DNA of 64,000 nucleotides, from positions 288,001 to 352,000 of the forward strand of contig JAWABJ010000001.1 in assembly GCA_038884755.1 (NCBI GenBank), in the 5' to 3' direction. The notes below the pieces were generated by a model. That model had not been told where the DNA came from. It searched no databases and saw nothing but the letters and a program-made list of their open reading frames with translations. Every line of letters begins with the position of its first letter. Positions within the stretch are counted from its first letter, which is position 1. The DNA comes from Candidatus Norongarragalinales archaeon (GTDB taxonomy: Archaea > Micrarchaeota > Micrarchaeia > Norongarragalinales > Norongarragalinaceae). Positions 1 to 64,000 of this stretch are shown one piece after another. The position numbers and the translations under genes were made by a program.

Positions 1-379
1 CGTGCTCTCCTTTTTTCGCCGTCGCCTTGAATTCCCATTTCGCTTTCCTGTCGATTGAAGGGATGTTTACGCCTCGGGCTATGAACACGCCCGTTTTCTC
101 GCGGATGACGTCCAGCGGGCGTTGGGTTCCGTCGAAAATTCCCGCGAGCAAGCCCGGGCCTAATTCCAATTCAAGTTGTGAGCCTGTTCCTTCGACCTTG
201 TCGCCTGGCTTGAGGCCTGAAGTTTCCTCGTAAACTTGTATCGAAGCGCGGTCTTCCTTCAAGGCGATTATTTCGCCGATTAGTTCTTGCTTTCCGACTT
301 TCACGACTTCGTTGATTTGGCTTCCTCGCATTCCACTGGCGATGATAAGCGGCCCAGAAATTTTTGCAATTTCACCCAT
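1..379 (-). CDS. atpA: A/V-type ATP synthase subunit A, 5' part (runs off the window edge; not in ORF track)
   Basis: Manual translation from ATG at 379: MGEIAKISGPLIIASGMRGSQINEVVKVGKQELIGEIIALKEDRASIQVYEETSGLKPGD...LELGPGLLAGIFDGTQRPL. GGTGA SD upstream; follows subunit F. Confidence 0.97.
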   Translation of the reverse strand, partial: MGEIAKISGPLIIASGMRGSQINEVVKVGKQELIGEIIALKEDRASIQVYEETSGLKPGDKVEGTGSQLELELGPGLLAGIFDGTQRPLDVIREKTGVFIARGVNIPSIDRKAKWEFKATAKKGEH

Positions 380-403
380 TTTCAAAACTCACCTTTTTTT
401 TTT

Positions 404-721
404 TCATTTTTCAGCTAAGTCAACGCCAATCGCGCGTTTTACCATCGCGCTTATGCTTTCCCCGCCGGCTTGCGTCTTCCCGCTTTTTCCTGGGATTGAA
501 ATCACTATGGGCTTGGTGCTGGCTTCCAATCGTTTTTTGGTTTTAAGCGCAAGGAAGGGAATCAGGTCTTCGTCCAAAATCACCAGCCCCACTTTCTCGT
601 CGTCCATGAGCGCGTTGAGCTTCGAGTCGGCGTTTTGAGAATCGCATTCTGCCGTAATGCGTATTCCGGCAAGCTTATACCCCACTAGCACTTCAGGAAA
701 GCCGACTGCCGCAATCTCCAT
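404..721 (-). CDS. atpF: A/V-type ATP synthase subunit F
   Basis: 105 aa, IAAVG...GYKLAGI and P-I-V-I-S-I-P...VKRAIGVDL pattern; operon position. Confidence 0.93.
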   Translation of the reverse strand: MEIAAVGFPEVLVGYKLAGIRITAECDSQNADSKLNALMDDEKVGLVILDEDLIPFLALKTKKRLEASTKPIVISIPGKSGKTQAGGESISAMVKRAIGVDLAEK

Positions 722-739
722 TTTCTTTCACACAACCTT

Positions 740-1747
740 TCAAGCGTTTATCGCGAAAACGTACTGGCCTATTTCGCCCGTCAGGTCGAAGGCGTTGGCG
801 TAGGCTATCTTGCGCAAGTTTGAAACTTCGACGCCCTTGAGGAAAACGAACCCGACGATGGTTGCGAAGTCCATGACGCTTCTTTTCGACAATGCAAGCA
901 TTTTCGAGACCGTTTTCCTTTCCAGCGCGATTTCGAACAGTGGAAGCGACTGTTTGGCCTTCGCCGTTTCTTCCGTGCTAAGGCCGAAAGCTTCGACCAC
1001 TTCCTTCAGCGCCGCGTCGTAGTCCTGCGCTTGCAGCATTCGCGCGACGAGCGCGTTTTTGTAGGAAACTTGTTCCTCCGCGTTCTTGACACCTTCCTTT
1101 TTCAGCCTCAGCACGGCCATGGCGTTTTCCAGGGCAAGCTGCTGCCCGATTATTTTTGCGGTAAGCGGGTCTGCTTTCGCGGCGAGCGTTTGCAACTGTC
1201 TTGCCCTCTCGCCTTCAATCTCACGTATGGCCTGCTTCAAGTCCGGATTGCGTTTCGCCATTTCCCTGATTTTGTTCTTGAACCTGCGCGAGCCCCACTT
1301 GGAGGCGATCGCCTCGAGCGCTTCAGGCAGGGTTTTGGCGGTAAGGGCGGGCGCATAAATCCTTTCGTTCTTGCCGCCTAAAGCTAAAAGCTCTTCCCTC
1401 GCGGTTTCCATTCCCAGCGCTTTCTTTGAAAGTATGAGCTTGAAGTTTTGCGCGTCCCACTCGCAGGCTAGCGCAGAGAACAGCCGCCTTCCTTCGGAAG
1501 GGAGGACTTTCCCGACTTTCGCCATGGTTTTCGCCATGTTCGCGTGCAAAGCGACGTCTATCCTCTGCACGCCGGAATAGCTTTTTGAGGCTTCCACCAA
1601 ATCCTGCTTGTACGGCGTCTGCTCGAGGATTGCGGTGATTTCGTCCATGGTTTTCACTTGCATAAGCTCGCGGAAAGCGTTTTCGTCGAGTAGGTTGCTC
1701 CTCATTCCCTTGACGCGCGCGTTTGCGTAAGCGTAACTCAAGTCCAT
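740..1747 (-). CDS. atpC: A/V-type ATP synthase subunit C
   Basis: Start MDLSYAYANARVKGMRSNLL; C-terminal EVSNLRKIA; lies between subunits E and F. Confidence 0.92.
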   Translation of the reverse strand: MDLSYAYANARVKGMRSNLLDENAFRELMQVKTMDEITAILEQTPYKQDLVEASKSYSGVQRIDVALHANMAKTMAKVGKVLPSEGRRLFSALACEWDAQNFKLILSKKALGMETAREELLALGGKNERIYAPALTAKTLPEALEAIASKWGSRRFKNKIREMAKRNPDLKQAIREIEGERARQLQTLAAKADPLTAKIIGQQLALENAMAVLRLKKEGVKNAEEQVSYKNALVARMLQAQDYDAALKEVVEAFGLSTEETAKAKQSLPLFEIALERKTVSKMLALSKRSVMDFATIVGFVFLKGVEVSNLRKIAYANAFDLTGEIGQYVFAINA

Positions 1748-1754
1748 GCGTTTT

Positions 1755-2393
1755 TCACTTTCCTCTTTTCTTTTTCTCCCGCCCGCCGGATTTTGCCTCT
1801 CGCTTCGGGGCGGAAGGAGCGTGCTTCGCACGAGTTGCGAAAAGCCCTTCGAACGCCTTTTGCTTGATTTTCTCTTGATGTTCTTCAAGCAAGGCTTCAA
1901 ACGTGTTGTTTATTTGAATGCTTCCGTCGGCCTTGGCCGCAATCAAACCTCCAGCAGTGCTTATGGTTTCTGAAACGCGCCCGTGCTTCGAGCCGAGTTT
2001 CTTGTCGCGCGCGTTGGTTTTCAGCACGAATTCTTTTTCCCCTAGCGCGCGTATGGCCTGCTTTGCGAGCGAGTCGAAAATTTTTTCGTAAGCCTTGGTT
2101 TTGGAAAAGCTTTCCAACTCCCTTTTGACTTCGCCGAGCACGCTTTCGACTACCTCTTCTTTCGCTTCGCTTTCGACGCGTTTTGCCTGCAGCAATGCTG
2201 ATGCTTTTAGTTCCGCCGCAAGTTCTTTCGCCTGCGTTTCACCCAGTTTTTGTTTTTCGGCGACGATCGCCTTGGCTTTTTCCTTGGCTTCGCCGATAAT
2301 CTTGTCTCGCTCGCGCTCGGCTTCGTCCAAAATCGCCTTGGCTTGCCTTTCGGCTTGCAAAAGCACCTCGTGTTTCAGTTTTTCCAAGCTCAT
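1755..2393 (-). CDS. atpE: A/V-type ATP synthase subunit E
   Basis: MSLEKLKHEVL, long coiled coil, GGLI...DGSIQINNTFE motif; alternative GTG start at 2402. Confidence 0.92.
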   Translation of the reverse strand: MSLEKLKHEVLLQAERQAKAILDEAERERDKIIGEAKEKAKAIVAEKQKLGETQAKELAAELKASALLQAKRVESEAKEEVVESVLGEVKRELESFSKTKAYEKIFDSLAKQAIRALGEKEFVLKTNARDKKLGSKHGRVSETISTAGGLIAAKADGSIQINNTFEALLEEHQEKIKQKAFEGLFATRAKHAPSAPKREAKSGGREKKKRGK

Positions 2394-2444
2394 GCCGTTC
2401 ACTTTCCCCCCCGTTCCTTCGTATGCCCGGGGGTGAGCCGTGAT

Positions 2445-2675
2445 TCAGCCGCCCATCTTTCCGAGCAGAAAGAACGCTATGACGAAACCAAGGATTACGA
2501 TGGTTTCGGGCAAGGCGAGCATGATTAGCACCTGTCCTTCCTTGCCTTCTTTTTCGGCCATCAAGCCGAGTCCGGCGGCTCCGATGCTCGACTGCGCCAA
2601 TCCCGTGCCCAACGCTGCCAGGCCTACTGCCAATCCGGCTCCGACGGCAATCAAGCCGGGTCCAAAGTCTACCAT
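2445..2675 (-). CDS. atpK: A/V-type ATP synthase proteolipid subunit K/c (single hairpin)
   Basis: 76 aa, two Gly/Ala-rich TM helices, LPETIVILGF with the ion-binding Glu. Confidence 0.95.
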   Translation of the reverse strand: MVDFGPGLIAVGAGLAVGLAALGTGLAQSSIGAAGLGLMAEKEGKEGQVLIMLALPETIVILGFVIAFFLLGKMGG

Positions 2676-2731
2676 TTCGTTTTACACCTCTTTTTTTCGT
2701 TAGCTTAAAATACGCGTGACGCGAGAAAACC

Positions 2732-4627
2732 TTAGTCCTCCCTCAAAGGCACGAATCGCGTGCCTCCACCCTTGTAAAACTTGGAGTAAAATTCTACGTA
2801 ATGCAGCCTTAAAGACTGTATTCCTGCTTCGAGCAGGCCGAGTGCAATCGCAACCGCGTGTCCCAGCACTAGCATGATTGCGAAGAGGATGAACGAAACT
2901 ATTGCGCTTGGCTGGAGGGTTGCGAGCGAAGCGAAGTCAAGCGGTATTGTCGCCACTATGCCGGCGAGCGCGACGCCGCTCAGTCCCAAAGCCATTATTC
3001 TCAAGTATGAGAGGACGTTGGAGAAGAGCGATGGGATTTCCATGAGCTGCACCGGCCCTTCGAAGTAGACCAATCCGGCGATTCCCGCGGTGAACAGCCC
3101 CAAGTCGAAGGGCGACGGGATTATCCTCAAGAATTGCAGGTATTCCGTGAAAATCAAGTGCATGGAATTAGCGAGGAATGCGATGAACCCGAAGAGTATG
3201 GCAAGCCACGAGATTTTCGCGTAAGCGTGGTTGTAGTGCTTTTCGCGAACGCCTTGCCACGCGCCCAAAACCAGCCCGAGCGTAATGTGCAGGAATCCGA
3301 TTAGCACGCTCAACGCGAAAAGCACTTCGATTCCGTGCTCGTGGACGCGGGAAAGCAAAGGCGTGAAGTGGTATCCAAAAACCTCTTCCAGCCCGAATAT
3401 TTCCGCGTAAATGAAGCCGAAAACAATTGTGGATATGGCGCTTAGCGCGAGCATTCCGCCTATGCTGTTGAAAACCCCTTTCTTGAACTTGAGCATGAAA
3501 TACACGCCGAGCAAAAGCAGGATTAGGCCGTAGCCAATGTCGCCCAAAATCATGCCGAAAAACAACGGGAACGTGATTGCCGTGAAGAACGTCGGGTCAA
3601 TTTCCCTGTAGCGCGGGAGGGAAAAGAATTCCACCATGAACTCGAACGGGCGCAGGGCGAAAATGTTCTTGAGCTTCGTGGGAGGCATTTCGCGAGTTTC
3701 CACCTTCTCGACGAGCGTCCTGTTGTCCAGCCTTTCGGAAAGGGTTTTTTCCAGCTCGCGAAAGCTTTTCTCGGCCACCCAGCCTTCGGCGCAACTCGCC
3801 ATTTGCGTCTGCCCGAATTTCGAGGGAAGCTCGGCTTTCTTGAACTCCCTTTCTAAAGCCTTTCTCAAGGATACTATCCGCGAGCCGTGTTTGGCAGAGA
3901 AAGAAGCGAGTTCATTGTTCAACGCGTAAATGCGTTTTTGCGTTTCCGCGATTTGCTTTCGGGTTTCGGCGTAATCGCGGGAGGGCAAGTCGCATTGCGG
4001 CAGGGAAACTTCCTTTGCAAAGGCCGAAAGCGCTTGCCTCGCCTTGTCTGCCTTCCTCTTGTCCCAGGCGGCGAGGACTTTCGCGCTTTTCCCTTCGCCC
4101 AACGCTATGGCCTGCCCGAATTCGCGCGCTTTCGCAAGGGTTTTCTGCAAATCGCCGGTTTCGAACAGCGCGAACTCGAGGATTTGCGTTTGCGACTGGA
4201 TTCTGCCCAAATGCAAGTCGAGGTTTTTGAAAGTCGCGAGCTCGCGCTCCTTGTTTTTCAAGTCGCTGAGCCTGCTTTCAAGCTCTTGTTTTTCCGAAAC
4301 CAGCGCGTCCAGGCTTGAGAGCGGGATTGCTGCAAAACGGCTTTCGGTTTCGACGAGGTTTCCTGTAAAGGGAATACCGTGGTTTTTCAACCCAAGCGTG
4401 CTTTCCGCAGCCCGTGCTTTCACGAGCATTTTGGAAACGGTTTCAAGCGCGTGCGAAGGCGCGCCGGGGCTGAAGGTTTTCGAGCGGGTGACGTGAATCG
4501 CTCCAAACTCGTACAAAGCCTGCACCACCGCGTCCAAGTCCTTGTTGGTGCACAGCACGCGCGCTTTCGCCATGGGTTCTACGTCAAACAATCCAAAAAC
4601 CTTTTTCGCTTTTTCAGTTTTTTGCAA
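2732..4627 (-). CDS. atpI: A/V-type ATP synthase subunit I/a
   Basis: PPTKLKN, P-x-Y-x-E-I-D-P-T, FFGMILGDIGYG, LSYLRIMALGL, LRLHYVEFYSKFY; true start may be slightly downstream. Confidence 0.97.
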   Translation of the reverse strand: MQKTEKAKKVFGLFDVEPMAKARVLCTNKDLDAVVQALYEFGAIHVTRSKTFSPGAPSHALETVSKMLVKARAAESTLGLKNHGIPFTGNLVETESRFAAIPLSSLDALVSEKQELESRLSDLKNKERELATFKNLDLHLGRIQSQTQILEFALFETGDLQKTLAKAREFGQAIALGEGKSAKVLAAWDKRKADKARQALSAFAKEVSLPQCDLPSRDYAETRKQIAETQKRIYALNNELASFSAKHGSRIVSLRKALEREFKKAELPSKFGQTQMASCAEGWVAEKSFRELEKTLSERLDNRTLVEKVETREMPPTKLKNIFALRPFEFMVEFFSLPRYREIDPTFFTAITFPLFFGMILGDIGYGLILLLLGVYFMLKFKKGVFNSIGGMLALSAISTIVFGFIYAEIFGLEEVFGYHFTPLLSRVHEHGIEVLFALSVLIGFLHITLGLVLGAWQGVREKHYNHAYAKISWLAILFGFIAFLANSMHLIFTEYLQFLRIIPSPFDLGLFTAGIAGLVYFEGPVQLMEIPSLFSNVLSYLRIMALGLSGVALAGIVATIPLDFASLATLQPSAIVSFILFAIMLVLGHAVAIALGLLEAGIQSLRLHYVEFYSKFYKGGGTRFVPLRED

Positions 4628-4642
4628 CGCGCGAGAAAAGCG

Positions 4643-5011
4643 TCAGTGGGGCGGGAGGATTTCTTTCGCAAGCTTCGAGGCGAGCTGCTTGAACCCTTTT
4701 TTCTTGATTTCCGCAGCTTTGGTGTGTGCTTCCGCCAGGATTTTACTGTTTTCAGCCTCGACCTCTGCTTTCTTCGCGTTCACTATCGCCTCGCGCTTTT
4801 CCTCCGCTTCCAGCTCGGCGTTTGAAACAATTTCGCTCGCCTTTTGCCTGGCTTTCGCGACCGTTTCCGACGCCTGCTCCTGAGCTTTCGCAAGGATTTT
4901 TTTCGCGTGCTCTTCCGCGCCGGCGACTTCCTCGACGCTCTTGCTGAAAGCCGCCGGTTCATCGCGTGGATGGCCGTGTTCGGACAACGTAACCCCTCTT
5001 TTTTTTTCCAT
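4643..5011 (-). CDS. atpH: A/V-type ATP synthase subunit H/G
   Basis: Charged Ala/Glu/Lys coiled coil at the head of the H-I-K-E-C-F-A operon; start uncertain. Confidence 0.75.
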   Translation of the reverse strand: MEKKRGVTLSEHGHPRDEPAAFSKSVEEVAGAEEHAKKILAKAQEQASETVAKARQKASEIVSNAELEAEEKREAIVNAKKAEVEAENSKILAEAHTKAAEIKKKGFKQLASKLAKEILPPH

Positions 5012-5182
5012 AGGAAAAAGCGTTTCAACTAAGGACGCTTTTCAAATAGAATTTAAAGCACGTATGTATTTAAACATTATTTAGCATCGGGACTATTGGA
5101 TTGCCGTTCCAAGAAAATACCCGGAAAATATTTTCCCGTATTGTCTGTAATGTTTTTTAGCGCCGCGCGCATGGGTGTTGTG

Positions 5183-6439
5183 ATGGTTGAACACAAGGTG
5201 AAGGACGCGTTCCTGAAAGACGCGGGCTTGAAGAAAATAAACTGGGCGAGGAAGCACATGCCCGTGCTGGAAGGCATAAAGGCGGATTTCGAAAAGCGCA
5301 AGCCTTTGAAGGGGCAGCGTATCGCCTGCTGCCTGCACGTTACAAAGGAAACTGCCGTTTTGATGGAAACGCTCAAGGCAGGCGGGGCGCAAGTGGCCCT
5401 ATGCCAATCCAACCCGCTGAGCACGCAGGACGACGTTGCAGCCTCTCTTGTCGCGGAAGGCATAAGCGTTTTCGCCTGGCGGGGTGTGGACAAGGAAGGT
5501 TATTACTGGTCGCTCAACAAAGTTCTCGACATCAAACCCACGATTACCATCGACGACGGGGCGGACTTGATTACGGAAATCCACACCAAACGCACTGCGT
5601 TGGTGAAAGGCGTTTTGGGCGGGCAGGAGGAGACCACCACCGGCGTAATACGCTTGCGTGCTTTGGCCAAGGACGGGAAGCTCTTGTACCCCGTCATTGC
5701 AGTGAACGACACGCCCACGAAGCACTTGTTCGACAATTACTACGGCACTTCACAGTCCACCATAGACGGGATACTGCGCGCGACGAACGTTTTGATTGCG
5801 GGAACTACGTTCGTAATCGCGGGGTACGGCGATTGCGGAAAGGGACTGGCGGAAAGAGCGAAAGGCATGGGCGCGAGCGTGGTAGTCGTCGAGCCGAGGC
5901 CAGTCGAGGCTTTGCGGGCGCATTTGAACGGGTTCAGGGTGATGCCCATGCGCGAGGCTGCAAAGCTCGCGGACATAATAGTTACCGTCACGGGCAACAA
6001 GCACGTGATTCGCGAAGAGCACTTCAAGAACTTGAAAGACGGGACGATAATCGCGAACTCGGGGCATTTCAACGTTGAAATAGACGTTGCCGCGCTGGAA
6101 AAAACGAGCAAATCCAAAAGCGAAATTCGCGACAACGTGGTTGAGTATGAGCTGAAGGACGGGCGGAAGGTTTTCGTGCTTGCGGAAGGGCGTTTGGTGA
6201 ACTTGAGCGCTGCCGAAGGGCATCCGAGCGAAGTGATGGACTTGAGCTTTTCAAACCAGGCTTTGTGTTCTGCGTATCTTGCAGAGCATTCTAAGCTTTT
6301 GGAAAAAAAGGTTTACGACGTGCCGCACGAGATCGACGAGAGGATAGCACGGTTGAAGCTCAAGTCTCTTGGTGTGGAAACCGAAAAACTGACTCCAGAA
6401 CAGGAAAAGTACCTGCAATCTTGGCTCGAAGGAACTTGA
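5183..6439 (+). CDS. ahcY: Adenosylhomocysteinase
   Basis: CLHVTKET, SNPLSTQD, EETTTG, KHLFDNYYGT, GYGDCGKG, GHFNVE, GHPSEVMD. Confidence 0.98.
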   Translation: MVEHKVKDAFLKDAGLKKINWARKHMPVLEGIKADFEKRKPLKGQRIACCLHVTKETAVLMETLKAGGAQVALCQSNPLSTQDDVAASLVAEGISVFAWRGVDKEGYYWSLNKVLDIKPTITIDDGADLITEIHTKRTALVKGVLGGQEETTTGVIRLRALAKDGKLLYPVIAVNDTPTKHLFDNYYGTSQSTIDGILRATNVLIAGTTFVIAGYGDCGKGLAERAKGMGASVVVVEPRPVEALRAHLNGFRVMPMREAAKLADIIVTVTGNKHVIREEHFKNLKDGTIIANSGHFNVEIDVAALEKTSKSKSEIRDNVVEYELKDGRKVFVLAEGRLVNLSAAEGHPSEVMDLSFSNQALCSAYLAEHSKLLEKKVYDVPHEIDERIARLKLKSLGVETEKLTPEQEKYLQSWLEGT

Positions 6440-6449
6440 GCTTTTTTTT

Positions 6450-7289
6450 TTACTTTCTTTTTCCCGTTTTTTCCTGCTTGCGGTTTTTCGGAGGAATCCA
6501 CACCGCGGTTTGCGTTTTTGAGTAGAGGAAGTAAACCGCGCCCAGGCCGATTGCGAGGTAACCCGCGTAGTAGAGGAAGTCCACCTGATGCCCGGTTTGG
6601 TACAAGTCTTTTTCAACCAAGTATCCAAAGATGATGTCGAATATCGAGCGGGCGGCAAAAGCGAAAGCCAACAACATCCAGTACCAGCGCGTTTGCTTAT
6701 AGCCGAACTGCGTCGCCTCTTCGGAAAGTATGAGCGCTATTGAAAGTGAAACGACGAACAAGAGAAAGTCCCCAGCTATGTAAGTGAGGTTGATCGTCCG
6801 TTCCAAACCCGTCGTCCCTGCCGTGAAAATCGATGGGGCGCTGAAAACCAGAATTGCGCTGATTATCGACGCGCCGATTCCTGCTATGACGTTGAATTGC
6901 GACAAGCGGGTTTCGCCCAAAACGAATTTTCCGAACCACTTGACTAGCGCGAAAATCAAGAGCGGGTATCCCAAAACCCAAAAAACGTCTGAAACGGAAG
7001 GAAACGGCGCCGGAATGTGCAGGAGGACTTCCTGGACGAGCCAGGCGACGTCGCCGAAAAACCACGCGAGAATGCCCATGTGCACGAAAAGCCAAAAGCG
7101 CCTGTTCTCCTTGTCGTACTGCGAGGCTACGAACGCGGCGAGAGTGTAGTATACGGCGTAAAACGAAAATGCGACGTTCAGGACGTTTCCCGCGATGAAA
7201 ACCGATCCGGCGTCAAGCGTTTTTATGAACGCGTGGAACAAGACAGCAAGCGCTACGAGCAAAACCCCGATTTTCTCTTCAAAACGCAT
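6450..7289 (-). CDS. Polytopic membrane protein resembling the membrane sensor region of signalling proteins, with no output domain
   Basis: About 8 hydrophobic helices; W-F-F-G-D-x-x-W...P-F-P-S-x-S-D-x-F-W-x-x-G-Y-P pattern; repeated GD/D-x-x-Y helices. Confidence 0.65.
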   Translation of the reverse strand: MRFEEKIGVLLVALAVLFHAFIKTLDAGSVFIAGNVLNVAFSFYAVYYTLAAFVASQYDKENRRFWLFVHMGILAWFFGDVAWLVQEVLLHIPAPFPSVSDVFWVLGYPLLIFALVKWFGKFVLGETRLSQFNVIAGIGASIISAILVFSAPSIFTAGTTGLERTINLTYIAGDFLLFVVSLSIALILSEEATQFGYKQTRWYWMLLAFAFAARSIFDIIFGYLVEKDLYQTGHQVDFLYYAGYLAIGLGAVYFLYSKTQTAVWIPPKNRKQEKTGKRK

Positions 7290-7298
7290 TTTCGGTTG

Positions 7299-8333
7299 TT
7301 ACCTCGTTATTTGGAACGATTGGACTTCGCTCAAGTGCTCTTTCGCCTTCCCGCTTTCAAAGTGCTTTCTCGCCGGCGCCACGAGACCGTCGACTTCTGA
7401 AGCTACGGCGTTTTTAAAGTCCGCAGGATGCAATTCGCCTTTGGCGAAAGCCTCTTCGACTTGGGCGTAGGAGGAAAACTCAGCGTCCCCGCCGAACTTC
7501 ACCGGCCTTTCCACCTTGAAAGAATCCTTGCACACGAAAATCAAGTCGCGAGCGTAAGCAAGAACTGCATTCCCTTCGACGGTTTTCTCGGGGCAGAACG
7601 CTTTCGACAGCTTTCTTTTTATCTCATCGTGCGAGTCGTGGATGAATATTGCCGAATCGGGCTTGCTCTTGCTCATCTTGATTTCCTCTCCCGAAAGCGA
7701 GGAAAGCAATTTGTGGTGCAATGCAACAGGCGCGATCCACCCCATTTTCGGGAATACCTCGCGTGCGAGCATGTGCACTTTCCGCTGGTCCATTCCCGCG
7801 TGCGCAATGTCCGCGCCCAAAAACTTGATGTCGACGCTTTGCATGGACGGGTAGATGTACTTCGCAACGTCCAGCGTCTCGCTTTCACTGCGCCCGAGTA
7901 TTTGCATGGTGCGCGTGGCGCGCGCAAGCGTGACGTGAGTGGAAAAGCGCAGGACGCTCTGCCAGTATTCGTCGTTGTGGCGGTAAAGCTCGGTGCCGCG
8001 CACGATTTTCGCCTTGGGGCAGTAAAAGCGGAATGCTTCCTCGTAGTATTTCGAGGCGCTTTGGATTTTTCCGATGTCGCCGCCTAGCTTGCCGTTGATT
8101 ACGGAATGCCAGTCGGCAAGGAAAACGGTGGTCTCGACGCCGGCTTTGGAAAGGTTGTTTATCACGCTTCCGCTCACGAGCAGGGAGCCCACGTGCAACA
8201 ACCCGGATATTTCAAAACCAATGTAGTGCTTCGGGTGCGCGTTGGTTTCGAAAAGCTGCTTCAGCTCGTCTTGCGTGACGACTTCTTGAACAGGCGGCTT
8301 GAGCGCGAGGTCGAGTTTCGAATGCAAGTCCAT
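7299..8333 (-). CDS. tyrS: Tyrosine--tRNA ligase (archaeal type)
   Basis: YIGFEISG, HVGS (HIGH), YPSMQSVD, GMDQRKVHMLARE, KMSKS. Confidence 0.97.
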   Translation of the reverse strand: MDLHSKLDLALKPPVQEVVTQDELKQLFETNAHPKHYIGFEISGLLHVGSLLVSGSVINNLSKAGVETTVFLADWHSVINGKLGGDIGKIQSASKYYEEAFRFYCPKAKIVRGTELYRHNDEYWQSVLRFSTHVTLARATRTMQILGRSESETLDVAKYIYPSMQSVDIKFLGADIAHAGMDQRKVHMLAREVFPKMGWIAPVALHHKLLSSLSGEEIKMSKSKPDSAIFIHDSHDEIKRKLSKAFCPEKTVEGNAVLAYARDLIFVCKDSFKVERPVKFGGDAEFSSYAQVEEAFAKGELHPADFKNAVASEVDGLVAPARKHFESGKAKEHLSEVQSFQITR

Positions 8334-8373
8334 GAAAAACCAGTTTTTATTATTTCACCGAGTAATAAAAACC

Positions 8374-8757
8374 ATGCTTAAAATCAGGCGCAACGCGCTG
8401 GAAAGCGCGCTGCAAGGCGCGCGCGAGACGCACCCCGACGAGTTCATTTGCCTGCTGCGCGGGGATAAAGTTAAAGACAGCAAGGACGATTGGCTCGTCA
8501 CGGAAGTAATCATACCGCCTTTCGCTTCCTACGAGCTCAACGCTTCGAGCTTTTCCCCGTGGTTTATTCCCGCAAACTCGAAAGAGCTTGCCACATTCCA
8601 CTCGCACCCTTCGCCGAGTTCTGCATACCCGTCGCGCCAGGATTTGAAAATGTTTTCCAACAGCCTTTTCAATCTAATCGCCTGCTTTCCCTATAGAATT
8701 CAAGACACTAACTCTTTCGACTCCAAGGGAAAGAAAATTTCTTTCAAGATAGTGTAA
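8374..8757 (+). CDS. JAMM/MPN+ metalloprotease (Mov34 family)
   Basis: HPDEF near N-terminus and FHSHPSPSSAYPSRQD (H-x-H...S-x-x-D). Confidence 0.9.
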   Translation: MLKIRRNALESALQGARETHPDEFICLLRGDKVKDSKDDWLVTEVIIPPFASYELNASSFSPWFIPANSKELATFHSHPSPSSAYPSRQDLKMFSNSLFNLIACFPYRIQDTNSFDSKGKKISFKIV

Positions 8758-8764
8758 ATTTTTT

Positions 8765-9280
8765 TCATCCCGGTGGCGTTGGAACTTCATAGTCTATTTC
8801 CGGAGATGGTTCCAGCGAAGGCTGTGGTTGTGTGTCTTCCACTAACTCTTCTTCGCTATTTTCAACAAAAACATCTTCCGGCGTTTCTTCCTGTTGTTGT
8901 CCGCTTTCACTTTCTTCTGACGATTGAATGTTTTCATTATCTTCTGACGATTGAATGTTTTCATTAACGGTTTTTTCTACCGTATTTTTTAAAGTTTGTG
9001 GGGAAGGGTTCAATTCCAAGTTTTTTTCAATAGAACTACTAACCTCTCTTGAAGGTAATGGCGGGTGCAAGAAGAACGCGGAAGTCAAAACCAAACCCAA
9101 AAATAAGATTATCGCCGCGTTTAAGGACGGAATTCCCCTGTCTTCCAGCGGGTATATGAACCACTCGTAAACCCTCAACCCCTTGTTTTCAAGCCAATCG
9201 CAAACTCCGTAATAATAGTTTTCAAGCTTTTCCCAAAAAGTAGGAGTTTTTGAATCCCCTTGTCCCTTCTCTCCGTACAT
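8765..9280 (-). CDS. Small membrane-anchored protein: giant-protein-type N-terminal anchor, one TM and acidic low-complexity tail
   Basis: LENYYYGVCDWLENKGLRVYEWFIYPLEDRGIPS matches the N-terminus of the 2037-aa ORF (20/34 identical by eye), followed by a TM and an E/P/S/Q-rich tail. Confidence 0.8.
   Translation of the reverse strand: MYGEKGQGDSKTPTFWEKLENYYYGVCDWLENKGLRVYEWFIYPLEDRGIPSLNAAIILFLGLVLTSAFFLHPPLPSREVSSSIEKNLELNPSPQTLKNTVEKTVNENIQSSEDNENIQSSEESESGQQQEETPEDVFVENSEEELVEDTQPQPSLEPSPEIDYEVPTPPG
8913..8966. repeat. Exact 27-bp tandem duplication (x2), in frame (NENIQSSED/E)
   Basis: tcttctgacgattgaatgttttcatta at 8913-8939 and 8940-8966. Confidence 0.95.
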
Positions 9281-9295
9281 GTTAATTCCGTTTTT

Positions 9296-10327
9296 TCAAC
9301 TCTTCATTACGGTTGCGTACTCTATGACCACTAGGTTGGGGGTGTATTCTTGTGCTTTGCTTCCTCTGGGTGACGTGTATCCTGTTGGGTTGTCTGCGAA
9401 TGCTACTCTGGGGTAGTTGTTTGTTACTGCTCCGTATAGTGGGTTTCCGTATTGGTTTGGTTTTTGGTTTTGCCAGCGGACTTCGTATCCGAAGGGTTTG
9501 TCTGATATCGTGTTGCTCCAAATGGGGTTGTAGTTGGAGTCCCATTTGGGTGCTGTGAATTGTCGGTTTTTTTGGTCGTAGGTTATCGTCCAGTATGGGT
9601 CGCAGTTTAGGGTGTTGCATACTCTTGGGTTTTTGGATCCGGAGTATGGTGTTTTTTCTGGAATGGCTATTATGAGTATTCCGTCGTTTTTGAGTGGTCC
9701 GGCTGTGGGTTCGTTTGAGTCCATTATAATGATTGTTGCTTGTTCCTGGGAGTTGTAGTTGTAGTATAGTGGGTTGACTGCTACTTTTCCTCCTAGTTCT
9801 TGGGATGCGTTGCCGTAGCCTACGGGTTTGTATCTGTCGATTTGTGGGCTTATTTTTTGGAAGATTGTGCCTGCTGTGAATGTTTCTTTTGAGTCTGCGG
9901 TTGTGGCTTGTGGAGTGGTTAGAATCAGTACTTCGTTTGTTGCTGTGAATGCGCCGGGTATTTGCGAGGATATTCGAATGAAATCTCCCCTAAGAAGAGT
10001 TCCATCCCTTTCGAGTATTATTCCCGTTTGAGGGAGAGACATTAAAGTCAGCGTGTCTTCCTTGTTAGTAAACTTTGAACCTCCCGAGTTTGAATCGGAA
10101 AACTTTAGAGTGCATTTGTCTGCTACCGTCAAGGAATACCCGCTTCCCGGTTCAAATGTTGTCGCCAAAGTGAAATTTTTGTAATAGTTGTAGTTGTCGA
10201 TGATTTCGTACTTCCAAGGGCCGCTTTCAACAACGCAGTTGTTTTTGATTGACTCGAAGTCGATGGTTTGACTCCAGCCTATTTGATTCTTGCCTTCAAA
10301 CAATTCAATGCTGTAAACTCCGCGCAT
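9296..10327 (-). CDS. Surface/S-layer-like protein, probably a 5'-truncated fragment
   Basis: N/T/Y/G-rich beta-type composition, no signal peptide; frame remains open upstream of the ATG up to the junction with the transposase remnant; C-terminal GYTSPRGS...V-I-E-Y-A. Confidence 0.55.
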   Translation of the reverse strand: MRGVYSIELFEGKNQIGWSQTIDFESIKNNCVVESGPWKYEIIDNYNYYKNFTLATTFEPGSGYSLTVADKCTLKFSDSNSGGSKFTNKEDTLTLMSLPQTGIILERDGTLLRGDFIRISSQIPGAFTATNEVLILTTPQATTADSKETFTAGTIFQKISPQIDRYKPVGYGNASQELGGKVAVNPLYYNYNSQEQATIIIMDSNEPTAGPLKNDGILIIAIPEKTPYSGSKNPRVCNTLNCDPYWTITYDQKNRQFTAPKWDSNYNPIWSNTISDKPFGYEVRWQNQKPNQYGNPLYGAVTNNYPRVAFADNPTGYTSPRGSKAQEYTPNLVVIEYATVMKS

Positions 10328-10349
10328 GCTGTTATAAATTCTTTCTTTA

Positions 10350-10619
10350 AAAGCACGAGGCTCTTTGCTATGGAAGAAAATGTTTCACTTTTTCCAGCTA
10401 AACCAAGAAGAGTTTTACCGCCATTACCACTTACGAAGCAACGTGGAAAGCACGTTTAACATGATTAAAGCCAAGTTCGGCGATGTTTTGAAAAGCAAGA
10501 CGAAAACGGCGCAGGAGAACGAGTTGTTGCTGAAAATCTTGTGCCACAACCTCGTGGTAGTAATTCACGAAACAAACGAGTTAGGCATTACCGCCGATTT
10601 TCTGTGTAAAAAGGTTTGA
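10350..10619 (+). pseudogene. DDE transposase C-terminal remnant (IS5/IS4-like archaeal IS)
   Basis: KARGSLLWKKMFHFF...YHLRSNVESTFNMIKAKFG...LKSK...QENELLLKILCHNL (Y-x2-R-x3-E-x6-K YREK-like motif); N-terminal catalytic part missing. Confidence 0.85.
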
Positions 10620-10664
10620 GGGTGTGTGAAATGTAGGCATTTACACAAGGCTTTTACACAAAGC
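10350..10664 (+). mobile_element. Truncated IS remnant with probable right terminal repeat
   Basis: After the transposase stop: TTTACACAA twice (10640, 10653) ending GGCTTTTACACAAAGC, with inverted TGTGTAAA at 10603; no left end found. Confidence 0.55.
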
Positions 10665-10709
10665 TCTTAGAGGTGGAACGGCTGTTGCCAGCTTTTTTCC
10701 GCGAGAGGT

Positions 10710-11168
10710 CTATGGCTTGTAAAGATTTTTTTCGTAAAGCAAAACCGTCTTTCCTCCGAGTTGTTTTTCCAAAACGCCTTTCTTCGCGAAGCCGAATTCC
10801 CCGTAAAGCTTTATTGCGACAGCGTTGTCTTCGGCTACGAGCAAAAACGCCTTGGGACAGTTTTTGGCTTTAGCGAATTCGATGCAGTGCTGCAGCAGTC
10901 TTCGCCCTATGCCCTTGCCTTGAAGCTCTTTGAGCACGGCAAGGCCTAGGATTTTGGCGTTGCCGTCGTCCTGGATTTCTATATCCGCAAAACCCACCGT
11001 ATGCCCTCCGCTCAAGGCGATGAAATAGAAAACTTTGTTGCTAGCAATCCGTTCCCTGATGGTTTGGAAAGTAAAGCCTGTATAAGGAAAGAAGTGGCGC
11101 GTGATTTGCGTTATCGCGTAAAGGTGCTTTTCTTCAGCTGGAACTATGTTAATTTCAACTTGCTCCAT
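10710..11168 (-). CDS. GNAT family N-acetyltransferase (RimI-like)
   Basis: LAVLKELQGKGIGRRLL (motif A), V-x-x-x-N-x-x-A-x-x-L-Y-x-x-F-G-F. Confidence 0.92.
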   Translation of the reverse strand: MEQVEINIVPAEEKHLYAITQITRHFFPYTGFTFQTIRERIASNKVFYFIALSGGHTVGFADIEIQDDGNAKILGLAVLKELQGKGIGRRLLQHCIEFAKAKNCPKAFLLVAEDNAVAIKLYGEFGFAKKGVLEKQLGGKTVLLYEKNLYKP

Positions 11169-11173
11169 GTTAT

Positions 11174-11749
11174 TTATCCTGCTGTTGAGGGAACAAAATC
11201 TTTTGCCTTTGTCCAATCGCCTTCAAAAACCTTTTCGAACTCTTGAGCCAGAGAAACGCTTTCGACCACCACGCTGCTTTCGCGGTTGGAGCGCATTGCT
11301 TGCCTGCTCCAGTTGGTGCTTCCAACCAAAACCTTTCTTCCATCAACAACCGCAGTTTTCGAATGTGTGTTAGTGTATTCTTTGGAGGCGAATCGAACTT
11401 GCACGCCTTTGTTTGCGAGAAACTCGGCGGTCGCGTAGTTCGATTCAACCCGCGGTTCGAGCAATACCCTAACTTTAACTCCCTTGCCTGCAGCTTGCGC
11501 GAGCGTTTCCATCATTCCGGGGTTGGAAAACTGGTAGAGCATGGCGTCGAGAGTGCGTTCGGCCGAAAGGGCGAATGATTCGAAATCGCCTTGCGAGCCG
11601 GGCGAGAATATGGCTTGCACGCTTGCAGCGCAGTATTGCGTTTGCATGATGGGGCGGTGGAGCGCCTGTACTGCGTAGAGGGATGCGATGGCGCAGAAAA
11701 AGCCTAGGGTGAAAACGAGTGCGAGCTCGAGCCTGCCGTGCGATTCCAT
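11174..11749 (-). CDS. Phospholipase D/Nuc-family nuclease with N-terminal TM
   Basis: Single HKD motif HSKTAVVD...GSTNWS...NRE; hydrophobic N-terminus. Confidence 0.88.
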   Translation of the reverse strand: MESHGRLELALVFTLGFFCAIASLYAVQALHRPIMQTQYCAASVQAIFSPGSQGDFESFALSAERTLDAMLYQFSNPGMMETLAQAAGKGVKVRVLLEPRVESNYATAEFLANKGVQVRFASKEYTNTHSKTAVVDGRKVLVGSTNWSRQAMRSNRESSVVVESVSLAQEFEKVFEGDWTKAKDFVPSTAG

Positions 11750-11786
11750 GCTTCTGTTCTTTATTTGATGACGCCTGCCTTGTTTT

Positions 11787-12662
11787 TTAATAGTATGCTT
11801 CGACGACTGCACCTATCGCGAGAAGCGCGAGCGAAAGGATTGTGAGAAATGCCACGTCTTCAATCAGGTATTTGAAAAACGGCTTTTTGTTTGAAGAACG
11901 GAGTATAGCTATGGACAACACGCCTCCAGCTAGCGCCGCCACCAAGTAAGAAGTTATTTCGAAAATGCCGTGGGGAATCAGGCTCAGGAACCCCACTAGA
12001 ACTCCTAGCATTCCTTGTTGCACGAGCTTTTCGCCAAGAATCACCCCTATTATAGACGCATTCCACAAGAGCAAATACAACGCCCCTATGCCGTACAACA
12101 GAGAGAACAGGAACATCAGCGCCAAAACCTGGACGTTGTGCGTAAGCAAAAACTCGAATTTTTCGGCGCTGAAAACCTGGGCGGTTATTACCGCCCTTAA
12201 CGTGCGGATTTCTTGGAGTTGCGAGTAGAACAGGTCGTAAGACTGCTGCTGGGGCAGTATACTGAACCAGAAAGTGTACGCCAAAATCGCGCCGAGAAAC
12301 ACGAACCCGAAGAGTTCTATCATGGTCTTGTGCACGTTTATTATTCGCTTGAACCGCTGAAGCAGCGCGAATCTCGAAAGGTGCGAGAGCTGCTCGTCCT
12401 TCAATTCCTTCAGGACTTTCTTCCACTCGTCGATTTCCTCTTTCATGGTGTCGAAATGCTCTTCTTCCGCCTCGTCTCGCAAAAGGATGAAGAAAAACAG
12501 CGGAATCAATGGAATGAGGGCGAAAATGATGACCGAGCCTTGCAGCGAGGGGATGAGCATTTGCGTCAAAACGCCAAACGAAACGAAGAGGAACGAAACG
12601 ACGGCAAGCTCCCAAGGCTTGCGTTTTGCTTCTGAAGGCGAAACTATGTACTCCAAGACCAT
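11787..12662 (-). CDS. SpoIIM-family (DUF95) membrane protein
   Basis: Start MVLEYIV; HNVQV...WNASIIG...IPHGIFEITSY...AGG...AVVE. Confidence 0.85.
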   Translation of the reverse strand: MVLEYIVSPSEAKRKPWELAVVSFLFVSFGVLTQMLIPSLQGSVIIFALIPLIPLFFFILLRDEAEEEHFDTMKEEIDEWKKVLKELKDEQLSHLSRFALLQRFKRIINVHKTMIELFGFVFLGAILAYTFWFSILPQQQSYDLFYSQLQEIRTLRAVITAQVFSAEKFEFLLTHNVQVLALMFLFSLLYGIGALYLLLWNASIIGVILGEKLVQQGMLGVLVGFLSLIPHGIFEITSYLVAALAGGVLSIAILRSSNKKPFFKYLIEDVAFLTILSLALLAIGAVVEAYY

Positions 12663-12730
12663 TTTTTTATCGAAAACGCTTACGGAAAAAGAAATTAAAA
12701 CGCTTTTGTTGCACATACTACCCTGCAGTT

Positions 12731-12898
12731 GCGGCGATGGTCTAGTGGCATGATGCGACCTTCCCAATGAATTTTTCTTCAAGAAAGAAAAGTTCAGTAA
12801 AGAAAAAGGTCGCGGCCCGGGTCCGATAGGTGGGAGAAACACAGTTTCTCTTTCTGCCCTCTTCCTTGCGGTGGAGTACGGAAATCCCGGTCGCCGCA
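12731..12898 (+). tRNA. tRNA-Gly(CCC) with two introns (about 12767-12806 at 37/38; about 12828-12884 in the T-loop)
   Basis: Acceptor stem GCGGCGA/TCGCCGC plus discriminator A; D-arm GTCTAGTGGCATGAT; anticodon arm CGACC-TTCCCA/A-GGTCG; T-stem CCGGG/CCCGG; removing both introns gives 71 nt. Confidence 0.88.
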
Positions 12899-12951
12899 CT
12901 CCGTTTTTCAGAAACGATTTAAATCTTTTTTTTTTCCATATTTCGTTCGTA

Positions 12952-13158
12952 TGCCGGCAAAACCCACGCCGCGCGCAATCGGAGTTTCGCTCTTGCGCGT
13001 CGCAGTCCACGAAGATGTTTTACACTTTTTTTTTCACGAAGAGCATTCGAAGCCCAAGCCGATTCGCTGGGCTTTGCAATTCGCGCTTTGAGGACGTACC
13101 CCGCGTGGAGGGTGAAGCTCCCTCCTCAAACCCAGCACCAGCCTAAGCTACAATAGCA
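12952..13158 (-). ncRNA. Candidate structured RNA element(s): two long G.U-rich stem-loops
   Basis: AGCUUAGGCUGG/UCGGCUUGGGCU 12-bp helix with 5 G.U pairs that form only on the minus strand; second hairpin CGCGCAA-GAGCGAAACUC-..UUGCGCG. Confidence 0.4.
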
Positions 13159-13164
13159 CGGGTT

Positions 13165-13716
13165 TTAGCACTTGAACGTCGAAGCCATGTAGTTTACCAT
13201 TTTCAAGTCTTGCTTGAGCGAAACGGGTATTAGCGAAGTGAGTATTGCGTTGTAGGAAGGGCATTCGAAGTAATGCAGCCTTACCGTGATTTTTTCTCCC
13301 GCGATTTCTTTTTCGAAGGAAATTACCGTCGCCTTGCCGAACGCTTTTCCTTGCGAAAGGGTTTTCCTTTCCTGCGAATCGAGCGAATCTATAGTATCCG
13401 CGGTCAGGGACTGCACGTTTTCGCTTGCAACAGTTATTTCAACCACTTCCGCAATTCCGCGTCCGGATGCGCTGAAACTCACGCGGATTGGGCTGGAAGG
13501 ATCGGGCGATTCGACGGCCCTGAACGACTGCGGATAGCTTATCTCGAATCCAAGCTCGTTCCTGTAAGCAAGGAAATCGTCTTGGCTTACGCCCGAGTAG
13601 TCTTCAAACGCATTTGCCCCGAAGAAGGGCTGAACGTAACCCAGTCCCACGAGAATGCCTACCGCTAGGATTACCGCCGTGACAATCGATATTACCGTTT
13701 TGTTCATGTGTTTCAT
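13165..13716 (-). CDS. Membrane-anchored PsbP-like protein
   Basis: N-terminal TM; Y-R-N-x-x-G-F-E-I-S-Y-P motif; start overlaps the stop of the 3040-aa gene (TGATG). Confidence 0.65.
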   Translation of the reverse strand: MKHMNKTVISIVTAVILAVGILVGLGYVQPFFGANAFEDYSGVSQDDFLAYRNELGFEISYPQSFRAVESPDPSSPIRVSFSASGRGIAEVVEITVASENVQSLTADTIDSLDSQERKTLSQGKAFGKATVISFEKEIAGEKITVRLHYFECPSYNAILTSLIPVSLKQDLKMVNYMASTFKC

Positions 13717-16700
13717 CACGCGTTTCGTTCTCTCATCTGGTTCGCGGTGTTTTCCAACGCGATTTTGGCTTTGGAAGCGGCTTCCTCTTCCTTTCCTTCC
13801 ACCACTTGCACGCTCAAAATTTCTTCGCCCGACGGGGTTTTTTCTACTATCACGAGTCCTTGAGACTGCATTTCGTCGAGCGTTTGCCTGGCGTTTTTGA
13901 CCGCGTCGAAGCTTGCGTCTCCGTTCGCTATTGCCGCGAGCGTTTCGACGCTACCCTGCGCTTGCTCCCTCGCGTCTCCCGCGGCGGTTTCTTCGGAATC
14001 CCCTTCTTGGGAGTAATCGCAAGGCGCGCCTATTTCTTTTTCAGTCAATTCTGCTTCAACGTTTCCTTGGAACGTGGGTTCGACGTCGGGCGCGAACAGG
14101 GAATCAAACAATTCAATGTAGTCATAAGAACCTCCGCTGGCGTCGATGAAGAACATGGCGTACGCAGGAATCTTCTCTCCCTTTTGCACTACGCCACTGT
14201 AGGGAATGTCGAGTTTCTTTACGTACAGGCATGCTTCCTTCCCTTCGCAAGCCTGTTGGGTGAAGCAAAGCCTTTTTTCCTTGTCGCACTTTTTGGTGGC
14301 AGGGTCGTAGTAGCAATACGCTACCGTGGAAGGATTGCCGTTTTCGGCGAAATGCATTGAAACCAAATAGTTCGTGACTCGTTCGGCCAAAGGCGCTTCG
14401 ACAGGCTCGCTTTGCACGTTGGTAATCAAGCTGAGCAACGCGGTGGGCGCGTATTGCGCTAGCAGCCTTCCGATTCTCGCTATTCCCCTTGGCTTCTGCA
14501 CTTGGGGGGTTGAAACCGGTTGCGTAGGCGCCCCGCCTGTTTCTACTTGCTGCGGCGTTCCTCCTGTTGCAGGCGCAGCTCCGCCTGCTCCTGCCCCGCC
14601 GCCCGTAGGCCCGCCGATATTTTGCCCTCCGTGAACCGTTCCGAAGTTTTGGTTTCCGTAATTGATATTGAAGAAGTTGTTGTTTATCCGCTCGTAAGCG
14701 TTTTTGGTTGTGGAAAAAACTCCGCCGGGATTTGTCGCCGCCCTGTAGTAGGAGTAATAGGACGCCCTGGCGCTTGTAGCTGCTTGTCCTGCAGCCGACG
14801 ACGCGCCTGCAGCGGGAATTTCTTGGGGCAGGAACGGGACAGGAAGATAGCGTTGGTATGGCACGGGCAGCATGTTAGGGCGCCTTACTATGGCTCGGTA
14901 CGGCACTAGCGCAGTTCCTTCTTGCGTTATTCTTGCTGTTGCCTTTCGTTCGACGTCGGACAAAATCCTGTTTTTCACGTCCGGAGTGATTTCTCCGAAG
15001 TTGAACTGGTGGCTTTGCCTTCCCGAACGGAAGAATTCGTTGTACAAATAACGCATTTCTTCGGATTCGGAGCCTGTGAGCGTGCTTTTAGCGACGAGTT
15101 CGTCGAGCCTTTGCGCCGCGAAGTAATCGCTGGCGTAGCCTTCAATCACCGCGCCTGTGACTGGCGAGAGTGCAACTGCAGTGAACGCGCCTGTTTGCCT
15201 TCCGAAGCTTCCGCCCGTGACAGCCGCAATGTTGCTTCCTCCGTAAACCGCAGTCGGGTCTTCAACCGAACCGGTTATTGCCGAGCTTACGTAAGTGAAC
15301 GTGGCGCTTCCCAAAGCGCGCAAGGCGATTTGCCTGAATGCGGCTGAAGCCGGCCCGCCGAAGCCGGCGTCTATGAACGCCTGGGGGTACATCACGAAAC
15401 GCAAGTGAGTGCAGAAGTCTGTTCCGGTGCAGGCGTTTGAAGCTGAAACTCCTTTCACGATTCCGCACGAAGAGAGGGTTTCAACGTTGTACAAAATGAG
15501 GTTGGCGCACAACCTTGCTATAAACCCTTGCTGGGGGCCGGGAATGAACGCGCTCGCGCAAGCTGCTGCAGTCCCTCCGTGCCAGCCTATTGCCAACGCA
15601 TTTTTCATTCCCTGCACGTTGGCTTCGCACAACGCGCCGTCGTCGAAAAACGGTTTGGAACTGTCGACGAAACCGTTGGTGTTGAGGTTGTCAAACACTT
15701 GCGGGGAGAGCGAGTACATCGAACTCACGATTTGCCCGGCCATCTTGTAGTCGTTCGCGTCGGCTTTCTCCGAGTACTTGCCTATTTCAATGAAGTCAGG
15801 CAAGCCGTTGAAGCGCATGTTCACCGGGCTTTCGATTATTTCATTGCCGGTATACACGAACAAGTCGTCAGCGGGCATGAGCAAAGGCGCGTTGGCGAGG
15901 GTTTCCTCGCAGCTCATGAGTTTTTGCGAGCGGAATTCGATTTGCAGCGGCTTTTTGCCGCCCTCGATTTTCTTTGGGTCGAACTCGCAGAACCCTCCGC
16001 TTGCGGCGGGGTTCAAGTGCGCTTCGACCAAGTACGCGCCGCATCCCGTGAAGTCGATTTTAGCCTGTTCCGAAACCTTGAACTCCTTGAATTTCGACTG
16101 CCTTCCGATTTGCTCGGCCATTTGCTTCATGGCGTCGTCCAAATCGGCGGCAGCGCGCGTGTTGGACAAGTGCAGGACGAAGCTCATTTTCCACGGGAGG
16201 TTGGTGCAAACCGTCTTCACGCTTGAAGTGTCGTTGGTTTCGGCGTCGAATTTCATGGACGCCACGCTCATGAAGTTGCAAATCGCGTTTATCGCCGAAT
16301 CGTAAGTGCAGAAGTTGTTTTGGCAGTACGCGTAGTTGAAGCCCGGGTCGCACTGCACTTGCTTTTTCTTCAGCTGCGCGCCTGCGACGGGCGAGGGAGT
16401 GGGCGTGGGTTTTTCTCCCGTCGCTCCAACCCAAAGCGTTCCTATTGGCGTGGACGGGTAGAGCGACTCGCTTCCTGCGGGGGGAGTAAACACTTGCACT
16501 TTCAAGGTTTTAACTCTCTCTTCGCCGGTTCTCGCGCCTTTCGCTATGATTTTATAGTCGCTTGCGCTGGCGTGCTTGGCTTCGCATTCGAGGAAGATGC
16601 TTTCGCCTTTCGCAAGGATTTTTCCTCCGGCCACGCTTGCGCCGCGCGCGTTGTCGTAGTAGAAGCAGGATATCTGCTGCCCGTCGTTGGGGAATGAAAG

Positions 16701-19700
16701 CTGCAGGGGCTCGTTCAAGTTGTTGCTGTACGCATAGTAACGCTTGTGTCCAGCGTTCTTGAAGGAAAACAGTTTGTCTCCCTGCAAGTCTATTCCCCCT
16801 TCTGCGCCGGGAGCGGAAGAGCCGGTGCCGTCGACTATCAAGTTCAAGTCTTTGGTTTGCTCTTCAATCGCCTTCGCTGTGCAAGGCACGACTTTCGCGT
16901 CGAGGATTACTTTGGTTTTAAGCTTCTTTTCGTCCTGCTCTTCCTTCTGCTGCATGTCGAAAACGACGTTTCCTTCGTAAACGTACTGCTTGTCTTCCTT
17001 GATGCAGCTTCCGAATCCGGACGAGCTGGGTTGAATGGCTTCCTCGGGAATGTAGAACAAAAGCATGACCTGCTCTTCGCCTTGCTTGAACGGCGCGATT
17101 ACAGCCTGCTGCCCTTGCTCGGTGGTGCGCGTGAAAGAGCCTTTGCGGAAGGCTTTAACCGCTTCGCCGTCGGCGCGTATTGCCGTAACAGCGTATTCGG
17201 TAGAGCCGGGGTTGGAGACGTAAATGATTTTTTGGAAGTCGTTGCTTTGCGTTCCGGAGAGCCCTTGCAAGAGCGAATTGTTGAGGGTTATCGTCATCGC
17301 GTCCAGTTCTTTCGCCGAGCCCGTTTCTTCGGTGATGCTCATGGGAATGGTTCCCCTAACCAGGAAATCGCCGCTCGCCTCTTCGCAAGTGGGAATGAAC
17401 GAAAGCTTTGATTGCGCCGGCACTCCAACGAGTATCCTGCCGTCGGAGTCTGCCTTGTCTGGAATGACGAGCTTGTCTTTGGGCGTGATGCTGAGCTTGT
17501 CGGTGCGCCCTACGTTGTACTTCACGCCCTCGTCCACCACGAGTATTTCCTTGTGTTTTCCTCCGAATGCTATTTCCCCGCTTTTCACCCTGTCGCGGTA
17601 GTTGGCAGGCAGGCTCAACGCCGATTCTTTGGCAAAAGTTATGGACGCTCGTTTCGACTCTTCGTCGGACTTTTCGGGGTTGCACACTTTGAACTTCACG
17701 CTCGTTTTTTCTGGAACGAAAAGGGAATTGCCGGAATGCCTGAATTCGCCCGCTTCAATCCTCTTTACTTTCGGAGTCGTGACGAGCTCTTTTTCTTCCC
17801 TGTCCTTGGTCTTGACTGTAACTTTAGTGCATTGCGGGAGCAAGGCGATTTTCGGCTTGCTTGTTTCAAAGACTTTCGCGCCAGAAGGAATGTCGACGAT
17901 GACTTCTTCCGCAGTGGTGATTTCGAAATCGCACTTCGAGTAGGTGTTTGGGTCTTCAATCACGCTTGCAGTCGCGCCTTTCAAAAACGCCACGGTGGAA
18001 AAGGGTGGGACTATCACGCTCTTCGCACCCCCTCCTTGCGCGTTCAGCTGAACGTCGAAAGCGAATTGCACTGCAACGTCGTCGGCCGCCTTCACCGTGT
18101 TTTTCCTTTTGGTGTTAGCGTCTTGTACTACTATGGAGTTGCTGGGAAAGCGCAGTTCGACGGGAACGGGGAAAGTAACAAGAATGATGTCTTTGTCCAC
18201 GCGCGCGACTCCCGCGGGCACGAAAAACTGGCTGTCGCGCGGCACGAGGACTTCGACCAGCCCGCCGGTCGCTTGTTTTATCTGCGCTTCGCTGGAGAAC
18301 GCAAAGCGGTTTTGCGGCGGGTAGAACACGCCGCGCACGTTTTGCGGGTAGTATTGCGCGTAGTAATTCCACGCGCCGGGAATGTTGGACGCTTGCTGCT
18401 GGGTTTTCTGCGGGTCTATCACCATGCTTCCCTGCGGAAAGCGCATTAGGAACTCCACGGGCAAAGACAACTCAATAGGGTCGAAGGGCATGGGGTTGAG
18501 CAAGCGAGGGTCTATCCACTGGTCGCCTCCGCCGGGTGCATTCGGGTTTTTGGTTTCCTCTGCGAGGTTGATGAATTCAACAGTGGTTCCCTTGGGAATC
18601 ACCGCGACCGTCCTCCCACCTTCGGTTCCCAAAACAACCGCAGCGGGGAACGAGGCGATGGAGCGGGGCATCAAAACGCTGAAGCCGCCTTGGTTGTTGT
18701 TTTTCACTTCGGCATTTGAAGGCATTTCCATCCTCGCGTCAACGGGGAGGGAAAAGCGGGCGGTGTTGGCTTGTTTGGAAACGCGTTGGGGCGCGAGGTA
18801 GAATTTCGTTCCGGTCGGGATGGTAATCCTGTCTTTTTCTTCGGAAATCGAAGCGCCTGTGTCGAACGCCAGGGTTTCCCCGCCCACGCGCATGGCCACG
18901 CTTCCGTCGGCGTTTTCCTTCGCCTGTACGCTTTTGGCGAGCATCAAGTCGGTGGAGAACGGAAGGGTCAGTTCAACCGCGTTTTCGGGCTTGCAGTTTT
19001 GCGTTTGCGCAAAAGTTGTTTTCAAAGTCAAGTCTTTTTTTGAAACTATTCCTTGGAAGGAAACCGCAATCGAAAGCTTTTGTTCACCGCCGGCGGAAAG
19101 CGCAAAACAGTCGGACGCTTGTTCGGGCAAAAGCGTTTTCTTGAGCGTGAATTCTCCCATTCCATTCGGCTCTATCACTATGCTCGCGGGGTCTGCGAAC
19201 AGCCCGGGTTCTTTCAAGTCAAAGCCCGCGAGCAAAGGCAATGGCGATTCGCTTGACAGCCTGACCTTTTTCTCTGCAGTGGGGTTGGACGGGCTGAGCA
19301 CGAATTCGACGGTGGGCGTTTCAATGCTCCACAGCGAGTCGAGGGTTTTCTGTTGGTAGTCTGTTTCTATTTGCAGGGGAACGCGTTGTTCTTTGGAAAA
19401 CCCGCCTACGGTGAACACGAACACGGCGTGTCCTTTCAGGCTTTCGCGCAAGCGCGTGGGGCGAGCGGCGAAGGGAATGGTTTTGAGCGAGGCGTTGAGC
19501 GTGAAGTCCTTGCTTTCGCGGGGCTTGAGCGCGGGTTCCGCTTCCTGCGTTTTTGCTTTCGCTTGCACCTTTATTTCGAATGCAGTGTGCTGCGGGTCTT
19601 CTATCGTCTCTACAATAGCGCTTGAAACTGTGACTTGGTTTTTCAAAAGGTTTTCGAGCTTGAGGTTTACCGCCGTCGAAGGTTGGGAGAGGACGGCTTG

Positions 19701-22700
19701 AATGGCTTCGGGTTGTATTCGCACCATGCTTTCGGGAGTTTTCACGCGCACCGTTCCCTTCAGCACTTCAAAGCCTTCTTTCGCGATTTGGAATTCCCCG
19801 TCCCCGACGAAATCAGGCGTTACGGCCGCTTCGTACGTCCCTTCCTTGGTTTCGGAGAATTGAATTCCGTTGAACGACACGGTTGCGCCGTCGACTGGAA
19901 ATCCCGCCGAGTCGGTTACGCTGAACACAAGTTTCGCTTGTTCGAGCGCGACCAGTTCTTTGGGCGAGTGGGTTTCGCGCAGGGAAAGCTTTTCTTTGGA
20001 AACCACGCGAAGGCGGATTGTTTTTTCTATTGCTCCTGCTTTGAGCTTGATTGAAGCGTCGGAAGCGAGCTTGCGCGGCTGGAATTTCGCGACTGCTTCT
20101 GCAATCCCGCCTTGCTGTTCTAGCGTTATTGAAGCGGAATTGCCTTGCACCGTGCCTTCCCCTTCTTCACCTTTCACTGGGCTCAAGCTTTTTACTTGAA
20201 CTGCGTTGTCACCCGAGAGCGTAAGAGGCTGGGTGGTTTCGGAATATATTTTTACGTGCAGGTTGAACTCGTCGGGATACTTCGCTTCGAGAGTCTGTTT
20301 GCCGTTGTCGAACCAGTATTGCACGCAAGACGTTTTGTCGCAATAGCCTTGCGTCGAGATTTCGAAAACCCCGCTTTGCTGGGTTTCGGCGAGCAGTTCG
20401 TTCTTTCCTTGTCCGGCTTGCGGGTCTTCCGGCTTCCTCAGCAGCCCGCCGGGAAGGTTGAACGCGCTCCTGTGTTCCAACGCAAAGCTTCCGGTGGAAG
20501 CAGTGGTTTTTATTTGAATGGTGATTTCCTTGGTTCCCTTGAATGTTGGAATTGAATAATCAACCCACTTTACCCCCTTGGTTTGCGTTTGCTGCTGTGC
20601 GGAGGAAGTTTTTTTCGCCACTACCGTCACGCTCGCGCGGGTGGAAGGCTTGAGGCCGTCCGAGTAGTAGAACACTCCTTCCTGATTGAACGTTCGCGAG
20701 AACGTCGAGCCGCGGCGCAATTGGGGCGAGGCGAAGCTGCCGTCGTCCGCGTTGATGGAATGCGCGTTGTCGTCTTGCGAAACCCAATTCACCGTATCCC
20801 CTGCTTGCACGATTGCATTTGCCGGAACGAACGCGTTTTCGGTTATGATTATCTTGTTTTGCGCTTGCTGTTGCAAAGGAGGCAGGAAGGAAGAAGCTTG
20901 CGAGTAATCTATCCCCCTTTGCACTACTCCCACAGTTTTGTAAGAGCTTATGACCGCCGGAAGGTTTTCCAGCGGCTCGTCTTGCGAGCCGATGCGCACG
21001 TGGGCGTTGGCGTAGTTGAATTCCAGCCCGCCAGAAGCGAGGGAGTATTTGGCGTTGTAAGTGGTGAAGGGAGAGAGGAGGTTTTTCACTCTGTTGCCTT
21101 GCAAGTCGAACAACCCTTGAAAGTAAAGCCCGGCTTGCACCGCGCTGGTGGAAATGATGTGGAAGTTTTGCTTTGCTTCAGTCGAAGGCGGGACTTTGAA
21201 TTCGCTAGACTGGAATTCCTCGAAGCCTTCGGCAGTTATTCTCGCGAAAGTTTTTCCTTCCATTATTTTTGCGGCGCATTCGCCTTTGGAGTTGGTCGAA
21301 CATTTTGCTACTGCCCCGCTTTCGGAAACCAGGTTTATTACCGCGTTGGGAACAGGTTGCAAAGTGAATTGGTCTGAAACAGTAGCTAAAACCGTTCCTT
21401 GGGTTTTTGGAAGGGTGATTTGGATTTCAGCGCCCTGGCGCGGGGTGAACGCCTTGCTTTTGCCCACTCTCCCGTCTTTGCTCGCGACTGCAACGGTTTT
21501 TTTGTAAGGAACGTTTTCCCATCCTTGGATTCCGTCTACGCCCGTTTGTCTTGCGGGAAATCCGATTGGCCTTCCACGGTCGTCTTGGAGGATTACCGAA
21601 GCTTCGGAAACCCCTTGGCCCGCGGCATCTACTACCTTCACGGTTATCGTTGCTGAATTGCTTTCGTCCGCTTTTTCAAGCGCAAGCTGTTCGCCTGAAG
21701 AAACGCGTTCTTTGAACGCCGGGAGGAACCCGGTTTTGAACGCCATTGCGGAAAACGATTTTGTTTTTTCCACTCCGTCGAAATCCGCGCTTCCGTCCGC
21801 GCGAGTGGTTTTCTCGCCTACGACGGTTTTTTCGGAAAGCAGTTGCACTGCCGCGTCTGCGACTGCATCGTCGTTGCCGTCGACTACGCGCAAGAAAAAT
21901 CCTTCGGGTTCGGCGCTTTCGGCTAGCCTGAATTTTTCTTCGGTTTCGGCTGCAATCGAGATTGTTTTGGCTTCGCGGGCGAAGCCTTTGGCTTCAACGA
22001 CTATTTTAACTTGCCTTCCGAGCGCAAGCTGTTGGGGTTCGGTTGTTCCAGCCTCGCCGGTGTTGAGTGAAAGCAGTTTTTCGTTGGTCGCCGCGTCGAA
22101 GACCGTCACGCTGGCGTTTTGAATGGGGTTGCCGTCCACGCCGATAGTGTCAAAAACCCCCACGTAAAGAACTCCATTTTTTTCCTCGCCAGTTGGAAGG
22201 AGGGTTATTCGCTTTGCCGGGGAATCGCTTTGCCCCACGCTTACTTCGACAGTTTCGTCTTCAAAACCGTCGGCGCTCGCTTTGAGCGTGTATTGCGAGT
22301 TCGGTTCTACTGAAAAGAACGCAGTTTTCCCGAACCTTTCCCCGACTATATTGCCAGAATCGTCGTACAATTGTATTTTGGCGGCTTCGGGTCCGTCGAC
22401 GCTTGCGCTCAGCGAGACTTTGCGCGTTTGCACCGCTTGAGAGTAGACGCTTTTTTGCGAGAGTTCGTTGTTAGCCACGCTTATGCTGAAGCTTCCCGCG
22501 TCAGGAAAAACCGCGTCAGTCGAATAAACGGCCCCTCGGTATTCTCCCGGCGGAATTTTTTCGAAAAACGCTTCGCCGCTCGAGCCGGTTTTTTGCGTTT
22601 CGCTCACGCCGTTCCCTTGCAGCGTCACCGACGCGCCTGAAATGGGGTCGCCTGCGGCAGAAAAGACTTTTACTGAAACGCTTCCCGCCTGCTGGCCTGG

Positions 22701-22838
22701 AGAAAAGAGATACAAATAGCCTATTGCAAGCAGCACGAGCAGCGCGAGGGGAATTGCCCATGGCGGGATTCCCTTTTCTTCCAGCGAGTAGGAAAAGTTT
22801 TCCCACCACTCGCGCACTCCTTCAAGCATGTGAATCAA
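13716..22838 (-). CDS. Giant (3040 aa) N-anchored cell-surface protein with carboxypeptidase-regulatory/transthyretin-like Ig repeats, an inserted cupredoxin-like domain and an unknown C-terminal region
   Basis: Uninterrupted 9.1-kb ORF; N-terminal TM; repeated V-x-V-x-D-x-x-G-x-P-(I/V)-x-x-A-x-V...T-x-x-x-G-x-A...A-x-G-F units; Cys-rich C-terminal third; no C-terminal anchor. Confidence 0.9.
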   Translation of the reverse strand: MIHMLEGVREWWENFSYSLEEKGIPPWAIPLALLVLLAIGYLYLFSPGQQAGSVSVKVFSAAGDPISGASVTLQGNGVSETQKTGSSGEAFFEKIPPGEYRGAVYSTDAVFPDAGSFSISVANNELSQKSVYSQAVQTRKVSLSASVDGPEAAKIQLYDDSGNIVGERFGKTAFFSVEPNSQYTLKASADGFEDETVEVSVGQSDSPAKRITLLPTGEEKNGVLYVGVFDTIGVDGNPIQNASVTVFDAATNEKLLSLNTGEAGTTEPQQLALGRQVKIVVEAKGFAREAKTISIAAETEEKFRLAESAEPEGFFLRVVDGNDDAVADAAVQLLSEKTVVGEKTTRADGSADFDGVEKTKSFSAMAFKTGFLPAFKERVSSGEQLALEKADESNSATITVKVVDAAGQGVSEASVILQDDRGRPIGFPARQTGVDGIQGWENVPYKKTVAVASKDGRVGKSKAFTPRQGAEIQITLPKTQGTVLATVSDQFTLQPVPNAVINLVSESGAVAKCSTNSKGECAAKIMEGKTFARITAEGFEEFQSSEFKVPPSTEAKQNFHIISTSAVQAGLYFQGLFDLQGNRVKNLLSPFTTYNAKYSLASGGLEFNYANAHVRIGSQDEPLENLPAVISSYKTVGVVQRGIDYSQASSFLPPLQQQAQNKIIITENAFVPANAIVQAGDTVNWVSQDDNAHSINADDGSFASPQLRRGSTFSRTFNQEGVFYYSDGLKPSTRASVTVVAKKTSSAQQQTQTKGVKWVDYSIPTFKGTKEITIQIKTTASTGSFALEHRSAFNLPGGLLRKPEDPQAGQGKNELLAETQQSGVFEISTQGYCDKTSCVQYWFDNGKQTLEAKYPDEFNLHVKIYSETTQPLTLSGDNAVQVKSLSPVKGEEGEGTVQGNSASITLEQQGGIAEAVAKFQPRKLASDASIKLKAGAIEKTIRLRVVSKEKLSLRETHSPKELVALEQAKLVFSVTDSAGFPVDGATVSFNGIQFSETKEGTYEAAVTPDFVGDGEFQIAKEGFEVLKGTVRVKTPESMVRIQPEAIQAVLSQPSTAVNLKLENLLKNQVTVSSAIVETIEDPQHTAFEIKVQAKAKTQEAEPALKPRESKDFTLNASLKTIPFAARPTRLRESLKGHAVFVFTVGGFSKEQRVPLQIETDYQQKTLDSLWSIETPTVEFVLSPSNPTAEKKVRLSSESPLPLLAGFDLKEPGLFADPASIVIEPNGMGEFTLKKTLLPEQASDCFALSAGGEQKLSIAVSFQGIVSKKDLTLKTTFAQTQNCKPENAVELTLPFSTDLMLAKSVQAKENADGSVAMRVGGETLAFDTGASISEEKDRITIPTGTKFYLAPQRVSKQANTARFSLPVDARMEMPSNAEVKNNNQGGFSVLMPRSIASFPAAVVLGTEGGRTVAVIPKGTTVEFINLAEETKNPNAPGGGDQWIDPRLLNPMPFDPIELSLPVEFLMRFPQGSMVIDPQKTQQQASNIPGAWNYYAQYYPQNVRGVFYPPQNRFAFSSEAQIKQATGGLVEVLVPRDSQFFVPAGVARVDKDIILVTFPVPVELRFPSNSIVVQDANTKRKNTVKAADDVAVQFAFDVQLNAQGGGAKSVIVPPFSTVAFLKGATASVIEDPNTYSKCDFEITTAEEVIVDIPSGAKVFETSKPKIALLPQCTKVTVKTKDREEKELVTTPKVKRIEAGEFRHSGNSLFVPEKTSVKFKVCNPEKSDEESKRASITFAKESALSLPANYRDRVKSGEIAFGGKHKEILVVDEGVKYNVGRTDKLSITPKDKLVIPDKADSDGRILVGVPAQSKLSFIPTCEEASGDFLVRGTIPMSITEETGSAKELDAMTITLNNSLLQGLSGTQSNDFQKIIYVSNPGSTEYAVTAIRADGEAVKAFRKGSFTRTTEQGQQAVIAPFKQGEEQVMLLFYIPEEAIQPSSSGFGSCIKEDKQYVYEGNVVFDMQQKEEQDEKKLKTKVILDAKVVPCTAKAIEEQTKDLNLIVDGTGSSAPGAEGGIDLQGDKLFSFKNAGHKRYYAYSNNLNEPLQLSFPNDGQQISCFYYDNARGASVAGGKILAKGESIFLECEAKHASASDYKIIAKGARTGEERVKTLKVQVFTPPAGSESLYPSTPIGTLWVGATGEKPTPTPSPVAGAQLKKKQVQCDPGFNYAYCQNNFCTYDSAINAICNFMSVASMKFDAETNDTSSVKTVCTNLPWKMSFVLHLSNTRAAADLDDAMKQMAEQIGRQSKFKEFKVSEQAKIDFTGCGAYLVEAHLNPAASGGFCEFDPKKIEGGKKPLQIEFRSQKLMSCEETLANAPLLMPADDLFVYTGNEIIESPVNMRFNGLPDFIEIGKYSEKADANDYKMAGQIVSSMYSLSPQVFDNLNTNGFVDSSKPFFDDGALCEANVQGMKNALAIGWHGGTAAACASAFIPGPQQGFIARLCANLILYNVETLSSCGIVKGVSASNACTGTDFCTHLRFVMYPQAFIDAGFGGPASAAFRQIALRALGSATFTYVSSAITGSVEDPTAVYGGSNIAAVTGGSFGRQTGAFTAVALSPVTGAVIEGYASDYFAAQRLDELVAKSTLTGSESEEMRYLYNEFFRSGRQSHQFNFGEITPDVKNRILSDVERKATARITQEGTALVPYRAIVRRPNMLPVPYQRYLPVPFLPQEIPAAGASSAAGQAATSARASYYSYYRAATNPGGVFSTTKNAYERINNNFFNINYGNQNFGTVHGGQNIGGPTGGGAGAGGAAPATGGTPQQVETGGAPTQPVSTPQVQKPRGIARIGRLLAQYAPTALLSLITNVQSEPVEAPLAERVTNYLVSMHFAENGNPSTVAYCYYDPATKKCDKEKRLCFTQQACEGKEACLYVKKLDIPYSGVVQKGEKIPAYAMFFIDASGGSYDYIELFDSLFAPDVEPTFQGNVEAELTEKEIGAPCDYSQEGDSEETAAGDAREQAQGSVETLAAIANGDASFDAVKNARQTLDEMQSQGLVIVEKTPSGEEILSVQVVEGKEEEAASKAKIALENTANQMRERNA

Positions 22839-22854
22839 TCACTGTTCCATACTT

Positions 22855-22888
22855 AAACCCCACGCCTTTAGGCGTTGGGATAGCCGAC
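22855..22888 (+). mobile_element. IS200/IS605-type terminal palindrome remnant
   Basis: AAACCCCACGCC-TTTA-GGCGTTGGGATAGCCGAC resembles IS605 end hairpins followed by a TAGNNGAC-like tail; no tnpA/tnpB nearby. Confidence 0.5.
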
Positions 22889-22891
22889 TTC

Positions 22892-25800
22892 TTATCTTCC
22901 GACGGCGCACGCTTCGGCGTTTGAGACCGAGCTTTCGCTTGCTTGCAACTGGCACGTGAGCGGAGGTGCTTTTTCGTCGAGCAGGTATTTCAACGCCGCC
23001 AGCACGGACTTGAGCGAGTTTTGCGCGTCGAGCTTGACTGGGTTGTCCGCGTCTACTTTAAACATCACTGTCAATTCGAATTCAGGAGTGGCTGAAGGCT
23101 TTTCGTCAAGCTTCTTTTCCACGAGGTTGGGTGAAAGCTTGGGTTGCACGTATTGAAACCCTTCGTAGGCTTTAGGCGTGGGTGTAGGGCGGGGTGAAGG
23201 CAGGGGGCTTGGAGACGGGGAGGGCAACGGCGTTGCAGAAGGGCTGGGGGCCGGAGGCGCGATTGGTTTTATCGAAATCGAGCTTTCGTTTCCCGCCTTC
23301 AAGACTACTTTCACGGTTTTTTCAGTCGCTAGCGCGTTGCTTTTGATCGCTTCTTTCACTTGCGCCGAAAGCGCTTCCTTGCTCAACTCTTGCTTGAAGA
23401 ATTCCGCGAGTTGCGCTTGTTGCGCGTTGGAGAAAACGGAAAGGAAGTCTTTAGTGTCTATTTCGTCGGCAAAGCCGTACTTGTTCATGGTTAGGAGGTT
23501 GGGGCTACCGCCGTCTCCCTTCAATTCCGCCGGGTTTCCGGCCTTCAAGTAAGGCATTCCGCTTGCTGCAAATCCGGAAGACGACTTGTCGGTGCGCTTG
23601 TAGTCTTGCGTTCCAAAACCGTAAGTGCCTTTCAGCTCCACTATGACCGCGTCGTCGTTCAAAGGAGTTTGGAACTGCGCGTCAGAGTAAGAATAATCGA
23701 ACGGGTTTCCTGCGTCGAACCCTGGGCCGAATTGGAACGGGTTGTTGTATAAAGCGCCCGGCACGCACCTTCCCATTCCAACGCTAGGGTCGAACTGGCA
23801 TTGGTTGGGGAACGGGCATGTGGACTGGTCTCCTGGAACACATTGGCTTCCGAATCCTTGCATTCCGAAAAAGTCGTCGGGATAGCCTCCAGACTGGTGC
23901 AACCCAATGCTTTCGCTGGGTTGGAACGAGTATACCACGAACCCGCCTTTTTCTCCGGCAATTTTAACGGGAACGTTGATGAGCGTGTCGAGATTGCGGA
24001 AAATGCGGTGGTTGACTTGTATGGGCGCCCTGCCTGGAAGAATGTATTGCGTCACGAGCCTGCGCGCGAGGGTGTTGAGATAACCGCCGGGAAGCCCGAC
24101 CGAACCGCTTGTCGCGTAGCTCGCAAGGTTCAAAACTTCAGAATCGCAAGTCGCGGCGAGAAAGCCGCTTGCGAAAGCGTCTCCCATGTTCAAAGGCAGT
24201 TCTTGAGGCGAGAGCCTGTTTGAAGCGCAGCGTTGCCTCAAGTCCCCGATGGGGTCTTCGCCCGCTTTCTTGCAAGCTTCGTACGCTATAAGCCCGGCAA
24301 GATAATCTTGCAAGGCTGAAGTCATGGCGGTTTCAAGCATCACGCGGTCGTAGTCGAACGCTTGCGTGAACGAAACGGAGTCCATGGTTCCAGTTATTTT
24401 CCTCAAGTCTTCCGAAATCTCTTCCTTCAACGCTTGCTCGAAATCCTTGTTGTTTTCAATAAAACAGAATTCCTGTCCAGTGCAAGCGCTTACTGCATCC
24501 ACGCCGGTTCGCGCGTTGCCCACTGCGTCGAAAGAAGCTTTTTCAATGTTGTTCTGGATTGTTTTGATGTTTGGCTGCGTTTTAGTGCCTATTTTGAACT
24601 CGTAGCCTTCGGCAGGAAAGCCCACTGCAACGCTTGCAATGTCTTTGGCGGGAATCTTCGCGTCGCCCACTTCCACGCTTTCAAACTGCAGGTTGTTGGC
24701 GATTACTGCTGGTTCGACCGCGTTGTTCACGCGCGTCGCTATGCCGTTCAAGCTTTGAAAGTTGGGTGCCGAAGCAATCGCGTACTTCGAACTCTCTCCC
24801 TCGATTTTTAGAACTATATCAAGTTTTACGGCTTGCCCGAGGTTGGACGCGTCGCGGATTGTCAGCGTGAGTTCGTTACGCCCTTGCGCGGGCGTGAGCG
24901 TAACGCCTTTCTCTTGGTCGTAAGAGTACTCCGCGCACCCTGGCTGGTCGGGCTCGAACAAAACTACGAGCGTGGCGTACTGCCCTCCGGGCAGTCTGAA
25001 CGCGCCGCTGATGGTTTTCCGCGCGAAATCGCCTATTTTTGCCAGCCCGATGTTTTCGACTTTCCTTATGCTGAAGCACTGGGGCTTTTTAGTTTCGGTA
25101 GCGATTTGAGTGTTGAATCCCAACGCGTTTTTAAGGGATAGTGCGATGCCGTTGCTCGGAACGAGCGGGGAAACTTTCTTGGTGCAAACGAGCTTTCCGT
25201 TTTGTATTTCACAGTCTGGGCTCGCGCGTTCGATTTGGAAGAACGGAGGGCGCGGAATGCGCACAATTCGGTTTGTGGCGCTTGCTGCGAGCGCGCGGTC
25301 GTTGCGGTTGGGGTTGAAAATGCGTTGTGCGCTCATGAATCCCAAGCGCGACGCGAGCAGCGAGCCCAAATCAAAGCGTTGCGCAGCGCAAAAATCTGCG
25401 GTCTTGTTTTCCTGGGTTTTCCTCTGCTCGCATCTTTTGAATTGGTTGTTTTCGTAAACCGCCTTGCAAGCGCCTTGGTTTTGCAGGTTTATGCACTGCC
25501 CTTCGTTGCAAGCGGTGCAGTTTTCTTTCGAGCATGCTCCTGGAGAAGGCGTGGGGGAAGGTTCTCCCAAGCTCGCGCAGTCAACCACGAAATTGGTTTC
25601 CGCGAATCCAGCAGACCCGCTTCCTTCAAGAACGCTGTTGAACGCCAGGCTGCAGTCGGTGTTCTTGATTGGCCTCACCCTCACTTGCGTTTTCTCATTC
25701 TGTCCCGCCTTGCCTTTCTTCATGGTGAACGGCGAGCGGGGCGGCTGCAAGACTTCGACGCACTGGCTTTCGTTGCTCCCGCCGGAAACTTGGTAGTGGA

Positions 25801-28800
25801 CTTGCGCTTCGACCGGAATGGTTTTAGTCAAAAGCAGTTGCACTCCGCTGTTGCAGGCTGTCGCGCCTGAAACGAAAACGTCCGTCGGCTCGACGTTCAA
25901 AAAGTTCGTTGAAACTACTGGCACGTCGCGCGACTGGGCTTTGGCGAATTCAACTCCCGCGTCTGCTTCGACTGCGAAAGTCCCTACAGTTCTCGGGAAA
26001 ACGCTTTTGAAGACGTAAATGCCGTTCTTGCCCGAGTCTTTCTGCCCGTCTCCAGCAAGAGTGTTTCCGCCGTTGGGAAATCCCAAGAACGGGTGGGTTT
26101 CGCCAGTTTCTATGATAGTGAGCACCGCGTTTTCAATTGGCCTTCCTTGCGCTGTAGTGAGCGTGACACGAAGGGGCTGGAATTCAGGGTCGTTCGGGGG
26201 AACGTTCGCTTCCATGACTTGAGGCGTTACGGTCAAAACCATTTGTCCAGTTCCAGTAAACTCGAGCACCGCGTCTGTTGCTGCAATCGGCCCGCCGTCG
26301 TCGGCAAACTCGGCTTTCACTGGCATGTAGTTTCCAGGAGCGCGTGCGTTCGCGATTGTCGAAACAGTTGCTTCCCCATCCACAAGAGCAGGCTGGTGCA
26401 ACTGTTTTTCTATTTCAAGCTTGTTCGACGTTGTGGAAAACCTTGCGATGGGGTTTTCTACCGTTTCGGGCGCGAAGGCTTTGACTTTCGCTTCGAGCAA
26501 AACCTGCTTTCCGAATTCCACGCTCAAAAACCGCGAGGACGTTTTGTTGTCGCTTTTCAGCGTAAGCGTAATGCAGCCTTTGTCGGTGCACTTTTGAAAC
26601 CCTTGCGTAACCTTGTATTCGGAGCTTAGGGTTTCAGCAAAACAATGTTCTTTTGCCGGAACGTTTTCTTTAGTCCCAAGCTCTGCGTCTTCAGGCACTC
26701 TCGCCCACAAGCCGTTCTTGACTGCGAAAGCGCGGTAGCGAAAGTCTATCTTTTCGTTCGCTATTGCCGTGGGGCGAATGCGTATTTTGGCGGAAAGCGT
26801 TTTCACGCCGACTTTTCCAGACGGGTATGAAAACGAAACCCATTTTCTTTCCGAACCGCTTTGCTGTTGCGCCTCTTGCAGGCAAGTGTTTTCTTGGTTG
26901 AAAGTGTTTCCAAAGTCTATTTGCGCGCGGTCTTCCTGCGGCGGCCTGTCGAACGAAGCGATGAACGCCTTTTCTTCGGCAATCGCCTGCTTGTCGCCCA
27001 CCCGCAAGTAAAACCCTGTCTTCTGGGCTTGCGGGAAGCTCACGACGAGCGAAGCCTTGTACCATCCTCCCCTTTCCAGTTCTGTTGCAGAGTGTTCGGC
27101 GTCCAAAACCCCGCTTCCGGTGGAATCCATCTTGTACAAGGAAAAGTTGAGTATTTGCACGTCTTTCGCAAGGTTGGAAGGAAGCATGAGAATGGTTTTC
27201 GCCAGCTCTTGGCCTGTTGCGAGCGTAAGCTCTTCGCTTTGCGTGACTGCATAGCCGTCCGCTTCGGCTTTCAAGAGGACGGGAACGTTGGCGTAGACCG
27301 AGAGGTTGCAGTAAGAACCGTTGGAAGGAGTGTTGCATGACGCTATAGCCTGGTCTTTGTAGAACGCGGTTATGGTTGTGTTTTCAACGAAAGTCTGTTG
27401 CGATTGCGAATAATCTTGCGCGCGTGCGAGTATTCTCGCGAAATTCCTGTCGAGCGTGACTTCAATGGCGGTGGTTTCGCCGGCTTGCACTGCGAAAACG
27501 TCGCTCGAACCACTTTGCGAGCCGAAAATAGCGTGCGCCTTCATTTGCTTGTCCGACTCGACTTCGCTCAACAGCGCGATGCCGTCGCTGTCGGTTTCAG
27601 TTGCCGGATACCCCAAGTTGAACCCGTCTTCAGAAACGAGTTCAACGCTCGCGCCCGCGACAAGCTGGCCGTCGGCATTCCTGACTTTAACTTCAAGCTC
27701 TCCGTTGTTGCCCGCGACTGCTTCGACCAACGACATTTTAGTCGATTCGCCCGCTCGCAGTTGCCTGCTGGTTTTAGGGAGAAAGCCGTCGGCAAAGGCG
27801 GTGGCGTAAAAGTTTTGCGATTTTGAAACTTCGAATTCCGCAATTCCAAATTCATTAGTGTTTTTGTCGTCGATTGTTTTGAACGGCTTTGCGAACAGGA
27901 ACAGCTTTACTTCCGCGTTCCCAAGAGGCTCTCCAGCCTCGTCCGTAACTTGAATAGTGAGCTTGGAATAATCTATAGGCAGCTCGTTGTTCTGTTTTTT
28001 CTTGAGAGAAACGACGAATTCAGTGTTCTTGTCCCCGCGGACGGCTTGAACGTCGTTATTTTCAGCGCCCCTGTAAGGAGCGAAATCGTCGTGCTCTGCA
28101 TTAACGTAAATGCTTACGCCTACAACAACGCTTTCCTGGAAGAAAACCGTTCCCTGCGGGTCGGTGTACCCGCCGGTAATCGCTTCCGAATACCCGTCGG
28201 CGTTGTAGAGCGAAACGAACGCGTTTTCAACCGGGTTTCCTTTCTCATCCTTGACGTGAACGACTATGCTCCCTTTAACTTGTTCTTGTACCACGCTCGC
28301 CTTAAGGGGAATCAGGCATTCTTTTTGCGAGGGAATGCAGTTTTTGAATTCAGACTCGAACCCTTCAGCAGTAACGCGAAGGCGGAAGACCGCGTCTTGG
28401 TTGGAGTAGGTTATTTCGGCTTCGCCCAGGGCGTTGGTGGGATACTGCTGGAGGCTTCCGGTTTCAGGGTCGGAGAAAGTTACGAGAGCGTCGGGAACCG
28501 GGTCGCCTTCGAGGCTTGCGACCACCACCTTGAACGTTTTGGTGGAAGGCTCGAGCATCGCGATTATTTTCTTTCCCGTAAGCACGACTTTCTTTTCGTA
28601 CTTTCCCGAAGGGTGTTGGATTGAAAGCTCGGCAGTCGCGTCTTTGGGAAGTCCTTCTAAGCGGGCGACGCCGTTCTTGCTTATGGCAGAAAATTCCTTG
28701 CCGTCTTCGAGCGTGAGGAGCACGCGCGCGCCGGTGACAGGCTCGTTGCTTTCGCTCAAAACAGTTACTTCCACTGCAACCGTGTTTCCGAACGGAAGTC

Positions 28801-29005
28801 CGAACGAAGAGCCCGCGAGAACGAAAGCAATTCCGCCTATTATTACGGCCAGGAGGAGTATGAAGAACGGGAACGACGGGACTCCGCGGTCTTCGATAGG
28901 GTTTACAAACCAATCGTAAATTTTCAGTCCTTTGCCTTGCAGCCAGTCGCAGAACGCGTAGTACTTGTCTTCAATCGAGAAATAGAATTTCGACAAAGGA
29001 TTCAT
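22892..29005 (-). CDS. Giant (2037 aa) N-anchored cell-surface protein, paralog of the 3040-aa protein
   Basis: Uninterrupted 6.1-kb ORF; N-terminal aromatic helices plus TM; about 6 carboxypeptidase-regulatory-like repeats; Cys-rich modules; P/S/T linkers. Confidence 0.9.
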   Translation of the reverse strand: MNPLSKFYFSIEDKYYAFCDWLQGKGLKIYDWFVNPIEDRGVPSFPFFILLLAVIIGGIAFVLAGSSFGLPFGNTVAVEVTVLSESNEPVTGARVLLTLEDGKEFSAISKNGVARLEGLPKDATAELSIQHPSGKYEKKVVLTGKKIIAMLEPSTKTFKVVVASLEGDPVPDALVTFSDPETGSLQQYPTNALGEAEITYSNQDAVFRLRVTAEGFESEFKNCIPSQKECLIPLKASVVQEQVKGSIVVHVKDEKGNPVENAFVSLYNADGYSEAITGGYTDPQGTVFFQESVVVGVSIYVNAEHDDFAPYRGAENNDVQAVRGDKNTEFVVSLKKKQNNELPIDYSKLTIQVTDEAGEPLGNAEVKLFLFAKPFKTIDDKNTNEFGIAEFEVSKSQNFYATAFADGFLPKTSRQLRAGESTKMSLVEAVAGNNGELEVKVRNADGQLVAGASVELVSEDGFNLGYPATETDSDGIALLSEVESDKQMKAHAIFGSQSGSSDVFAVQAGETTAIEVTLDRNFARILARAQDYSQSQQTFVENTTITAFYKDQAIASCNTPSNGSYCNLSVYANVPVLLKAEADGYAVTQSEELTLATGQELAKTILMLPSNLAKDVQILNFSLYKMDSTGSGVLDAEHSATELERGGWYKASLVVSFPQAQKTGFYLRVGDKQAIAEEKAFIASFDRPPQEDRAQIDFGNTFNQENTCLQEAQQQSGSERKWVSFSYPSGKVGVKTLSAKIRIRPTAIANEKIDFRYRAFAVKNGLWARVPEDAELGTKENVPAKEHCFAETLSSEYKVTQGFQKCTDKGCITLTLKSDNKTSSRFLSVEFGKQVLLEAKVKAFAPETVENPIARFSTTSNKLEIEKQLHQPALVDGEATVSTIANARAPGNYMPVKAEFADDGGPIAATDAVLEFTGTGQMVLTVTPQVMEANVPPNDPEFQPLRVTLTTAQGRPIENAVLTIIETGETHPFLGFPNGGNTLAGDGQKDSGKNGIYVFKSVFPRTVGTFAVEADAGVEFAKAQSRDVPVVSTNFLNVEPTDVFVSGATACNSGVQLLLTKTIPVEAQVHYQVSGGSNESQCVEVLQPPRSPFTMKKGKAGQNEKTQVRVRPIKNTDCSLAFNSVLEGSGSAGFAETNFVVDCASLGEPSPTPSPGACSKENCTACNEGQCINLQNQGACKAVYENNQFKRCEQRKTQENKTADFCAAQRFDLGSLLASRLGFMSAQRIFNPNRNDRALAASATNRIVRIPRPPFFQIERASPDCEIQNGKLVCTKKVSPLVPSNGIALSLKNALGFNTQIATETKKPQCFSIRKVENIGLAKIGDFARKTISGAFRLPGGQYATLVVLFEPDQPGCAEYSYDQEKGVTLTPAQGRNELTLTIRDASNLGQAVKLDIVLKIEGESSKYAIASAPNFQSLNGIATRVNNAVEPAVIANNLQFESVEVGDAKIPAKDIASVAVGFPAEGYEFKIGTKTQPNIKTIQNNIEKASFDAVGNARTGVDAVSACTGQEFCFIENNKDFEQALKEEISEDLRKITGTMDSVSFTQAFDYDRVMLETAMTSALQDYLAGLIAYEACKKAGEDPIGDLRQRCASNRLSPQELPLNMGDAFASGFLAATCDSEVLNLASYATSGSVGLPGGYLNTLARRLVTQYILPGRAPIQVNHRIFRNLDTLINVPVKIAGEKGGFVVYSFQPSESIGLHQSGGYPDDFFGMQGFGSQCVPGDQSTCPFPNQCQFDPSVGMGRCVPGALYNNPFQFGPGFDAGNPFDYSYSDAQFQTPLNDDAVIVELKGTYGFGTQDYKRTDKSSSGFAASGMPYLKAGNPAELKGDGGSPNLLTMNKYGFADEIDTKDFLSVFSNAQQAQLAEFFKQELSKEALSAQVKEAIKSNALATEKTVKVVLKAGNESSISIKPIAPPAPSPSATPLPSPSPSPLPSPRPTPTPKAYEGFQYVQPKLSPNLVEKKLDEKPSATPEFELTVMFKVDADNPVKLDAQNSLKSVLAALKYLLDEKAPPLTCQLQASESSVSNAEACAVGR

Positions 29006-29185
29006 TTTTTAGCTCAAGCCCCCGTTCTCTTTTTATTCCAACAAATAGGCGTTTTTCGTTTTTAAATAACTTTGGAAACGGGGAAAGGAAAAGTTCCACC
29101 TGCCAGGCCGCCGGTTTTTACACCGACGAACCCAGCGGGCGAATGGTTGGCAAAGAGCGCAAAAAAGAAAAAAGGGGAGAAAAAC

Positions 29186-30250
29186 CTAGAAGTCGATGGA
29201 CGAGAGTCCAACGGCTTCGTTTACGCCGCGCCTTTCGCGTTCCTTGTGCGAAAGCACGTGCGGAGAGGTTACGCCAGTGATTACGCTCGTGACGATTATC
29301 TTGTCTCCCATTTCGGGAATCACGCGCGCTCCCCACTTTACGTAAGCATTGCCGTCGAACGACTCGGTAATGCCTTCTCCTATGCTAATGGCGTCACCGA
29401 GAGTGAGCGTGGAACCTCCTTGAATCAAGACCAACGCGCCTTTGCTTCCGGCGTAGTCGACGTCCAACAGCGGGTGCGCCAGGCTGCTTTGCACTGCTTG
29501 TTCCACGCGCTGGCTGCCTGTGCCTTCGCCTATGGAAATCATGGCATCGCCTGCGTTGCCCATTATCATGCGCAAGTCGGCGAAGTCAATGTTCACGAGT
29601 GAAGGAAGCATGACTGTGTCGGTAATGCCTTTCACTGCTTTCGCAACCAACGTGTCAGCAACTGCAAACGCTTGGTTCATCGGCAAGTTCGGGACGAATT
29701 CTACGAGCTTGTTGTTGTCGATTATCACCGTGGTGTCGCAGTTTTCGCGCAACGCATCCAAACCCCAGTCTGCTTTCGTCAAACGCGCGCGTTCCAAGGC
29801 AAAGGGATACGTGACCATGGAAACGACTATCGCGCCTTGTTCCTTGGCGACTTGCGCGACTACTGGCGCTGCGCCCGTTCCCGTCCCTCCGCCCATTCCA
29901 GCAGTGATGAAAACGAGTTCGCTTCCGGACAGAGCTTCGGCGATTTTCTCGCGGCTTTGCTCGGCTGCCTTTTGCCCGACTTCTGGAAATCCTCCCGCGC
30001 CCAATCCCCTGGTAAGCTGCGCTCCTATCAAGAACCTGCGGTCGGCTTCGATCATTTGCAAGTGCTTTTGGTCGGTGTTGATTGCAATGGTCTTGGCGCT
30101 TTGGATGCCCATCTTGTGCAGGCGGTGGACAGAATTCGTTCCTGCCCCTCCTACTCCAACCACGCTTATTTGTATTTTCGAAGCTTCGAAAGCCTTGCCT
30201 TCTCCAGCTGCTGGCGAGGTTTTCAACGCGTCTTCAATCAAACTGTTCAT
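29186..30250 (-). CDS. ftsZ: Cell division protein FtsZ (FtsZ2-like), copy B
   Basis: GVGGAGTN, INTDQKHL, GLGAGG, GGGTGTG, ERAR, DNNKL..VPNLP, NIDFAD. Confidence 0.97.
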   Translation of the reverse strand: MNSLIEDALKTSPAAGEGKAFEASKIQISVVGVGGAGTNSVHRLHKMGIQSAKTIAINTDQKHLQMIEADRRFLIGAQLTRGLGAGGFPEVGQKAAEQSREKIAEALSGSELVFITAGMGGGTGTGAAPVVAQVAKEQGAIVVSMVTYPFALERARLTKADWGLDALRENCDTTVIIDNNKLVEFVPNLPMNQAFAVADTLVAKAVKGITDTVMLPSLVNIDFADLRMIMGNAGDAMISIGEGTGSQRVEQAVQSSLAHPLLDVDYAGSKGALVLIQGGSTLTLGDAISIGEGITESFDGNAYVKWGARVIPEMGDKIIVTSVITGVTSPHVLSHKERERRGVNEAVGLSSIDF

Positions 30251-30334
30251 TTTCACATCATCTCCGGCGGGTTTCTTTTTTTTTCAAACACTTTTTTTCT
30301 GAAAAAACAAAAAGAAAAGGGAAAATCGGCTTTC

Positions 30335-31402
30335 TCAGCCGATTATTTCAATTTCGTACTGTTTTTTGGTCTCCTGCTGGGACTTCGGCGTCGTTTTTCC
30401 GACAATGTGGCTGCTCTTTACGCCCGTTACGATGGCAGTGATTTCCAGTTTTCCGTCGTACTCGGGAATGAGCCTTGCGCCCCATTTTACGGATGCGGTC
30501 GGGTCCATTGAGCCGGTAAGCAGTTCTCCTGCACGAATTGCGTCTCCGAGCGTGAGGTCGGCTCCTCCTGCAATGTGGATCAAAGCGCCTTTCGCCCCGT
30601 CCAAATCGACGTCAAGCAGGCGGTTCTTGAGAACGCCTTCCACCGCGTCTTCAACCTTGTTGGCTCCCTTGCCCGTTCCAACAGCAATCATTCCAACGTC
30701 GCCGTTGCCCATTATGGCGCGGACATCCGCGAAATCGATGTTCACGAGAGAGGGTTGCGTGATTGTGAAGACTAGTCCTCCGACTGCTTTCGCGAGAATT
30801 TCGTCTGCAACCAAGAATGCCTGGTTCATGGGCAGGTTGGGTACGAGCTCAACAAGCCTGTTGTTGTCCAAGACAATTACGCTGTCGCAAACCTCGCGCA
30901 AGCGTGCAATGCCTTCATCTGCTTTGGTGACGCGCGCTCTTTCAAGCGAGAACGGGTACGTGACCATGGCGACTACGATTGCGCCTTGTTCCTTGGCGAT
31001 TTGGGCTACGACCGGGGCCGCGCCCGTTCCCGTTCCTCCGCCCATTCCGGCGCACAAGAACACCAAGTGCGAGCCTTCAATGTTCTTTTCTAGGGTTTCG
31101 CGGTCCACTTCGGCGCATTTCGCGCCGACTTCGGGAAATCCTCCTGCGCCCAATCCCTTGGTAACGCTTTTTCCTATGAGCACTTTGATTATGGATTCGT
31201 CGAGAATGTTCAAATGCTGGCGGTCGGTGTTGCACGCCATCAAGTGCGCGCCCTTCACGTTGAGCCTCTTCAAGCGGTTGACCGTGTTGTTTCCGCCTCC
31301 TCCTACGCCTACTACCGTTATTTTTATTTCCTCAAACTCGTCCCCGGATTTTTTTACGGCCGCGGTCGGGGATTGCAGCGCGCTCTTCACAATGTCTTCC
31401 AA
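30335..31402 (-). CDS. ftsZ: Cell division protein FtsZ (FtsZ2-like), copy A
   Basis: GVGGGGNN, NTDRQHL, GGGTGTG, ERARVTKA, DNNRL..VPNLP, TITQPSLVNIDFAD; start placed at TTG 31402 after GAGGCG (uncertain). Confidence 0.96.
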   Translation of the reverse strand: MEDIVKSALQSPTAAVKKSGDEFEEIKITVVGVGGGGNNTVNRLKRLNVKGAHLMACNTDRQHLNILDESIIKVLIGKSVTKGLGAGGFPEVGAKCAEVDRETLEKNIEGSHLVFLCAGMGGGTGTGAAPVVAQIAKEQGAIVVAMVTYPFSLERARVTKADEGIARLREVCDSVIVLDNNRLVELVPNLPMNQAFLVADEILAKAVGGLVFTITQPSLVNIDFADVRAIMGNGDVGMIAVGTGKGANKVEDAVEGVLKNRLLDVDLDGAKGALIHIAGGADLTLGDAIRAGELLTGSMDPTASVKWGARLIPEYDGKLEITAIVTGVKSSHIVGKTTPKSQQETKKQYEIEIIG

Positions 31403-31607
31403 TCCAATCGCCTCTTTTTTTTCGGTGGGTGTTTTTTCCTGCTTAAAACGCGTTTTTCCCCGCGTTCCAGGCAGTGAAATGCGAACGAATCTGCTATTTA
31501 AAAACCTTGCTATTCCACAAATATGTTTTGATAGGTTTGGAAATGTTTTCAGCGGACTGGATTTCAAGAACGCTTTTTCCCGCCGAAAACCGCCAGCCGG
31601 TATATCC

Positions 31608-31625
31608 AAGCATATGCTTTTATAT
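31608..31625. promoter_or_regulatory. 12-bp perfect palindrome AAGCATATGCTT overlapping a TATA-like TTTTATAT
   Basis: Seen directly in the ftsZ/RHH divergent intergenic region. Confidence 0.4.
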
Positions 31626-31698
31626 GCGACTTTCTTTATTTGGAGTGCTCGCACGGCGTTATGCCGTTTTTCCCTGCGCAGAGCAAGTGGTGATGTGA

Positions 31699-31881
31699 AT
31701 GGGTGCTGATTCTGAATCGTTTCTTGTAACCGTCCCTTTGGACTGGGATTTGAAAGACCACGCTGAAGGGAAAAGAAAATTCCCGAGCGTGCAGGACTTC
31801 ATCCGCGAACTGATTCGAAGGGATATTGAATCTTACGACAAGGAAACGCGCGAGAGCGAAGCGAAAACAAACGGGAAATAA
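31699..31881 (+). CDS. Ribbon-helix-helix (CopG/Arc/MetJ, CdrS-like) transcription factor
   Basis: 60 aa: beta strand FLVTVP, then KFPSVQDFIRELIRRDI; GGTGA SD; divergent from ftsZ pair. Confidence 0.7.
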   Translation: MGADSESFLVTVPLDWDLKDHAEGKRKFPSVQDFIRELIRRDIESYDKETRESEAKTNGK

Positions 31882-31898
31882 TTTTTTTTTTAAATTTT

Positions 31899-33629
31899 TC
31901 ACCCGCTACGCTGCATTTCGTAAAGCTCTTCTATTTCTTTTTCGGTAGTCGCCTGCGCAGGGTTTTTGTCCTCGCGGATTTTCACCAAACGCGGAAAACG
32001 TAATGCAAGGCCTTCTTTTCCGTGCATCGCCGCAGTATGAACGGGCGAACGTGTTATTTCGTCGGCGTTTATTTCCACCACGTACTTAGGCACAACCCAG
32101 ACGTCCGCGTCGATGAGCGCATCCACGTTCGCGGGCTTTTCTTTCAACGCGATTTTGCTCAGGGTTTTCTCGAACCATTGCATCTGCTCTTCGCTGAAGC
32201 CCGTGCCTATTTTGCAAATCGTCCGGAAACGCTTTTTGCTTTCATCGTATATCGCAGTGAGCAATCCTCCAAAACCGAATTTGGTTCTCTTTCCTTTTCC
32301 CAAGTAATATCCTACGATAACGCCGTCCACAGTATCGCCCAGTCCCTTGCCGTAAGATTTCTTGAGTTTTATCCACGCGAACTTGCGCGCTCCTGCAGTA
32401 TACGGTGCCGTTAAGTCCTTCGCGATTATGCCTTCCAGCCCCTCGCCGACCACTTCCTCGAAAAACTCCTGTAGTTTTTGCGGGGTTTTCGCAATTACGT
32501 ACTGCGAAGGCACTACAGTTTTTCCGGTGCCGAAAAACCTGTCGATTGTTTTCCTGCGTTCTGCATACGGCGCATTCGTGTAGTCTTTCCCGTCCAAAAG
32601 CAAAACGTCGAAAACGAAAAACTTCAAAGGCAAAACTCTCGCTTTCTCTTCAATACCGTGCTTGCGCTTGCGCTGGATTGTGGCTTGAAAAGGGAGAAAT
32701 TTTTTGGTTTTCTCGTCGAAGGCGATGGCTTCGCCTTCGATGATGAATTCCTTGCTTTTGTTTTTCTTGAATTCCTCGTAGAGGTCGGGAAACATGTGCG
32801 TCATTTTCTCCAAACGCCGCGAGTAGATTTCTATTTTTTCGTTTTGCTTGTGCACTTGCAGCCTGAATCCATCGTATTTTGCTTCTACAGCGCACTCTCC
32901 GATTTTCTCGATGATTTCCTCGGCAGTTCCAAGCCGTTCGGCTAACGCCGGCTGGATTGGCGAGAATGGCGAAGCCTTGATGTGCTTCAAGCCTTCAATC
33001 CCGCTTTCGAAAAACAATTCCGCTATAAGCCCCAGGTCGCTCGTGAAATTGTACGCCCTTTCCAACTCTGGGCGCAGGCTCTTGTCTTTAGTTTGCGTAA
33101 AGCTCAACGCGTCTATGACCGTTGCTTCGCCGGCGCCCAAACGCAGTTTGCCTGTCACAAAACGGATTATGTATTTTGCTTCGAGTGGCGTGGCGTTGCC
33201 CAGCAAATCCGCCAAGAGTTTTATTTTCAATTCTTGGCTTCCGCTGCCTGTTGAAGTCGCTATCTTGTAAAAGTTTTCGTAGACTTTTTCCGTCGAGAGT
33301 TTTGACGCCCCAAGCTTGTGCTGAGTTTTGGTTTTCAAAAGCTCTTGCGCCGTATCCCCGAGATCGCCGCTCTTGCGGTAGTGGGTTTCAACCTCTTTAG
33401 GTGTTTTTCCCGACACGAGAGAAATGGATTGCACGCACAATTTGTCTCCCATTCCCAATTCTATTCCATAGTGTTGGGGCACGAGCACGCCAGTAATCAA
33501 ATACACTACTTGTTTGACTTCTTTCTTCGAGCATTCGCTAAGGAGTCTAGCGATGTCGTCGGTTATTTCGAGTCGCTTGGTGGTTGAAGAAAGCTTCTCG
33601 AAAATTTCCGCGAGGCGCGAGAAGTCCAT
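31899..33629 (-). CDS. lig: ATP-dependent DNA ligase
   Basis: EAKYDGFR (motif I), EGEAI, FDVL, EGIIAK, WIKLK, ALRFPR. Confidence 0.98.
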   Translation of the reverse strand: MDFSRLAEIFEKLSSTTKRLEITDDIARLLSECSKKEVKQVVYLITGVLVPQHYGIELGMGDKLCVQSISLVSGKTPKEVETHYRKSGDLGDTAQELLKTKTQHKLGASKLSTEKVYENFYKIATSTGSGSQELKIKLLADLLGNATPLEAKYIIRFVTGKLRLGAGEATVIDALSFTQTKDKSLRPELERAYNFTSDLGLIAELFFESGIEGLKHIKASPFSPIQPALAERLGTAEEIIEKIGECAVEAKYDGFRLQVHKQNEKIEIYSRRLEKMTHMFPDLYEEFKKNKSKEFIIEGEAIAFDEKTKKFLPFQATIQRKRKHGIEEKARVLPLKFFVFDVLLLDGKDYTNAPYAERRKTIDRFFGTGKTVVPSQYVIAKTPQKLQEFFEEVVGEGLEGIIAKDLTAPYTAGARKFAWIKLKKSYGKGLGDTVDGVIVGYYLGKGKRTKFGFGGLLTAIYDESKKRFRTICKIGTGFSEEQMQWFEKTLSKIALKEKPANVDALIDADVWVVPKYVVEINADEITRSPVHTAAMHGKEGLALRFPRLVKIREDKNPAQATTEKEIEELYEMQRSG

Positions 33630-33679
33630 ATTTATTTTAAATCAAAAACCTCCTTTAATTCAATAGGGTTTGGAGGAAA

Positions 33680-34339
33680 ATGCGTTTCAAAAAACCGGTT
33701 GTTTTGGGTGTATCGCACTCCGTAAACTCTCCGGATTATTCTAGACTAATTGCTTGGATTGACGGGAACGTTAAGCCGGGAATGAAGGTGGGCTTGGAGT
33801 ATCCCGCTTCTATAAAAATAGTTTCGGACTCTGAACGGCAGTTTCTTAAAGTTCCGTCGTTTTACAGGGGAAAGCTTGCAGAAAAAAGGGATTTTTTTGC
33901 ATCCGACCCCCAGCACCAGTTTTTTTTGAAGATTATAGCTGCGATTCAAAGGAAGGGCGCCCAAGCGGTTATGCTTGACTCTTCAGAACTTCTTGACGAG
34001 CATAGCGGGCTTGAGGAAAAAAAGCGTTTGTTTGGCGTTTTTCATGTCCCCCTGGGAATGTTGCATGAAATCACGAAGGTTTCCGCAGTGAGAAGCGCTT
34101 TCATGCTGGAACGAGCTTTGAAAAACCAAACCGACGTTATGATTGTCGGCTCCATGCATGCTGCCGACTTTTCCCGCCATGTTCCCAGACTGGTAGGCAA
34201 GGTGATTTCCCTAGATTCTAAGTTAATGTGGTGGTTTGTAAAGGCACTAACGTTTCTTGAATACCATACTACCGCCAAAGCCCAAAAAAACGCCATTAAA
34301 ACTTCATTTCAGAGGCTGAACGAAACCTATTTGAAATAG
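33680..34339 (+). CDS. Hypothetical protein with TraB/GumN/EreA-like motif set
   Basis: VVLGVSH, VGLEY, RSAFM, MIVGSMH in the expected order; AT-richer than flanks. Confidence 0.5.
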   Translation: MRFKKPVVLGVSHSVNSPDYSRLIAWIDGNVKPGMKVGLEYPASIKIVSDSERQFLKVPSFYRGKLAEKRDFFASDPQHQFFLKIIAAIQRKGAQAVMLDSSELLDEHSGLEEKKRLFGVFHVPLGMLHEITKVSAVRSAFMLERALKNQTDVMIVGSMHAADFSRHVPRLVGKVISLDSKLMWWFVKALTFLEYHTTAKAQKNAIKTSFQRLNETYLK

Positions 34340-34353
34340 AACTTAGCTCGGGT

Positions 34354-34560
34354 TCAATACTCGCCGCTGTCGCCTTCGAAGTCGCCCGCGTCGTCGTCCC
34401 AGTCGCTCTTCCACTCCTTAGACTCCTTCATTTCGTCCCACGTCATGGAAAACTTGTCTTTGCGCTTTCCCTTTTTTTGCTTAGAGTTTTTTGGCGCCGC
34501 GCGTTTTTTGGCTTTACCGCGCTTTGGAGCTTTCTTCGCTTTCGTTTTTTTCTTGACCAT
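34354..34560 (-). CDS. Small protein, Lys-rich N-terminus and acidic Trp-containing C-terminus
   Basis: 68-aa ORF filling the gap between convergent/divergent neighbours. Confidence 0.6.
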   Translation of the reverse strand: MVKKKTKAKKAPKRGKAKKRAAPKNSKQKKGKRKDKFSMTWDEMKESKEWKSDWDDDAGDFEGDSGEY

Positions 34561-34671
34561 CGTTTTTCAAACCCTTTTCGCGTCGTCCGCAAAACTGAAA
34601 AAATAAAGCAAGTCAGTATAAAAGCTTTGCTAACGCAGCGGTTAAAAACTCGCGAGCGCAAGGAATTGTTT

Positions 34672-35220
34672 ATGGACCAACGCACGGAATACATCCTCTC
34701 GCGCTACCACTCTTACCTGCAGAACAGACGCAAGCCCGAAAGCTTTTGGGGAAAGTTCTTGCGAAGGACTTCAATCCGCGCGAAAGGGTTTTTCAAGCAG
34801 CCGGTCGAATCTGCGATTTATTACACCCTATCGGCGCTTCCGATTCCGTTATGGAGCGAGCAGGACGCGGCGCAGGTTACGGAATGGTTTTCACGAAATG
34901 CCCTCGGCAGCAAAAGCGGCTTCGAAGCGCCCCACGCGCCGAGCGAGAGGGAAGAGTCGCTGCTCAAAAGCGTGGCTGTCAAAGAATTCAAAAGGTTTTT
35001 GGCGCAAGACCCGGCCGCAAAATTGCAGCTTATGCAACACTACCAGGAAAGGCACGGAGAGGTTCCCAAGGAAATCCACGCAATCCTCCCGCGCGCCCCT
35101 GTTTTCAGGAAGCCCGCTGGAAACTCGAATTTGGTTCACACCCTCGCGGCGGCAAGGAGGGAACAGTCGGGAAGGGCGGTGTTGCGCAGCCCTCCGCGCT
35201 TGAAATACGCCTTTAAATAA
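34672..35220 (+). CDS. Hypothetical protein
   Basis: Start MDQRTEY about 28 nt after TTAAAAA; genome-typical codon usage. Confidence 0.65.
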   Translation: MDQRTEYILSRYHSYLQNRRKPESFWGKFLRRTSIRAKGFFKQPVESAIYYTLSALPIPLWSEQDAAQVTEWFSRNALGSKSGFEAPHAPSEREESLLKSVAVKEFKRFLAQDPAAKLQLMQHYQERHGEVPKEIHAILPRAPVFRKPAGNSNLVHTLAAARREQSGRAVLRSPPRLKYAFK

Positions 35221-35252
35221 TTCTTTTTTCCTAATCGAGTCCGGTTGGCGTA

Positions 35253-35705
35253 ATGAAAATTTCACTCTTCCTAGGAATAGTCGTTTTCGTGATTTGCTTC
35301 GGCGGAGTTTTGTATTTGAATTCTTCCAACCCAGAAGGAAAGCTTTTCGTTTTCACCCCGCCGTACAATTACGTTGTCGGCGACACGCTGAGTTTTTTCA
35401 ATTCCTTCCTTTTCGTTTTCATCCTGTCCGCGGCTTTTTTTGGCATAGCCGCGCCAATAGCGTTGGGAATGGAGGGGTTGAAATACGCTTCCCTGCTTTC
35501 AGCGGGGCTCATGCCAGTTTACGACGTTCTCTTCGTGATACCCTCATTGTTGTCCGCCTACTCGGCTTCGCTCTTGGGGCAAGGGGCGATTGAAGACTAC
35601 CAGGGTAAGGGAAGCGTTTTCGGGCACTGGCAGGATGCGGTGAAATGGTTTGCCGTCGGAACGGCGATTCTTGTGATTTTAATACTCGCGCGCGGTTATT
35701 TGTAA
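35253..35705 (+). CDS. Membrane protein, SpoIIM-like C-terminal half (cluster gene 1)
   Basis: 4-5 TMs; N..F..LS..FFG...EG.K and P..L.A..A..LG patterns reminiscent of SpoIIM. Confidence 0.7.
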   Translation: MKISLFLGIVVFVICFGGVLYLNSSNPEGKLFVFTPPYNYVVGDTLSFFNSFLFVFILSAAFFGIAAPIALGMEGLKYASLLSAGLMPVYDVLFVIPSLLSAYSASLLGQGAIEDYQGKGSVFGHWQDAVKWFAVGTAILVILILARGYL

Positions 35706-35719
35706 GAGAGGTTTTTAGA

Positions 35720-36172
35720 ATGCTGCAAGCGCTGTTTCCGAATTTCGTGTTGTTCGGCGGGTTTTTCGAAATTTTCGAGACGCTGGGAGAATTAGACTTC
35801 GTGATTCGCGTGATGGTCTTTTCCTACATTCTCTTTTGGCTTTACACCACTTTCATGCCCGCTCGCGCGGACTTGCTTTTCGGAATCGGCGGCATAATCG
35901 CGGGATACTTGATTTTCGCGCACGGCGTTTCAATAACTTTGATAGTGGCGTTTTTCGTGCTGTTCATAGTCGGCGGCATGATGATACAACAGGTTTTGAT
36001 GTTCGGCCTGCTGCCTTTGCTGGGATACCAGTACGTGGGCGACAGGTTCATGAAGGCGAACGAGCTTCACGGAAGCCCGTCGAACGCCGAAGCTTTGGCA
36101 AAGCAATACTACAGTCCGGGAATGGCGATGCTGGGCAGTCGAATGGTCGAACAAGAACAGCAACAAAGGTGA
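35720..36172 (+). CDS. Small membrane protein, family A (cluster gene 2)
   Basis: GAGG SD; YILFWLY...GIIAGYLIFAH; Q-rich tail. Confidence 0.8.
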   Translation: MLQALFPNFVLFGGFFEIFETLGELDFVIRVMVFSYILFWLYTTFMPARADLLFGIGGIIAGYLIFAHGVSITLIVAFFVLFIVGGMMIQQVLMFGLLPLLGYQYVGDRFMKANELHGSPSNAEALAKQYYSPGMAMLGSRMVEQEQQQR

Positions 36173-36181
36173 AAATCGAAA

Positions 36182-36541
36182 GTGCTTGACGGGTTTGCTG
36201 CATTTGCGGTTTTTTCAATAATCGACGACATAGTGAATTTGATTACTTGGAGCTGGTGGCTTTGGCTTTTCTTTCTCGCGTGGTACTTTTACAAGTGGGC
36301 GCAAGACCACTTGGGTTTTTCGCCCATACTGGCGTTGGCGGTGGGTGGAATTTTGATTTACTTCCTCGTGATAGAACACCCGATAATCGGAACGGTGTCT
36401 GTTTTCACTTGGATGCTGTTGATGAGCGGAATACTGTTCCTGCTGCCGATGGTGACGGCGTTGTTCAACACGTTTTTCCACCATCCGCCGCAAATGCAGC
36501 AGCCGCAGCAAGGAGGTTTCGAGCAACATGGCTATACGTAG
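36182..36541 (+). CDS. Small membrane protein, family A (cluster gene 3)
   Basis: GGTGA SD; YFYKWAQDHLGFSPIL...GILIYFLVIEHP; P/Q-rich tail. Confidence 0.82.
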   Translation: MLDGFAAFAVFSIIDDIVNLITWSWWLWLFFLAWYFYKWAQDHLGFSPILALAVGGILIYFLVIEHPIIGTVSVFTWMLLMSGILFLLPMVTALFNTFFHHPPQMQQPQQGGFEQHGYT

Positions 36542-36938
36542 GCGTTTGAAGATACTCAGGGGGTATTACATTTCCGCGCACAGGCAGCGCATGGATTTTT
36601 TCAACTGGAAGTGGCGCTTGTTCGTCATACTTCTTGCCTCTCTTTTGGTGTTGTTCATAAACGATTACTTGCAGGCGAAGTACGTCGGAACCGTGGCTTT
36701 CGAAGCGAAAGCCGACGGCTCGCTCGAGGCGGCTGCCTATGCAATGCCCGACAAATTATTCAATTGGTTCATGACCGGCGTTCTTTTCGGCATAGTGGCG
36801 TTGGCGGTTTTGTATGAAGGCGAGTTCATTCTCGGGCTGCGCAAGATGATAGCGCGTTTCGAAAAACAGGCTGAAACTCAATTCGGGAGGGTGGCGGGAG
36901 TGCGGCAACGAAAGGCTGTTAAACAAAGAAGGAAATAG
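36528..36938 (+). CDS. Small 2-TM membrane protein with basic tail (cluster gene 4)
   Basis: Two hydrophobic helices, YEGEF motif; start at 36528 or 36591. Confidence 0.75.
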   Translation: MAIRRRLKILRGYYISAHRQRMDFFNWKWRLFVILLASLLVLFINDYLQAKYVGTVAFEAKADGSLEAAAYAMPDKLFNWFMTGVLFGIVALAVLYEGEFILGLRKMIARFEKQAETQFGRVAGVRQRKAVKQRRK

Positions 36939-36953
36939 GATTTTGTGTAAAAA

Positions 36954-37265
36954 ATGCTCGAGCTCCTTTCTTTCATTCCCGTTTTCTTATTCGACTTTAT
37001 CGAAGCCCTCACGGTCGTGATAATAATCATCGACTTCATCATGGTTTACAAGTATTTCTATCCTGAAGTCGTTGGCTCGCAGATTCTCGGCATAGTGATT
37101 ACCACCATAATCACTTTCCTTTTGATAATCCCCTACCCGTTCATGGCCTGGGTGGTGTTCTTCATTACTTTCGCCTACTCTTTCTTCTGGGGCTTCCAGC
37201 CTTGGACTTGGGCCAAGGACGAGCCGCTTGAGGGGGACAGGCAAACGGCCGAGCAAGGACCGTAA
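36954..37265 (+). CDS. Small membrane protein, family A-like (cluster gene 5)
   Basis: YKYFYPEVVGSQILGIVITTIITFLLIIPYP. Confidence 0.8.
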   Translation: MLELLSFIPVFLFDFIEALTVVIIIIDFIMVYKYFYPEVVGSQILGIVITTIITFLLIIPYPFMAWVVFFITFAYSFFWGFQPWTWAKDEPLEGDRQTAEQGP

Positions 37266-37280
37266 GGAGTGTAATCGCCA

Positions 37281-37565
37281 ATGGATTTTACGGCTCTCTT
37301 CATAGTAGTCCTCATGATACTGGCGGCGAAAACCGGACTGCTTTGGATTGCAGTAGGCTTAGGCGTGTTGCTTTTGGTGACGTCGAAAGGCTCTTATGCT
37401 ATTGCAGCCGCGCTTTTGGGAATAGGCGTTGCCGCGGCAATTTATTTCCTGGGCGAAAGCGACTTGAGCTTTTATGTCATGGTCGGAGGCTTGGGCGTGG
37501 TGCTATTGATTTTGGCCAAGAAAGAGTCAGACCAGCCTTCGGGCTACTACCCGCCTGCAGTTTAA
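37281..37565 (+). CDS. Small Gly/Ala/Leu-rich membrane protein (cluster gene 6)
   Basis: GGAG SD; 3-4 short hydrophobic segments; GYYPP tail. Confidence 0.8.
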   Translation: MDFTALFIVVLMILAAKTGLLWIAVGLGVLLLVTSKGSYAIAAALLGIGVAAAIYFLGESDLSFYVMVGGLGVVLLILAKKESDQPSGYYPPAV

Positions 37566-37626
37566 AGCACGCTGCGTAATGCAGAGATTAACACGTTTTA
37601 AAAGCAAGATTGAATCTTATTCGTAC

Positions 37627-37980
37627 ATGTCTTGGCTTTTGGCAGGCGCGCTTTTCGCGATAGGAATCCTGCTTTTGGATTCGTCCCAGTTCATCGGCTT
37701 TCTCACCATTCTCGCCGGAGTTTTCGCCTTGCTCGTCAAGCCCTCGCGCGCGGCGCATGCTGTCGCAGCACCACAACAGGCTTACTCCCAGCCGCAAATA
37801 ATAATAAAATCCGGGGGCCACGCGCCCAACCTCGAGAGGATAAAACTAAGGGTAAAGGAAGGGTGGACGGGAACGACTTCTTACGAAGACCTGATGACCA
37901 ACCTTTCGGACTTGGTGCTGTTTCCCGTGAAAATACTTTGGCGCTTGCTGCGAATCGGAAGGGGTGCCAAGAAAAAATGA
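37627..37980 (+). CDS. Small 2-TM protein, family B (cluster gene 7)
   Basis: TM hairpin, QPQIII, IKLRVKEGWTG, amphipathic helix, KKK end; TTTAAAA about 25 nt upstream. Confidence 0.78.
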   Translation: MSWLLAGALFAIGILLLDSSQFIGFLTILAGVFALLVKPSRAAHAVAAPQQAYSQPQIIIKSGGHAPNLERIKLRVKEGWTGTTSYEDLMTNLSDLVLFPVKILWRLLRIGRGAKKK

Positions 37981-38324
37981 ATTTGCTCATGCTCGCGGTG
38001 CTTGGAGTTTTGGCCTGGTACTCGTTCGAAAACGGGCTGGAGTTTTTCGGGGTTCTCGTGATAATAGCGGGCGTCTTGTTTTTGCTTACCGGCAAGCCAG
38101 AACGGAGCGTGCAGCACGGCTATTCTCCCGCTTTGCAGCCTTTGGTCATCGAGGACGACGGCACGCCCGGCGGCACGAAAGAAATAAACATGAAAGTTAA
38201 AAAGTGGAAGGACAGGTGGTCTGGCCACCCCAACGAATACGCCTTCCAGCACGTGGGACTGGCGTTGAACAACATCGCGCGCAGTTTCCTCTACATTCTG
38301 GGCATAGAAAAAGACAAAAAGTGA
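37977..38324 (+). CDS. Small 2-TM protein, family B (cluster gene 8)
   Basis: ATGA overlap with gene 7; MNLLMLAVLG...QPLVIE...INMKVKKWKDRWSG...EKDKK. Confidence 0.8.
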   Translation: MNLLMLAVLGVLAWYSFENGLEFFGVLVIIAGVLFLLTGKPERSVQHGYSPALQPLVIEDDGTPGGTKEINMKVKKWKDRWSGHPNEYAFQHVGLALNNIARSFLYILGIEKDKK

Positions 38325-38338
38325 AAAGCTGGTGTGTC

Positions 38339-38659
38339 ATGGACGCGTCTTCTTTCTCTCTCGTTCTCTTCATTCTCGCGGGATTGAGCCTGCTCAGCGG
38401 GCTCGAGTGGCTTTTCGTGGTTTTCGTTGCGCTTGGCTTGGCTTTGCTTTACTACGACCGCAACTCGCCGGTCGTTGAAGAAAAGCAGGCGCCGGAGCAA
38501 AAAACCTCCCCCGCGTCCGCGCAGCAGGTTGTAATAGTAAGGCAGGATTCCAGCTTGAGCGACGCGATTGCGGACAAGATTGTCGAGCACACCAAGCTCG
38601 AGCACTTGACCGGGACGAAACGCGAAATAGCCGAGCTCAAGAAAAAACTCAAGAAATAA
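38339..38659 (+). CDS. Small 2-TM protein, family B-like (cluster gene 9)
   Basis: GGTG SD; TM hairpin with GLEW, QQVVIV, helical basic C-terminus. Confidence 0.78.
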   Translation: MDASSFSLVLFILAGLSLLSGLEWLFVVFVALGLALLYYDRNSPVVEEKQAPEQKTSPASAQQVVIVRQDSSLSDAIADKIVEHTKLEHLTGTKREIAELKKKLKK

Positions 38660-38680
38660 GTTTTTCAGCAGAGCGCGGGT

Positions 38681-38980
38681 TTAAACTAATCCGAGCTCTA
38701 TCCTCGCCTGTTCGCTCATTTTCTCCGGCGTCCACGCCGGCTCCCAAACTATTTCGACATCCACCTTTTCTACTCCCGGCATTTTCCCGACTTTGCTTTT
38801 CACTTCTTCGATTATTTCCGGTGCCATTGGGCACAACGGCGTGGTCATCGTCATTTTGATGGAAACGTTTTTTCCTTCGATTGAAACGCCGTACACTAGC
38901 CCCAAGTCGACTATGTTGAACGCTATTTCCGGGTCCAAAACCGTCTTCAAAACGCCCAAAACGTCTTTTTCAGAAACCAT
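38681..38980 (-). CDS. DUF59/SufT (PaaD/MIP18) metal-sulfur cluster assembly factor
   Basis: V-x-DPEI...IVDLGLVY...TMTTPLCP...VWEPAWTPEKMS. Confidence 0.93.
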   Translation of the reverse strand: MVSEKDVLGVLKTVLDPEIAFNIVDLGLVYGVSIEGKNVSIKMTMTTPLCPMAPEIIEEVKSKVGKMPGVEKVDVEIVWEPAWTPEKMSEQARIELGLV

Positions 38981-39101
38981 TTTTCAAAACCCGCCAAAAA
39001 TCATTTTTCTTAGAATTGAATGTGAGCCGTTAGCTTTAAAAAGCGACTTTCGTTCTTAATTCGATAAGTTTAATTTAAAACCAATAGGCAGAGGGGGTCT
39101 A

Positions 39102-40964
39102 ATGAAATCTAGCAAAGTCTTCTTGTTTTTCATCGCTTTTTTCGCGCTCGCGAATATTGCCTTTGCGGCTAACGACGCTTTCGTCAACGCAAGCTTGGTT
39201 ACCACCGCAATCAAGGCGAACGACGTAGCCGCCAATACTACCGTAAACGGCAACGCTTCTTACAGCGTTTTGTTCAACACCTCTGCAACAGCCTACAACC
39301 GCACCGCTTTCAACATCACTTTTCCCGCCGGGTTTATCATGACCAACGCCATGCCCGCAAACCGGAGCGGAACCACCGGATTTTTCTACCTCAACGGCAC
39401 TTACAACGGCTCGCTCGGCTACACTTACCGGGTGACCGGCCAGGTTTTCGAGATTTTCGTGATAATAAACGCCTCCCAGCCTGTAGCGAACTGGTCTAAC
39501 ACGAACATCAACGTCACCATCGCAAACGTCCAGAACACGAACGTTTCCGCAACCTACCAGACCACAGTCCGCGCTTTCGATTCGGCGCAAAGCAACATGA
39601 CCACCGAAGGGCCTAACGTTTCAGCCGCCTTCAGCCTCGACACTTATCCCGCCTACAACATAAGCATAGCTTACGGCGACGGGCAAAGCGGCACGGTCAA
39701 CACTTCCCTCACCACCAACATCACCGCACTGGTGACCGACAATTTCGGGAACGCGATTGGCAGTTATCCCGTGAACTTCACCGCCCTCAACTTTACCTTG
39801 TACGACGGGAGGGTTGGAAAGAACGGCACTCACGCGACAATGTACCAGTCTCTCAACGCCACGACGAATTCCACCGGCCACGCCGGCATCCTGGCGTTCA
39901 TAGGCAACACCACGCTCAACACTACAACCGCGCGCTACGGCTACAACGCTACGGGCTTTAACCTGACTATCAACGCCACTTCCTACCAAATCCCGACCGC
40001 CTCGAGGATTTCCTACTATCTCGTGACTCCTTCCACCACGAGCACTACTACGGACACGGCGTTCACCATTCTCGTGTCTTCATACGACCCGTTCCACAAC
40101 ATCAACGGCACCAGCGCTTGGAACGGCACTCTCAACATGTCTTCAAGCGAAAGCATCGCGACCCTCACGTATTCCACAGACGGAACTACTTACGTCGCTT
40201 GGCCTAGCGCGGGCGTAAACCGGGCTCTGACCAACGGAAACGTGACCACGTGGTTCAAGCAGTCCATCAACGCCGACCTGACTTTCAACTTTACCGACAC
40301 CGGCGCAACGCAATCGACGGGCGTTTCCGCGCAAGTGCAAGTGCGAAGCGGCGGAGTAAACGGCGGTGGTGGTGGCAGCAGCACTCCAACTCCGACTCCA
40401 ACCCCGACGCCCACTCCAACCCCGACAGCAACGCCGTCCCCCTCTCCTGCCCCGCGTTTCGAACGCAACGTTGACTCTTCGACCAGCGTGGTGGGAGTAT
40501 TCGGCTCTTCGAGCACTTCCTTCACTCTCACCTACACTGCAGGAAGCGGCGGGTTTTACGGGGACTTGACCTGGCGCCTGCCTTTCGATTATGCCGATTT
40601 CCAAGCAGGAAAAATCACCTTCAATCCGGCTCCCAAGCGGGTGATAAAAGGAAGCGTTCTCGCAACGTGGGAGAACGTAGACTTGAAGGAAGGCGAAAAG
40701 CTTACTGTGGGCATAACCGTTAACCAAGCGATGGATTCGAGCGTCATGCAGCAGTTCGCCAAGCCGAGCTTGAGCGCAAAGAAAAGGCCTTTGCCAACCC
40801 CAACCCCTGTAGTACAGCCTTCCGTTGCGCCCACTGCGACGCCGAAAGCCGTAGCCCAAGCGCAAAAGGCCGACTACACGCTTTGGATAATACTGCTCGT
40901 GCTCCTGATTGCGGGCGGGTATTACTTCTTTGCGATGCGCAAGAAACGCGGGCTGTACAAGTAA
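39102..40964 (+). CDS. Secreted, heavily N-glycosylated cell-surface (S-layer-like) protein with C-terminal TM
   Basis: Signal peptide ending AFA; 33 N-x-S/T sequons counted in the first ~410 aa; Big-1-like V-T-D-N-F-G-N segment; (TP)n linker; TM plus RKKR tail. Confidence 0.85.
   Translation: MKSSKVFLFFIAFFALANIAFAANDAFVNASLVTTAIKANDVAANTTVNGNASYSVLFNTSATAYNRTAFNITFPAGFIMTNAMPANRSGTTGFFYLNGTYNGSLGYTYRVTGQVFEIFVIINASQPVANWSNTNINVTIANVQNTNVSATYQTTVRAFDSAQSNMTTEGPNVSAAFSLDTYPAYNISIAYGDGQSGTVNTSLTTNITALVTDNFGNAIGSYPVNFTALNFTLYDGRVGKNGTHATMYQSLNATTNSTGHAGILAFIGNTTLNTTTARYGYNATGFNLTINATSYQIPTASRISYYLVTPSTTSTTTDTAFTILVSSYDPFHNINGTSAWNGTLNMSSSESIATLTYSTDGTTYVAWPSAGVNRALTNGNVTTWFKQSINADLTFNFTDTGATQSTGVSAQVQVRSGGVNGGGGGSSTPTPTPTPTPTPTPTATPSPSPAPRFERNVDSSTSVVGVFGSSSTSFTLTYTAGSGGFYGDLTWRLPFDYADFQAGKITFNPAPKRVIKGSVLATWENVDLKEGEKLTVGITVNQAMDSSVMQQFAKPSLSAKKRPLPTPTPVVQPSVAPTATPKAVAQAQKADYTLWIILLVLLIAGGYYFFAMRKKRGLYK
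40383..40450 (+). repeat. Thr-Pro dipeptide repeat linker
   Basis: ACT CCA/CCG-type codon repeats encoding TPTPTPTPTPTPTPTATPSPSP. Confidence 0.9.
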
Positions 40965-40998
40965 AAAAGCCCCCTTCTCCTTTTTCTTCTTTTTATTT

Positions 40999-41019
40999 AA
41001 AAGCCCCAAAGGGCTTTTT
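40999..41019 (+). terminator. Hairpin plus T-tract downstream of the glycoprotein gene
   Basis: AAAAGCCC-CAAA-GGGCTTTTT, preceded by a pyrimidine tract. Confidence 0.4.
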
Positions 41020-41110
41020 AAACCATTTAACCCCCTTCTTGTTACTACTTTTTTGTAGTAAGGTATAAAAAGGAGGGTTTTGCAAAAATCTATAACGAGT
41101 GGTTTTTGCA

Positions 41111-41398
41111 ATGGCCCTTGACGGAGAAACGCTGGTCATACTGATATTCATAATTCTAGCCGTAGGCACTTTGAACAACGGCGGCTGGAGCACCGACCAC
41201 CCGCTGGTGTGGGCCCCTGCGATGTTGGTGCAAGCGCCTTTCGCGTTGTTCAGCGCTATTTCTTCAACCGCGCCTTTGCTGGCGCCACTTGCATTAATAG
41301 GTCTGTTGGCTTACGTGAATTTCATAGGCGCCACGCTGGGCGAAGCGTTTTTGACCCTGGTGGTTTTCGGCTGGATAATCGTGTTCATGGGAGTTTAA
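41111..41398 (+). CDS. Small membrane protein
   Basis: 95 aa, 3-4 hydrophobic segments, MALDGETL start. Confidence 0.7.
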   Translation: MALDGETLVILIFIILAVGTLNNGGWSTDHPLVWAPAMLVQAPFALFSAISSTAPLLAPLALIGLLAYVNFIGATLGEAFLTLVVFGWIIVFMGV

Positions 41399-41435
41399 AA
41401 AGCGGTTTGGACAGGGTTTTAATGGGCGCGTGCGT

Positions 41436-41582
41436 ATGAACGGTTTTTGGGCTTTGGTTTTGCTGCTCGTGCTTTTGGTCGAGCCGTTGCGCGATTCGCT
41501 GTGGGGCTTGCTTTTGGGCGCGGACGCGCTTTCGCTCCTTGCAGTCCTTATTGTAGTGTGGTTTTTGGCCAGCGGCGATTGA
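41436..41582 (+). CDS. 48-aa two-helix membrane micro-protein (below ORF-track cutoff)
   Basis: MNGFWALVLLLVLLVEPLRDSLWGLLLGADALSLLAVLIVVWFLASGD*. Confidence 0.6.
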   Translation: MNGFWALVLLLVLLVEPLRDSLWGLLLGADALSLLAVLIVVWFLASGD

Positions 41583-41591
41583 GCGCTAAAA

Positions 41592-42155
41592 TCAAGTTTT
41601 GCTTCTGAGAAGGAGTTTCCTGTCGGTATCCAGGATTTTTTGGTTGATGTTTTCCAGCGCCTTGAGCAGGGCGAGCGCCTCGTCGATTTTTTCCTCGAGC
41701 GTTTCAGGCTGTGAGGCTTTGGCGCCGGCAGCCGGAATTTCGATTTTCTCTTCCTTTTCTTCCTCGGGCTCTTCTTCCTTTTCCTCGCGGACTATTTCAA
41801 CTTGCGGTTCTTCCAATTCCTTTTTTTCTTCCTTTTCCTTGAACAGGCTTTTCCCCTGCGTTTCGACCAGGTCGCTCACGCTTATTTCCAGCTCGCCCTT
41901 CCTTTTTTGAGGCGAAGCCGCTGCCGCCGCGACGGGCTTTTGCGTTTTTTCCTCGGAAATTTCCTTGAACAACCCGCCTTGGGGTTTTGGAGTTGCGGCG
42001 GGCGAAACTTGGGTTGCCGGAGGCTTTTGCGTTGCAATGGCCTCGTCGAAAAGCTTTTCCGCGTCCCCGACCCCGAGTTCCTTGAGGTTGGTTATCACCT
42101 GCTCGCGGGTAAGCCCTTTGTCGAGCAGCTGCCTTATGACGATTTTCAAATCCAT
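41592..42155 (-). CDS. Hypothetical protein: helical N-domain, acidic linker, C-terminal coiled coil
   Basis: MDLKIVIRQLLDKGLTREQVITNLKELG...LEEKIDEALALLKALENINQKIL. Confidence 0.75.
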   Translation of the reverse strand: MDLKIVIRQLLDKGLTREQVITNLKELGVGDAEKLFDEAIATQKPPATQVSPAATPKPQGGLFKEISEEKTQKPVAAAAASPQKRKGELEISVSDLVETQGKSLFKEKEEKKELEEPQVEIVREEKEEEPEEEKEEKIEIPAAGAKASQPETLEEKIDEALALLKALENINQKILDTDRKLLLRSKT

Positions 42156-42250
42156 ACGCACAATAACCCGAACAGGCTTTTTAACTCTTTTTCGCTTTGC
42201 TTTGCGGACGTTGCGCAACTGCTTTAAAACGAAAGCGGCTAATGCATAGC

Positions 42251-43714
42251 ATGGAATTGGACTTGCCTTTCGGGCCTTGGAAGGAGATTGCGTCGGCGGA
42301 TTGGAACGGCGTTCCCACGGGCGTATACGCGAATTCTGAAAAGCTTTTGCTCATGGTCGCTTTTTCGAAAGAGCCGCCTTCGGAAGGGAAAGGGAAAAAG
42401 CAGGGCGAGGAATCGGCTTTGCCCGAGCTTCCTTCAGGAAAGCAAGGGGTTTTGGTTTTGCTGAAAAAACCCTTGTTTTTGGAGGGGCCCGGCGGGAGCG
42501 TTGAAAAGTTTCTGCAAAACCAGACGCGAGACTTGAGCTTGGTTTCGAAAGTTTTGGACAAGAGGCATTACACTTACGTTTTGCTTGAAGCCCAGCCGTT
42601 TTTCGTGGAGTTCAGGAAGGAAGAGCTGGTGAAAGCGGTGAAAGCGCAGCGCGAGGAGGTTGAAGCGCTGGCGAAAATAACTTTCGACGTGGCCCGCAGC
42701 TACGGCTGCAGGGCGAGGGAGTTGGACAAGACTGAAGAAGGCGTGAGCGAAAACCTTTTGGGCGACCCGGTTTCGTTGTTCGCCTTCAGCGGGTTCAAGG
42801 GAAGGCAGTCTTCCTCGCAACTGCAGGAAAAGAAATCCGTTTTGGGCTTCGGGGCTGACGGACAGCAGGTGGAAATTTCCCCGGCCGAAATGCAAGTTTC
42901 CCTGGTTTCCGGACAGGGAAAGCAGCCGCGCTTGAAGGCGATGCAAGTTTGCATCGAAAACCTCTTGATTTCGGGAGTGCCTTGCCTGGTCGTGGGCGAA
43001 AGCGATTTCTTCCAGTGCCTCGCTTTCCCCAACAAGAATTCGGTAGAGCTGGAAAAAGCGGGCTTGCCGAAAGCGTCGGGCTTTCCGCTGAAAAGCTATT
43101 CGCTGGGCAAAGGGTTTTACATCGACTTGCGCTTCGTCCAGGCCAAGTCTTTTTCAAAGCTTTTCTTTCCTTCGGAACTGCAGGGTTTGGTTGAAGGCGC
43201 TTGGGGCGAAGGCACGCTTTCCGGCCTGAGGGAAAAGCTCGAGCAACAGCAGCAGAAGTACGCTTTCGCGAAGGCGATTCGCATTTTAAGCGCAGCTGAA
43301 AAAGCGTTTCCCGGCTTTTTCGCTTCTAATTCCGCGGAAGAGCTGAAAAACCCGTGGTCTGCAACCGGGAAAGTGGCGTTGTTGAACGCCGAGGCCGGCG
43401 AACTGCACGCGCTTGCAGTCGAAAGCGTTTTGAATTCCTTGGGCGAGCCGAAGGAAGGGAAAACGCTGGCTGTTGTTTTGGAGTCTGACGCGGCGAAACT
43501 GCCTGCGGAAACGATAGGGATTTTGTCTTCGGTTCAAAGCAAGCTGTTCCTGGTTTTGAATACAGAGTCGGACGCGGGAGAAACTGCGTTGGAATCCATC
43601 GCGCCCACGCTGAGGATTGAGTTGCTGGGCGCGACTTCCGCAAGCGGAGAGGTTGTCGCTTACTTTTCGGGAGAAAAAAAGAGGCTGGTTTTGAGGCCGG
43701 CTTTCTCGTCTTGA
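42251..43714 (+). CDS. HerA/FtsK-like P-loop protein with degenerate Walker motifs
   Basis: SVLG..DG..VEI...SLVSGQGKQPRLKAMQVCIENLLISGVPCLVV..DFF..L..PN pattern; late AVVLESDA strand. Confidence 0.6.
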   Translation: MELDLPFGPWKEIASADWNGVPTGVYANSEKLLLMVAFSKEPPSEGKGKKQGEESALPELPSGKQGVLVLLKKPLFLEGPGGSVEKFLQNQTRDLSLVSKVLDKRHYTYVLLEAQPFFVEFRKEELVKAVKAQREEVEALAKITFDVARSYGCRARELDKTEEGVSENLLGDPVSLFAFSGFKGRQSSSQLQEKKSVLGFGADGQQVEISPAEMQVSLVSGQGKQPRLKAMQVCIENLLISGVPCLVVGESDFFQCLAFPNKNSVELEKAGLPKASGFPLKSYSLGKGFYIDLRFVQAKSFSKLFFPSELQGLVEGAWGEGTLSGLREKLEQQQQKYAFAKAIRILSAAEKAFPGFFASNSAEELKNPWSATGKVALLNAEAGELHALAVESVLNSLGEPKEGKTLAVVLESDAAKLPAETIGILSSVQSKLFLVLNTESDAGETALESIAPTLRIELLGATSASGEVVAYFSGEKKRLVLRPAFSS

Positions 43715-43717
43715 GTT

Positions 43718-44413
43718 TCAAGCTTTGGCGGCTTGCTCGGACTGTGCTATTTCGGCGGCGTCGCCAATGCTTTCGCTCAGCACTTTCAAGAAGATTTCGC
43801 CGAAAACCTCGTCCTGCCAGGCGTCCACTTTCTGCGAGTTTACCAAGTGCAGGATTGGAATGAAGTGCTCGACCGTCTTTCCTTCGCTCAATTCGGAAAA
43901 CAAAACGAGGCTGTCGGCGTCTTTCAGCGCCTTCGCCTTTTCGAAAACGTCGGAAATCCTTTCGCCCATGGTTTTTTGCGGAAGCTGCACGTTCAGGGCG
44001 ATGGGCGCGGGGATGATGCGTTGTATCCTCCTGCCCTGCTTCATGACGCTTTCCACCGCAGTCATGAGCTCTTGAAGGGTAACGCGCCGCGCGCGGGGGC
44101 GGTTGGGCTTGAGGATGAGCTCGGGCAGTTCTTCTTGGATGAGCATTGGCGTTTCTTCTACGGCCGCGTCGTAATACTCTTCCAGAGGCTTCCATTCAAG
44201 TGCGTCAGCTTTGAACCTTAAGAGCAATGAAGATGCGAGAATGACGTTGGCGGGAATGCGCAAGTCCAGCGACTCCCAGTTTTTAATGCGTTCGAGGCAT
44301 TTGTCGGCTACTTCGCACAAGTCAATGTCCCACGGGTCCATTTTCTCGCTTTGCACTAAGTCTACTAGGAACTCTCGCCACGTGGGTTGCACTACTACTT
44401 CCAACAAATCCAT
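43718..44413 (-). CDS. scpA: Segregation and condensation protein A (kleisin)
   Basis: MDPWDIDL, LLRFKAD, RRVTLQELM, FIPILHL, QDEVFGEI. Confidence 0.92.
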   Translation of the reverse strand: MDLLEVVVQPTWREFLVDLVQSEKMDPWDIDLCEVADKCLERIKNWESLDLRIPANVILASSLLLRFKADALEWKPLEEYYDAAVEETPMLIQEELPELILKPNRPRARRVTLQELMTAVESVMKQGRRIQRIIPAPIALNVQLPQKTMGERISDVFEKAKALKDADSLVLFSELSEGKTVEHFIPILHLVNSQKVDAWQDEVFGEIFLKVLSESIGDAAEIAQSEQAAKA

Positions 44414-44479
44414 TTTTCTTTCACTCTAGTGGGTAATTGAAAAGAACGGCCGGCCCGAATAAAAAGGTTTCTGCCAGTT

Positions 44480-45832
44480 TTACCTTGCAACCAGCCGCTT
44501 GAGGCCTAGGGGGACTATTACGGTGGTGAGGAAAGCCATTGCCGAGATTACGGAGTATTCTGCAGCGTTCAAGAGTGGCTGTCCTTCGGACCCCAAAGCA
44601 GTTAATCCGAACAAGGCTATGATCAAGGCTATTTCACCTCTCGGAACCATTCCTACGCCTACTGCAATCGCCTCTTTCTTGGAAGCGCCGAAAACCCCAG
44701 CTCCCAAACCGCAGCCAACGATTTTTGTCAGTATGGCTATGGCGGTTATCGCGATGATGGGAATTGCGTTTTCGCCTACTGTCCTGATGTCCACGAACAT
44801 TCCCAATGAAATGAAGAACAGCGGAGTGAAGAACGCCTCGAGTGGAAAGAAGGCTTCGAAAATTTTCTCTACGATTTTGGAATAGTTGAGCGTGACGCCG
44901 GCAATGAACGCGCCGACTATGGCGCTCAAGCCGATATATTCGGCTGAATAGGCGTAAAAAAGCATGAACGCGAGTATGGAAAGGAGCGTGCGTTGGGACA
45001 GCCGTTCTTCCCTGATTTTGTCGAAGTGCTTTCGCACTATCCACCTTCCGATCAAGATGCCTCCTGCAACGAAAACGAACGCTATGAACGCTATGCTCAA
45101 GAACGGGCTAAGGGCTTGGACCGTGAAGCCCGCGGGAACGTGCTGGACCAGCGAAAGAACGAGTAAAGCCAGAATGTCGTCTATCACTGCAGCGCCTAGA
45201 ATCGTTTTCGCGAATTCTTTTTCCAAAACCTTGAGTTCTTGAAGCACTGCGACGGTAACCCCCACGCTCGTCGCCGTAAGCGCCGCTCCTAGAAAAACGG
45301 CGTAGAAAAAGCTTCCGCCGGTCAAAACCGCGTAGTAATACCCGCCGACGAAAGGCACTAGCACGCCCAAGATTGCAACAATGAAATTGCGGGTGTTGAA
45401 AATGCTCTTGATTTCCGAGTGCAGACCGATTTTAAACAACAGGATTATCGAGCCTAGCTGGGCGAAAATGCGCACCACGCCTTCGGCTGAAACCAAGTGC
45501 GGCAATTGCGAGGGGAATACAGGGAATATTGAATTCAGAAAGCCGACTAACAGGGGCCAAGCGAGGGAGACTGAAGATGGGGATACTGCCACGCCCAAAA
45601 GCAGGAGGGTCATCACGAACGGCTGGCGCAAGTGAACCACGAGCAGTTCGGCGAGCACCGCGGCGAAAAGCAGGAAAGTGATTTCAAACCAGATTCTTTT
45701 TTCTTCGGCAACGTCGCCGAACAGGCTGGCGCGCACTACGGAAAAGTAGAGCAATACCGCCAATACCACTATGATTCCCACGGCGATGGGACCTGCGCTT
45801 TTCCTAGCCTGCCTTACGCTTTCTCTTATCAT
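44480..45832 (-). CDS. CPA2 cation:proton antiporter
   Basis: About 13 TMs; ATSVGVT, GAAVIDD, GAFIAG, FFISLG, TKIVG, MVPRGE. Confidence 0.93.
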   Translation of the reverse strand: MIRESVRQARKSAGPIAVGIIVVLAVLLYFSVVRASLFGDVAEEKRIWFEITFLLFAAVLAELLVVHLRQPFVMTLLLLGVAVSPSSVSLAWPLLVGFLNSIFPVFPSQLPHLVSAEGVVRIFAQLGSIILLFKIGLHSEIKSIFNTRNFIVAILGVLVPFVGGYYYAVLTGGSFFYAVFLGAALTATSVGVTVAVLQELKVLEKEFAKTILGAAVIDDILALLVLSLVQHVPAGFTVQALSPFLSIAFIAFVFVAGGILIGRWIVRKHFDKIREERLSQRTLLSILAFMLFYAYSAEYIGLSAIVGAFIAGVTLNYSKIVEKIFEAFFPLEAFFTPLFFISLGMFVDIRTVGENAIPIIAITAIAILTKIVGCGLGAGVFGASKKEAIAVGVGMVPRGEIALIIALFGLTALGSEGQPLLNAAEYSVISAMAFLTTVIVPLGLKRLVAR

Positions 45833-46046
45833 TGTACATTATTTTCCTGTCTTTTGTTAGAAAAGCTTTTGCCCCCAAGCCCAGGAAAAAGCCTGGGATG
45901 GCAAAGATTCCGAACAGCACGAACAGAGTTATTGCAAGTGCAACCAGCAAAAGCATGCTTCTCGGCTTGCTCCACACGAAGAGCAATGCTATCGCGAATC
46001 CCGCGGCTAGGGAAAAAATGTTGAACCAAAACAACGGGATTTCCAT
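45804..46046 (-). CDS. Small membrane protein
   Basis: 80 aa, hydrophobic with basic tail, overlaps the antiporter start. Confidence 0.5.
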   Translation of the reverse strand: MEIPLFWFNIFSLAAGFAIALLFVWSKPRSMLLLVALAITLFVLFGIFAIPGFFLGLGAKAFLTKDRKIMYNDKRKRKAG

Positions 46047-46107
46047 TCAAAAATAAAGAAAAAAGAAGAAGAAAAAGGGCGTTGAAGCCCTTTTTCAAAA
46101 TGTTTTT

Positions 46108-46461
46108 TTAATCTTTGGAAATGTCGTACACGGCCTTCAAGGCGACTATTGCCACAGCGGGAGCAACGAAGATGGCGATGTTGTTGAACACCGGAGCCAT
46201 CCACGAGCCGATACTGCCAGGCAAAGCCCTGCCGAGCGCGCCCAAACTGGTTGCGCTCAAGAGGAAGCCGATTCCAGCAATCAAAAAGTGCTGTACTTCC
46301 TTGTCGCTTATGTTGAGCAGTCCGACGAGCAAACCGAGTACGCCAAGAACCATGGCCACGGTAGCGTCAGTAGCTCCGAATAAGCCCGCCAAAATGGCGA
46401 TTACCAAACCGCCTAAGTACGCCCAAGCGCCTATTGCGGGCATGCTGTCTCCCTTTGCCAT
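46108..46461 (-). CDS. Small 4-TM membrane protein
   Basis: GAWAYLGG...LGLLVGLLNISDKE...FVAPA; GGTGA SD. Confidence 0.85.
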   Translation of the reverse strand: MAKGDSMPAIGAWAYLGGLVIAILAGLFGATDATVAMVLGVLGLLVGLLNISDKEVQHFLIAGIGFLLSATSLGALGRALPGSIGSWMAPVFNNIAIFVAPAVAIVALKAVYDISKD

Positions 46462-46636
46462 TTACCTTTCACCTCTATGCAAACCCCCAAGGTGGTAATT
46501 GACTAACCTACGCCAGTGGTGGGTTAAACTTGAATAACTCAACTACCCGCCCGCCCTATAAAAAGATTGTTTCTTTCGTCAAACGCCGAAAAGGCTGTAG
46601 TGTTTGGGGGTTTGGCGAAACCCTACGCGGTTTCGC

Positions 46637-47116
46637 TCATTCTTCGACGATTAGCGTTCCTTTCATGTCCCTGTGCCCGTCGCCGCAAAACACGCTGCAC
46701 GAGAAAGTGAACGTTCCGGCCTTGTCTGCAACAAATTCAACTGTAACTTCCTGTCCAGGCTGGAGGTTGGCGTCCACCCCGAAGTCAGGCAGTTTAAAGC
46801 CGTGTTCTACGTCCACGCTCTTGATTTTCAGCTTGATTTTGTCGCCTTTTTCGACTGTTATGGTGGAAGGCTGGAACTCCCACTTTTTGGCAGTCATTTC
46901 GAACTCTTTCTCTGCCTGCAAAGTTGCAGTCGCCGTAGGCGTAGCCGTGGACGTTGCCGTCGGTTGTTCGGTGGGAGTTGCCGTGGTTGAAACGACTGCA
47001 ATCTGGGTGTTTTGGATTGAAGGGGTTGGAGAAGAGTTTTGTACGCATCCCGCCAGCGCAACGGCGAAAACAGCCAATACCAATAAAACTTTGTTGAAAC
47101 CTTCCACTTTTCCCAC
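46637..47116 (-). CDS. Cupredoxin-domain lipoprotein with CuA-type motif
   Basis: LAGC lipobox, Thr-rich linker, DVEHGF, CSVFCGDGHRDM (C-x3-C-x3-H-x2-M). Confidence 0.9.
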   Translation of the reverse strand: MGKVEGFNKVLLVLAVFAVALAGCVQNSSPTPSIQNTQIAVVSTTATPTEQPTATSTATPTATATLQAEKEFEMTAKKWEFQPSTITVEKGDKIKLKIKSVDVEHGFKLPDFGVDANLQPGQEVTVEFVADKAGTFTFSCSVFCGDGHRDMKGTLIVEE

Positions 47117-47184
47117 CTCAAGCTAGCAAAAGGGTTTAAGCACTCAAGAGGCGAATAAAAGCTTTTTCTTTAAATTTTTTTTTT

Positions 47185-49269
47185 TCAAGCGTACTGCTCT
47201 TCCCGGCGCTTGAACGCGAAAAAGATTATTCCCAAAATCGCGAGCAAAGCGACTCCAACCCAAACCCAGGGCACTTCGCTTTTCTTCCTCTGCGCTTGAA
47301 CGTTCAAAGGCTCGCTGGAAGTTCCGTCTTCCGCCTGCAGCCAAAGGGGAATGTTTTCCGAAGGCGGGTCGTCTATGCGCACGGTTATCTCTGCAGTTTG
47401 GCCGGGTTGCAAGTAGAGGTTGTCGGGCTGCATTGCCAAAGCGTAGCCAGTCGGCAGCATCGCTTTCACTCCGGACAGCGGCTTTTCGCCCGTGTTCCTC
47501 ACGATTATGTTGACGTAGAGAATTCTTTTTCCCGCCATTTCTTCAGTCATTTGCGTTTGCTTGATTTCAAACTCGATGCGCGGCGTGGGCTTTTCTATAT
47601 ACAAAACAATTTCCTTTTCCACGCTCGTGCCTTCTTCAGTTTCTACTTTCACCGTAACGTCTTTGGCGTCGGGTTTTTCTGACGCAGGAATGATGAAGAA
47701 AACGGGAATGCCTTGCAGCGCGTTGGCGCCCAAAGGCGCGGGTTGCGTCGAATACCACGCGTCGGGTATTCCTTCGAACGAAACCCTTGCGTTGCCCAAG
47801 TGCTTGTCTAGATTGTTTTTGACCGTGATGAACAGTTTGGTTTCGATTCCCGAGAAAGCGCGCACCGACTCTTGCCTTACCGCCAAGTCGCCTTCGTCAG
47901 GCGGCATTTCACTCTCGGCGAGAATCGAAAGATTGAAAGAAAAAGCTTTCGCGAGCTTGGACGTGCGGATTACGACCGGGAGTTTTATTTTGCCGGTCTT
48001 CATGCTTCGCGAGGGCGTCGCTACGAGGTTGACTTGCTTTTTCTCGCCCGCGGCGAGCGAGAACGACGAGGGTTCGGGCTTTACCAAAAGCTCTTTGGGC
48101 GGGCTGACTTCTACCGCAAAATTCTGGGATACAGAACCGTTGTTATAAATCTCGAAGGGAAGCAGCACTCCCACTTTGCCCTTTCTGACTGAATAGCTTT
48201 TCTCTGCTTTCACGACGAAATCGGTTTTCGCGAAAACTTCAAAGCAGTAGTCGCGAATGAAAACTGGAATGGAATTGTAGGATAGGGTGAATTGGTAGCC
48301 GTAAACGTCGAGTATGGTCGAGGGTTTGGGCTTGATTGAAACCAGGATTTCCTGTGAATCGCCTTGCTTGACTTCCAAAAGCGAGGGGGAAACGCTCAAG
48401 ACTCCCGAAGCCTGTTCTCCGGCGTTCAGTTCGATATCGAACGGCCCTTCTATTTCGCCGTCGTTCCTCACCCTAAGCCGTATTTTCGCTTCCTCGCCGT
48501 GCTGCGCTACGGTGCAGCTTAACGGCTCGTTTTGCAGTACGAGCTGGAGTTTTTCGGAGTAAACGAAAATTTGCGTGGGAAAAACGAAAAAGAATTCTGC
48601 AGCGTCTTTGGTCGTCACCCGCGCGTTGAACGCCATTTGGTGGCGGTTTGTAGGGGTTCCCGGCGGAATCAAGACTTTGATTGAAACGGTTTTCGCCTGT
48701 CCCGCTTCCACTTCAATGTCGCTCGCGGAAAAGCGCGTCGCATCCTTGAAAAACCCTTCGCTCGAAAACCGCACGTAAATCTTGGCGTTTTGGTTGTTCG
48801 TCACGCGTATCGAGTAAGAAATTTCGTCGCCCGGCCTGCCCGACTGGTTTGCGGTGGGAATGAAGACGAATTCGAACGGGTCGCGAGGCTGTTCTTCCGC
48901 AGGCAGCACGGTCAACAAAAGCTGCCTCGAGTCACAGTTTTGGTTTGTGCCCGCGCTTATCGAAAGCGGTATTTGAAACACTCCTGCAGTGAAGCTTTTT
49001 GCGTGAAGCTGGAACGTGGCTTGCTGGGTGGGCGCGAGAGTGGTGTAAGGCGCTTGGGCGAAAGAACATTCAACCGGAGAATCGCAATTCGCGGAGAGGG
49101 AGACCAACTGCGAGTTTATTCCCACGTTGGTGAGCGTTATGGGGTATATTGCCTGCACGCCTTCCCGCACTTGAGCGGTTTCGACGGCCGAAACCTCCAA
49201 ATACGGGCATTGTGCGAACGCCAAAGGCGTGAAAAAGAAAAGCGCTAGTGCCAATAGCCTTGAGTGCAT
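47185..49269 (-). CDS. Multi-Ig-domain (CARDB/NEW3-like) surface protein with C-terminal TM
   Basis: Signal peptide; about 6 repeats of h-x-h-x-N-x-G...L-x-(P/A)-G-x; TM plus KRR tail. Confidence 0.85.
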   Translation of the reverse strand: MHSRLLALALFFFTPLAFAQCPYLEVSAVETAQVREGVQAIYPITLTNVGINSQLVSLSANCDSPVECSFAQAPYTTLAPTQQATFQLHAKSFTAGVFQIPLSISAGTNQNCDSRQLLLTVLPAEEQPRDPFEFVFIPTANQSGRPGDEISYSIRVTNNQNAKIYVRFSSEGFFKDATRFSASDIEVEAGQAKTVSIKVLIPPGTPTNRHQMAFNARVTTKDAAEFFFVFPTQIFVYSEKLQLVLQNEPLSCTVAQHGEEAKIRLRVRNDGEIEGPFDIELNAGEQASGVLSVSPSLLEVKQGDSQEILVSIKPKPSTILDVYGYQFTLSYNSIPVFIRDYCFEVFAKTDFVVKAEKSYSVRKGKVGVLLPFEIYNNGSVSQNFAVEVSPPKELLVKPEPSSFSLAAGEKKQVNLVATPSRSMKTGKIKLPVVIRTSKLAKAFSFNLSILAESEMPPDEGDLAVRQESVRAFSGIETKLFITVKNNLDKHLGNARVSFEGIPDAWYSTQPAPLGANALQGIPVFFIIPASEKPDAKDVTVKVETEEGTSVEKEIVLYIEKPTPRIEFEIKQTQMTEEMAGKRILYVNIIVRNTGEKPLSGVKAMLPTGYALAMQPDNLYLQPGQTAEITVRIDDPPSENIPLWLQAEDGTSSEPLNVQAQRKKSEVPWVWVGVALLAILGIIFFAFKRREEQYA

Positions 49270-49693
49270 GAAATTATTCTGCCTAACCTTGCTTAAAAAA
49301 GCTTTTTTGCGGGGCTTTCAGCCAGCGCGTGCCTAGCAGCTTTTTCTCTCAGTTTGGAATAGCCGAAACGGTATTTGAAATTGTGAAAACCGTTTTTCGC
49401 CCTTTCGACTTCGAACCCGCCGAACAGGTAATCGCGGTTTGTTCCCCCCCCCGAGAGTTTTCGAGTAGTAGTCTCTGCTTGACTGTTCGAACCCACTTTG
49501 GGCCAGCCCACTCTTTTTCTTCTGAAGCAAGCTTCCTTTCTCTCAACCTTCCGCCTAAGACTATTTCCTTTGTCCTTCTTCCGGTTTTTTTTTTCGTCGG
49601 CTTCTTCGCTCACGCGCATTTCCAAACCCCTGCGGCTCGAGCCTTTTCAGGCTTTCAACCCGCTCGAACGCCGGGTTGAACCGCCAATCCAAT

Positions 49694-50479
49694 TCAACCG
49701 CCATTTTCCCGCTCTGCAATCTTCTTCAAATAATCGGGGTCTCGCTTGAGCTCTTGACCCGCGTGGTTTACGAACGCCATCGCCTGCAAAAGCGGCTTGC
49801 TGGCGAGCATTTCCCTCAGCTTCTGCGGTTCCACCCTGCGCTTTCCAGTTTCAAGGAAAACAGACGGCCCGTCCGGGAAAAACTCGTGCCCTCCTGACGA
49901 AGTGAACATTTCGGCATCGCCCCTCAAAACCATTTGCTCATACTTCGAAACAATGTCGTCTATTTCAAACTCATTCCCGAATTTTTTCCTTGCAAGCACG
50001 AACAGAAGCTGCTTAAGCTCTTCAGGAGTCATGCCGTTCTTGTTGATTGCGGTGTGCGCAACCATCACGCCCAGAAAATTGTCCTCCGCGTTGAGGGAAA
50101 AAGCCTCGCGGTATTCCCCGTACGCTTCTTCCAGTTTCCCCCTGATTTTATCTTCAAACAAATGGTTTCCAGTTTCCTTGGCGTGCAGGTAGTCGGCAAT
50201 CAGCGCGGCCGCGACTTCCAGTCCGTTGTGCACTTGGCCGCTCAACTGGCTTCTCGCGTATTGAAACCCGGTCATGTAAGCGAACTGCCTGACTTTCATT
50301 TCGTCTGAATCGGGGGGCAAGTGCACCAAAAGCGTTTTCGTTCCCTGGAAGAGCTCGAGCTTGCCGTTTTTTTCCCGTTGGGTTGAAGAATATTCCAACA
50401 CCGGGGGCGTGAACTGGAGTATTTCCCTGCAGTTTTGGAAATGGCGTTCGAAAATCTCGTGCGCCGGAAGTTTGGGCAT
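49694..50479 (-). CDS. Hypothetical protein
   Basis: 261-aa ORF with genome-typical codon usage; no motif recognised. Confidence 0.75.
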   Translation of the reverse strand: MPKLPAHEIFERHFQNCREILQFTPPVLEYSSTQREKNGKLELFQGTKTLLVHLPPDSDEMKVRQFAYMTGFQYARSQLSGQVHNGLEVAAALIADYLHAKETGNHLFEDKIRGKLEEAYGEYREAFSLNAEDNFLGVMVAHTAINKNGMTPEELKQLLFVLARKKFGNEFEIDDIVSKYEQMVLRGDAEMFTSSGGHEFFPDGPSVFLETGKRRVEPQKLREMLASKPLLQAMAFVNHAGQELKRDPDYLKKIAERENGG

Positions 50480-50530
50480 GATAGTTGAATTGTTTTTGCA
50501 GGCTTAAAACTCTTTTTCCCTGTGGCCACG

Positions 50531-51814
50531 TCAGTATATCGGAAAGCGCTTGCACAGCTCGATTATTTCTTTCTTTACTTTCCGCCTTTCGCCAGTGTCT
50601 TCCTTCCTGTCGATGGTGCGCTGTATGAACTGCGCTACCAATTCCATTTCGCCTTCCTTCATTCCCCTGCTGGTCAAAGCGGGCGTTCCCATGCGCAATC
50701 CCGACGGGTCGTAAGGCTTGCGCGTGTCGAACGGAATCGCGTTCTTGTTGCACGTTATTCCCGCCTCGTGGAGCAAGTCTTCAGCCTGCTTTCCTGCAAT
50801 CCCCTTGTTCGTCAAGTCTATGAGCACAAGGTGGTTGTCAGTGCCGCCAGTAACGAGCGTAAAGCCGTAGTCCATCAGGCATTTTGCGAGCACGGCGCAG
50901 TTTTTCTTGATTTGCATTCCGTACTCTTTGAATTCTGGCTTTAGAGCTTCGCCGAGGGCGACTGCAATCGCCGCAGTCTGGTGGTTGTGCGGGCCTCCCT
51001 GCAATCCCGGAAACACCGCCCTGTCTATCATGGTGGGCAAGTATTTGCGCGAGCGTTCCGGCGGCGCTTTAAGCGGTTCTGAAGGCTCGCCGTCGCACGC
51101 TATCAACGCGCCGCGCGGCCCGCGAAGGGTCTTGTGCGTGGTGGTCATCACCACATCGGCTATTCCGAAGGGAGACTGGTGCGCGCCCGCGATTATCAAG
51201 CCCGTAATATGCGAAACGTCTGCAACGAGATACGCGCCGACGCTGTCCGCAATTTTCTTGAACTTCTGGAAGTCGAACTCTCGCGCGTAAGCCGTCGCGC
51301 CGCAAAAAATAAGCTTGGGCTTTTCTTTTTCAGCGATTTCGGCAATCGCATCGTAGTCAAGCCAACCGTCTTCCTTGGTCTTGTAAGGAACTGGCGTATA
51401 GTATTTTCCCGAGAAGTTCACGCTCCACCCGTGCGTCAAGTGCCCGCCGTAAAGCAAGTGCATTCCCATGAGCTTTTCGCCAGGCTCCAGCAGCGCAAAG
51501 CATATGGCCTGGTTTGCCGGACTGCCCGAGTACGGCTGCACGTTCAAGTGGGAAACGCCGAAAAGCTTTTTGCCGCGCTCTCGCGCTAAATCCTCGACTA
51601 CGTCGATGAACTCGTTTCCGCCGTAATACCTTTTCCCGGGATAGCCTTCGGAGTACTTGTTGGTGAGCACGGAACCGAGTGCGTCGAGAACGGCTTTGCT
51701 GACGTAGTTTTCGGAGGGAATCATTTCTAAGCCGTCTTGCTGGCGTTTGAGTTCGTTTTGAATTGCTGCATAGACTTCCGAGTCGGTCTTGTTCAAGCCG
51801 GTTTTGAAATCCAT
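50531..51814 (-). CDS. glyA: Serine hydroxymethyltransferase (bacterial-like)
   Basis: MIPSEN, YSEGYPGKRYYGG, QPYSGSPAN, GGHLTHG, TTTHKTLRGPRG, FPGLQGGP. Confidence 0.98.
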   Translation of the reverse strand: MDFKTGLNKTDSEVYAAIQNELKRQQDGLEMIPSENYVSKAVLDALGSVLTNKYSEGYPGKRYYGGNEFIDVVEDLARERGKKLFGVSHLNVQPYSGSPANQAICFALLEPGEKLMGMHLLYGGHLTHGWSVNFSGKYYTPVPYKTKEDGWLDYDAIAEIAEKEKPKLIFCGATAYAREFDFQKFKKIADSVGAYLVADVSHITGLIIAGAHQSPFGIADVVMTTTHKTLRGPRGALIACDGEPSEPLKAPPERSRKYLPTMIDRAVFPGLQGGPHNHQTAAIAVALGEALKPEFKEYGMQIKKNCAVLAKCLMDYGFTLVTGGTDNHLVLIDLTNKGIAGKQAEDLLHEAGITCNKNAIPFDTRKPYDPSGLRMGTPALTSRGMKEGEMELVAQFIQRTIDRKEDTGERRKVKKEIIELCKRFPIY

Positions 51815-51925
51815 AGCCGTTCCACCCCATCTCTTCGCTTTTTTTCCCACAAGAAGGAAAGCATTAGCAGGGAAAGAATTTTTAATTCTCCCTTTGAACT
51901 GTTAGTCTAGATCGGCTCAGGCCGT

Positions 51926-52279
51926 TTGAACGGTGTTTTGCGGTTGAAGGAAGTTGCTGCGAAGATAAGGGCGTTGGGCCTCGAAGGCATAAATCCGTTG
52001 TACGAAGTTTCCCCGCCGCAAAAGTCCAAGACGTTTCACTCTATTTCCGGAATCAAGAAGATGGATTTGCACTTCAAAAGCTCGAAGGAAGATTTTGTCA
52101 ACCGGGCTGCAAGCTTGGTTGAATTGGCGTTGGGTGAAGCGGGCCACGCGCAACACGTTGAATGCCAAGCGTTGAGCCACGAGGGTTCGAAAAACAGTTT
52201 TTACCTTTCGCTAGCCGCGCTGACGCCGGAAGGCAGGCGCCGCCTGCTCGATTTGGAGCGCAAGATAGTGCACCATTGA
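51926..52279 (+). CDS. Hypothetical protein
   Basis: 117-aa ORF filling the gap between glyA and thyX; start uncertain. Confidence 0.5.
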   Translation: MNGVLRLKEVAAKIRALGLEGINPLYEVSPPQKSKTFHSISGIKKMDLHFKSSKEDFVNRAASLVELALGEAGHAQHVECQALSHEGSKNSFYLSLAALTPEGRRRLLDLERKIVHH

Positions 52280-52283
52280 ACGC

Positions 52284-53933
52284 TCATCCGTATTTCTTCT
52301 GCACTTCTTCAATCCGCTGGTCGGTCTTTTTTTCCGCTTCAATGCGTTCCAGCCCGTATTCCTTCAAATCGACAAATTTCATCTGTCCAGCGAGGAAAGG
52401 CTGGACTTTTTCCAATTCCCGGTACATTTTCTGGCACACGCGCCTGTAATCAGGATGCCCCTGCTGTGAAGTGCGTAATTCAACCATGTGGTAGACCTCG
52501 CGCAAATTCATCTTGAAGTGCCACCTAATTTTGTACGCCAAAGGCACGACATACTGCGCTTGCTTGGGCATTTTTTCGGCTATTCGCTTGTACGCTTCCT
52601 CCGCGGTTTCAATTGCCTGCCTGAATTGCGACAACACTCCGCATTCGATTATTTCGTTCGGAATGTCGTAGCCGAAACGCGTGGAGAGCAATTGCCTTTC
52701 CTGCGAGAGCATTCGGTGGCGCTGCAAATCGCGATAGCCCCCGTAGTTCGAGAGGATGTCGAACGTGTAGTACGCATGTTCCAAAGCGCGGCCGGGCTTT
52801 TGCCTGCGGTTTTGCCTTTTCTGAACGTATTCCGAGAAAACCTTTTGCTTTTCCACTTCGCCCATGCTTGCGACTTTCTCGCGGATTTGCGGCAAAGGCT
52901 GGTGCGAGTGGGAATAGAAAATTGCGGAAACAATTTTGTCCAACGCGTCTTCGTCGTAATCCACGAGCGTAACCTCGCCCGCCTGCGCTGGTTCTTCAGC
53001 CAGCGTTTCCCGCGCAATTTTTTCGACCGAAGCGCGGGTTTCGCGCAAGTACTGCTGCGTTGCCTGGCCGTACTTGTCGTTGCTTCTCTTGACGAACGAC
53101 GGGATTACTTTCCCCAATTCCGAATTCAACTCCCCCGCGATGTTCCTCATTTCGCGCAAGTCGCTCGCGAACATTTTCAAAATCAAGTATTCGAACGAAC
53201 GCCCGTTACCGAAAACGCCCATGTTGGTGAGCGTGGCTGCTGGCAGCAAGCCGCGCAGGGAATCGCAAGCTTTGGCTTTGACTGCCGAATTGTAAGCCCT
53301 GTCGCTCACGCCTTCCTCTTGCGGAAAGCTTTCTTTCACGAACGCAGTCATCGGCGCGACCAGAGAAGCGTAAGTGTCGAACAAAAAATCGCACGCTTGC
53401 ACGTATGCGTCGGCGTGTTGCGATTGCATGATGTCCGGCTCGCGGTAGTACGCGTACTCGCCTTTCTTGTTTTTCTTGTCGAACCAAACGTAGCGCGTGC
53501 TTTTCTCCAGGGGGCTCATTCCGATTCGCGGCTCTTCCAAAACTTTCGAGGCGATGTTGGAAACGTTTTCGCACGCCACGTGCGCTCCGCCCAATTCAGC
53601 AACGCTGTCGTCGCCGTACCCAACGAGCACGCGGTCGTAAAACTCTTCGGCCTTGCGGATGGCTACGTTTTGTTCCACTCCCGAGCCGGTTTGAAAGCCG
53701 ACTATTTCCTTAAATCCCATTTCCGGCTTCAAAATGAATTCGTCCAAAAGCACGCGGCGAAGGCTTTTATCGGTGCGCGAGTAGCGGGAAAACAGAGCGC
53801 CTTTCACCACTTCGGGCAGGTTTTTCAAGGCGAAAATGCTTTTGTCGGTGTTAGTAAAAAAAGGCTCGATGAGCTTGAGCTCTTCGTCCGTAAACTCGTT
53901 TTGCGTGGGGGAGTCTAGAGTGATTTCAACCAA
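52284..53933 (-). CDS. thyX: Flavin-dependent thymidylate synthase, tandem (double-domain) type
   Basis: N-half YGDDSVAEL...LEKSTRYV...RGLLP; C-half RALEH...RDLQRHR...YVVPL...MNLRE...ELR...GHP. Confidence 0.9.
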   Translation of the reverse strand: MVEITLDSPTQNEFTDEELKLIEPFFTNTDKSIFALKNLPEVVKGALFSRYSRTDKSLRRVLLDEFILKPEMGFKEIVGFQTGSGVEQNVAIRKAEEFYDRVLVGYGDDSVAELGGAHVACENVSNIASKVLEEPRIGMSPLEKSTRYVWFDKKNKKGEYAYYREPDIMQSQHADAYVQACDFLFDTYASLVAPMTAFVKESFPQEEGVSDRAYNSAVKAKACDSLRGLLPAATLTNMGVFGNGRSFEYLILKMFASDLREMRNIAGELNSELGKVIPSFVKRSNDKYGQATQQYLRETRASVEKIARETLAEEPAQAGEVTLVDYDEDALDKIVSAIFYSHSHQPLPQIREKVASMGEVEKQKVFSEYVQKRQNRRQKPGRALEHAYYTFDILSNYGGYRDLQRHRMLSQERQLLSTRFGYDIPNEIIECGVLSQFRQAIETAEEAYKRIAEKMPKQAQYVVPLAYKIRWHFKMNLREVYHMVELRTSQQGHPDYRRVCQKMYRELEKVQPFLAGQMKFVDLKEYGLERIEAEKKTDQRIEEVQKKYG

Positions 53934-53992
53934 AAACCCACCTGTTGCCGTCAAGCGGAATAATAAAGCCGCAAATCATAATAAACGTTGCT

Positions 53993-55222
53993 ATGGCTTT
54001 TTCCTACTCGCAAGCCGTTGCTTTCCTTGAGGGCTTGGAAACGCCTGAAGAATGGCGTTTGGAAAGAATGCGCTTGCTAGCTCGAAAGGCGGAAATAAAC
54101 TTTTCACGCTTGCGTTTCGTCCATGTCACCGGATCGAATGGAAAGGGGAGCGTTTGCGCCATGCTCTACTCCATCTTGAGGCAAGCCGGGTTTTCAACCG
54201 GATGCTACACTTCACCCCATCTTGTAGACTGGCGCGAGAGGTTTTTGCTCGACGGAAAACTAATTTCGCAAAAAGAGTTCGCGCGGTTGTTGGAGCGGAT
54301 AATGCCTGCCGTTGCCGCAACTAAAGCAAGTCAGTTCGAAGCGCTTACTGCAATGGCATTGCTTTGGTTTTCGGAACGCAAGCCGGATTGGGTGGTTTGG
54401 GAAGTGGGTTTAGGAGGGAGGCTCGACGCGACTAACGTTGTCAATGCAAAATTCGCCGCAATCACTTCCATATCGCTCGAGCACACCGAGCGTTTGGGGA
54501 AAACGGTTGAAAAAATCGCTTGGGAAAAAAGCAAGGTAATCAAGCCAGGTGCTTTCGTCGTAACATGCAATTCGGGTCCGGCGTTGAAGGTCATAGAGAA
54601 AGAATGCAGGGAGAAAAACGCAAGGCTGGTTAAAACACGAACGCCTTTGCGAGTTGCCTGCAGCGCAAGCGGAACGAAGTTCGTTTATCGCGGGAAAACG
54701 TGGAAGGCGAGCTTGCTTGGGCTGCATCAGGCGGAAAACGCCGCTATTGCGATAGAACTTGCTAAAGCAATGGGCTTGCGCAGTTCCGCGATTGCAAGCG
54801 GGGTGGCTAACGCGAAGTGGCCGGGAAGAATGCAGATGCTCTCGAAAAAACCGCTCGTGGTTTTGGACGGCGCCCACAACCCCGCCGGAATCGAGGCTTT
54901 GGCAAATTCTTTCCAGAAAATTTTCGGCCCGCATCCAGTGCTGGTCGTGGGAGTAATGAAGGACAAGGATTGGCTCAAGATGGCCGCGATTTTGCAGCGC
55001 AAGCTCAAGCCTTCGGCGGTGATAGCAACTCAGCCAAAAGGCGGCAGGAGCTTGGACGCGGGCGTCCTGGCTTTGCGCTTCAAAAAACTCGGCTCGAAAG
55101 CTTTCGCGGAAAAGCACGTTGAAAAGGCAGTCGAAATCGCGATGCAGACGGCGGTTGAGGAAAAAAAGGGGGTTTTGGTTTGCGGCTCTCTCTACACCGT
55201 AGGCGAAATTCTCGCCAGGTAG
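53993..55222 (+). CDS. folC: Folylpolyglutamate synthase/dihydrofolate synthase
   Basis: HVTGSNGKGS, YTSPHL, EVGLGGRLDATN, WPGR, LDGAHNP, GSLY. Confidence 0.96.
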   Translation: MAFSYSQAVAFLEGLETPEEWRLERMRLLARKAEINFSRLRFVHVTGSNGKGSVCAMLYSILRQAGFSTGCYTSPHLVDWRERFLLDGKLISQKEFARLLERIMPAVAATKASQFEALTAMALLWFSERKPDWVVWEVGLGGRLDATNVVNAKFAAITSISLEHTERLGKTVEKIAWEKSKVIKPGAFVVTCNSGPALKVIEKECREKNARLVKTRTPLRVACSASGTKFVYRGKTWKASLLGLHQAENAAIAIELAKAMGLRSSAIASGVANAKWPGRMQMLSKKPLVVLDGAHNPAGIEALANSFQKIFGPHPVLVVGVMKDKDWLKMAAILQRKLKPSAVIATQPKGGRSLDAGVLALRFKKLGSKAFAEKHVEKAVEIAMQTAVEEKKGVLVCGSLYTVGEILAR

Positions 55223-55226
55223 GAAA

Positions 55227-57149
55227 TCACTTTTTCTTGGCGGCCTTGAGTTTCGCCTTGCCGGCTTTTTCGGTTTTGAGCTGTTTGAAATAGCGTTCGT
55301 GCAGCACTTCCCAGTTTTTCTCGCTTATTTCCCCTCGCATCAGAAGCTCGTCGAGCTTCTCGATTTTTTCGACTGCCGAAAGCGGTTCTTGCGCACCTCG
55401 CCTTTTCGACAGCCCGCGGACGAGCAACACCAGCAAAATCACGCCGAACAGCGTGAGGACCGCCAGGAGCACCACGCTCACGTCCGGCTGTTGGGGGAAG
55501 ACTTTGGTTTGGATTTTGAACGGTTCGCTTTCCTCGCCAGTTCCCGGAAACGAAATAGCCGGGGTTTCTTCCGACAGCGCCTGTTTCATCAGCGGAATGT
55601 TTTCTTCGAGCAGCGAGCTCAAGTGCTGGAGTTTGAGCGCATTTATCGTGAAAATGAATTCGTTAGTGCGGTTTGCCTGTGCGGTGCTGTAGAACGAGTG
55701 GATGAAATAATACCTCGCCCACACCGATTCCTTGAAGTCGTCCAAGTCTCTTTTCGAACGCAGGTTTTTGGAAAAGTCGCTGCCGATTTGCGTTTCGATT
55801 TTTTCTTGCGCTTCAGTCAGTGCTTTCGCGAACAAACCGTCGAACAGCGCCGTCGCATACTCCCCACGCTCGTAAGCGGAAACGGCGCCGGAATAATGCT
55901 GTTCGATTTCGGAATCAAGAAGATAGGACTGCGTTTGGTTGAGGGACTGTATCAAGTTCCAAGCTTCTTGCCTGACCGAATTTTGGTTGGCGTCAGTCGC
56001 GCCGCCGACGTTTTCGGCGATTTCGTTCATTTTCCTCGCCGCGTCCACCCAGTTTTTGGCGGCCACGTACTCGGTGTGAAGTTCGTCGATTCCGGCAAGC
56101 CCAATGTTTTTCTTTATGCCCTTGATTTTGTTCAAAGCCCAGTAATACCGAAGTTTCGCGCCGACGTTCCACTCGGCGTTTTCAACCGTCATTTTCCCGA
56201 AAGAGATTTTCTCCGCCTCGTCCTGCAGGTTTTGGACCAGCCGCATGAATTCAGTTTGCGTCGTGTTCTTGAGCTCCACGCTTTCCACCGAAAGTTTGGA
56301 AACGAAAACCAGGTTCGCCGCGGAGTAGTAATAACCCCTGCTTATCAAATACTCCGCTTCGGAAATGCTTTTGTTCACGCTTTCCTTCAGGATTTGGGAG
56401 TCTTCCCCTTTTTCCAATTCCTCCAGTTTCGCCTTCAAGACCGCAAGTTCGTCCAAAGCGATTTGCTTGAGCGGGTCGTTGGCCGGGGACTCGATTTTTT
56501 CCACTACCAGCGGCCCTTCCTCGAAAACCTGCGCTTCAACTTTCGAGCCGTCGCGCGTGAAAGCGTATTTTATCAAGTCCTTGACGTCCCTGACTTCGAC
56601 CACTTGCACCCCGAACTGTTCCGCCTCGAGGGCAATGTTCCTCCCCTGAGTTTTGCTCTGCCCTTTGGGAACCAAAAACAGCTTTACTTGCGTGCCCTTG
56701 AGCGAAAGGGCTTTTTCCAAAACGCCTCCCACCGTTCCCACGCTGCCGTCGCGTTCGATGCTTCCAGTAACCGCCAAATCGCCTCTCGGCTTGCGCTTCG
56801 TGAATTCGCTGTAAGCGAGCAAGGCCATTGCCGCGCCGCCGGAAGGCCCGTCCACAATCTGCGTTTGCGCTATCACTTTAAACAAAACGTCGTACTTGCC
56901 CAAGTTCACGCGGGCTTCGTCAGCTGCGATTTGCGCGGCGGTCTTGGCGCTCTGTTGCGTGTCGACCGAAATGAACGGCTCTATGTCTATGAACACCGCG
57001 CCGCTCCCGTTTATGATCCGCGCCTCGAACGTGGTCAAAACGCCCCTGCCGTTCGTGTCGACGGCCGGCGCTTTTATCGTGCTGAGGGCGAAAGCGCTGC
57101 TGGCCAGCAGCACCACGAAAACGGCGAAAAGCGAATTCCTCATTTTCAT
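55227..57149 (-). CDS. Secreted/membrane-anchored Lon-like S16 serine protease
   Basis: Signal peptide; VDGPSGG (Ser) and VGGVLEK (Lys) dyad; helical middle; C-terminal TM and SHOCT-like GEISE motif. Confidence 0.87.
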   Translation of the reverse strand: MKMRNSLFAVFVVLLASSAFALSTIKAPAVDTNGRGVLTTFEARIINGSGAVFIDIEPFISVDTQQSAKTAAQIAADEARVNLGKYDVLFKVIAQTQIVDGPSGGAAMALLAYSEFTKRKPRGDLAVTGSIERDGSVGTVGGVLEKALSLKGTQVKLFLVPKGQSKTQGRNIALEAEQFGVQVVEVRDVKDLIKYAFTRDGSKVEAQVFEEGPLVVEKIESPANDPLKQIALDELAVLKAKLEELEKGEDSQILKESVNKSISEAEYLISRGYYYSAANLVFVSKLSVESVELKNTTQTEFMRLVQNLQDEAEKISFGKMTVENAEWNVGAKLRYYWALNKIKGIKKNIGLAGIDELHTEYVAAKNWVDAARKMNEIAENVGGATDANQNSVRQEAWNLIQSLNQTQSYLLDSEIEQHYSGAVSAYERGEYATALFDGLFAKALTEAQEKIETQIGSDFSKNLRSKRDLDDFKESVWARYYFIHSFYSTAQANRTNEFIFTINALKLQHLSSLLEENIPLMKQALSEETPAISFPGTGEESEPFKIQTKVFPQQPDVSVVLLAVLTLFGVILLVLLVRGLSKRRGAQEPLSAVEKIEKLDELLMRGEISEKNWEVLHERYFKQLKTEKAGKAKLKAAKKK

Positions 57150-57219
57150 TGTTTAAACACCTTGAGCACAGGAGTAAAACTGTCTGAAAATTAATAAGAC
57201 TTGGGTTTAATTCAATCTC

Positions 57220-57513
57220 TTATTTGCCCAGCGTTTTCTTCAAGGCGCGGAATTCGTTCTCGTTCATCAGTATCTTTACCGTTTCCTTATTTCCCATCAA
57301 GTCGTAATACTCGAATTCCACTTCCACTTTCCCCAGCGACGCCTTCGCGACGTCGCGGATTGCGGAAACCATGTTCCTGCCGATTTTCCTTCCGAAAGCC
57401 GTCAAGTCGTCTTCGTTGATTTCAATCCTGCCGATCCCGTCTTGGGTGGTGTAAGAAAAACTCCATTTGCCTTGCTTGTTTTCCGCCATCGTCGTTTTCG
57501 CCTCGTTTTCCAT
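57220..57513 (-). CDS. Hypothetical protein
   Basis: About 97-aa ORF, beta-rich; start at 57513 or 57489. Confidence 0.6.
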   Translation of the reverse strand: MENEAKTTMAENKQGKWSFSYTTQDGIGRIEINEDDLTAFGRKIGRNMVSAIRDVAKASLGKVEVEFEYYDLMGNKETVKILMNENEFRALKKTLGK

Positions 57514-57607
57514 TACGCGCGAGAGTATAAAAAACTCTGGCTTCAAAATAATTCCACGTGTTTTTCACTATTTGGTGTATTAACCTGTTTGATTGGTGGT
57601 TTCAAGA

Positions 57608-59041
57608 ATGCAATTGACGAAAGTTCGCAACGCAGTTTACGAATTCCCAGCTCAAGGGGAAATGCGCGTGCCCCTGCGCGTTTACGCCCGCGAGGAAATG
57701 CTTCCTTTGCTGCAGAAAGACCGGACGCTGTGGCAAGCGCAGAACGTAGCCACGCTCCCCGGGATTTTAAGGGCTTCGTTCGTAATGCCCGACGGGCACG
57801 AAGGCTACGGATTTCCGATAGGCGGAGTAGCCGCATTCGACTTGCAGGAAGGCGTGATTTCCCCTGGAGGCGTCGGTTACGACATTAACTGCGGCGTGCG
57901 CTTGATTCGCACTAACCTCACTGAAAAAGATGTTAAGCCCAAGCTTCGCGAGCTCATCGAGGCGTCTTTCAAAAACATTCCTTCAGGCGTAGGCTCGAAA
58001 GGGAGACTGCGAATGGACGGCCGCGAGCTTGAAGACGCAGTTACGACCGGCTCTCCTTTCGTGATTGAAAAAGGGTACGGCGTGAAGAAAGACGCGGCGC
58101 ATACTGAAGAAGGCGGTTCGATGAAAGGCGCTGATTTCTCGAAAGTTTCGCATGAAGCGCGCAAGCGCGGCGCTCCGCAATTCGGAACGCTAGGAAGCGG
58201 AAACCATTTTTACGAAATCCAGCGCGTGGAAAGAATTTTCCCGGGCGCAGAGGAAATGGCCAAGGCATTCGGGATTTTTCAAGGGCAAATAACGGTAATG
58301 ACGCACTGCGGCTCGCGAGGCTTTGGCCACCAAGTGTGCAGCGATTACTTGCAAGTGATGCTTAATGCTGCGGCGCGCGACGGGATTAAGCTTGTCGACC
58401 GGGAGCTTTCGTCTTCTTACATAAAGTCTAAAGAAGCGCAAGACTATCTCGGCGCAATGCGTTGCGCGATTAACTACGCTTTTTGCAACAGGCAAGTGCT
58501 GACCCACTGGACTCGCGAAAGCTTTGAACAAGTTTTCAAGAAAGACTGGGAGGCGCTCGGGATGGACGTCGTGTATGACGTCTGCCACAACATTGCGAAG
58601 TTTGAAAAGCATGAAGTGGAAGGAAAAGAACGCGAAGTGTGCGTGCACCGCAAAGGTGCAACGCGCGCGTTCTGGGCGGGGCATAAAGACGTGCCTGCCG
58701 ACTACAGGCGCGTTGGCCAGCCCGTGATTATTCCCGGCAGCATGAACACTTCTTCGTATTTGCTGTGCGGGCTGCCCGGTTCTGCAGAGAGTTGGGGGAC
58801 GGTTTGCCACGGCGCCGGACGAGTAATGAGCAGGCATAGCGCAATCCGCGAGTTCAAAGGGACTGTGGAAAAGGAATTGCAAGACAAAGGCATTATTTAC
58901 AAAGCGCAAGACCGGCATCTGTTGGCTGAAGAGGCGGGCGGGGCGTACAAGAACGTAGATTTGGTGGTTCAAAGCGTCGAGGACGCGGGGTTGGCGAAAA
59001 TCGTCGCGAAAATGATTCCTCTAGGCGTAGTGAAAGGTTAG
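57608..59041 (+). CDS. rtcB: tRNA-splicing ligase RtcB
   Basis: MPDGHEGYGFPIGG, GYDINCG, GTLGSGNHF, HCGSRG, HNIAK, HRKGAT, HGAGR. Confidence 0.98.
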   Translation: MQLTKVRNAVYEFPAQGEMRVPLRVYAREEMLPLLQKDRTLWQAQNVATLPGILRASFVMPDGHEGYGFPIGGVAAFDLQEGVISPGGVGYDINCGVRLIRTNLTEKDVKPKLRELIEASFKNIPSGVGSKGRLRMDGRELEDAVTTGSPFVIEKGYGVKKDAAHTEEGGSMKGADFSKVSHEARKRGAPQFGTLGSGNHFYEIQRVERIFPGAEEMAKAFGIFQGQITVMTHCGSRGFGHQVCSDYLQVMLNAAARDGIKLVDRELSSSYIKSKEAQDYLGAMRCAINYAFCNRQVLTHWTRESFEQVFKKDWEALGMDVVYDVCHNIAKFEKHEVEGKEREVCVHRKGATRAFWAGHKDVPADYRRVGQPVIIPGSMNTSSYLLCGLPGSAESWGTVCHGAGRVMSRHSAIREFKGTVEKELQDKGIIYKAQDRHLLAEEAGGAYKNVDLVVQSVEDAGLAKIVAKMIPLGVVKG

Positions 59042-59044
59042 AAA

Positions 59045-59488
59045 ATGAATTGCGTTTTCTGCAAAATCGTTTCGGGCGAGTTCGATTCCGCGAAAATCTG
59101 GGAGGACGGAGAGTTCCTCGCAATCCTCGACTTGAACCCCAACTGCAAGGGAATGACGCTCGTGATGGCGAAAAAGCATTACGACTCTTACGCTTTCGAA
59201 ATGCCTGACGACGCTTACGCGCGGCTGATGGGCGCGTGCAAAACTGTAGGCAAGCTGCTTGATGCGAAATTGGGCACCGTGCGCACGGCAATGGTCATGG
59301 AGGGAATGGGCGTGAACCACGTTCACGTGAAACTCTATCCCTTGCACGGGATAGACCACGAGTTCCGCTCGATGGAAGCGAAAGAACGCGTTTTTTTTCC
59401 TGAATATCCGGGCTATATTTCCACGTTACTCGGCCCTAAAGCTGAATTGAAAGATTTGAAGAAACTGGCGGAAGAAATCAGGGAATAG
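59045..59488 (+). CDS. HIT family protein
   Basis: CVFCKIV N-terminus; VNHVHVKLYP (third His replaced by Lys). Confidence 0.88.
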   Translation: MNCVFCKIVSGEFDSAKIWEDGEFLAILDLNPNCKGMTLVMAKKHYDSYAFEMPDDAYARLMGACKTVGKLLDAKLGTVRTAMVMEGMGVNHVHVKLYPLHGIDHEFRSMEAKERVFFPEYPGYISTLLGPKAELKDLKKLAEEIRE

Positions 59489-59489
59489 C

Positions 59490-60383
59490 TTATTCGAATT
59501 CAACGCTGATTTTTTCTCTCAAGCGTTTGAAGAAAACATCGTTCCCAAACAATTTTTCAAACTGAGTTTTGTAGCCGTTGGTTATAACCCTAATTTTCAA
59601 ATCCACTCGGTTTTGCTTTTGTTTTATCGCATTGTAAAGCCAGTATGCGATTGAAGCAATCGCGCGTTCATTCCTGACGTTTCCGGCATTGTCAAAATCT
59701 ATTTCAACCGGAAACTCCTTTCCATGCTCTTCGCTTAGTTTAGAGTGAACGAGCGAATCCACGGGATGTAGGACTAGTGCGTGTGGCTTTTGCCCTTCCA
59801 AAAGTTCTTTTCGTTTTTTTGGAGGAAATTTTTGCCCTTCAACCACGAAAGACTCTCCGACAACATTCTCCAACCCTTTGCTTGCGGCAATTATCCTTAC
59901 CTTTCCGTCAGCCAAGTGAACTTGCCCGCTTACGAATGGGTTTCCAGAAAGTTTTCCGGCATGTTTTTTCGCCCTTTCCTCTGGGTTTTCTGCAACATCC
60001 CTAAAAACGTCGTCCCACTTCCAGTAGTGAGAATGAATGTAGTCTTTGATATTTCCGCGCGTCAAGCCCAACTCGTTTTCGAGGGTTTCAAGGATTTCCC
60101 CCTCATGATGAGTAACGCCTGTAGCACCGCAATCTGGTTCCAAGTGTGAGAGATTGACTTGAAGGCCGAACTTGTACGGGCCGCCCGGCAAGGGATGCGG
60201 TTCATTCCCCGCGTTATGCCCCAAGCTGATTTCAGCTCTTCCAGATATTGGAACTCCAACTGCGTTCAAGCCGCATAGCAGTTGTTTCAAAACACTTCCC
60301 CTTCCAACTACCATTCTTGAGTCGGAACAGCATTTGATTCGAACTTCCCTGAATTCCATATGATCTAAATTCACCTTTTCCAA
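59490..60383 (-). CDS. Hypothetical protein with beta-carbonic-anhydrase-like motifs
   Basis: CCSDSR, HNAGN, SHLEPDCGA; start at 60383 (TTG) or 60359 (ATG); AT-rich. Confidence 0.55.
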   Translation of the reverse strand: MEKVNLDHMEFREVRIKCCSDSRMVVGRGSVLKQLLCGLNAVGVPISGRAEISLGHNAGNEPHPLPGGPYKFGLQVNLSHLEPDCGATGVTHHEGEILETLENELGLTRGNIKDYIHSHYWKWDDVFRDVAENPEERAKKHAGKLSGNPFVSGQVHLADGKVRIIAASKGLENVVGESFVVEGQKFPPKKRKELLEGQKPHALVLHPVDSLVHSKLSEEHGKEFPVEIDFDNAGNVRNERAIASIAYWLYNAIKQKQNRVDLKIRVITNGYKTQFEKLFGNDVFFKRLREKISVEFE

Positions 60384-60492
60384 AAATTACAAACTCAATT
60401 TTGTCGGCAAATTTTTTAATAGTACCGTTCTTCCAAGCGAAATCGTTTAAAGCGGAAAGAAGCTTATTTTTACCGGTGGGAACATAGCCGAT

Positions 60493-61671
60493 TTGACTGC
60501 TCAATTAAATTCCCTTTCCTACAAAGCAGGATTTTCTTACGATTGGCACAAGACTTACGACGAGAATTACGACTCCGGACCGAAGTGCGGGCTAAGCGAA
60601 GAAGATTGGAGGAAAATCGATTCTTTCCGGAAAGAGCTTGATTCTAAACTGCCCAAACGCAAGTTCCTGGGCTTCACAGTAAACTCTACGCTAGGCATTG
60701 CCGCTGGGCCTTTGTTGAACCACAAATACGTCAATCACTATTACCGGCTGGGTTTCGACATGCCCGTGCAGAAAACCGTGCGGAGCGTTTTCACGAAAGC
60801 CCATCCTTTCCCGAACGTAATGCTAATCAACGTAGACCACCAGCTTTCAGACTCTGAAATAGGCTCGAGGACTGTCGCACGCCTGGACGCAAGACAAGAG
60901 AGGTTGAGCATCACGAACTCGTTCGGAATGCCTTCGAAAAGCGTGGAAGAGTGGACTGAAGACTTCAAGAAAACAACGCCTGCCGAAGGGCAGCTGAAAC
61001 TGATTAGCGTGGTGGGCACGCCTCCCTCGGCGAAGGGAAAGACGGGTTGTTCTTCGTGCGTTTCATCGAGCCATTCCGAGTTCCAGCATTTGGCTGAAGA
61101 TTTTGCTTCGCTTGCGCAGCTTGGTTTCGAGGGCGGCGCGCAGGCTGTTGAAATGAACTTTTCGTGCCCGAATGTCACAGGGAAAGAAGGGCAGATTTAT
61201 ACTAACGCGGAGTCGGCGAAAGAGATATGCAAAACCGCGCGAGAACAGGTCGGGAACGGAAAAAAATTAATCGTGAAGCTCGGCTTTTACAAGGATTACG
61301 ACAACATGGCTGGCGTGCTCGAAGCTGTTACGGATTACGCCGACGGCGTTTGTGCCATAAACACGATTCCCCTGGAAATAGTTGACGAGAACGGCGTTCA
61401 AGCGATGCCTGGGGAAGGGAGACTGCGCAGCGGCGTGTGCGGATACGCGATACGCGATTTGGCTTTGCGGACGATAAACGATTTTGCGGTAGTGCGCAAA
61501 AATCTCGGAAGGGATTTTGCGATAATCGGCGTTGGTGGCATTACGCAGCCTCAGGATGCGCTGGAGTTTTTCGAGTTCGGCGCGGATGCAATTCAAATAG
61601 CTACTGGCGCGATGTGGGACCAACTGCTGGGAATGAAAATAAAAACTCTTTTGCTTGAAAAAACTAGATAG
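60493..61671 (+). CDS. Dihydroorotate dehydrogenase-like FMN enzyme
   Basis: GIAAGP, QKT, NSFGMPS, EMNFSCPN, VKL, AINT, SG.CG, IGVGGI, QIATG. Confidence 0.85.
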   Translation: MTAQLNSLSYKAGFSYDWHKTYDENYDSGPKCGLSEEDWRKIDSFRKELDSKLPKRKFLGFTVNSTLGIAAGPLLNHKYVNHYYRLGFDMPVQKTVRSVFTKAHPFPNVMLINVDHQLSDSEIGSRTVARLDARQERLSITNSFGMPSKSVEEWTEDFKKTTPAEGQLKLISVVGTPPSAKGKTGCSSCVSSSHSEFQHLAEDFASLAQLGFEGGAQAVEMNFSCPNVTGKEGQIYTNAESAKEICKTAREQVGNGKKLIVKLGFYKDYDNMAGVLEAVTDYADGVCAINTIPLEIVDENGVQAMPGEGRLRSGVCGYAIRDLALRTINDFAVVRKNLGRDFAIIGVGGITQPQDALEFFEFGADAIQIATGAMWDQLLGMKIKTLLLEKTR

Positions 61672-61685
61672 GTGTTTTTCGAAAC

Positions 61686-62057
61686 ATGACTGAAAAAATG
61701 GAATTGGCTAAAGCTAAAAATGAAGTGCAGTTTCATTTGGAAAACCTTTCGCACAAGGACCCTGTTGTGAAGCAAGTCGCCTTGAAACAGCTTGCCGAAA
61801 TTCGCGACCCGAACCTTGCGCCAATAGTGCAAAGGCGTTTGGGAAAAATCGCGGCACTTTTGAAAGACCCGCACCCTTTGACGCGCTCTCGCGCTGTCGA
61901 CGTGTTGTTTTTGTTCGGCAACTACAGCGTGCTGGACGACTTGAGAAAGATAGTTTCGAACAACGACGAGGGCAACGACGTAAGAAAACGCGCCGAACTC
62001 GCGATACGCAGGATAGGCGATTCGGAAAACCGGCGATTCGACCGGCTTTTCCGGTAG
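61686..62057 (+). CDS. HEAT-repeat protein
   Basis: Repeated L-x-x-x-D-P-x-(V/L)-x-x-x-A-x-x-x-L helical units. Confidence 0.8.
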   Translation: MTEKMELAKAKNEVQFHLENLSHKDPVVKQVALKQLAEIRDPNLAPIVQRRLGKIAALLKDPHPLTRSRAVDVLFLFGNYSVLDDLRKIVSNNDEGNDVRKRAELAIRRIGDSENRRFDRLFR

Positions 62058-62115
62058 CCGGTCTTCGCGCGCCGTTGCGTTGGATTTAATTAATTTTGCC
62101 TTTCTAAAAACAATT

Positions 62116-62667
62116 GTGAAGGAGTTTGTCGTTTTACTGCTAGTTTCGTTTTTGCTTGCGGGCTGCGTTTCCACGCAAAACCAAGCTTCGCCCAGCGCCG
62201 GAGGTAATAGATTGAAAGCTCAAAACGGGGATTTGGTTGCAGTCGATTATTTGGGAACCCTCGACGACGGACGTGTTTTCGACACTTCCATAAAGAGCGA
62301 GGCGGAAAAGGCGGGGTTGCCTTTGCGACCTTCTTACGCGCCTTTGGAGTTTACCGTCGGCGGAGGGCAAATGATAAAGGGCTTCGACAATGCTGTCGTG
62401 GGCATGGCCGAGGGCGAAGAGAAAACCGTAAAGCTTGAGCCTGCGGATGCTTACGGGGAAAAACGTGCTGATTTGATTGTCGAAATTCCTGCGTCGTCTT
62501 TTGGTGACAGGCCGCCTAGGCTGGGTGACAAGCTGCAGTCCGACACTGGAATGGTTGCAGTTGTGGTGAACGTTTCCAACCGCACGATAACCATAGACGC
62601 CAATCACGCTTTGGCAGGAAAAACGTTGACTTTCAAGATAATAATGCGCAAGATAACGAGAAAGTGA
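62116..62667 (+). CDS. FKBP-type (SlyD-like) peptidyl-prolyl isomerase with lipoprotein signal
   Basis: LLAGC lipobox; VDYLGTLDDGRVFDTS, GQMIKGFD, DAYG, DANHALAGKTLTF. Confidence 0.92.
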   Translation: MKEFVVLLLVSFLLAGCVSTQNQASPSAGGNRLKAQNGDLVAVDYLGTLDDGRVFDTSIKSEAEKAGLPLRPSYAPLEFTVGGGQMIKGFDNAVVGMAEGEEKTVKLEPADAYGEKRADLIVEIPASSFGDRPPRLGDKLQSDTGMVAVVVNVSNRTITIDANHALAGKTLTFKIIMRKITRK

Positions 62668-62694
62668 AAAAACCATTTTTTTGGGTTGGGACGA

Positions 62695-63332
62695 ATGCCT
62701 TTGAAGACTCTCAAGCGCTTGATTCTTCCTCCCGACGTGATGTTTTTCGACCTGATGGCGAAACAGGCGGAAACCGCTCATTCCGCTTCCCGGGCACTGT
62801 CGGAATTGATGGGGAATTACCGGAACGTCGGGGATGCGGCGAAAAAATCCGGGCGCTTGAGCACGACGGCGACGACCTGGTCCGCGAGGTTTACGCCGCG
62901 TTGCATTCCACTTTCATCGTTCCCATCGACCACGGGGACATTTCAATGCTCGCTGGGGCGATTGACGACGTGATAGACGTGGTCGACCATACGGCAGCCA
63001 CGCTTGTCGCGTACCATTTTGAAAAGCCCACGCTGGCAATGGCGAGGCTTGCTGAGTTGCTTGAACGCCAGAGCCTCGAACTTCAAAAAGCAATCTCTGC
63101 CATAAGCAACCCGCGCACGTACGGCCAGGCGGCTGCGTGCTGTGCGGAAATAAAGCGGCTTGAGGACGAGGCGGACGCGATTTACACTGCGGCGATAGGC
63201 GAGCTTTTCGCAAGCAGGGACGCGGTCGAGATAATAAAGCAGAAGGACGTTCTCGCCTGCCTTGAGACTGCAACGGACAAGGTGGACAAGGCGGCGCACA
63301 TCGTTTCCGACATAACCGTAAAACACGCGTAG
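62695..63332 (+). pseudogene. DUF47 (PhoU-like) Pit accessory protein, split by a one-base frameshift at the A6 run 62842-62847
   Basis: Frame 1 MPLKTLKRLILPPDVMFFDL...DAAKK continues in the -1 frame as IRALEHDGD...STFIVPIDHGDI...IDDVID...LEDEAD...ETATD. Confidence 0.8.
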
Positions 63333-63341
63333 TGTTTAGCA

Positions 63342-64000
63342 ATGCTGGAACTCATCGTTTTTACCATCGTGGTTGCTCTTGCTTTCGATTTCATCAACGG
63401 ATTTCACGATTCTGCCAACGCAATTTCGACTGTAGTCGCAACGCGAGTCATGACGCCAATACAAGCGGTTTCCATGGCCGCGGTCGGCAACCTTATCGGG
63501 CCTTTGTTTTTCAGCACTGCCGTCGCTGCAACCATGGGCAAGGGGATAATCGACACGAAACTGATTCAAAACCTGCTTCCGCAAGAGACGTTCGTAGTCA
63601 TGATTCTCGCAGCGGTCGTCGGCGCGATAGTTTGGGATTTGGTGACTTGGTACATAGGCATTCCAGTTTCAAGCAGCCACGCTCTCGTGGGGGGGCTTGT
63701 CGGCGCGGCTGGAGTTGCGCTCGGGGAGAAAGTGCTTTTGCTTGACGGGATAGGCAAAGTCTTGGTTTTCATGGTGGTTTCGCCCATTCTCGGGTTTATT
63801 GCCGCGTTCCTGCTTGCGCTAGTGGTAATGCGCCTTTCTAGCAAAACCCCGCCTTCGAAAGTCAACCACTGGTTCCAGAAGCTCCAGCTTTTCTCGGCGT
63901 TTTTTTATTCCGTGACGCACGGGACCAACGACGCGCAGAAAACGATGGGGATAATCACCATTTTATTGGTTGCAGGAGGCTTCCTCTCGACTTTCGACGT
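63342..64000 (+). CDS. PiT-family inorganic phosphate transporter, 5' part (runs off the window edge; not in ORF track)
   Basis: MLELIVF...FDFINGFHDSANAIST...GIPVSSSHAL.GG...HGTNDAQKTMG. Confidence 0.95.
   Translation, partial: MLELIVFTIVVALAFDFINGFHDSANAISTVVATRVMTPIQAVSMAAVGNLIGPLFFSTAVAATMGKGIIDTKLIQNLLPQETFVVMILAAVVGAIVWDLVTWYIGIPVSSSHALVGGLVGAAGVALGEKVLLLDGIGKVLVFMVVSPILGFIAAFLLALVVMRLSSKTPPSKVNHWFQKLQLFSAFFYSVTHGTNDAQKTMGIITILLVAGGFLSTFD

Follow-up and report, generated by a model that had tools for sequence, protein, structure and literature searches.

A conserved cluster of small membrane proteins in Norongarragalinales, a candidate platform for giant surface proteins

Among described systems, the DNA import systems Ced (Sulfolobales) and Ted (Thermoproteales) most resemble the locus reported here. 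In the passages of PMC9905601 that describe them, Ced consists of a channel with 6-7 transmembrane (TM) segments, two 2-TM proteins and an ATPase, and the Ced and Ted pilins themselves are without recognisable similarity. According to the same passages, both systems are chromosomal, vertically inherited, lineage-restricted and extremely divergent in sequence, and their small 2-TM proteins adjoin a HerA/VirB4-family gene (PMC9905601). The cluster of small membrane genes g1-g9 (Table 1) shares these last properties. Unlike Ced and Ted, it has no 6-7 TM channel gene and its ATPase-like gene (K7) has lost Walker A; it has 8-10 small subunits, two paralog families among them, and a link to giant anchored proteins, and the CedA1 and TedC chains have no sequence match. 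Eha/Ehb operons line up many small membrane subunits, and the cluster is, like them and Mrp/Mnh, a long tightly spaced series of small membrane genes, but it has no family match, no antiporter-like large subunit and no nearby hydrogenase genes. TatA/TatB and reticulon/REEP proteins resemble g7 and g8, in which an amphipathic helix and a basic tail come after a membrane anchor; g7 and g8 differ by a long linker between anchor and helix and match nothing in Pfam, NCBIfam or the PDB, and the likeness is architectural only.

The window, a 64,000-nt stretch of a Micrarchaeota genome of the order Norongarragalinales, carries the nine + strand ORFs (94-150 aa) as real genes. Compared with a close relative (L152), codon position 2 diverges least (0.04-0.26) and position 3 most (0.44-0.55) in all nine, which are therefore constrained protein genes; shadow ORFs were rejected on this pattern. 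The gaps from g1 to g9 measure 14, 9, -14, 15, 15, 61, -4 and 14 nt. Thus, the tight spacing described in the original prediction holds, and its wider gap, with TTTTAAAA, exists only if g7 begins at the ATG at 37627, since an alternative ATG at 37579 leaves 13 nt. We place the start at 37627 because ortholog N-termini (MSW/MAW) match the downstream start. In the nine start regions inspected, Shine-Dalgarno-like words, which had been noted for several genes, are clear 5' of g2, g3, g4 and g6, weak 5' of g8 and g9, and absent 5' of g1, g5 and g7. Codon style is core-like, as had been suggested (GC3 0.58-0.72 versus 0.58-0.70 in seven core genes), and no mobility family occurs among the ~50 window ORFs scanned; a mobile element was rejected on these two grounds. 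A crude density scan ranked the 3.5-kb stretch first genome-wide, a rank that lends weak support because the filter caught four of the nine genes.

Table 1. Positions and features of the cluster genes and their neighbours, numbered from the first letter of the window.
Feature	Position	Strand	Description
g1	35253-35705	+	150 aa; five-helix membrane protein; accessory (predicted)
g2	35720-36172	+	150 aa; 3 TM, Gln-rich helical tail
g3	36182-36541	+	119 aa, GTG start; 3 TM; YxW..HLxFSP and LIYYLVIEHP motifs conserved
g4	36528-36938	+	136 aa; 2 TM, N- and C-tails basic; Y/R/R and GxxxG..EGE conserved
g5	36954-37265	+	103 aa; 3 TM; g3 paralog
g6	37281-37565	+	94 aa; 3-4 TM, MDFT start, P/G/Y tail; N-terminal hairpin similar to g9
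g7	37627-37980	+	117 aa; hydrophobic hairpin at the N-terminus, then a linker and an amphipathic helix at the C-terminus
g8	37977-38324	+	115 aa; g7 paralog
g9	38339-38659	+	106 aa; hairpin as in g7/g8, charged helical tail
c13	41099-41398	+	small membrane gene; in relatives after g9, or between g4 and g5 but oppositely oriented
K5	41592-42218	-	soluble; conserved N-terminal helical domain, C-terminal coiled-coil-like motif
K7	42197-43714	+	HerA/CedB/FtsK-like, P-loop position lacking Walker A; start probably ~42242
Giant protein 1	22892-29005	-	2037 aa; N-terminal anchor module, carboxypeptidase-regulatory-like repeats
Giant protein 2	13716-22838	-	3040 aa; in five other families, members of its family lie 5' of the cluster
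PsbP-like (presumed)	13165-13719	-	membrane-tethered; in relatives, sits between a giant gene and the cluster

Pfam and NCBIfam searches with all nine proteins returned nothing near cut-off. Sequence profiles run against the PDB (g1, g3, g4, g6, g7/8, K7 and the PsbP-like protein) reached a best E of 0.11, and the SecG match of g7/8 (E 0.11) is non-significant. ATP synthase and Sec subunits were rejected as identities, the K, I and C subunits and Sec61-beta being present elsewhere in the genome. The first gene had been called SpoIIM-like. SpoIIM/DUF95 proteins (PF01944) share its size and helical membrane build, but none of 40 g1 sequences matches PF01944 at E<=0.1, and the model picks two other genes in the genome and misses g1; membership was rejected on this absent profile match. 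In the ESM Atlas, the third match of g1, to a cluster in which PF01944 makes up 23%, stays below the bar (0.87), and the Atlas structure gives TM<0.5. Foldseek of the g1 AF2 model (pLDDT 96) against the PDB gave a best E of 0.42 and no match at E<=0.001. With the g3 profile, an HMMER search of 1.84 billion representatives found 8 proteins only, a word-indexed search with the g4 profile found 38, and the viral contigs searched gave no match. Weak single-sequence matches outside the order (G097, G282, G174, G213, G104) lie in loci without cluster genes. We found no description of the cluster in the full-text literature searched, although the orthogroup tables of PMC12892359 could list the genes.

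Alignment hydropathy indicates 2-4 membrane segments per family, the largest subunit having 4-5 helices, and conserved charges lie mainly outside the hydrophobic segments. The claim that all nine proteins are hydrophobic is mostly right, with g4, g8 and g9 hydrophobic in part (GRAVY 0.09-0.13). Two internal paralog families had also been proposed, and hhalign recovers them as g3/g5 (P 84) and g7/8/9 (g7/8 with g9, P 96; g6 with g9, P 82). Judged from these alignments, g2 is probably a distant paralog of g3/g5, a weak assignment (g2 with g3, P 34) because noise among hydrophobic families reaches P 63 (g4 with g9). The g7/8 family has 1-3 copies per locus. Distinctive tails are present as described earlier (Gln-rich in g2, P/G/Y in g6, basic in g4). 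The tails of g7/8 and g4 exceed shuffled versions in amphipathicity in 36/37 and 27/30 sequences, respectively.

The distribution of these families across Micrarchaeota was counted without the window's own genome, with other Micrarchaeota as the outside group. Within the order, g1 occurs in 16/17 genomes (0/133 outside), g3 in 33/34 (2 weak matches in 266), g4 in 27/28 (1 weak in 222) and g6 in 26/28 (2 weak in 222). The neighbouring families behave alike: K7 is found in 16/17 order genomes versus 1 weak match in 133 outside, the PsbP-like protein in 17/17 versus 1 weak in 133, and the giant anchor in 17/17 with 5-12 matches each, versus 7/133 weak matches that miss the anchor motif. An order-restricted profile is, however, what every core gene that evolves fast in this order would give, and kin genomes are non-independent.

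Gene order was scored for labelled families in 52 distinct loci. The pairs g2-g3 (50/50) and g3-g4 (51/51) are invariably kept, and the longer runs g1-g2-g3 and g3-g4-g5-g6 are kept in 36/48 and 34/44. The kept order and the restricted profiles of g1, g3, g4 and g6 bear out the original prediction of a vertically inherited, lineage-specific set; the cluster is conserved in relatives, and matches to known subunits are absent. Five genomes yielded no g1 (G032, G033, G042, G050 and G054; G033 also by profile). The core is g2-g6/g7 and not all nine genes, because g1 is dispensable in some lineages. The small membrane gene c13 is probably a tenth member.

Giant proteins had been named as possible partners, and phylogenetic profiling and neighbourhood both favor this: they share the restricted distribution, and their neighbourhood with the cluster is conserved. 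In the window genome they lie 6.2 kb from the cluster on the opposite strand. Loose proximity of this kind comes cheap because each ~1 Mb genome has 5-12 giant genes. In five families, the order giant, PsbP-like, DUF424, cluster runs on one strand (G026 and G036 of f2; G031 and G049 of f7; G032 of f8; G033, G057 and G059 of f9; G035 of f11), an arrangement that may be one inherited event. The product that we take to be PsbP-like, a label from recall, has no Pfam or PDB match. Its gene precedes the cluster in the same orientation in 12/34 loci with at least 5 kb of upstream sequence, and adjacency to the giant operon is thus a minority state. DUF424 is probably unrelated to cluster function, and its place in the same block means that bystanders get carried along.

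We tentatively propose, with a probability of roughly 0.45, that the cluster encodes a membrane platform that would anchor, cluster or help assemble the N-terminally tethered giant surface proteins. Counting in its favor are the kept gene order, the retention of every piece in a family with a split set (f10) and the giant-linked genes of contig L165 (both below), the shared distribution, the giant, PsbP-like, DUF424, cluster order, the amphipathic tails and the absence of Walker A from K7. The nine small proteins likely assemble into one membrane-embedded platform, whose core would be the three-helix paralogs g2, g3 and g5 with g4 and g6, and g1 an accessory subunit. By the positive-inside rule, the basic and amphipathic tails of g4 and g7-g9 should face the cytoplasm and could there hold the conserved short N-terminal module of the giants or bend the membrane. 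Direct contact with the outer parts of the giants is unlikely because the predicted outer loops are at most 30 aa. K5 and the likely inactive K7 would form a cytoplasmic scaffold, not a motor.

K5 is convergent on the cluster in 24/36 loci, and K5 and K7 follow the cluster in 23/36. This conserved neighbourhood and the same restricted distribution uphold the earlier suggestion of a degenerate HerA-like partner. K7 has no significant Pfam or PDB match, and its P-loop position carries no canonical Walker A in any of 15 sequences; one GxxxxGKT word (window genome, ~residue 405) is off-site and unconserved. In the ESM Atlas, K7 falls with HerA/DUF87/CedB clusters (0.92-0.94), and single family members give faint matches to DUF87 (E 0.07) and TraC-F (E 0.05). 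With the linkage of this VirB4/HerA-family gene to the cluster and the makeup of Ced, these matches would fit a domesticated conjugation-like contact channel (Ced/Ted/T4SS-type), with pilin- or VirB3-like hairpins and a K7 derived from VirB4/CedB. Such a channel might be powered in trans by an intact HerA/VirB4-like ATPase (1053 aa, Walker A and B) that the window genome encodes at G000:C1:568152. We regard it as unlikely, given the Walker A missing throughout K7, the lack of a 6-7 TM CedA/VirB6-like gene in the cluster, the long charged tails on the g7-g9 hairpins, and g1, g3, g4, g6 and g7/8 profiles that match no PDB pilin or T4SS chain.

One family (f10) has the set in four pieces (g1, g2-g3-g4, g5-g6-g7-g9-K5 and K7), and some relatives have insertions between g4 and g5. 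Breaks at exactly these joints, the genomes in which g1 was not found and the example of DUF424 would suit two or three independent modules (g1; g2-g4; g5-g9 with K5), functionally separate from the giants despite a common ancestral neighbourhood with the giant genes. This is quite unlikely in our judgment: the split has cost none of the pieces (5/5 genomes tested), the paralogs g3 and g5 lie on either side of the break, and a very divergent contig, L165, keeps g2-like to g6-like genes together beside giant genes. On L165, probably from Iainarchaeota, two giant genes are followed 112 nt later by g2-like, g3-like, g3/g5-like and g6-like genes, which score 13.7-24 bits versus best null scores of 7.2-10.5 (9640 own-genome ORFs), the g2-like score barely exceeding the null. 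Equivalents of g1 and g4 are absent from this single contig. The L165 giant lacks a significant profile match to the Norongarragalinales giants, a homolog of it is named from Ca. Diapherotrites, and the g3/g5-like query gave 1 weak, stop-containing match in 151 phylum genomes.

Reticulon/REEP proteins and FtsZ anchors are models for how hairpins and amphipathic helices curve membranes, and a membrane-shaping or division-site scaffold of this kind could act in these very small cells. The amphipathic tail that follows the hairpin in g7/8, the coiled-coil-like C-terminus of K5 and two ftsZ genes 3.6-6 kb upstream in the window genome and close relatives agree with it. We consider this very unlikely, as there is no family match, the ftsZ neighbourhood is confined to genus-level relatives and absent in the other families fetched, and other Micrarchaeota that are equally small have no detectable homologs. 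The row of small membrane subunits and one g4 homolog auto-named 'MnhB' (P0032) might point to a divergent complex for ion translocation or energy conversion (Mrp/Mnh, Eha/Ehb or membrane subunits of ATP synthase). This is barely credible and already largely refuted, because none of the nine proteins matches a subunit family, antiporter-like PF00361 is absent from the 93% complete genome, the genes for ATP synthase I, K and C are at other loci, hydrogenase neighbours are missing, and conserved charges mostly avoid the hydrophobic segments.

Extending the platform reading further back is rather doubtful. The common ancestor of Micrarchaeota and Iainarchaeota might have had an ancient envelope machine, a basal body of about ten tiny membrane subunits above a catalytically dead HerA/VirB4-type ring, that builds and holds an array of the 5-12 giants and was kept in the lineages considered least host-dependent and lost or replaced in other Micrarchaeota.

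The cluster likely encodes an undescribed membrane machine. Little is known of how DPANN archaea build their surfaces and make cell contact, and an assembly route is not known for their giant surface proteins. As candidate parts, the locus offers nine or ten small membrane proteins together with an outer protein on a tether, a protein with a coiled coil and a likely pseudo-ATPase. Their lengths all suit structure prediction and co-expression, and the genes are usable as markers for Norongarragalinales. This order is the reported sister group of all other Micrarchaeia (PMC8561730), and a host-independent life is reported as possible for it (PMC12892359). The set is found in Norongarragalinales and not in the 133-266 other Micrarchaeota sampled, and therefore may mark a difference in lifestyle rather than a general host junction.

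All nine small membrane-protein genes proposed in the original prediction (g1 to g9) are in place, separated in order by 14, 9, -14, 15, 15, 61, -4, and 14 nt. Comparison with one close relative gives the codon-position divergence of constrained genes in 9/9 ORFs, and their GC3 matches that of core genes, consistent with the core-genome codon style ascribed to them. None of the nine proteins reaches Pfam or NCBIfam cut-offs. Mrp/Eha was rejected as an explanation by family searches of the genome, and ATP synthase and Sec61-beta also fail. Each family has two to four hydrophobic segments with short loops, and the long soluble portions are tails. The expected basic tails occur in g4, whereas those of g2 and g7-g9 are of mixed charge; tails are amphipathic in 36 of 37 g7/8 and 27 of 30 g4 sequences, but in only 10 of 31 g2 sequences. 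Profile comparison supports two paralog groups, as anticipated: g3/g5, which g2 joins weakly, and g7/g8/g9, with which the hairpin of g6 groups (hydrophobic-profile noise allowed for in both cases). The g1 protein, called SpoIIM-like in the original prediction, fails SpoIIM membership by profile. Its predicted model is a confident five-helix build, for which no PDB match was found.

Gene order was counted over 52 distinct loci, using labelled families only (unlabelled insertions are invisible) and loci with enough flank. The order is conserved: g2 adjoins g3 in 50/50 loci and g3 adjoins g4 in 51/51, with longer runs of g1-g2-g3 in 36 of 48 and g3-g4-g5-g6 in 34 of 44. The g7 family has one to three copies, and a g9 label was assigned in 14/40 loci. 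In one family within the order (f10), the set is broken up into four parts (g1, g2-g3-g4, g5-g6-g7-g9-K5, and K7), and all pieces are kept in 5/5 of its genomes tested. A single query did not find g1 in five genomes of families f8 and f9, four of which were seen to retain g2-g7. Two loci (L151 and L164) carry a deep-branching version in which the PsbP-like gene is inverted and g9/g7 lie on the opposite strand.

The window's genome (0.93 Mb, 93% complete) belongs to an order described as sister to all other Micrarchaeia (PMC8561730) and argued to be possibly host-independent (PMC12892359, whose main text lacks the words "giant" and "membrane protein"). A single g1 query found matches in 51 of 61 genomes. 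Excluding the window's genome, the g1 profile matched 16/17 genomes of the order versus 0/133 sampled Micrarchaeota outside it; the other phylum-wide profiles gave 33/34 versus two weak matches in 266 (g3), 27/28 versus one weak, stop-containing match in 222 (g4), and 26/28 versus two weak matches in 222 (g6). Among the genomes searched, where fast divergence could mask homologs, these four families are almost confined to the order, in line with the lineage-specific set proposed. The ranges of K7 (16/17 versus one weak match in 133), the giant proteins' anchor (17/17 versus seven weak partial matches in 133), and the tethered protein (17/17 versus one weak match in 133) resemble that of the cluster, although kinship of the genomes makes these distributions non-independent. 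Each genome of the order contains 5-12 matches to the anchor profile; among the 133 other Micrarchaeota, only the downstream beta-sandwich part of the profile is weakly matched.

The giant surface proteins had been suggested as partners. In nine genomes from five families, a giant gene, the membrane-tethered gene, DUF424, and the cluster follow one another in a single orientation; in some cases, one or two unrelated genes intervene. Neighborhood and common range fit the suggestion, but adjacency is a minority arrangement (12 of the 34 loci whose upstream flank is 5 kb or longer); in the window's genome, this giant operon is encoded on the opposite strand, at a distance of 6.2 kb from the cluster. 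A HMMER search of 1.84 billion representatives found eight g3-family proteins, four of them divergent, and their alignment led to 16 metagenome loci: 12 typical, one spurious (L166), the two deep-branching loci, and L165. The last of these carries two giant genes and, directly after them, g2-, g3-, g3/g5-, and g6-like genes, scoring 13.7, 19.5, 17.3, and 24.0 bits versus best nulls of 10.5, 7.2, 7.2, and 8.9. The only named homolog of its giant, at 27% identity, belongs to Ca. Diapherotrites, which makes Iainarchaeota the probable source of the contig. This giant has an anchored architecture in common with those of the order; no significant profile match between them was found. L165 is a single contig, and its evidence is suggestive rather than decisive.

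Downstream, 24/36 loci have the coiled-coil-like gene K5 convergent with the cluster; K7 comes next, divergently oriented, in 23/36. K7 fits the suggested degenerate HerA-like partner: it shares the cluster's range, and Walker A is absent at its P-loop position in 15/15 sequences. The ESM Atlas places it among HerA/DUF87/CedB proteins (0.92-0.94); Pfam, NCBIfam, and PDB profiles gave nothing significant. Its model (pLDDT 83) has an N-terminal domain of beta-sheet and long helix and an alpha/beta core. Three long open frames weakly match the K7 profile in its P-loop region and may encode very large proteins that contain a HerA-like domain. The coiled-coil gene k15 adjoins DUF424 here and follows K7 in relatives (L038, L044, L052, L053, L057), a difference that points to rearrangement at the ends of a single ancestral block.

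Positions of the cluster, its neighbors, and related features (window coordinates unless a contig is named; G000 is the window's genome; anchor, N-terminal anchor profile of the giants)
Feature	Position	Strand	Remark
g1-g9	35253-38659	+	
K5	41592-42218	-	
K7	42197-43714	+	
scpA	43718-44413		Convergent on K7; near cluster in 4 loci
Tethered (PsbP-like) protein	13165-13719	-	
SpoIIM (PF01944) domain protein	11787-13010		Directly downstream of giant operon
Second SpoIIM (PF01944) copy	G000:C1:94493		
Anchor match	22892-29005		
Anchor match	13716-22838		
Anchor match	8765-9280		
Anchor match	G000:C1:260809		
Anchor match	G000:C1:266377		
Anchor match	G000:C1:600725		
Anchor match	G000:C3:23755		
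620-aa Asn/Thr-rich surface protein	39102-40964		PT stalk; inside block; no Pfam/NCBIfam family
694-aa multi-Ig protein	47185-49269		Beyond block
Tandem ftsZ pair	29186-31881		Divergent from 60-aa ORF
60-aa ORF beside ftsZ			Ribbon-helix-helix regulator look, no Pfam match; presumably CdrS-like
k15 beside DUF424	G000:C1:181996-182705		Conserved coiled-coil gene
1053-aa DUF87 ATPase	G000:C1:568152-571313		Walker A and B intact; sole such match in genome; possible active partner for K7
12373-aa open frame	G051:C12:135448		Weak K7-profile match
5337-aa open frame	G039:C9:30143		Weak K7-profile match
5236-aa open frame	G031:C1:14751		Weak K7-profile match

We tentatively read the cluster as a membrane platform that serves the giants (probability roughly 0.45). 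The data establish that the genes are real, together with their co-inheritance, order, and linkage, the membrane segments, the amphipathic tails, and the loss of Walker A. The products, with a topology predicted from charge bias, would assemble into one complex contacting the N-terminal module of the giants, and K5 and K7 may act in a scaffold role. The cluster may be an ancient basal body, although this reading is less likely. Ced/Ted, as described in PMC9905601, is nearest in logic; however, its defining 6-7 TM channel and intact ATPase are both missing from the g1-g9/K7 set, and a Ced/T4SS-derived channel is unlikely. Slightly less probable still are independent modules that share an old neighborhood, followed by a membrane-shaping or division scaffold. 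An ion-translocating complex is very improbable.

Full-text searches of openly available papers turned up no published description of the cluster. The tie of a membrane platform to the giant surface proteins is plausible but unproven; the cluster itself is a real, order-wide, undescribed gene system of Norongarragalinales.
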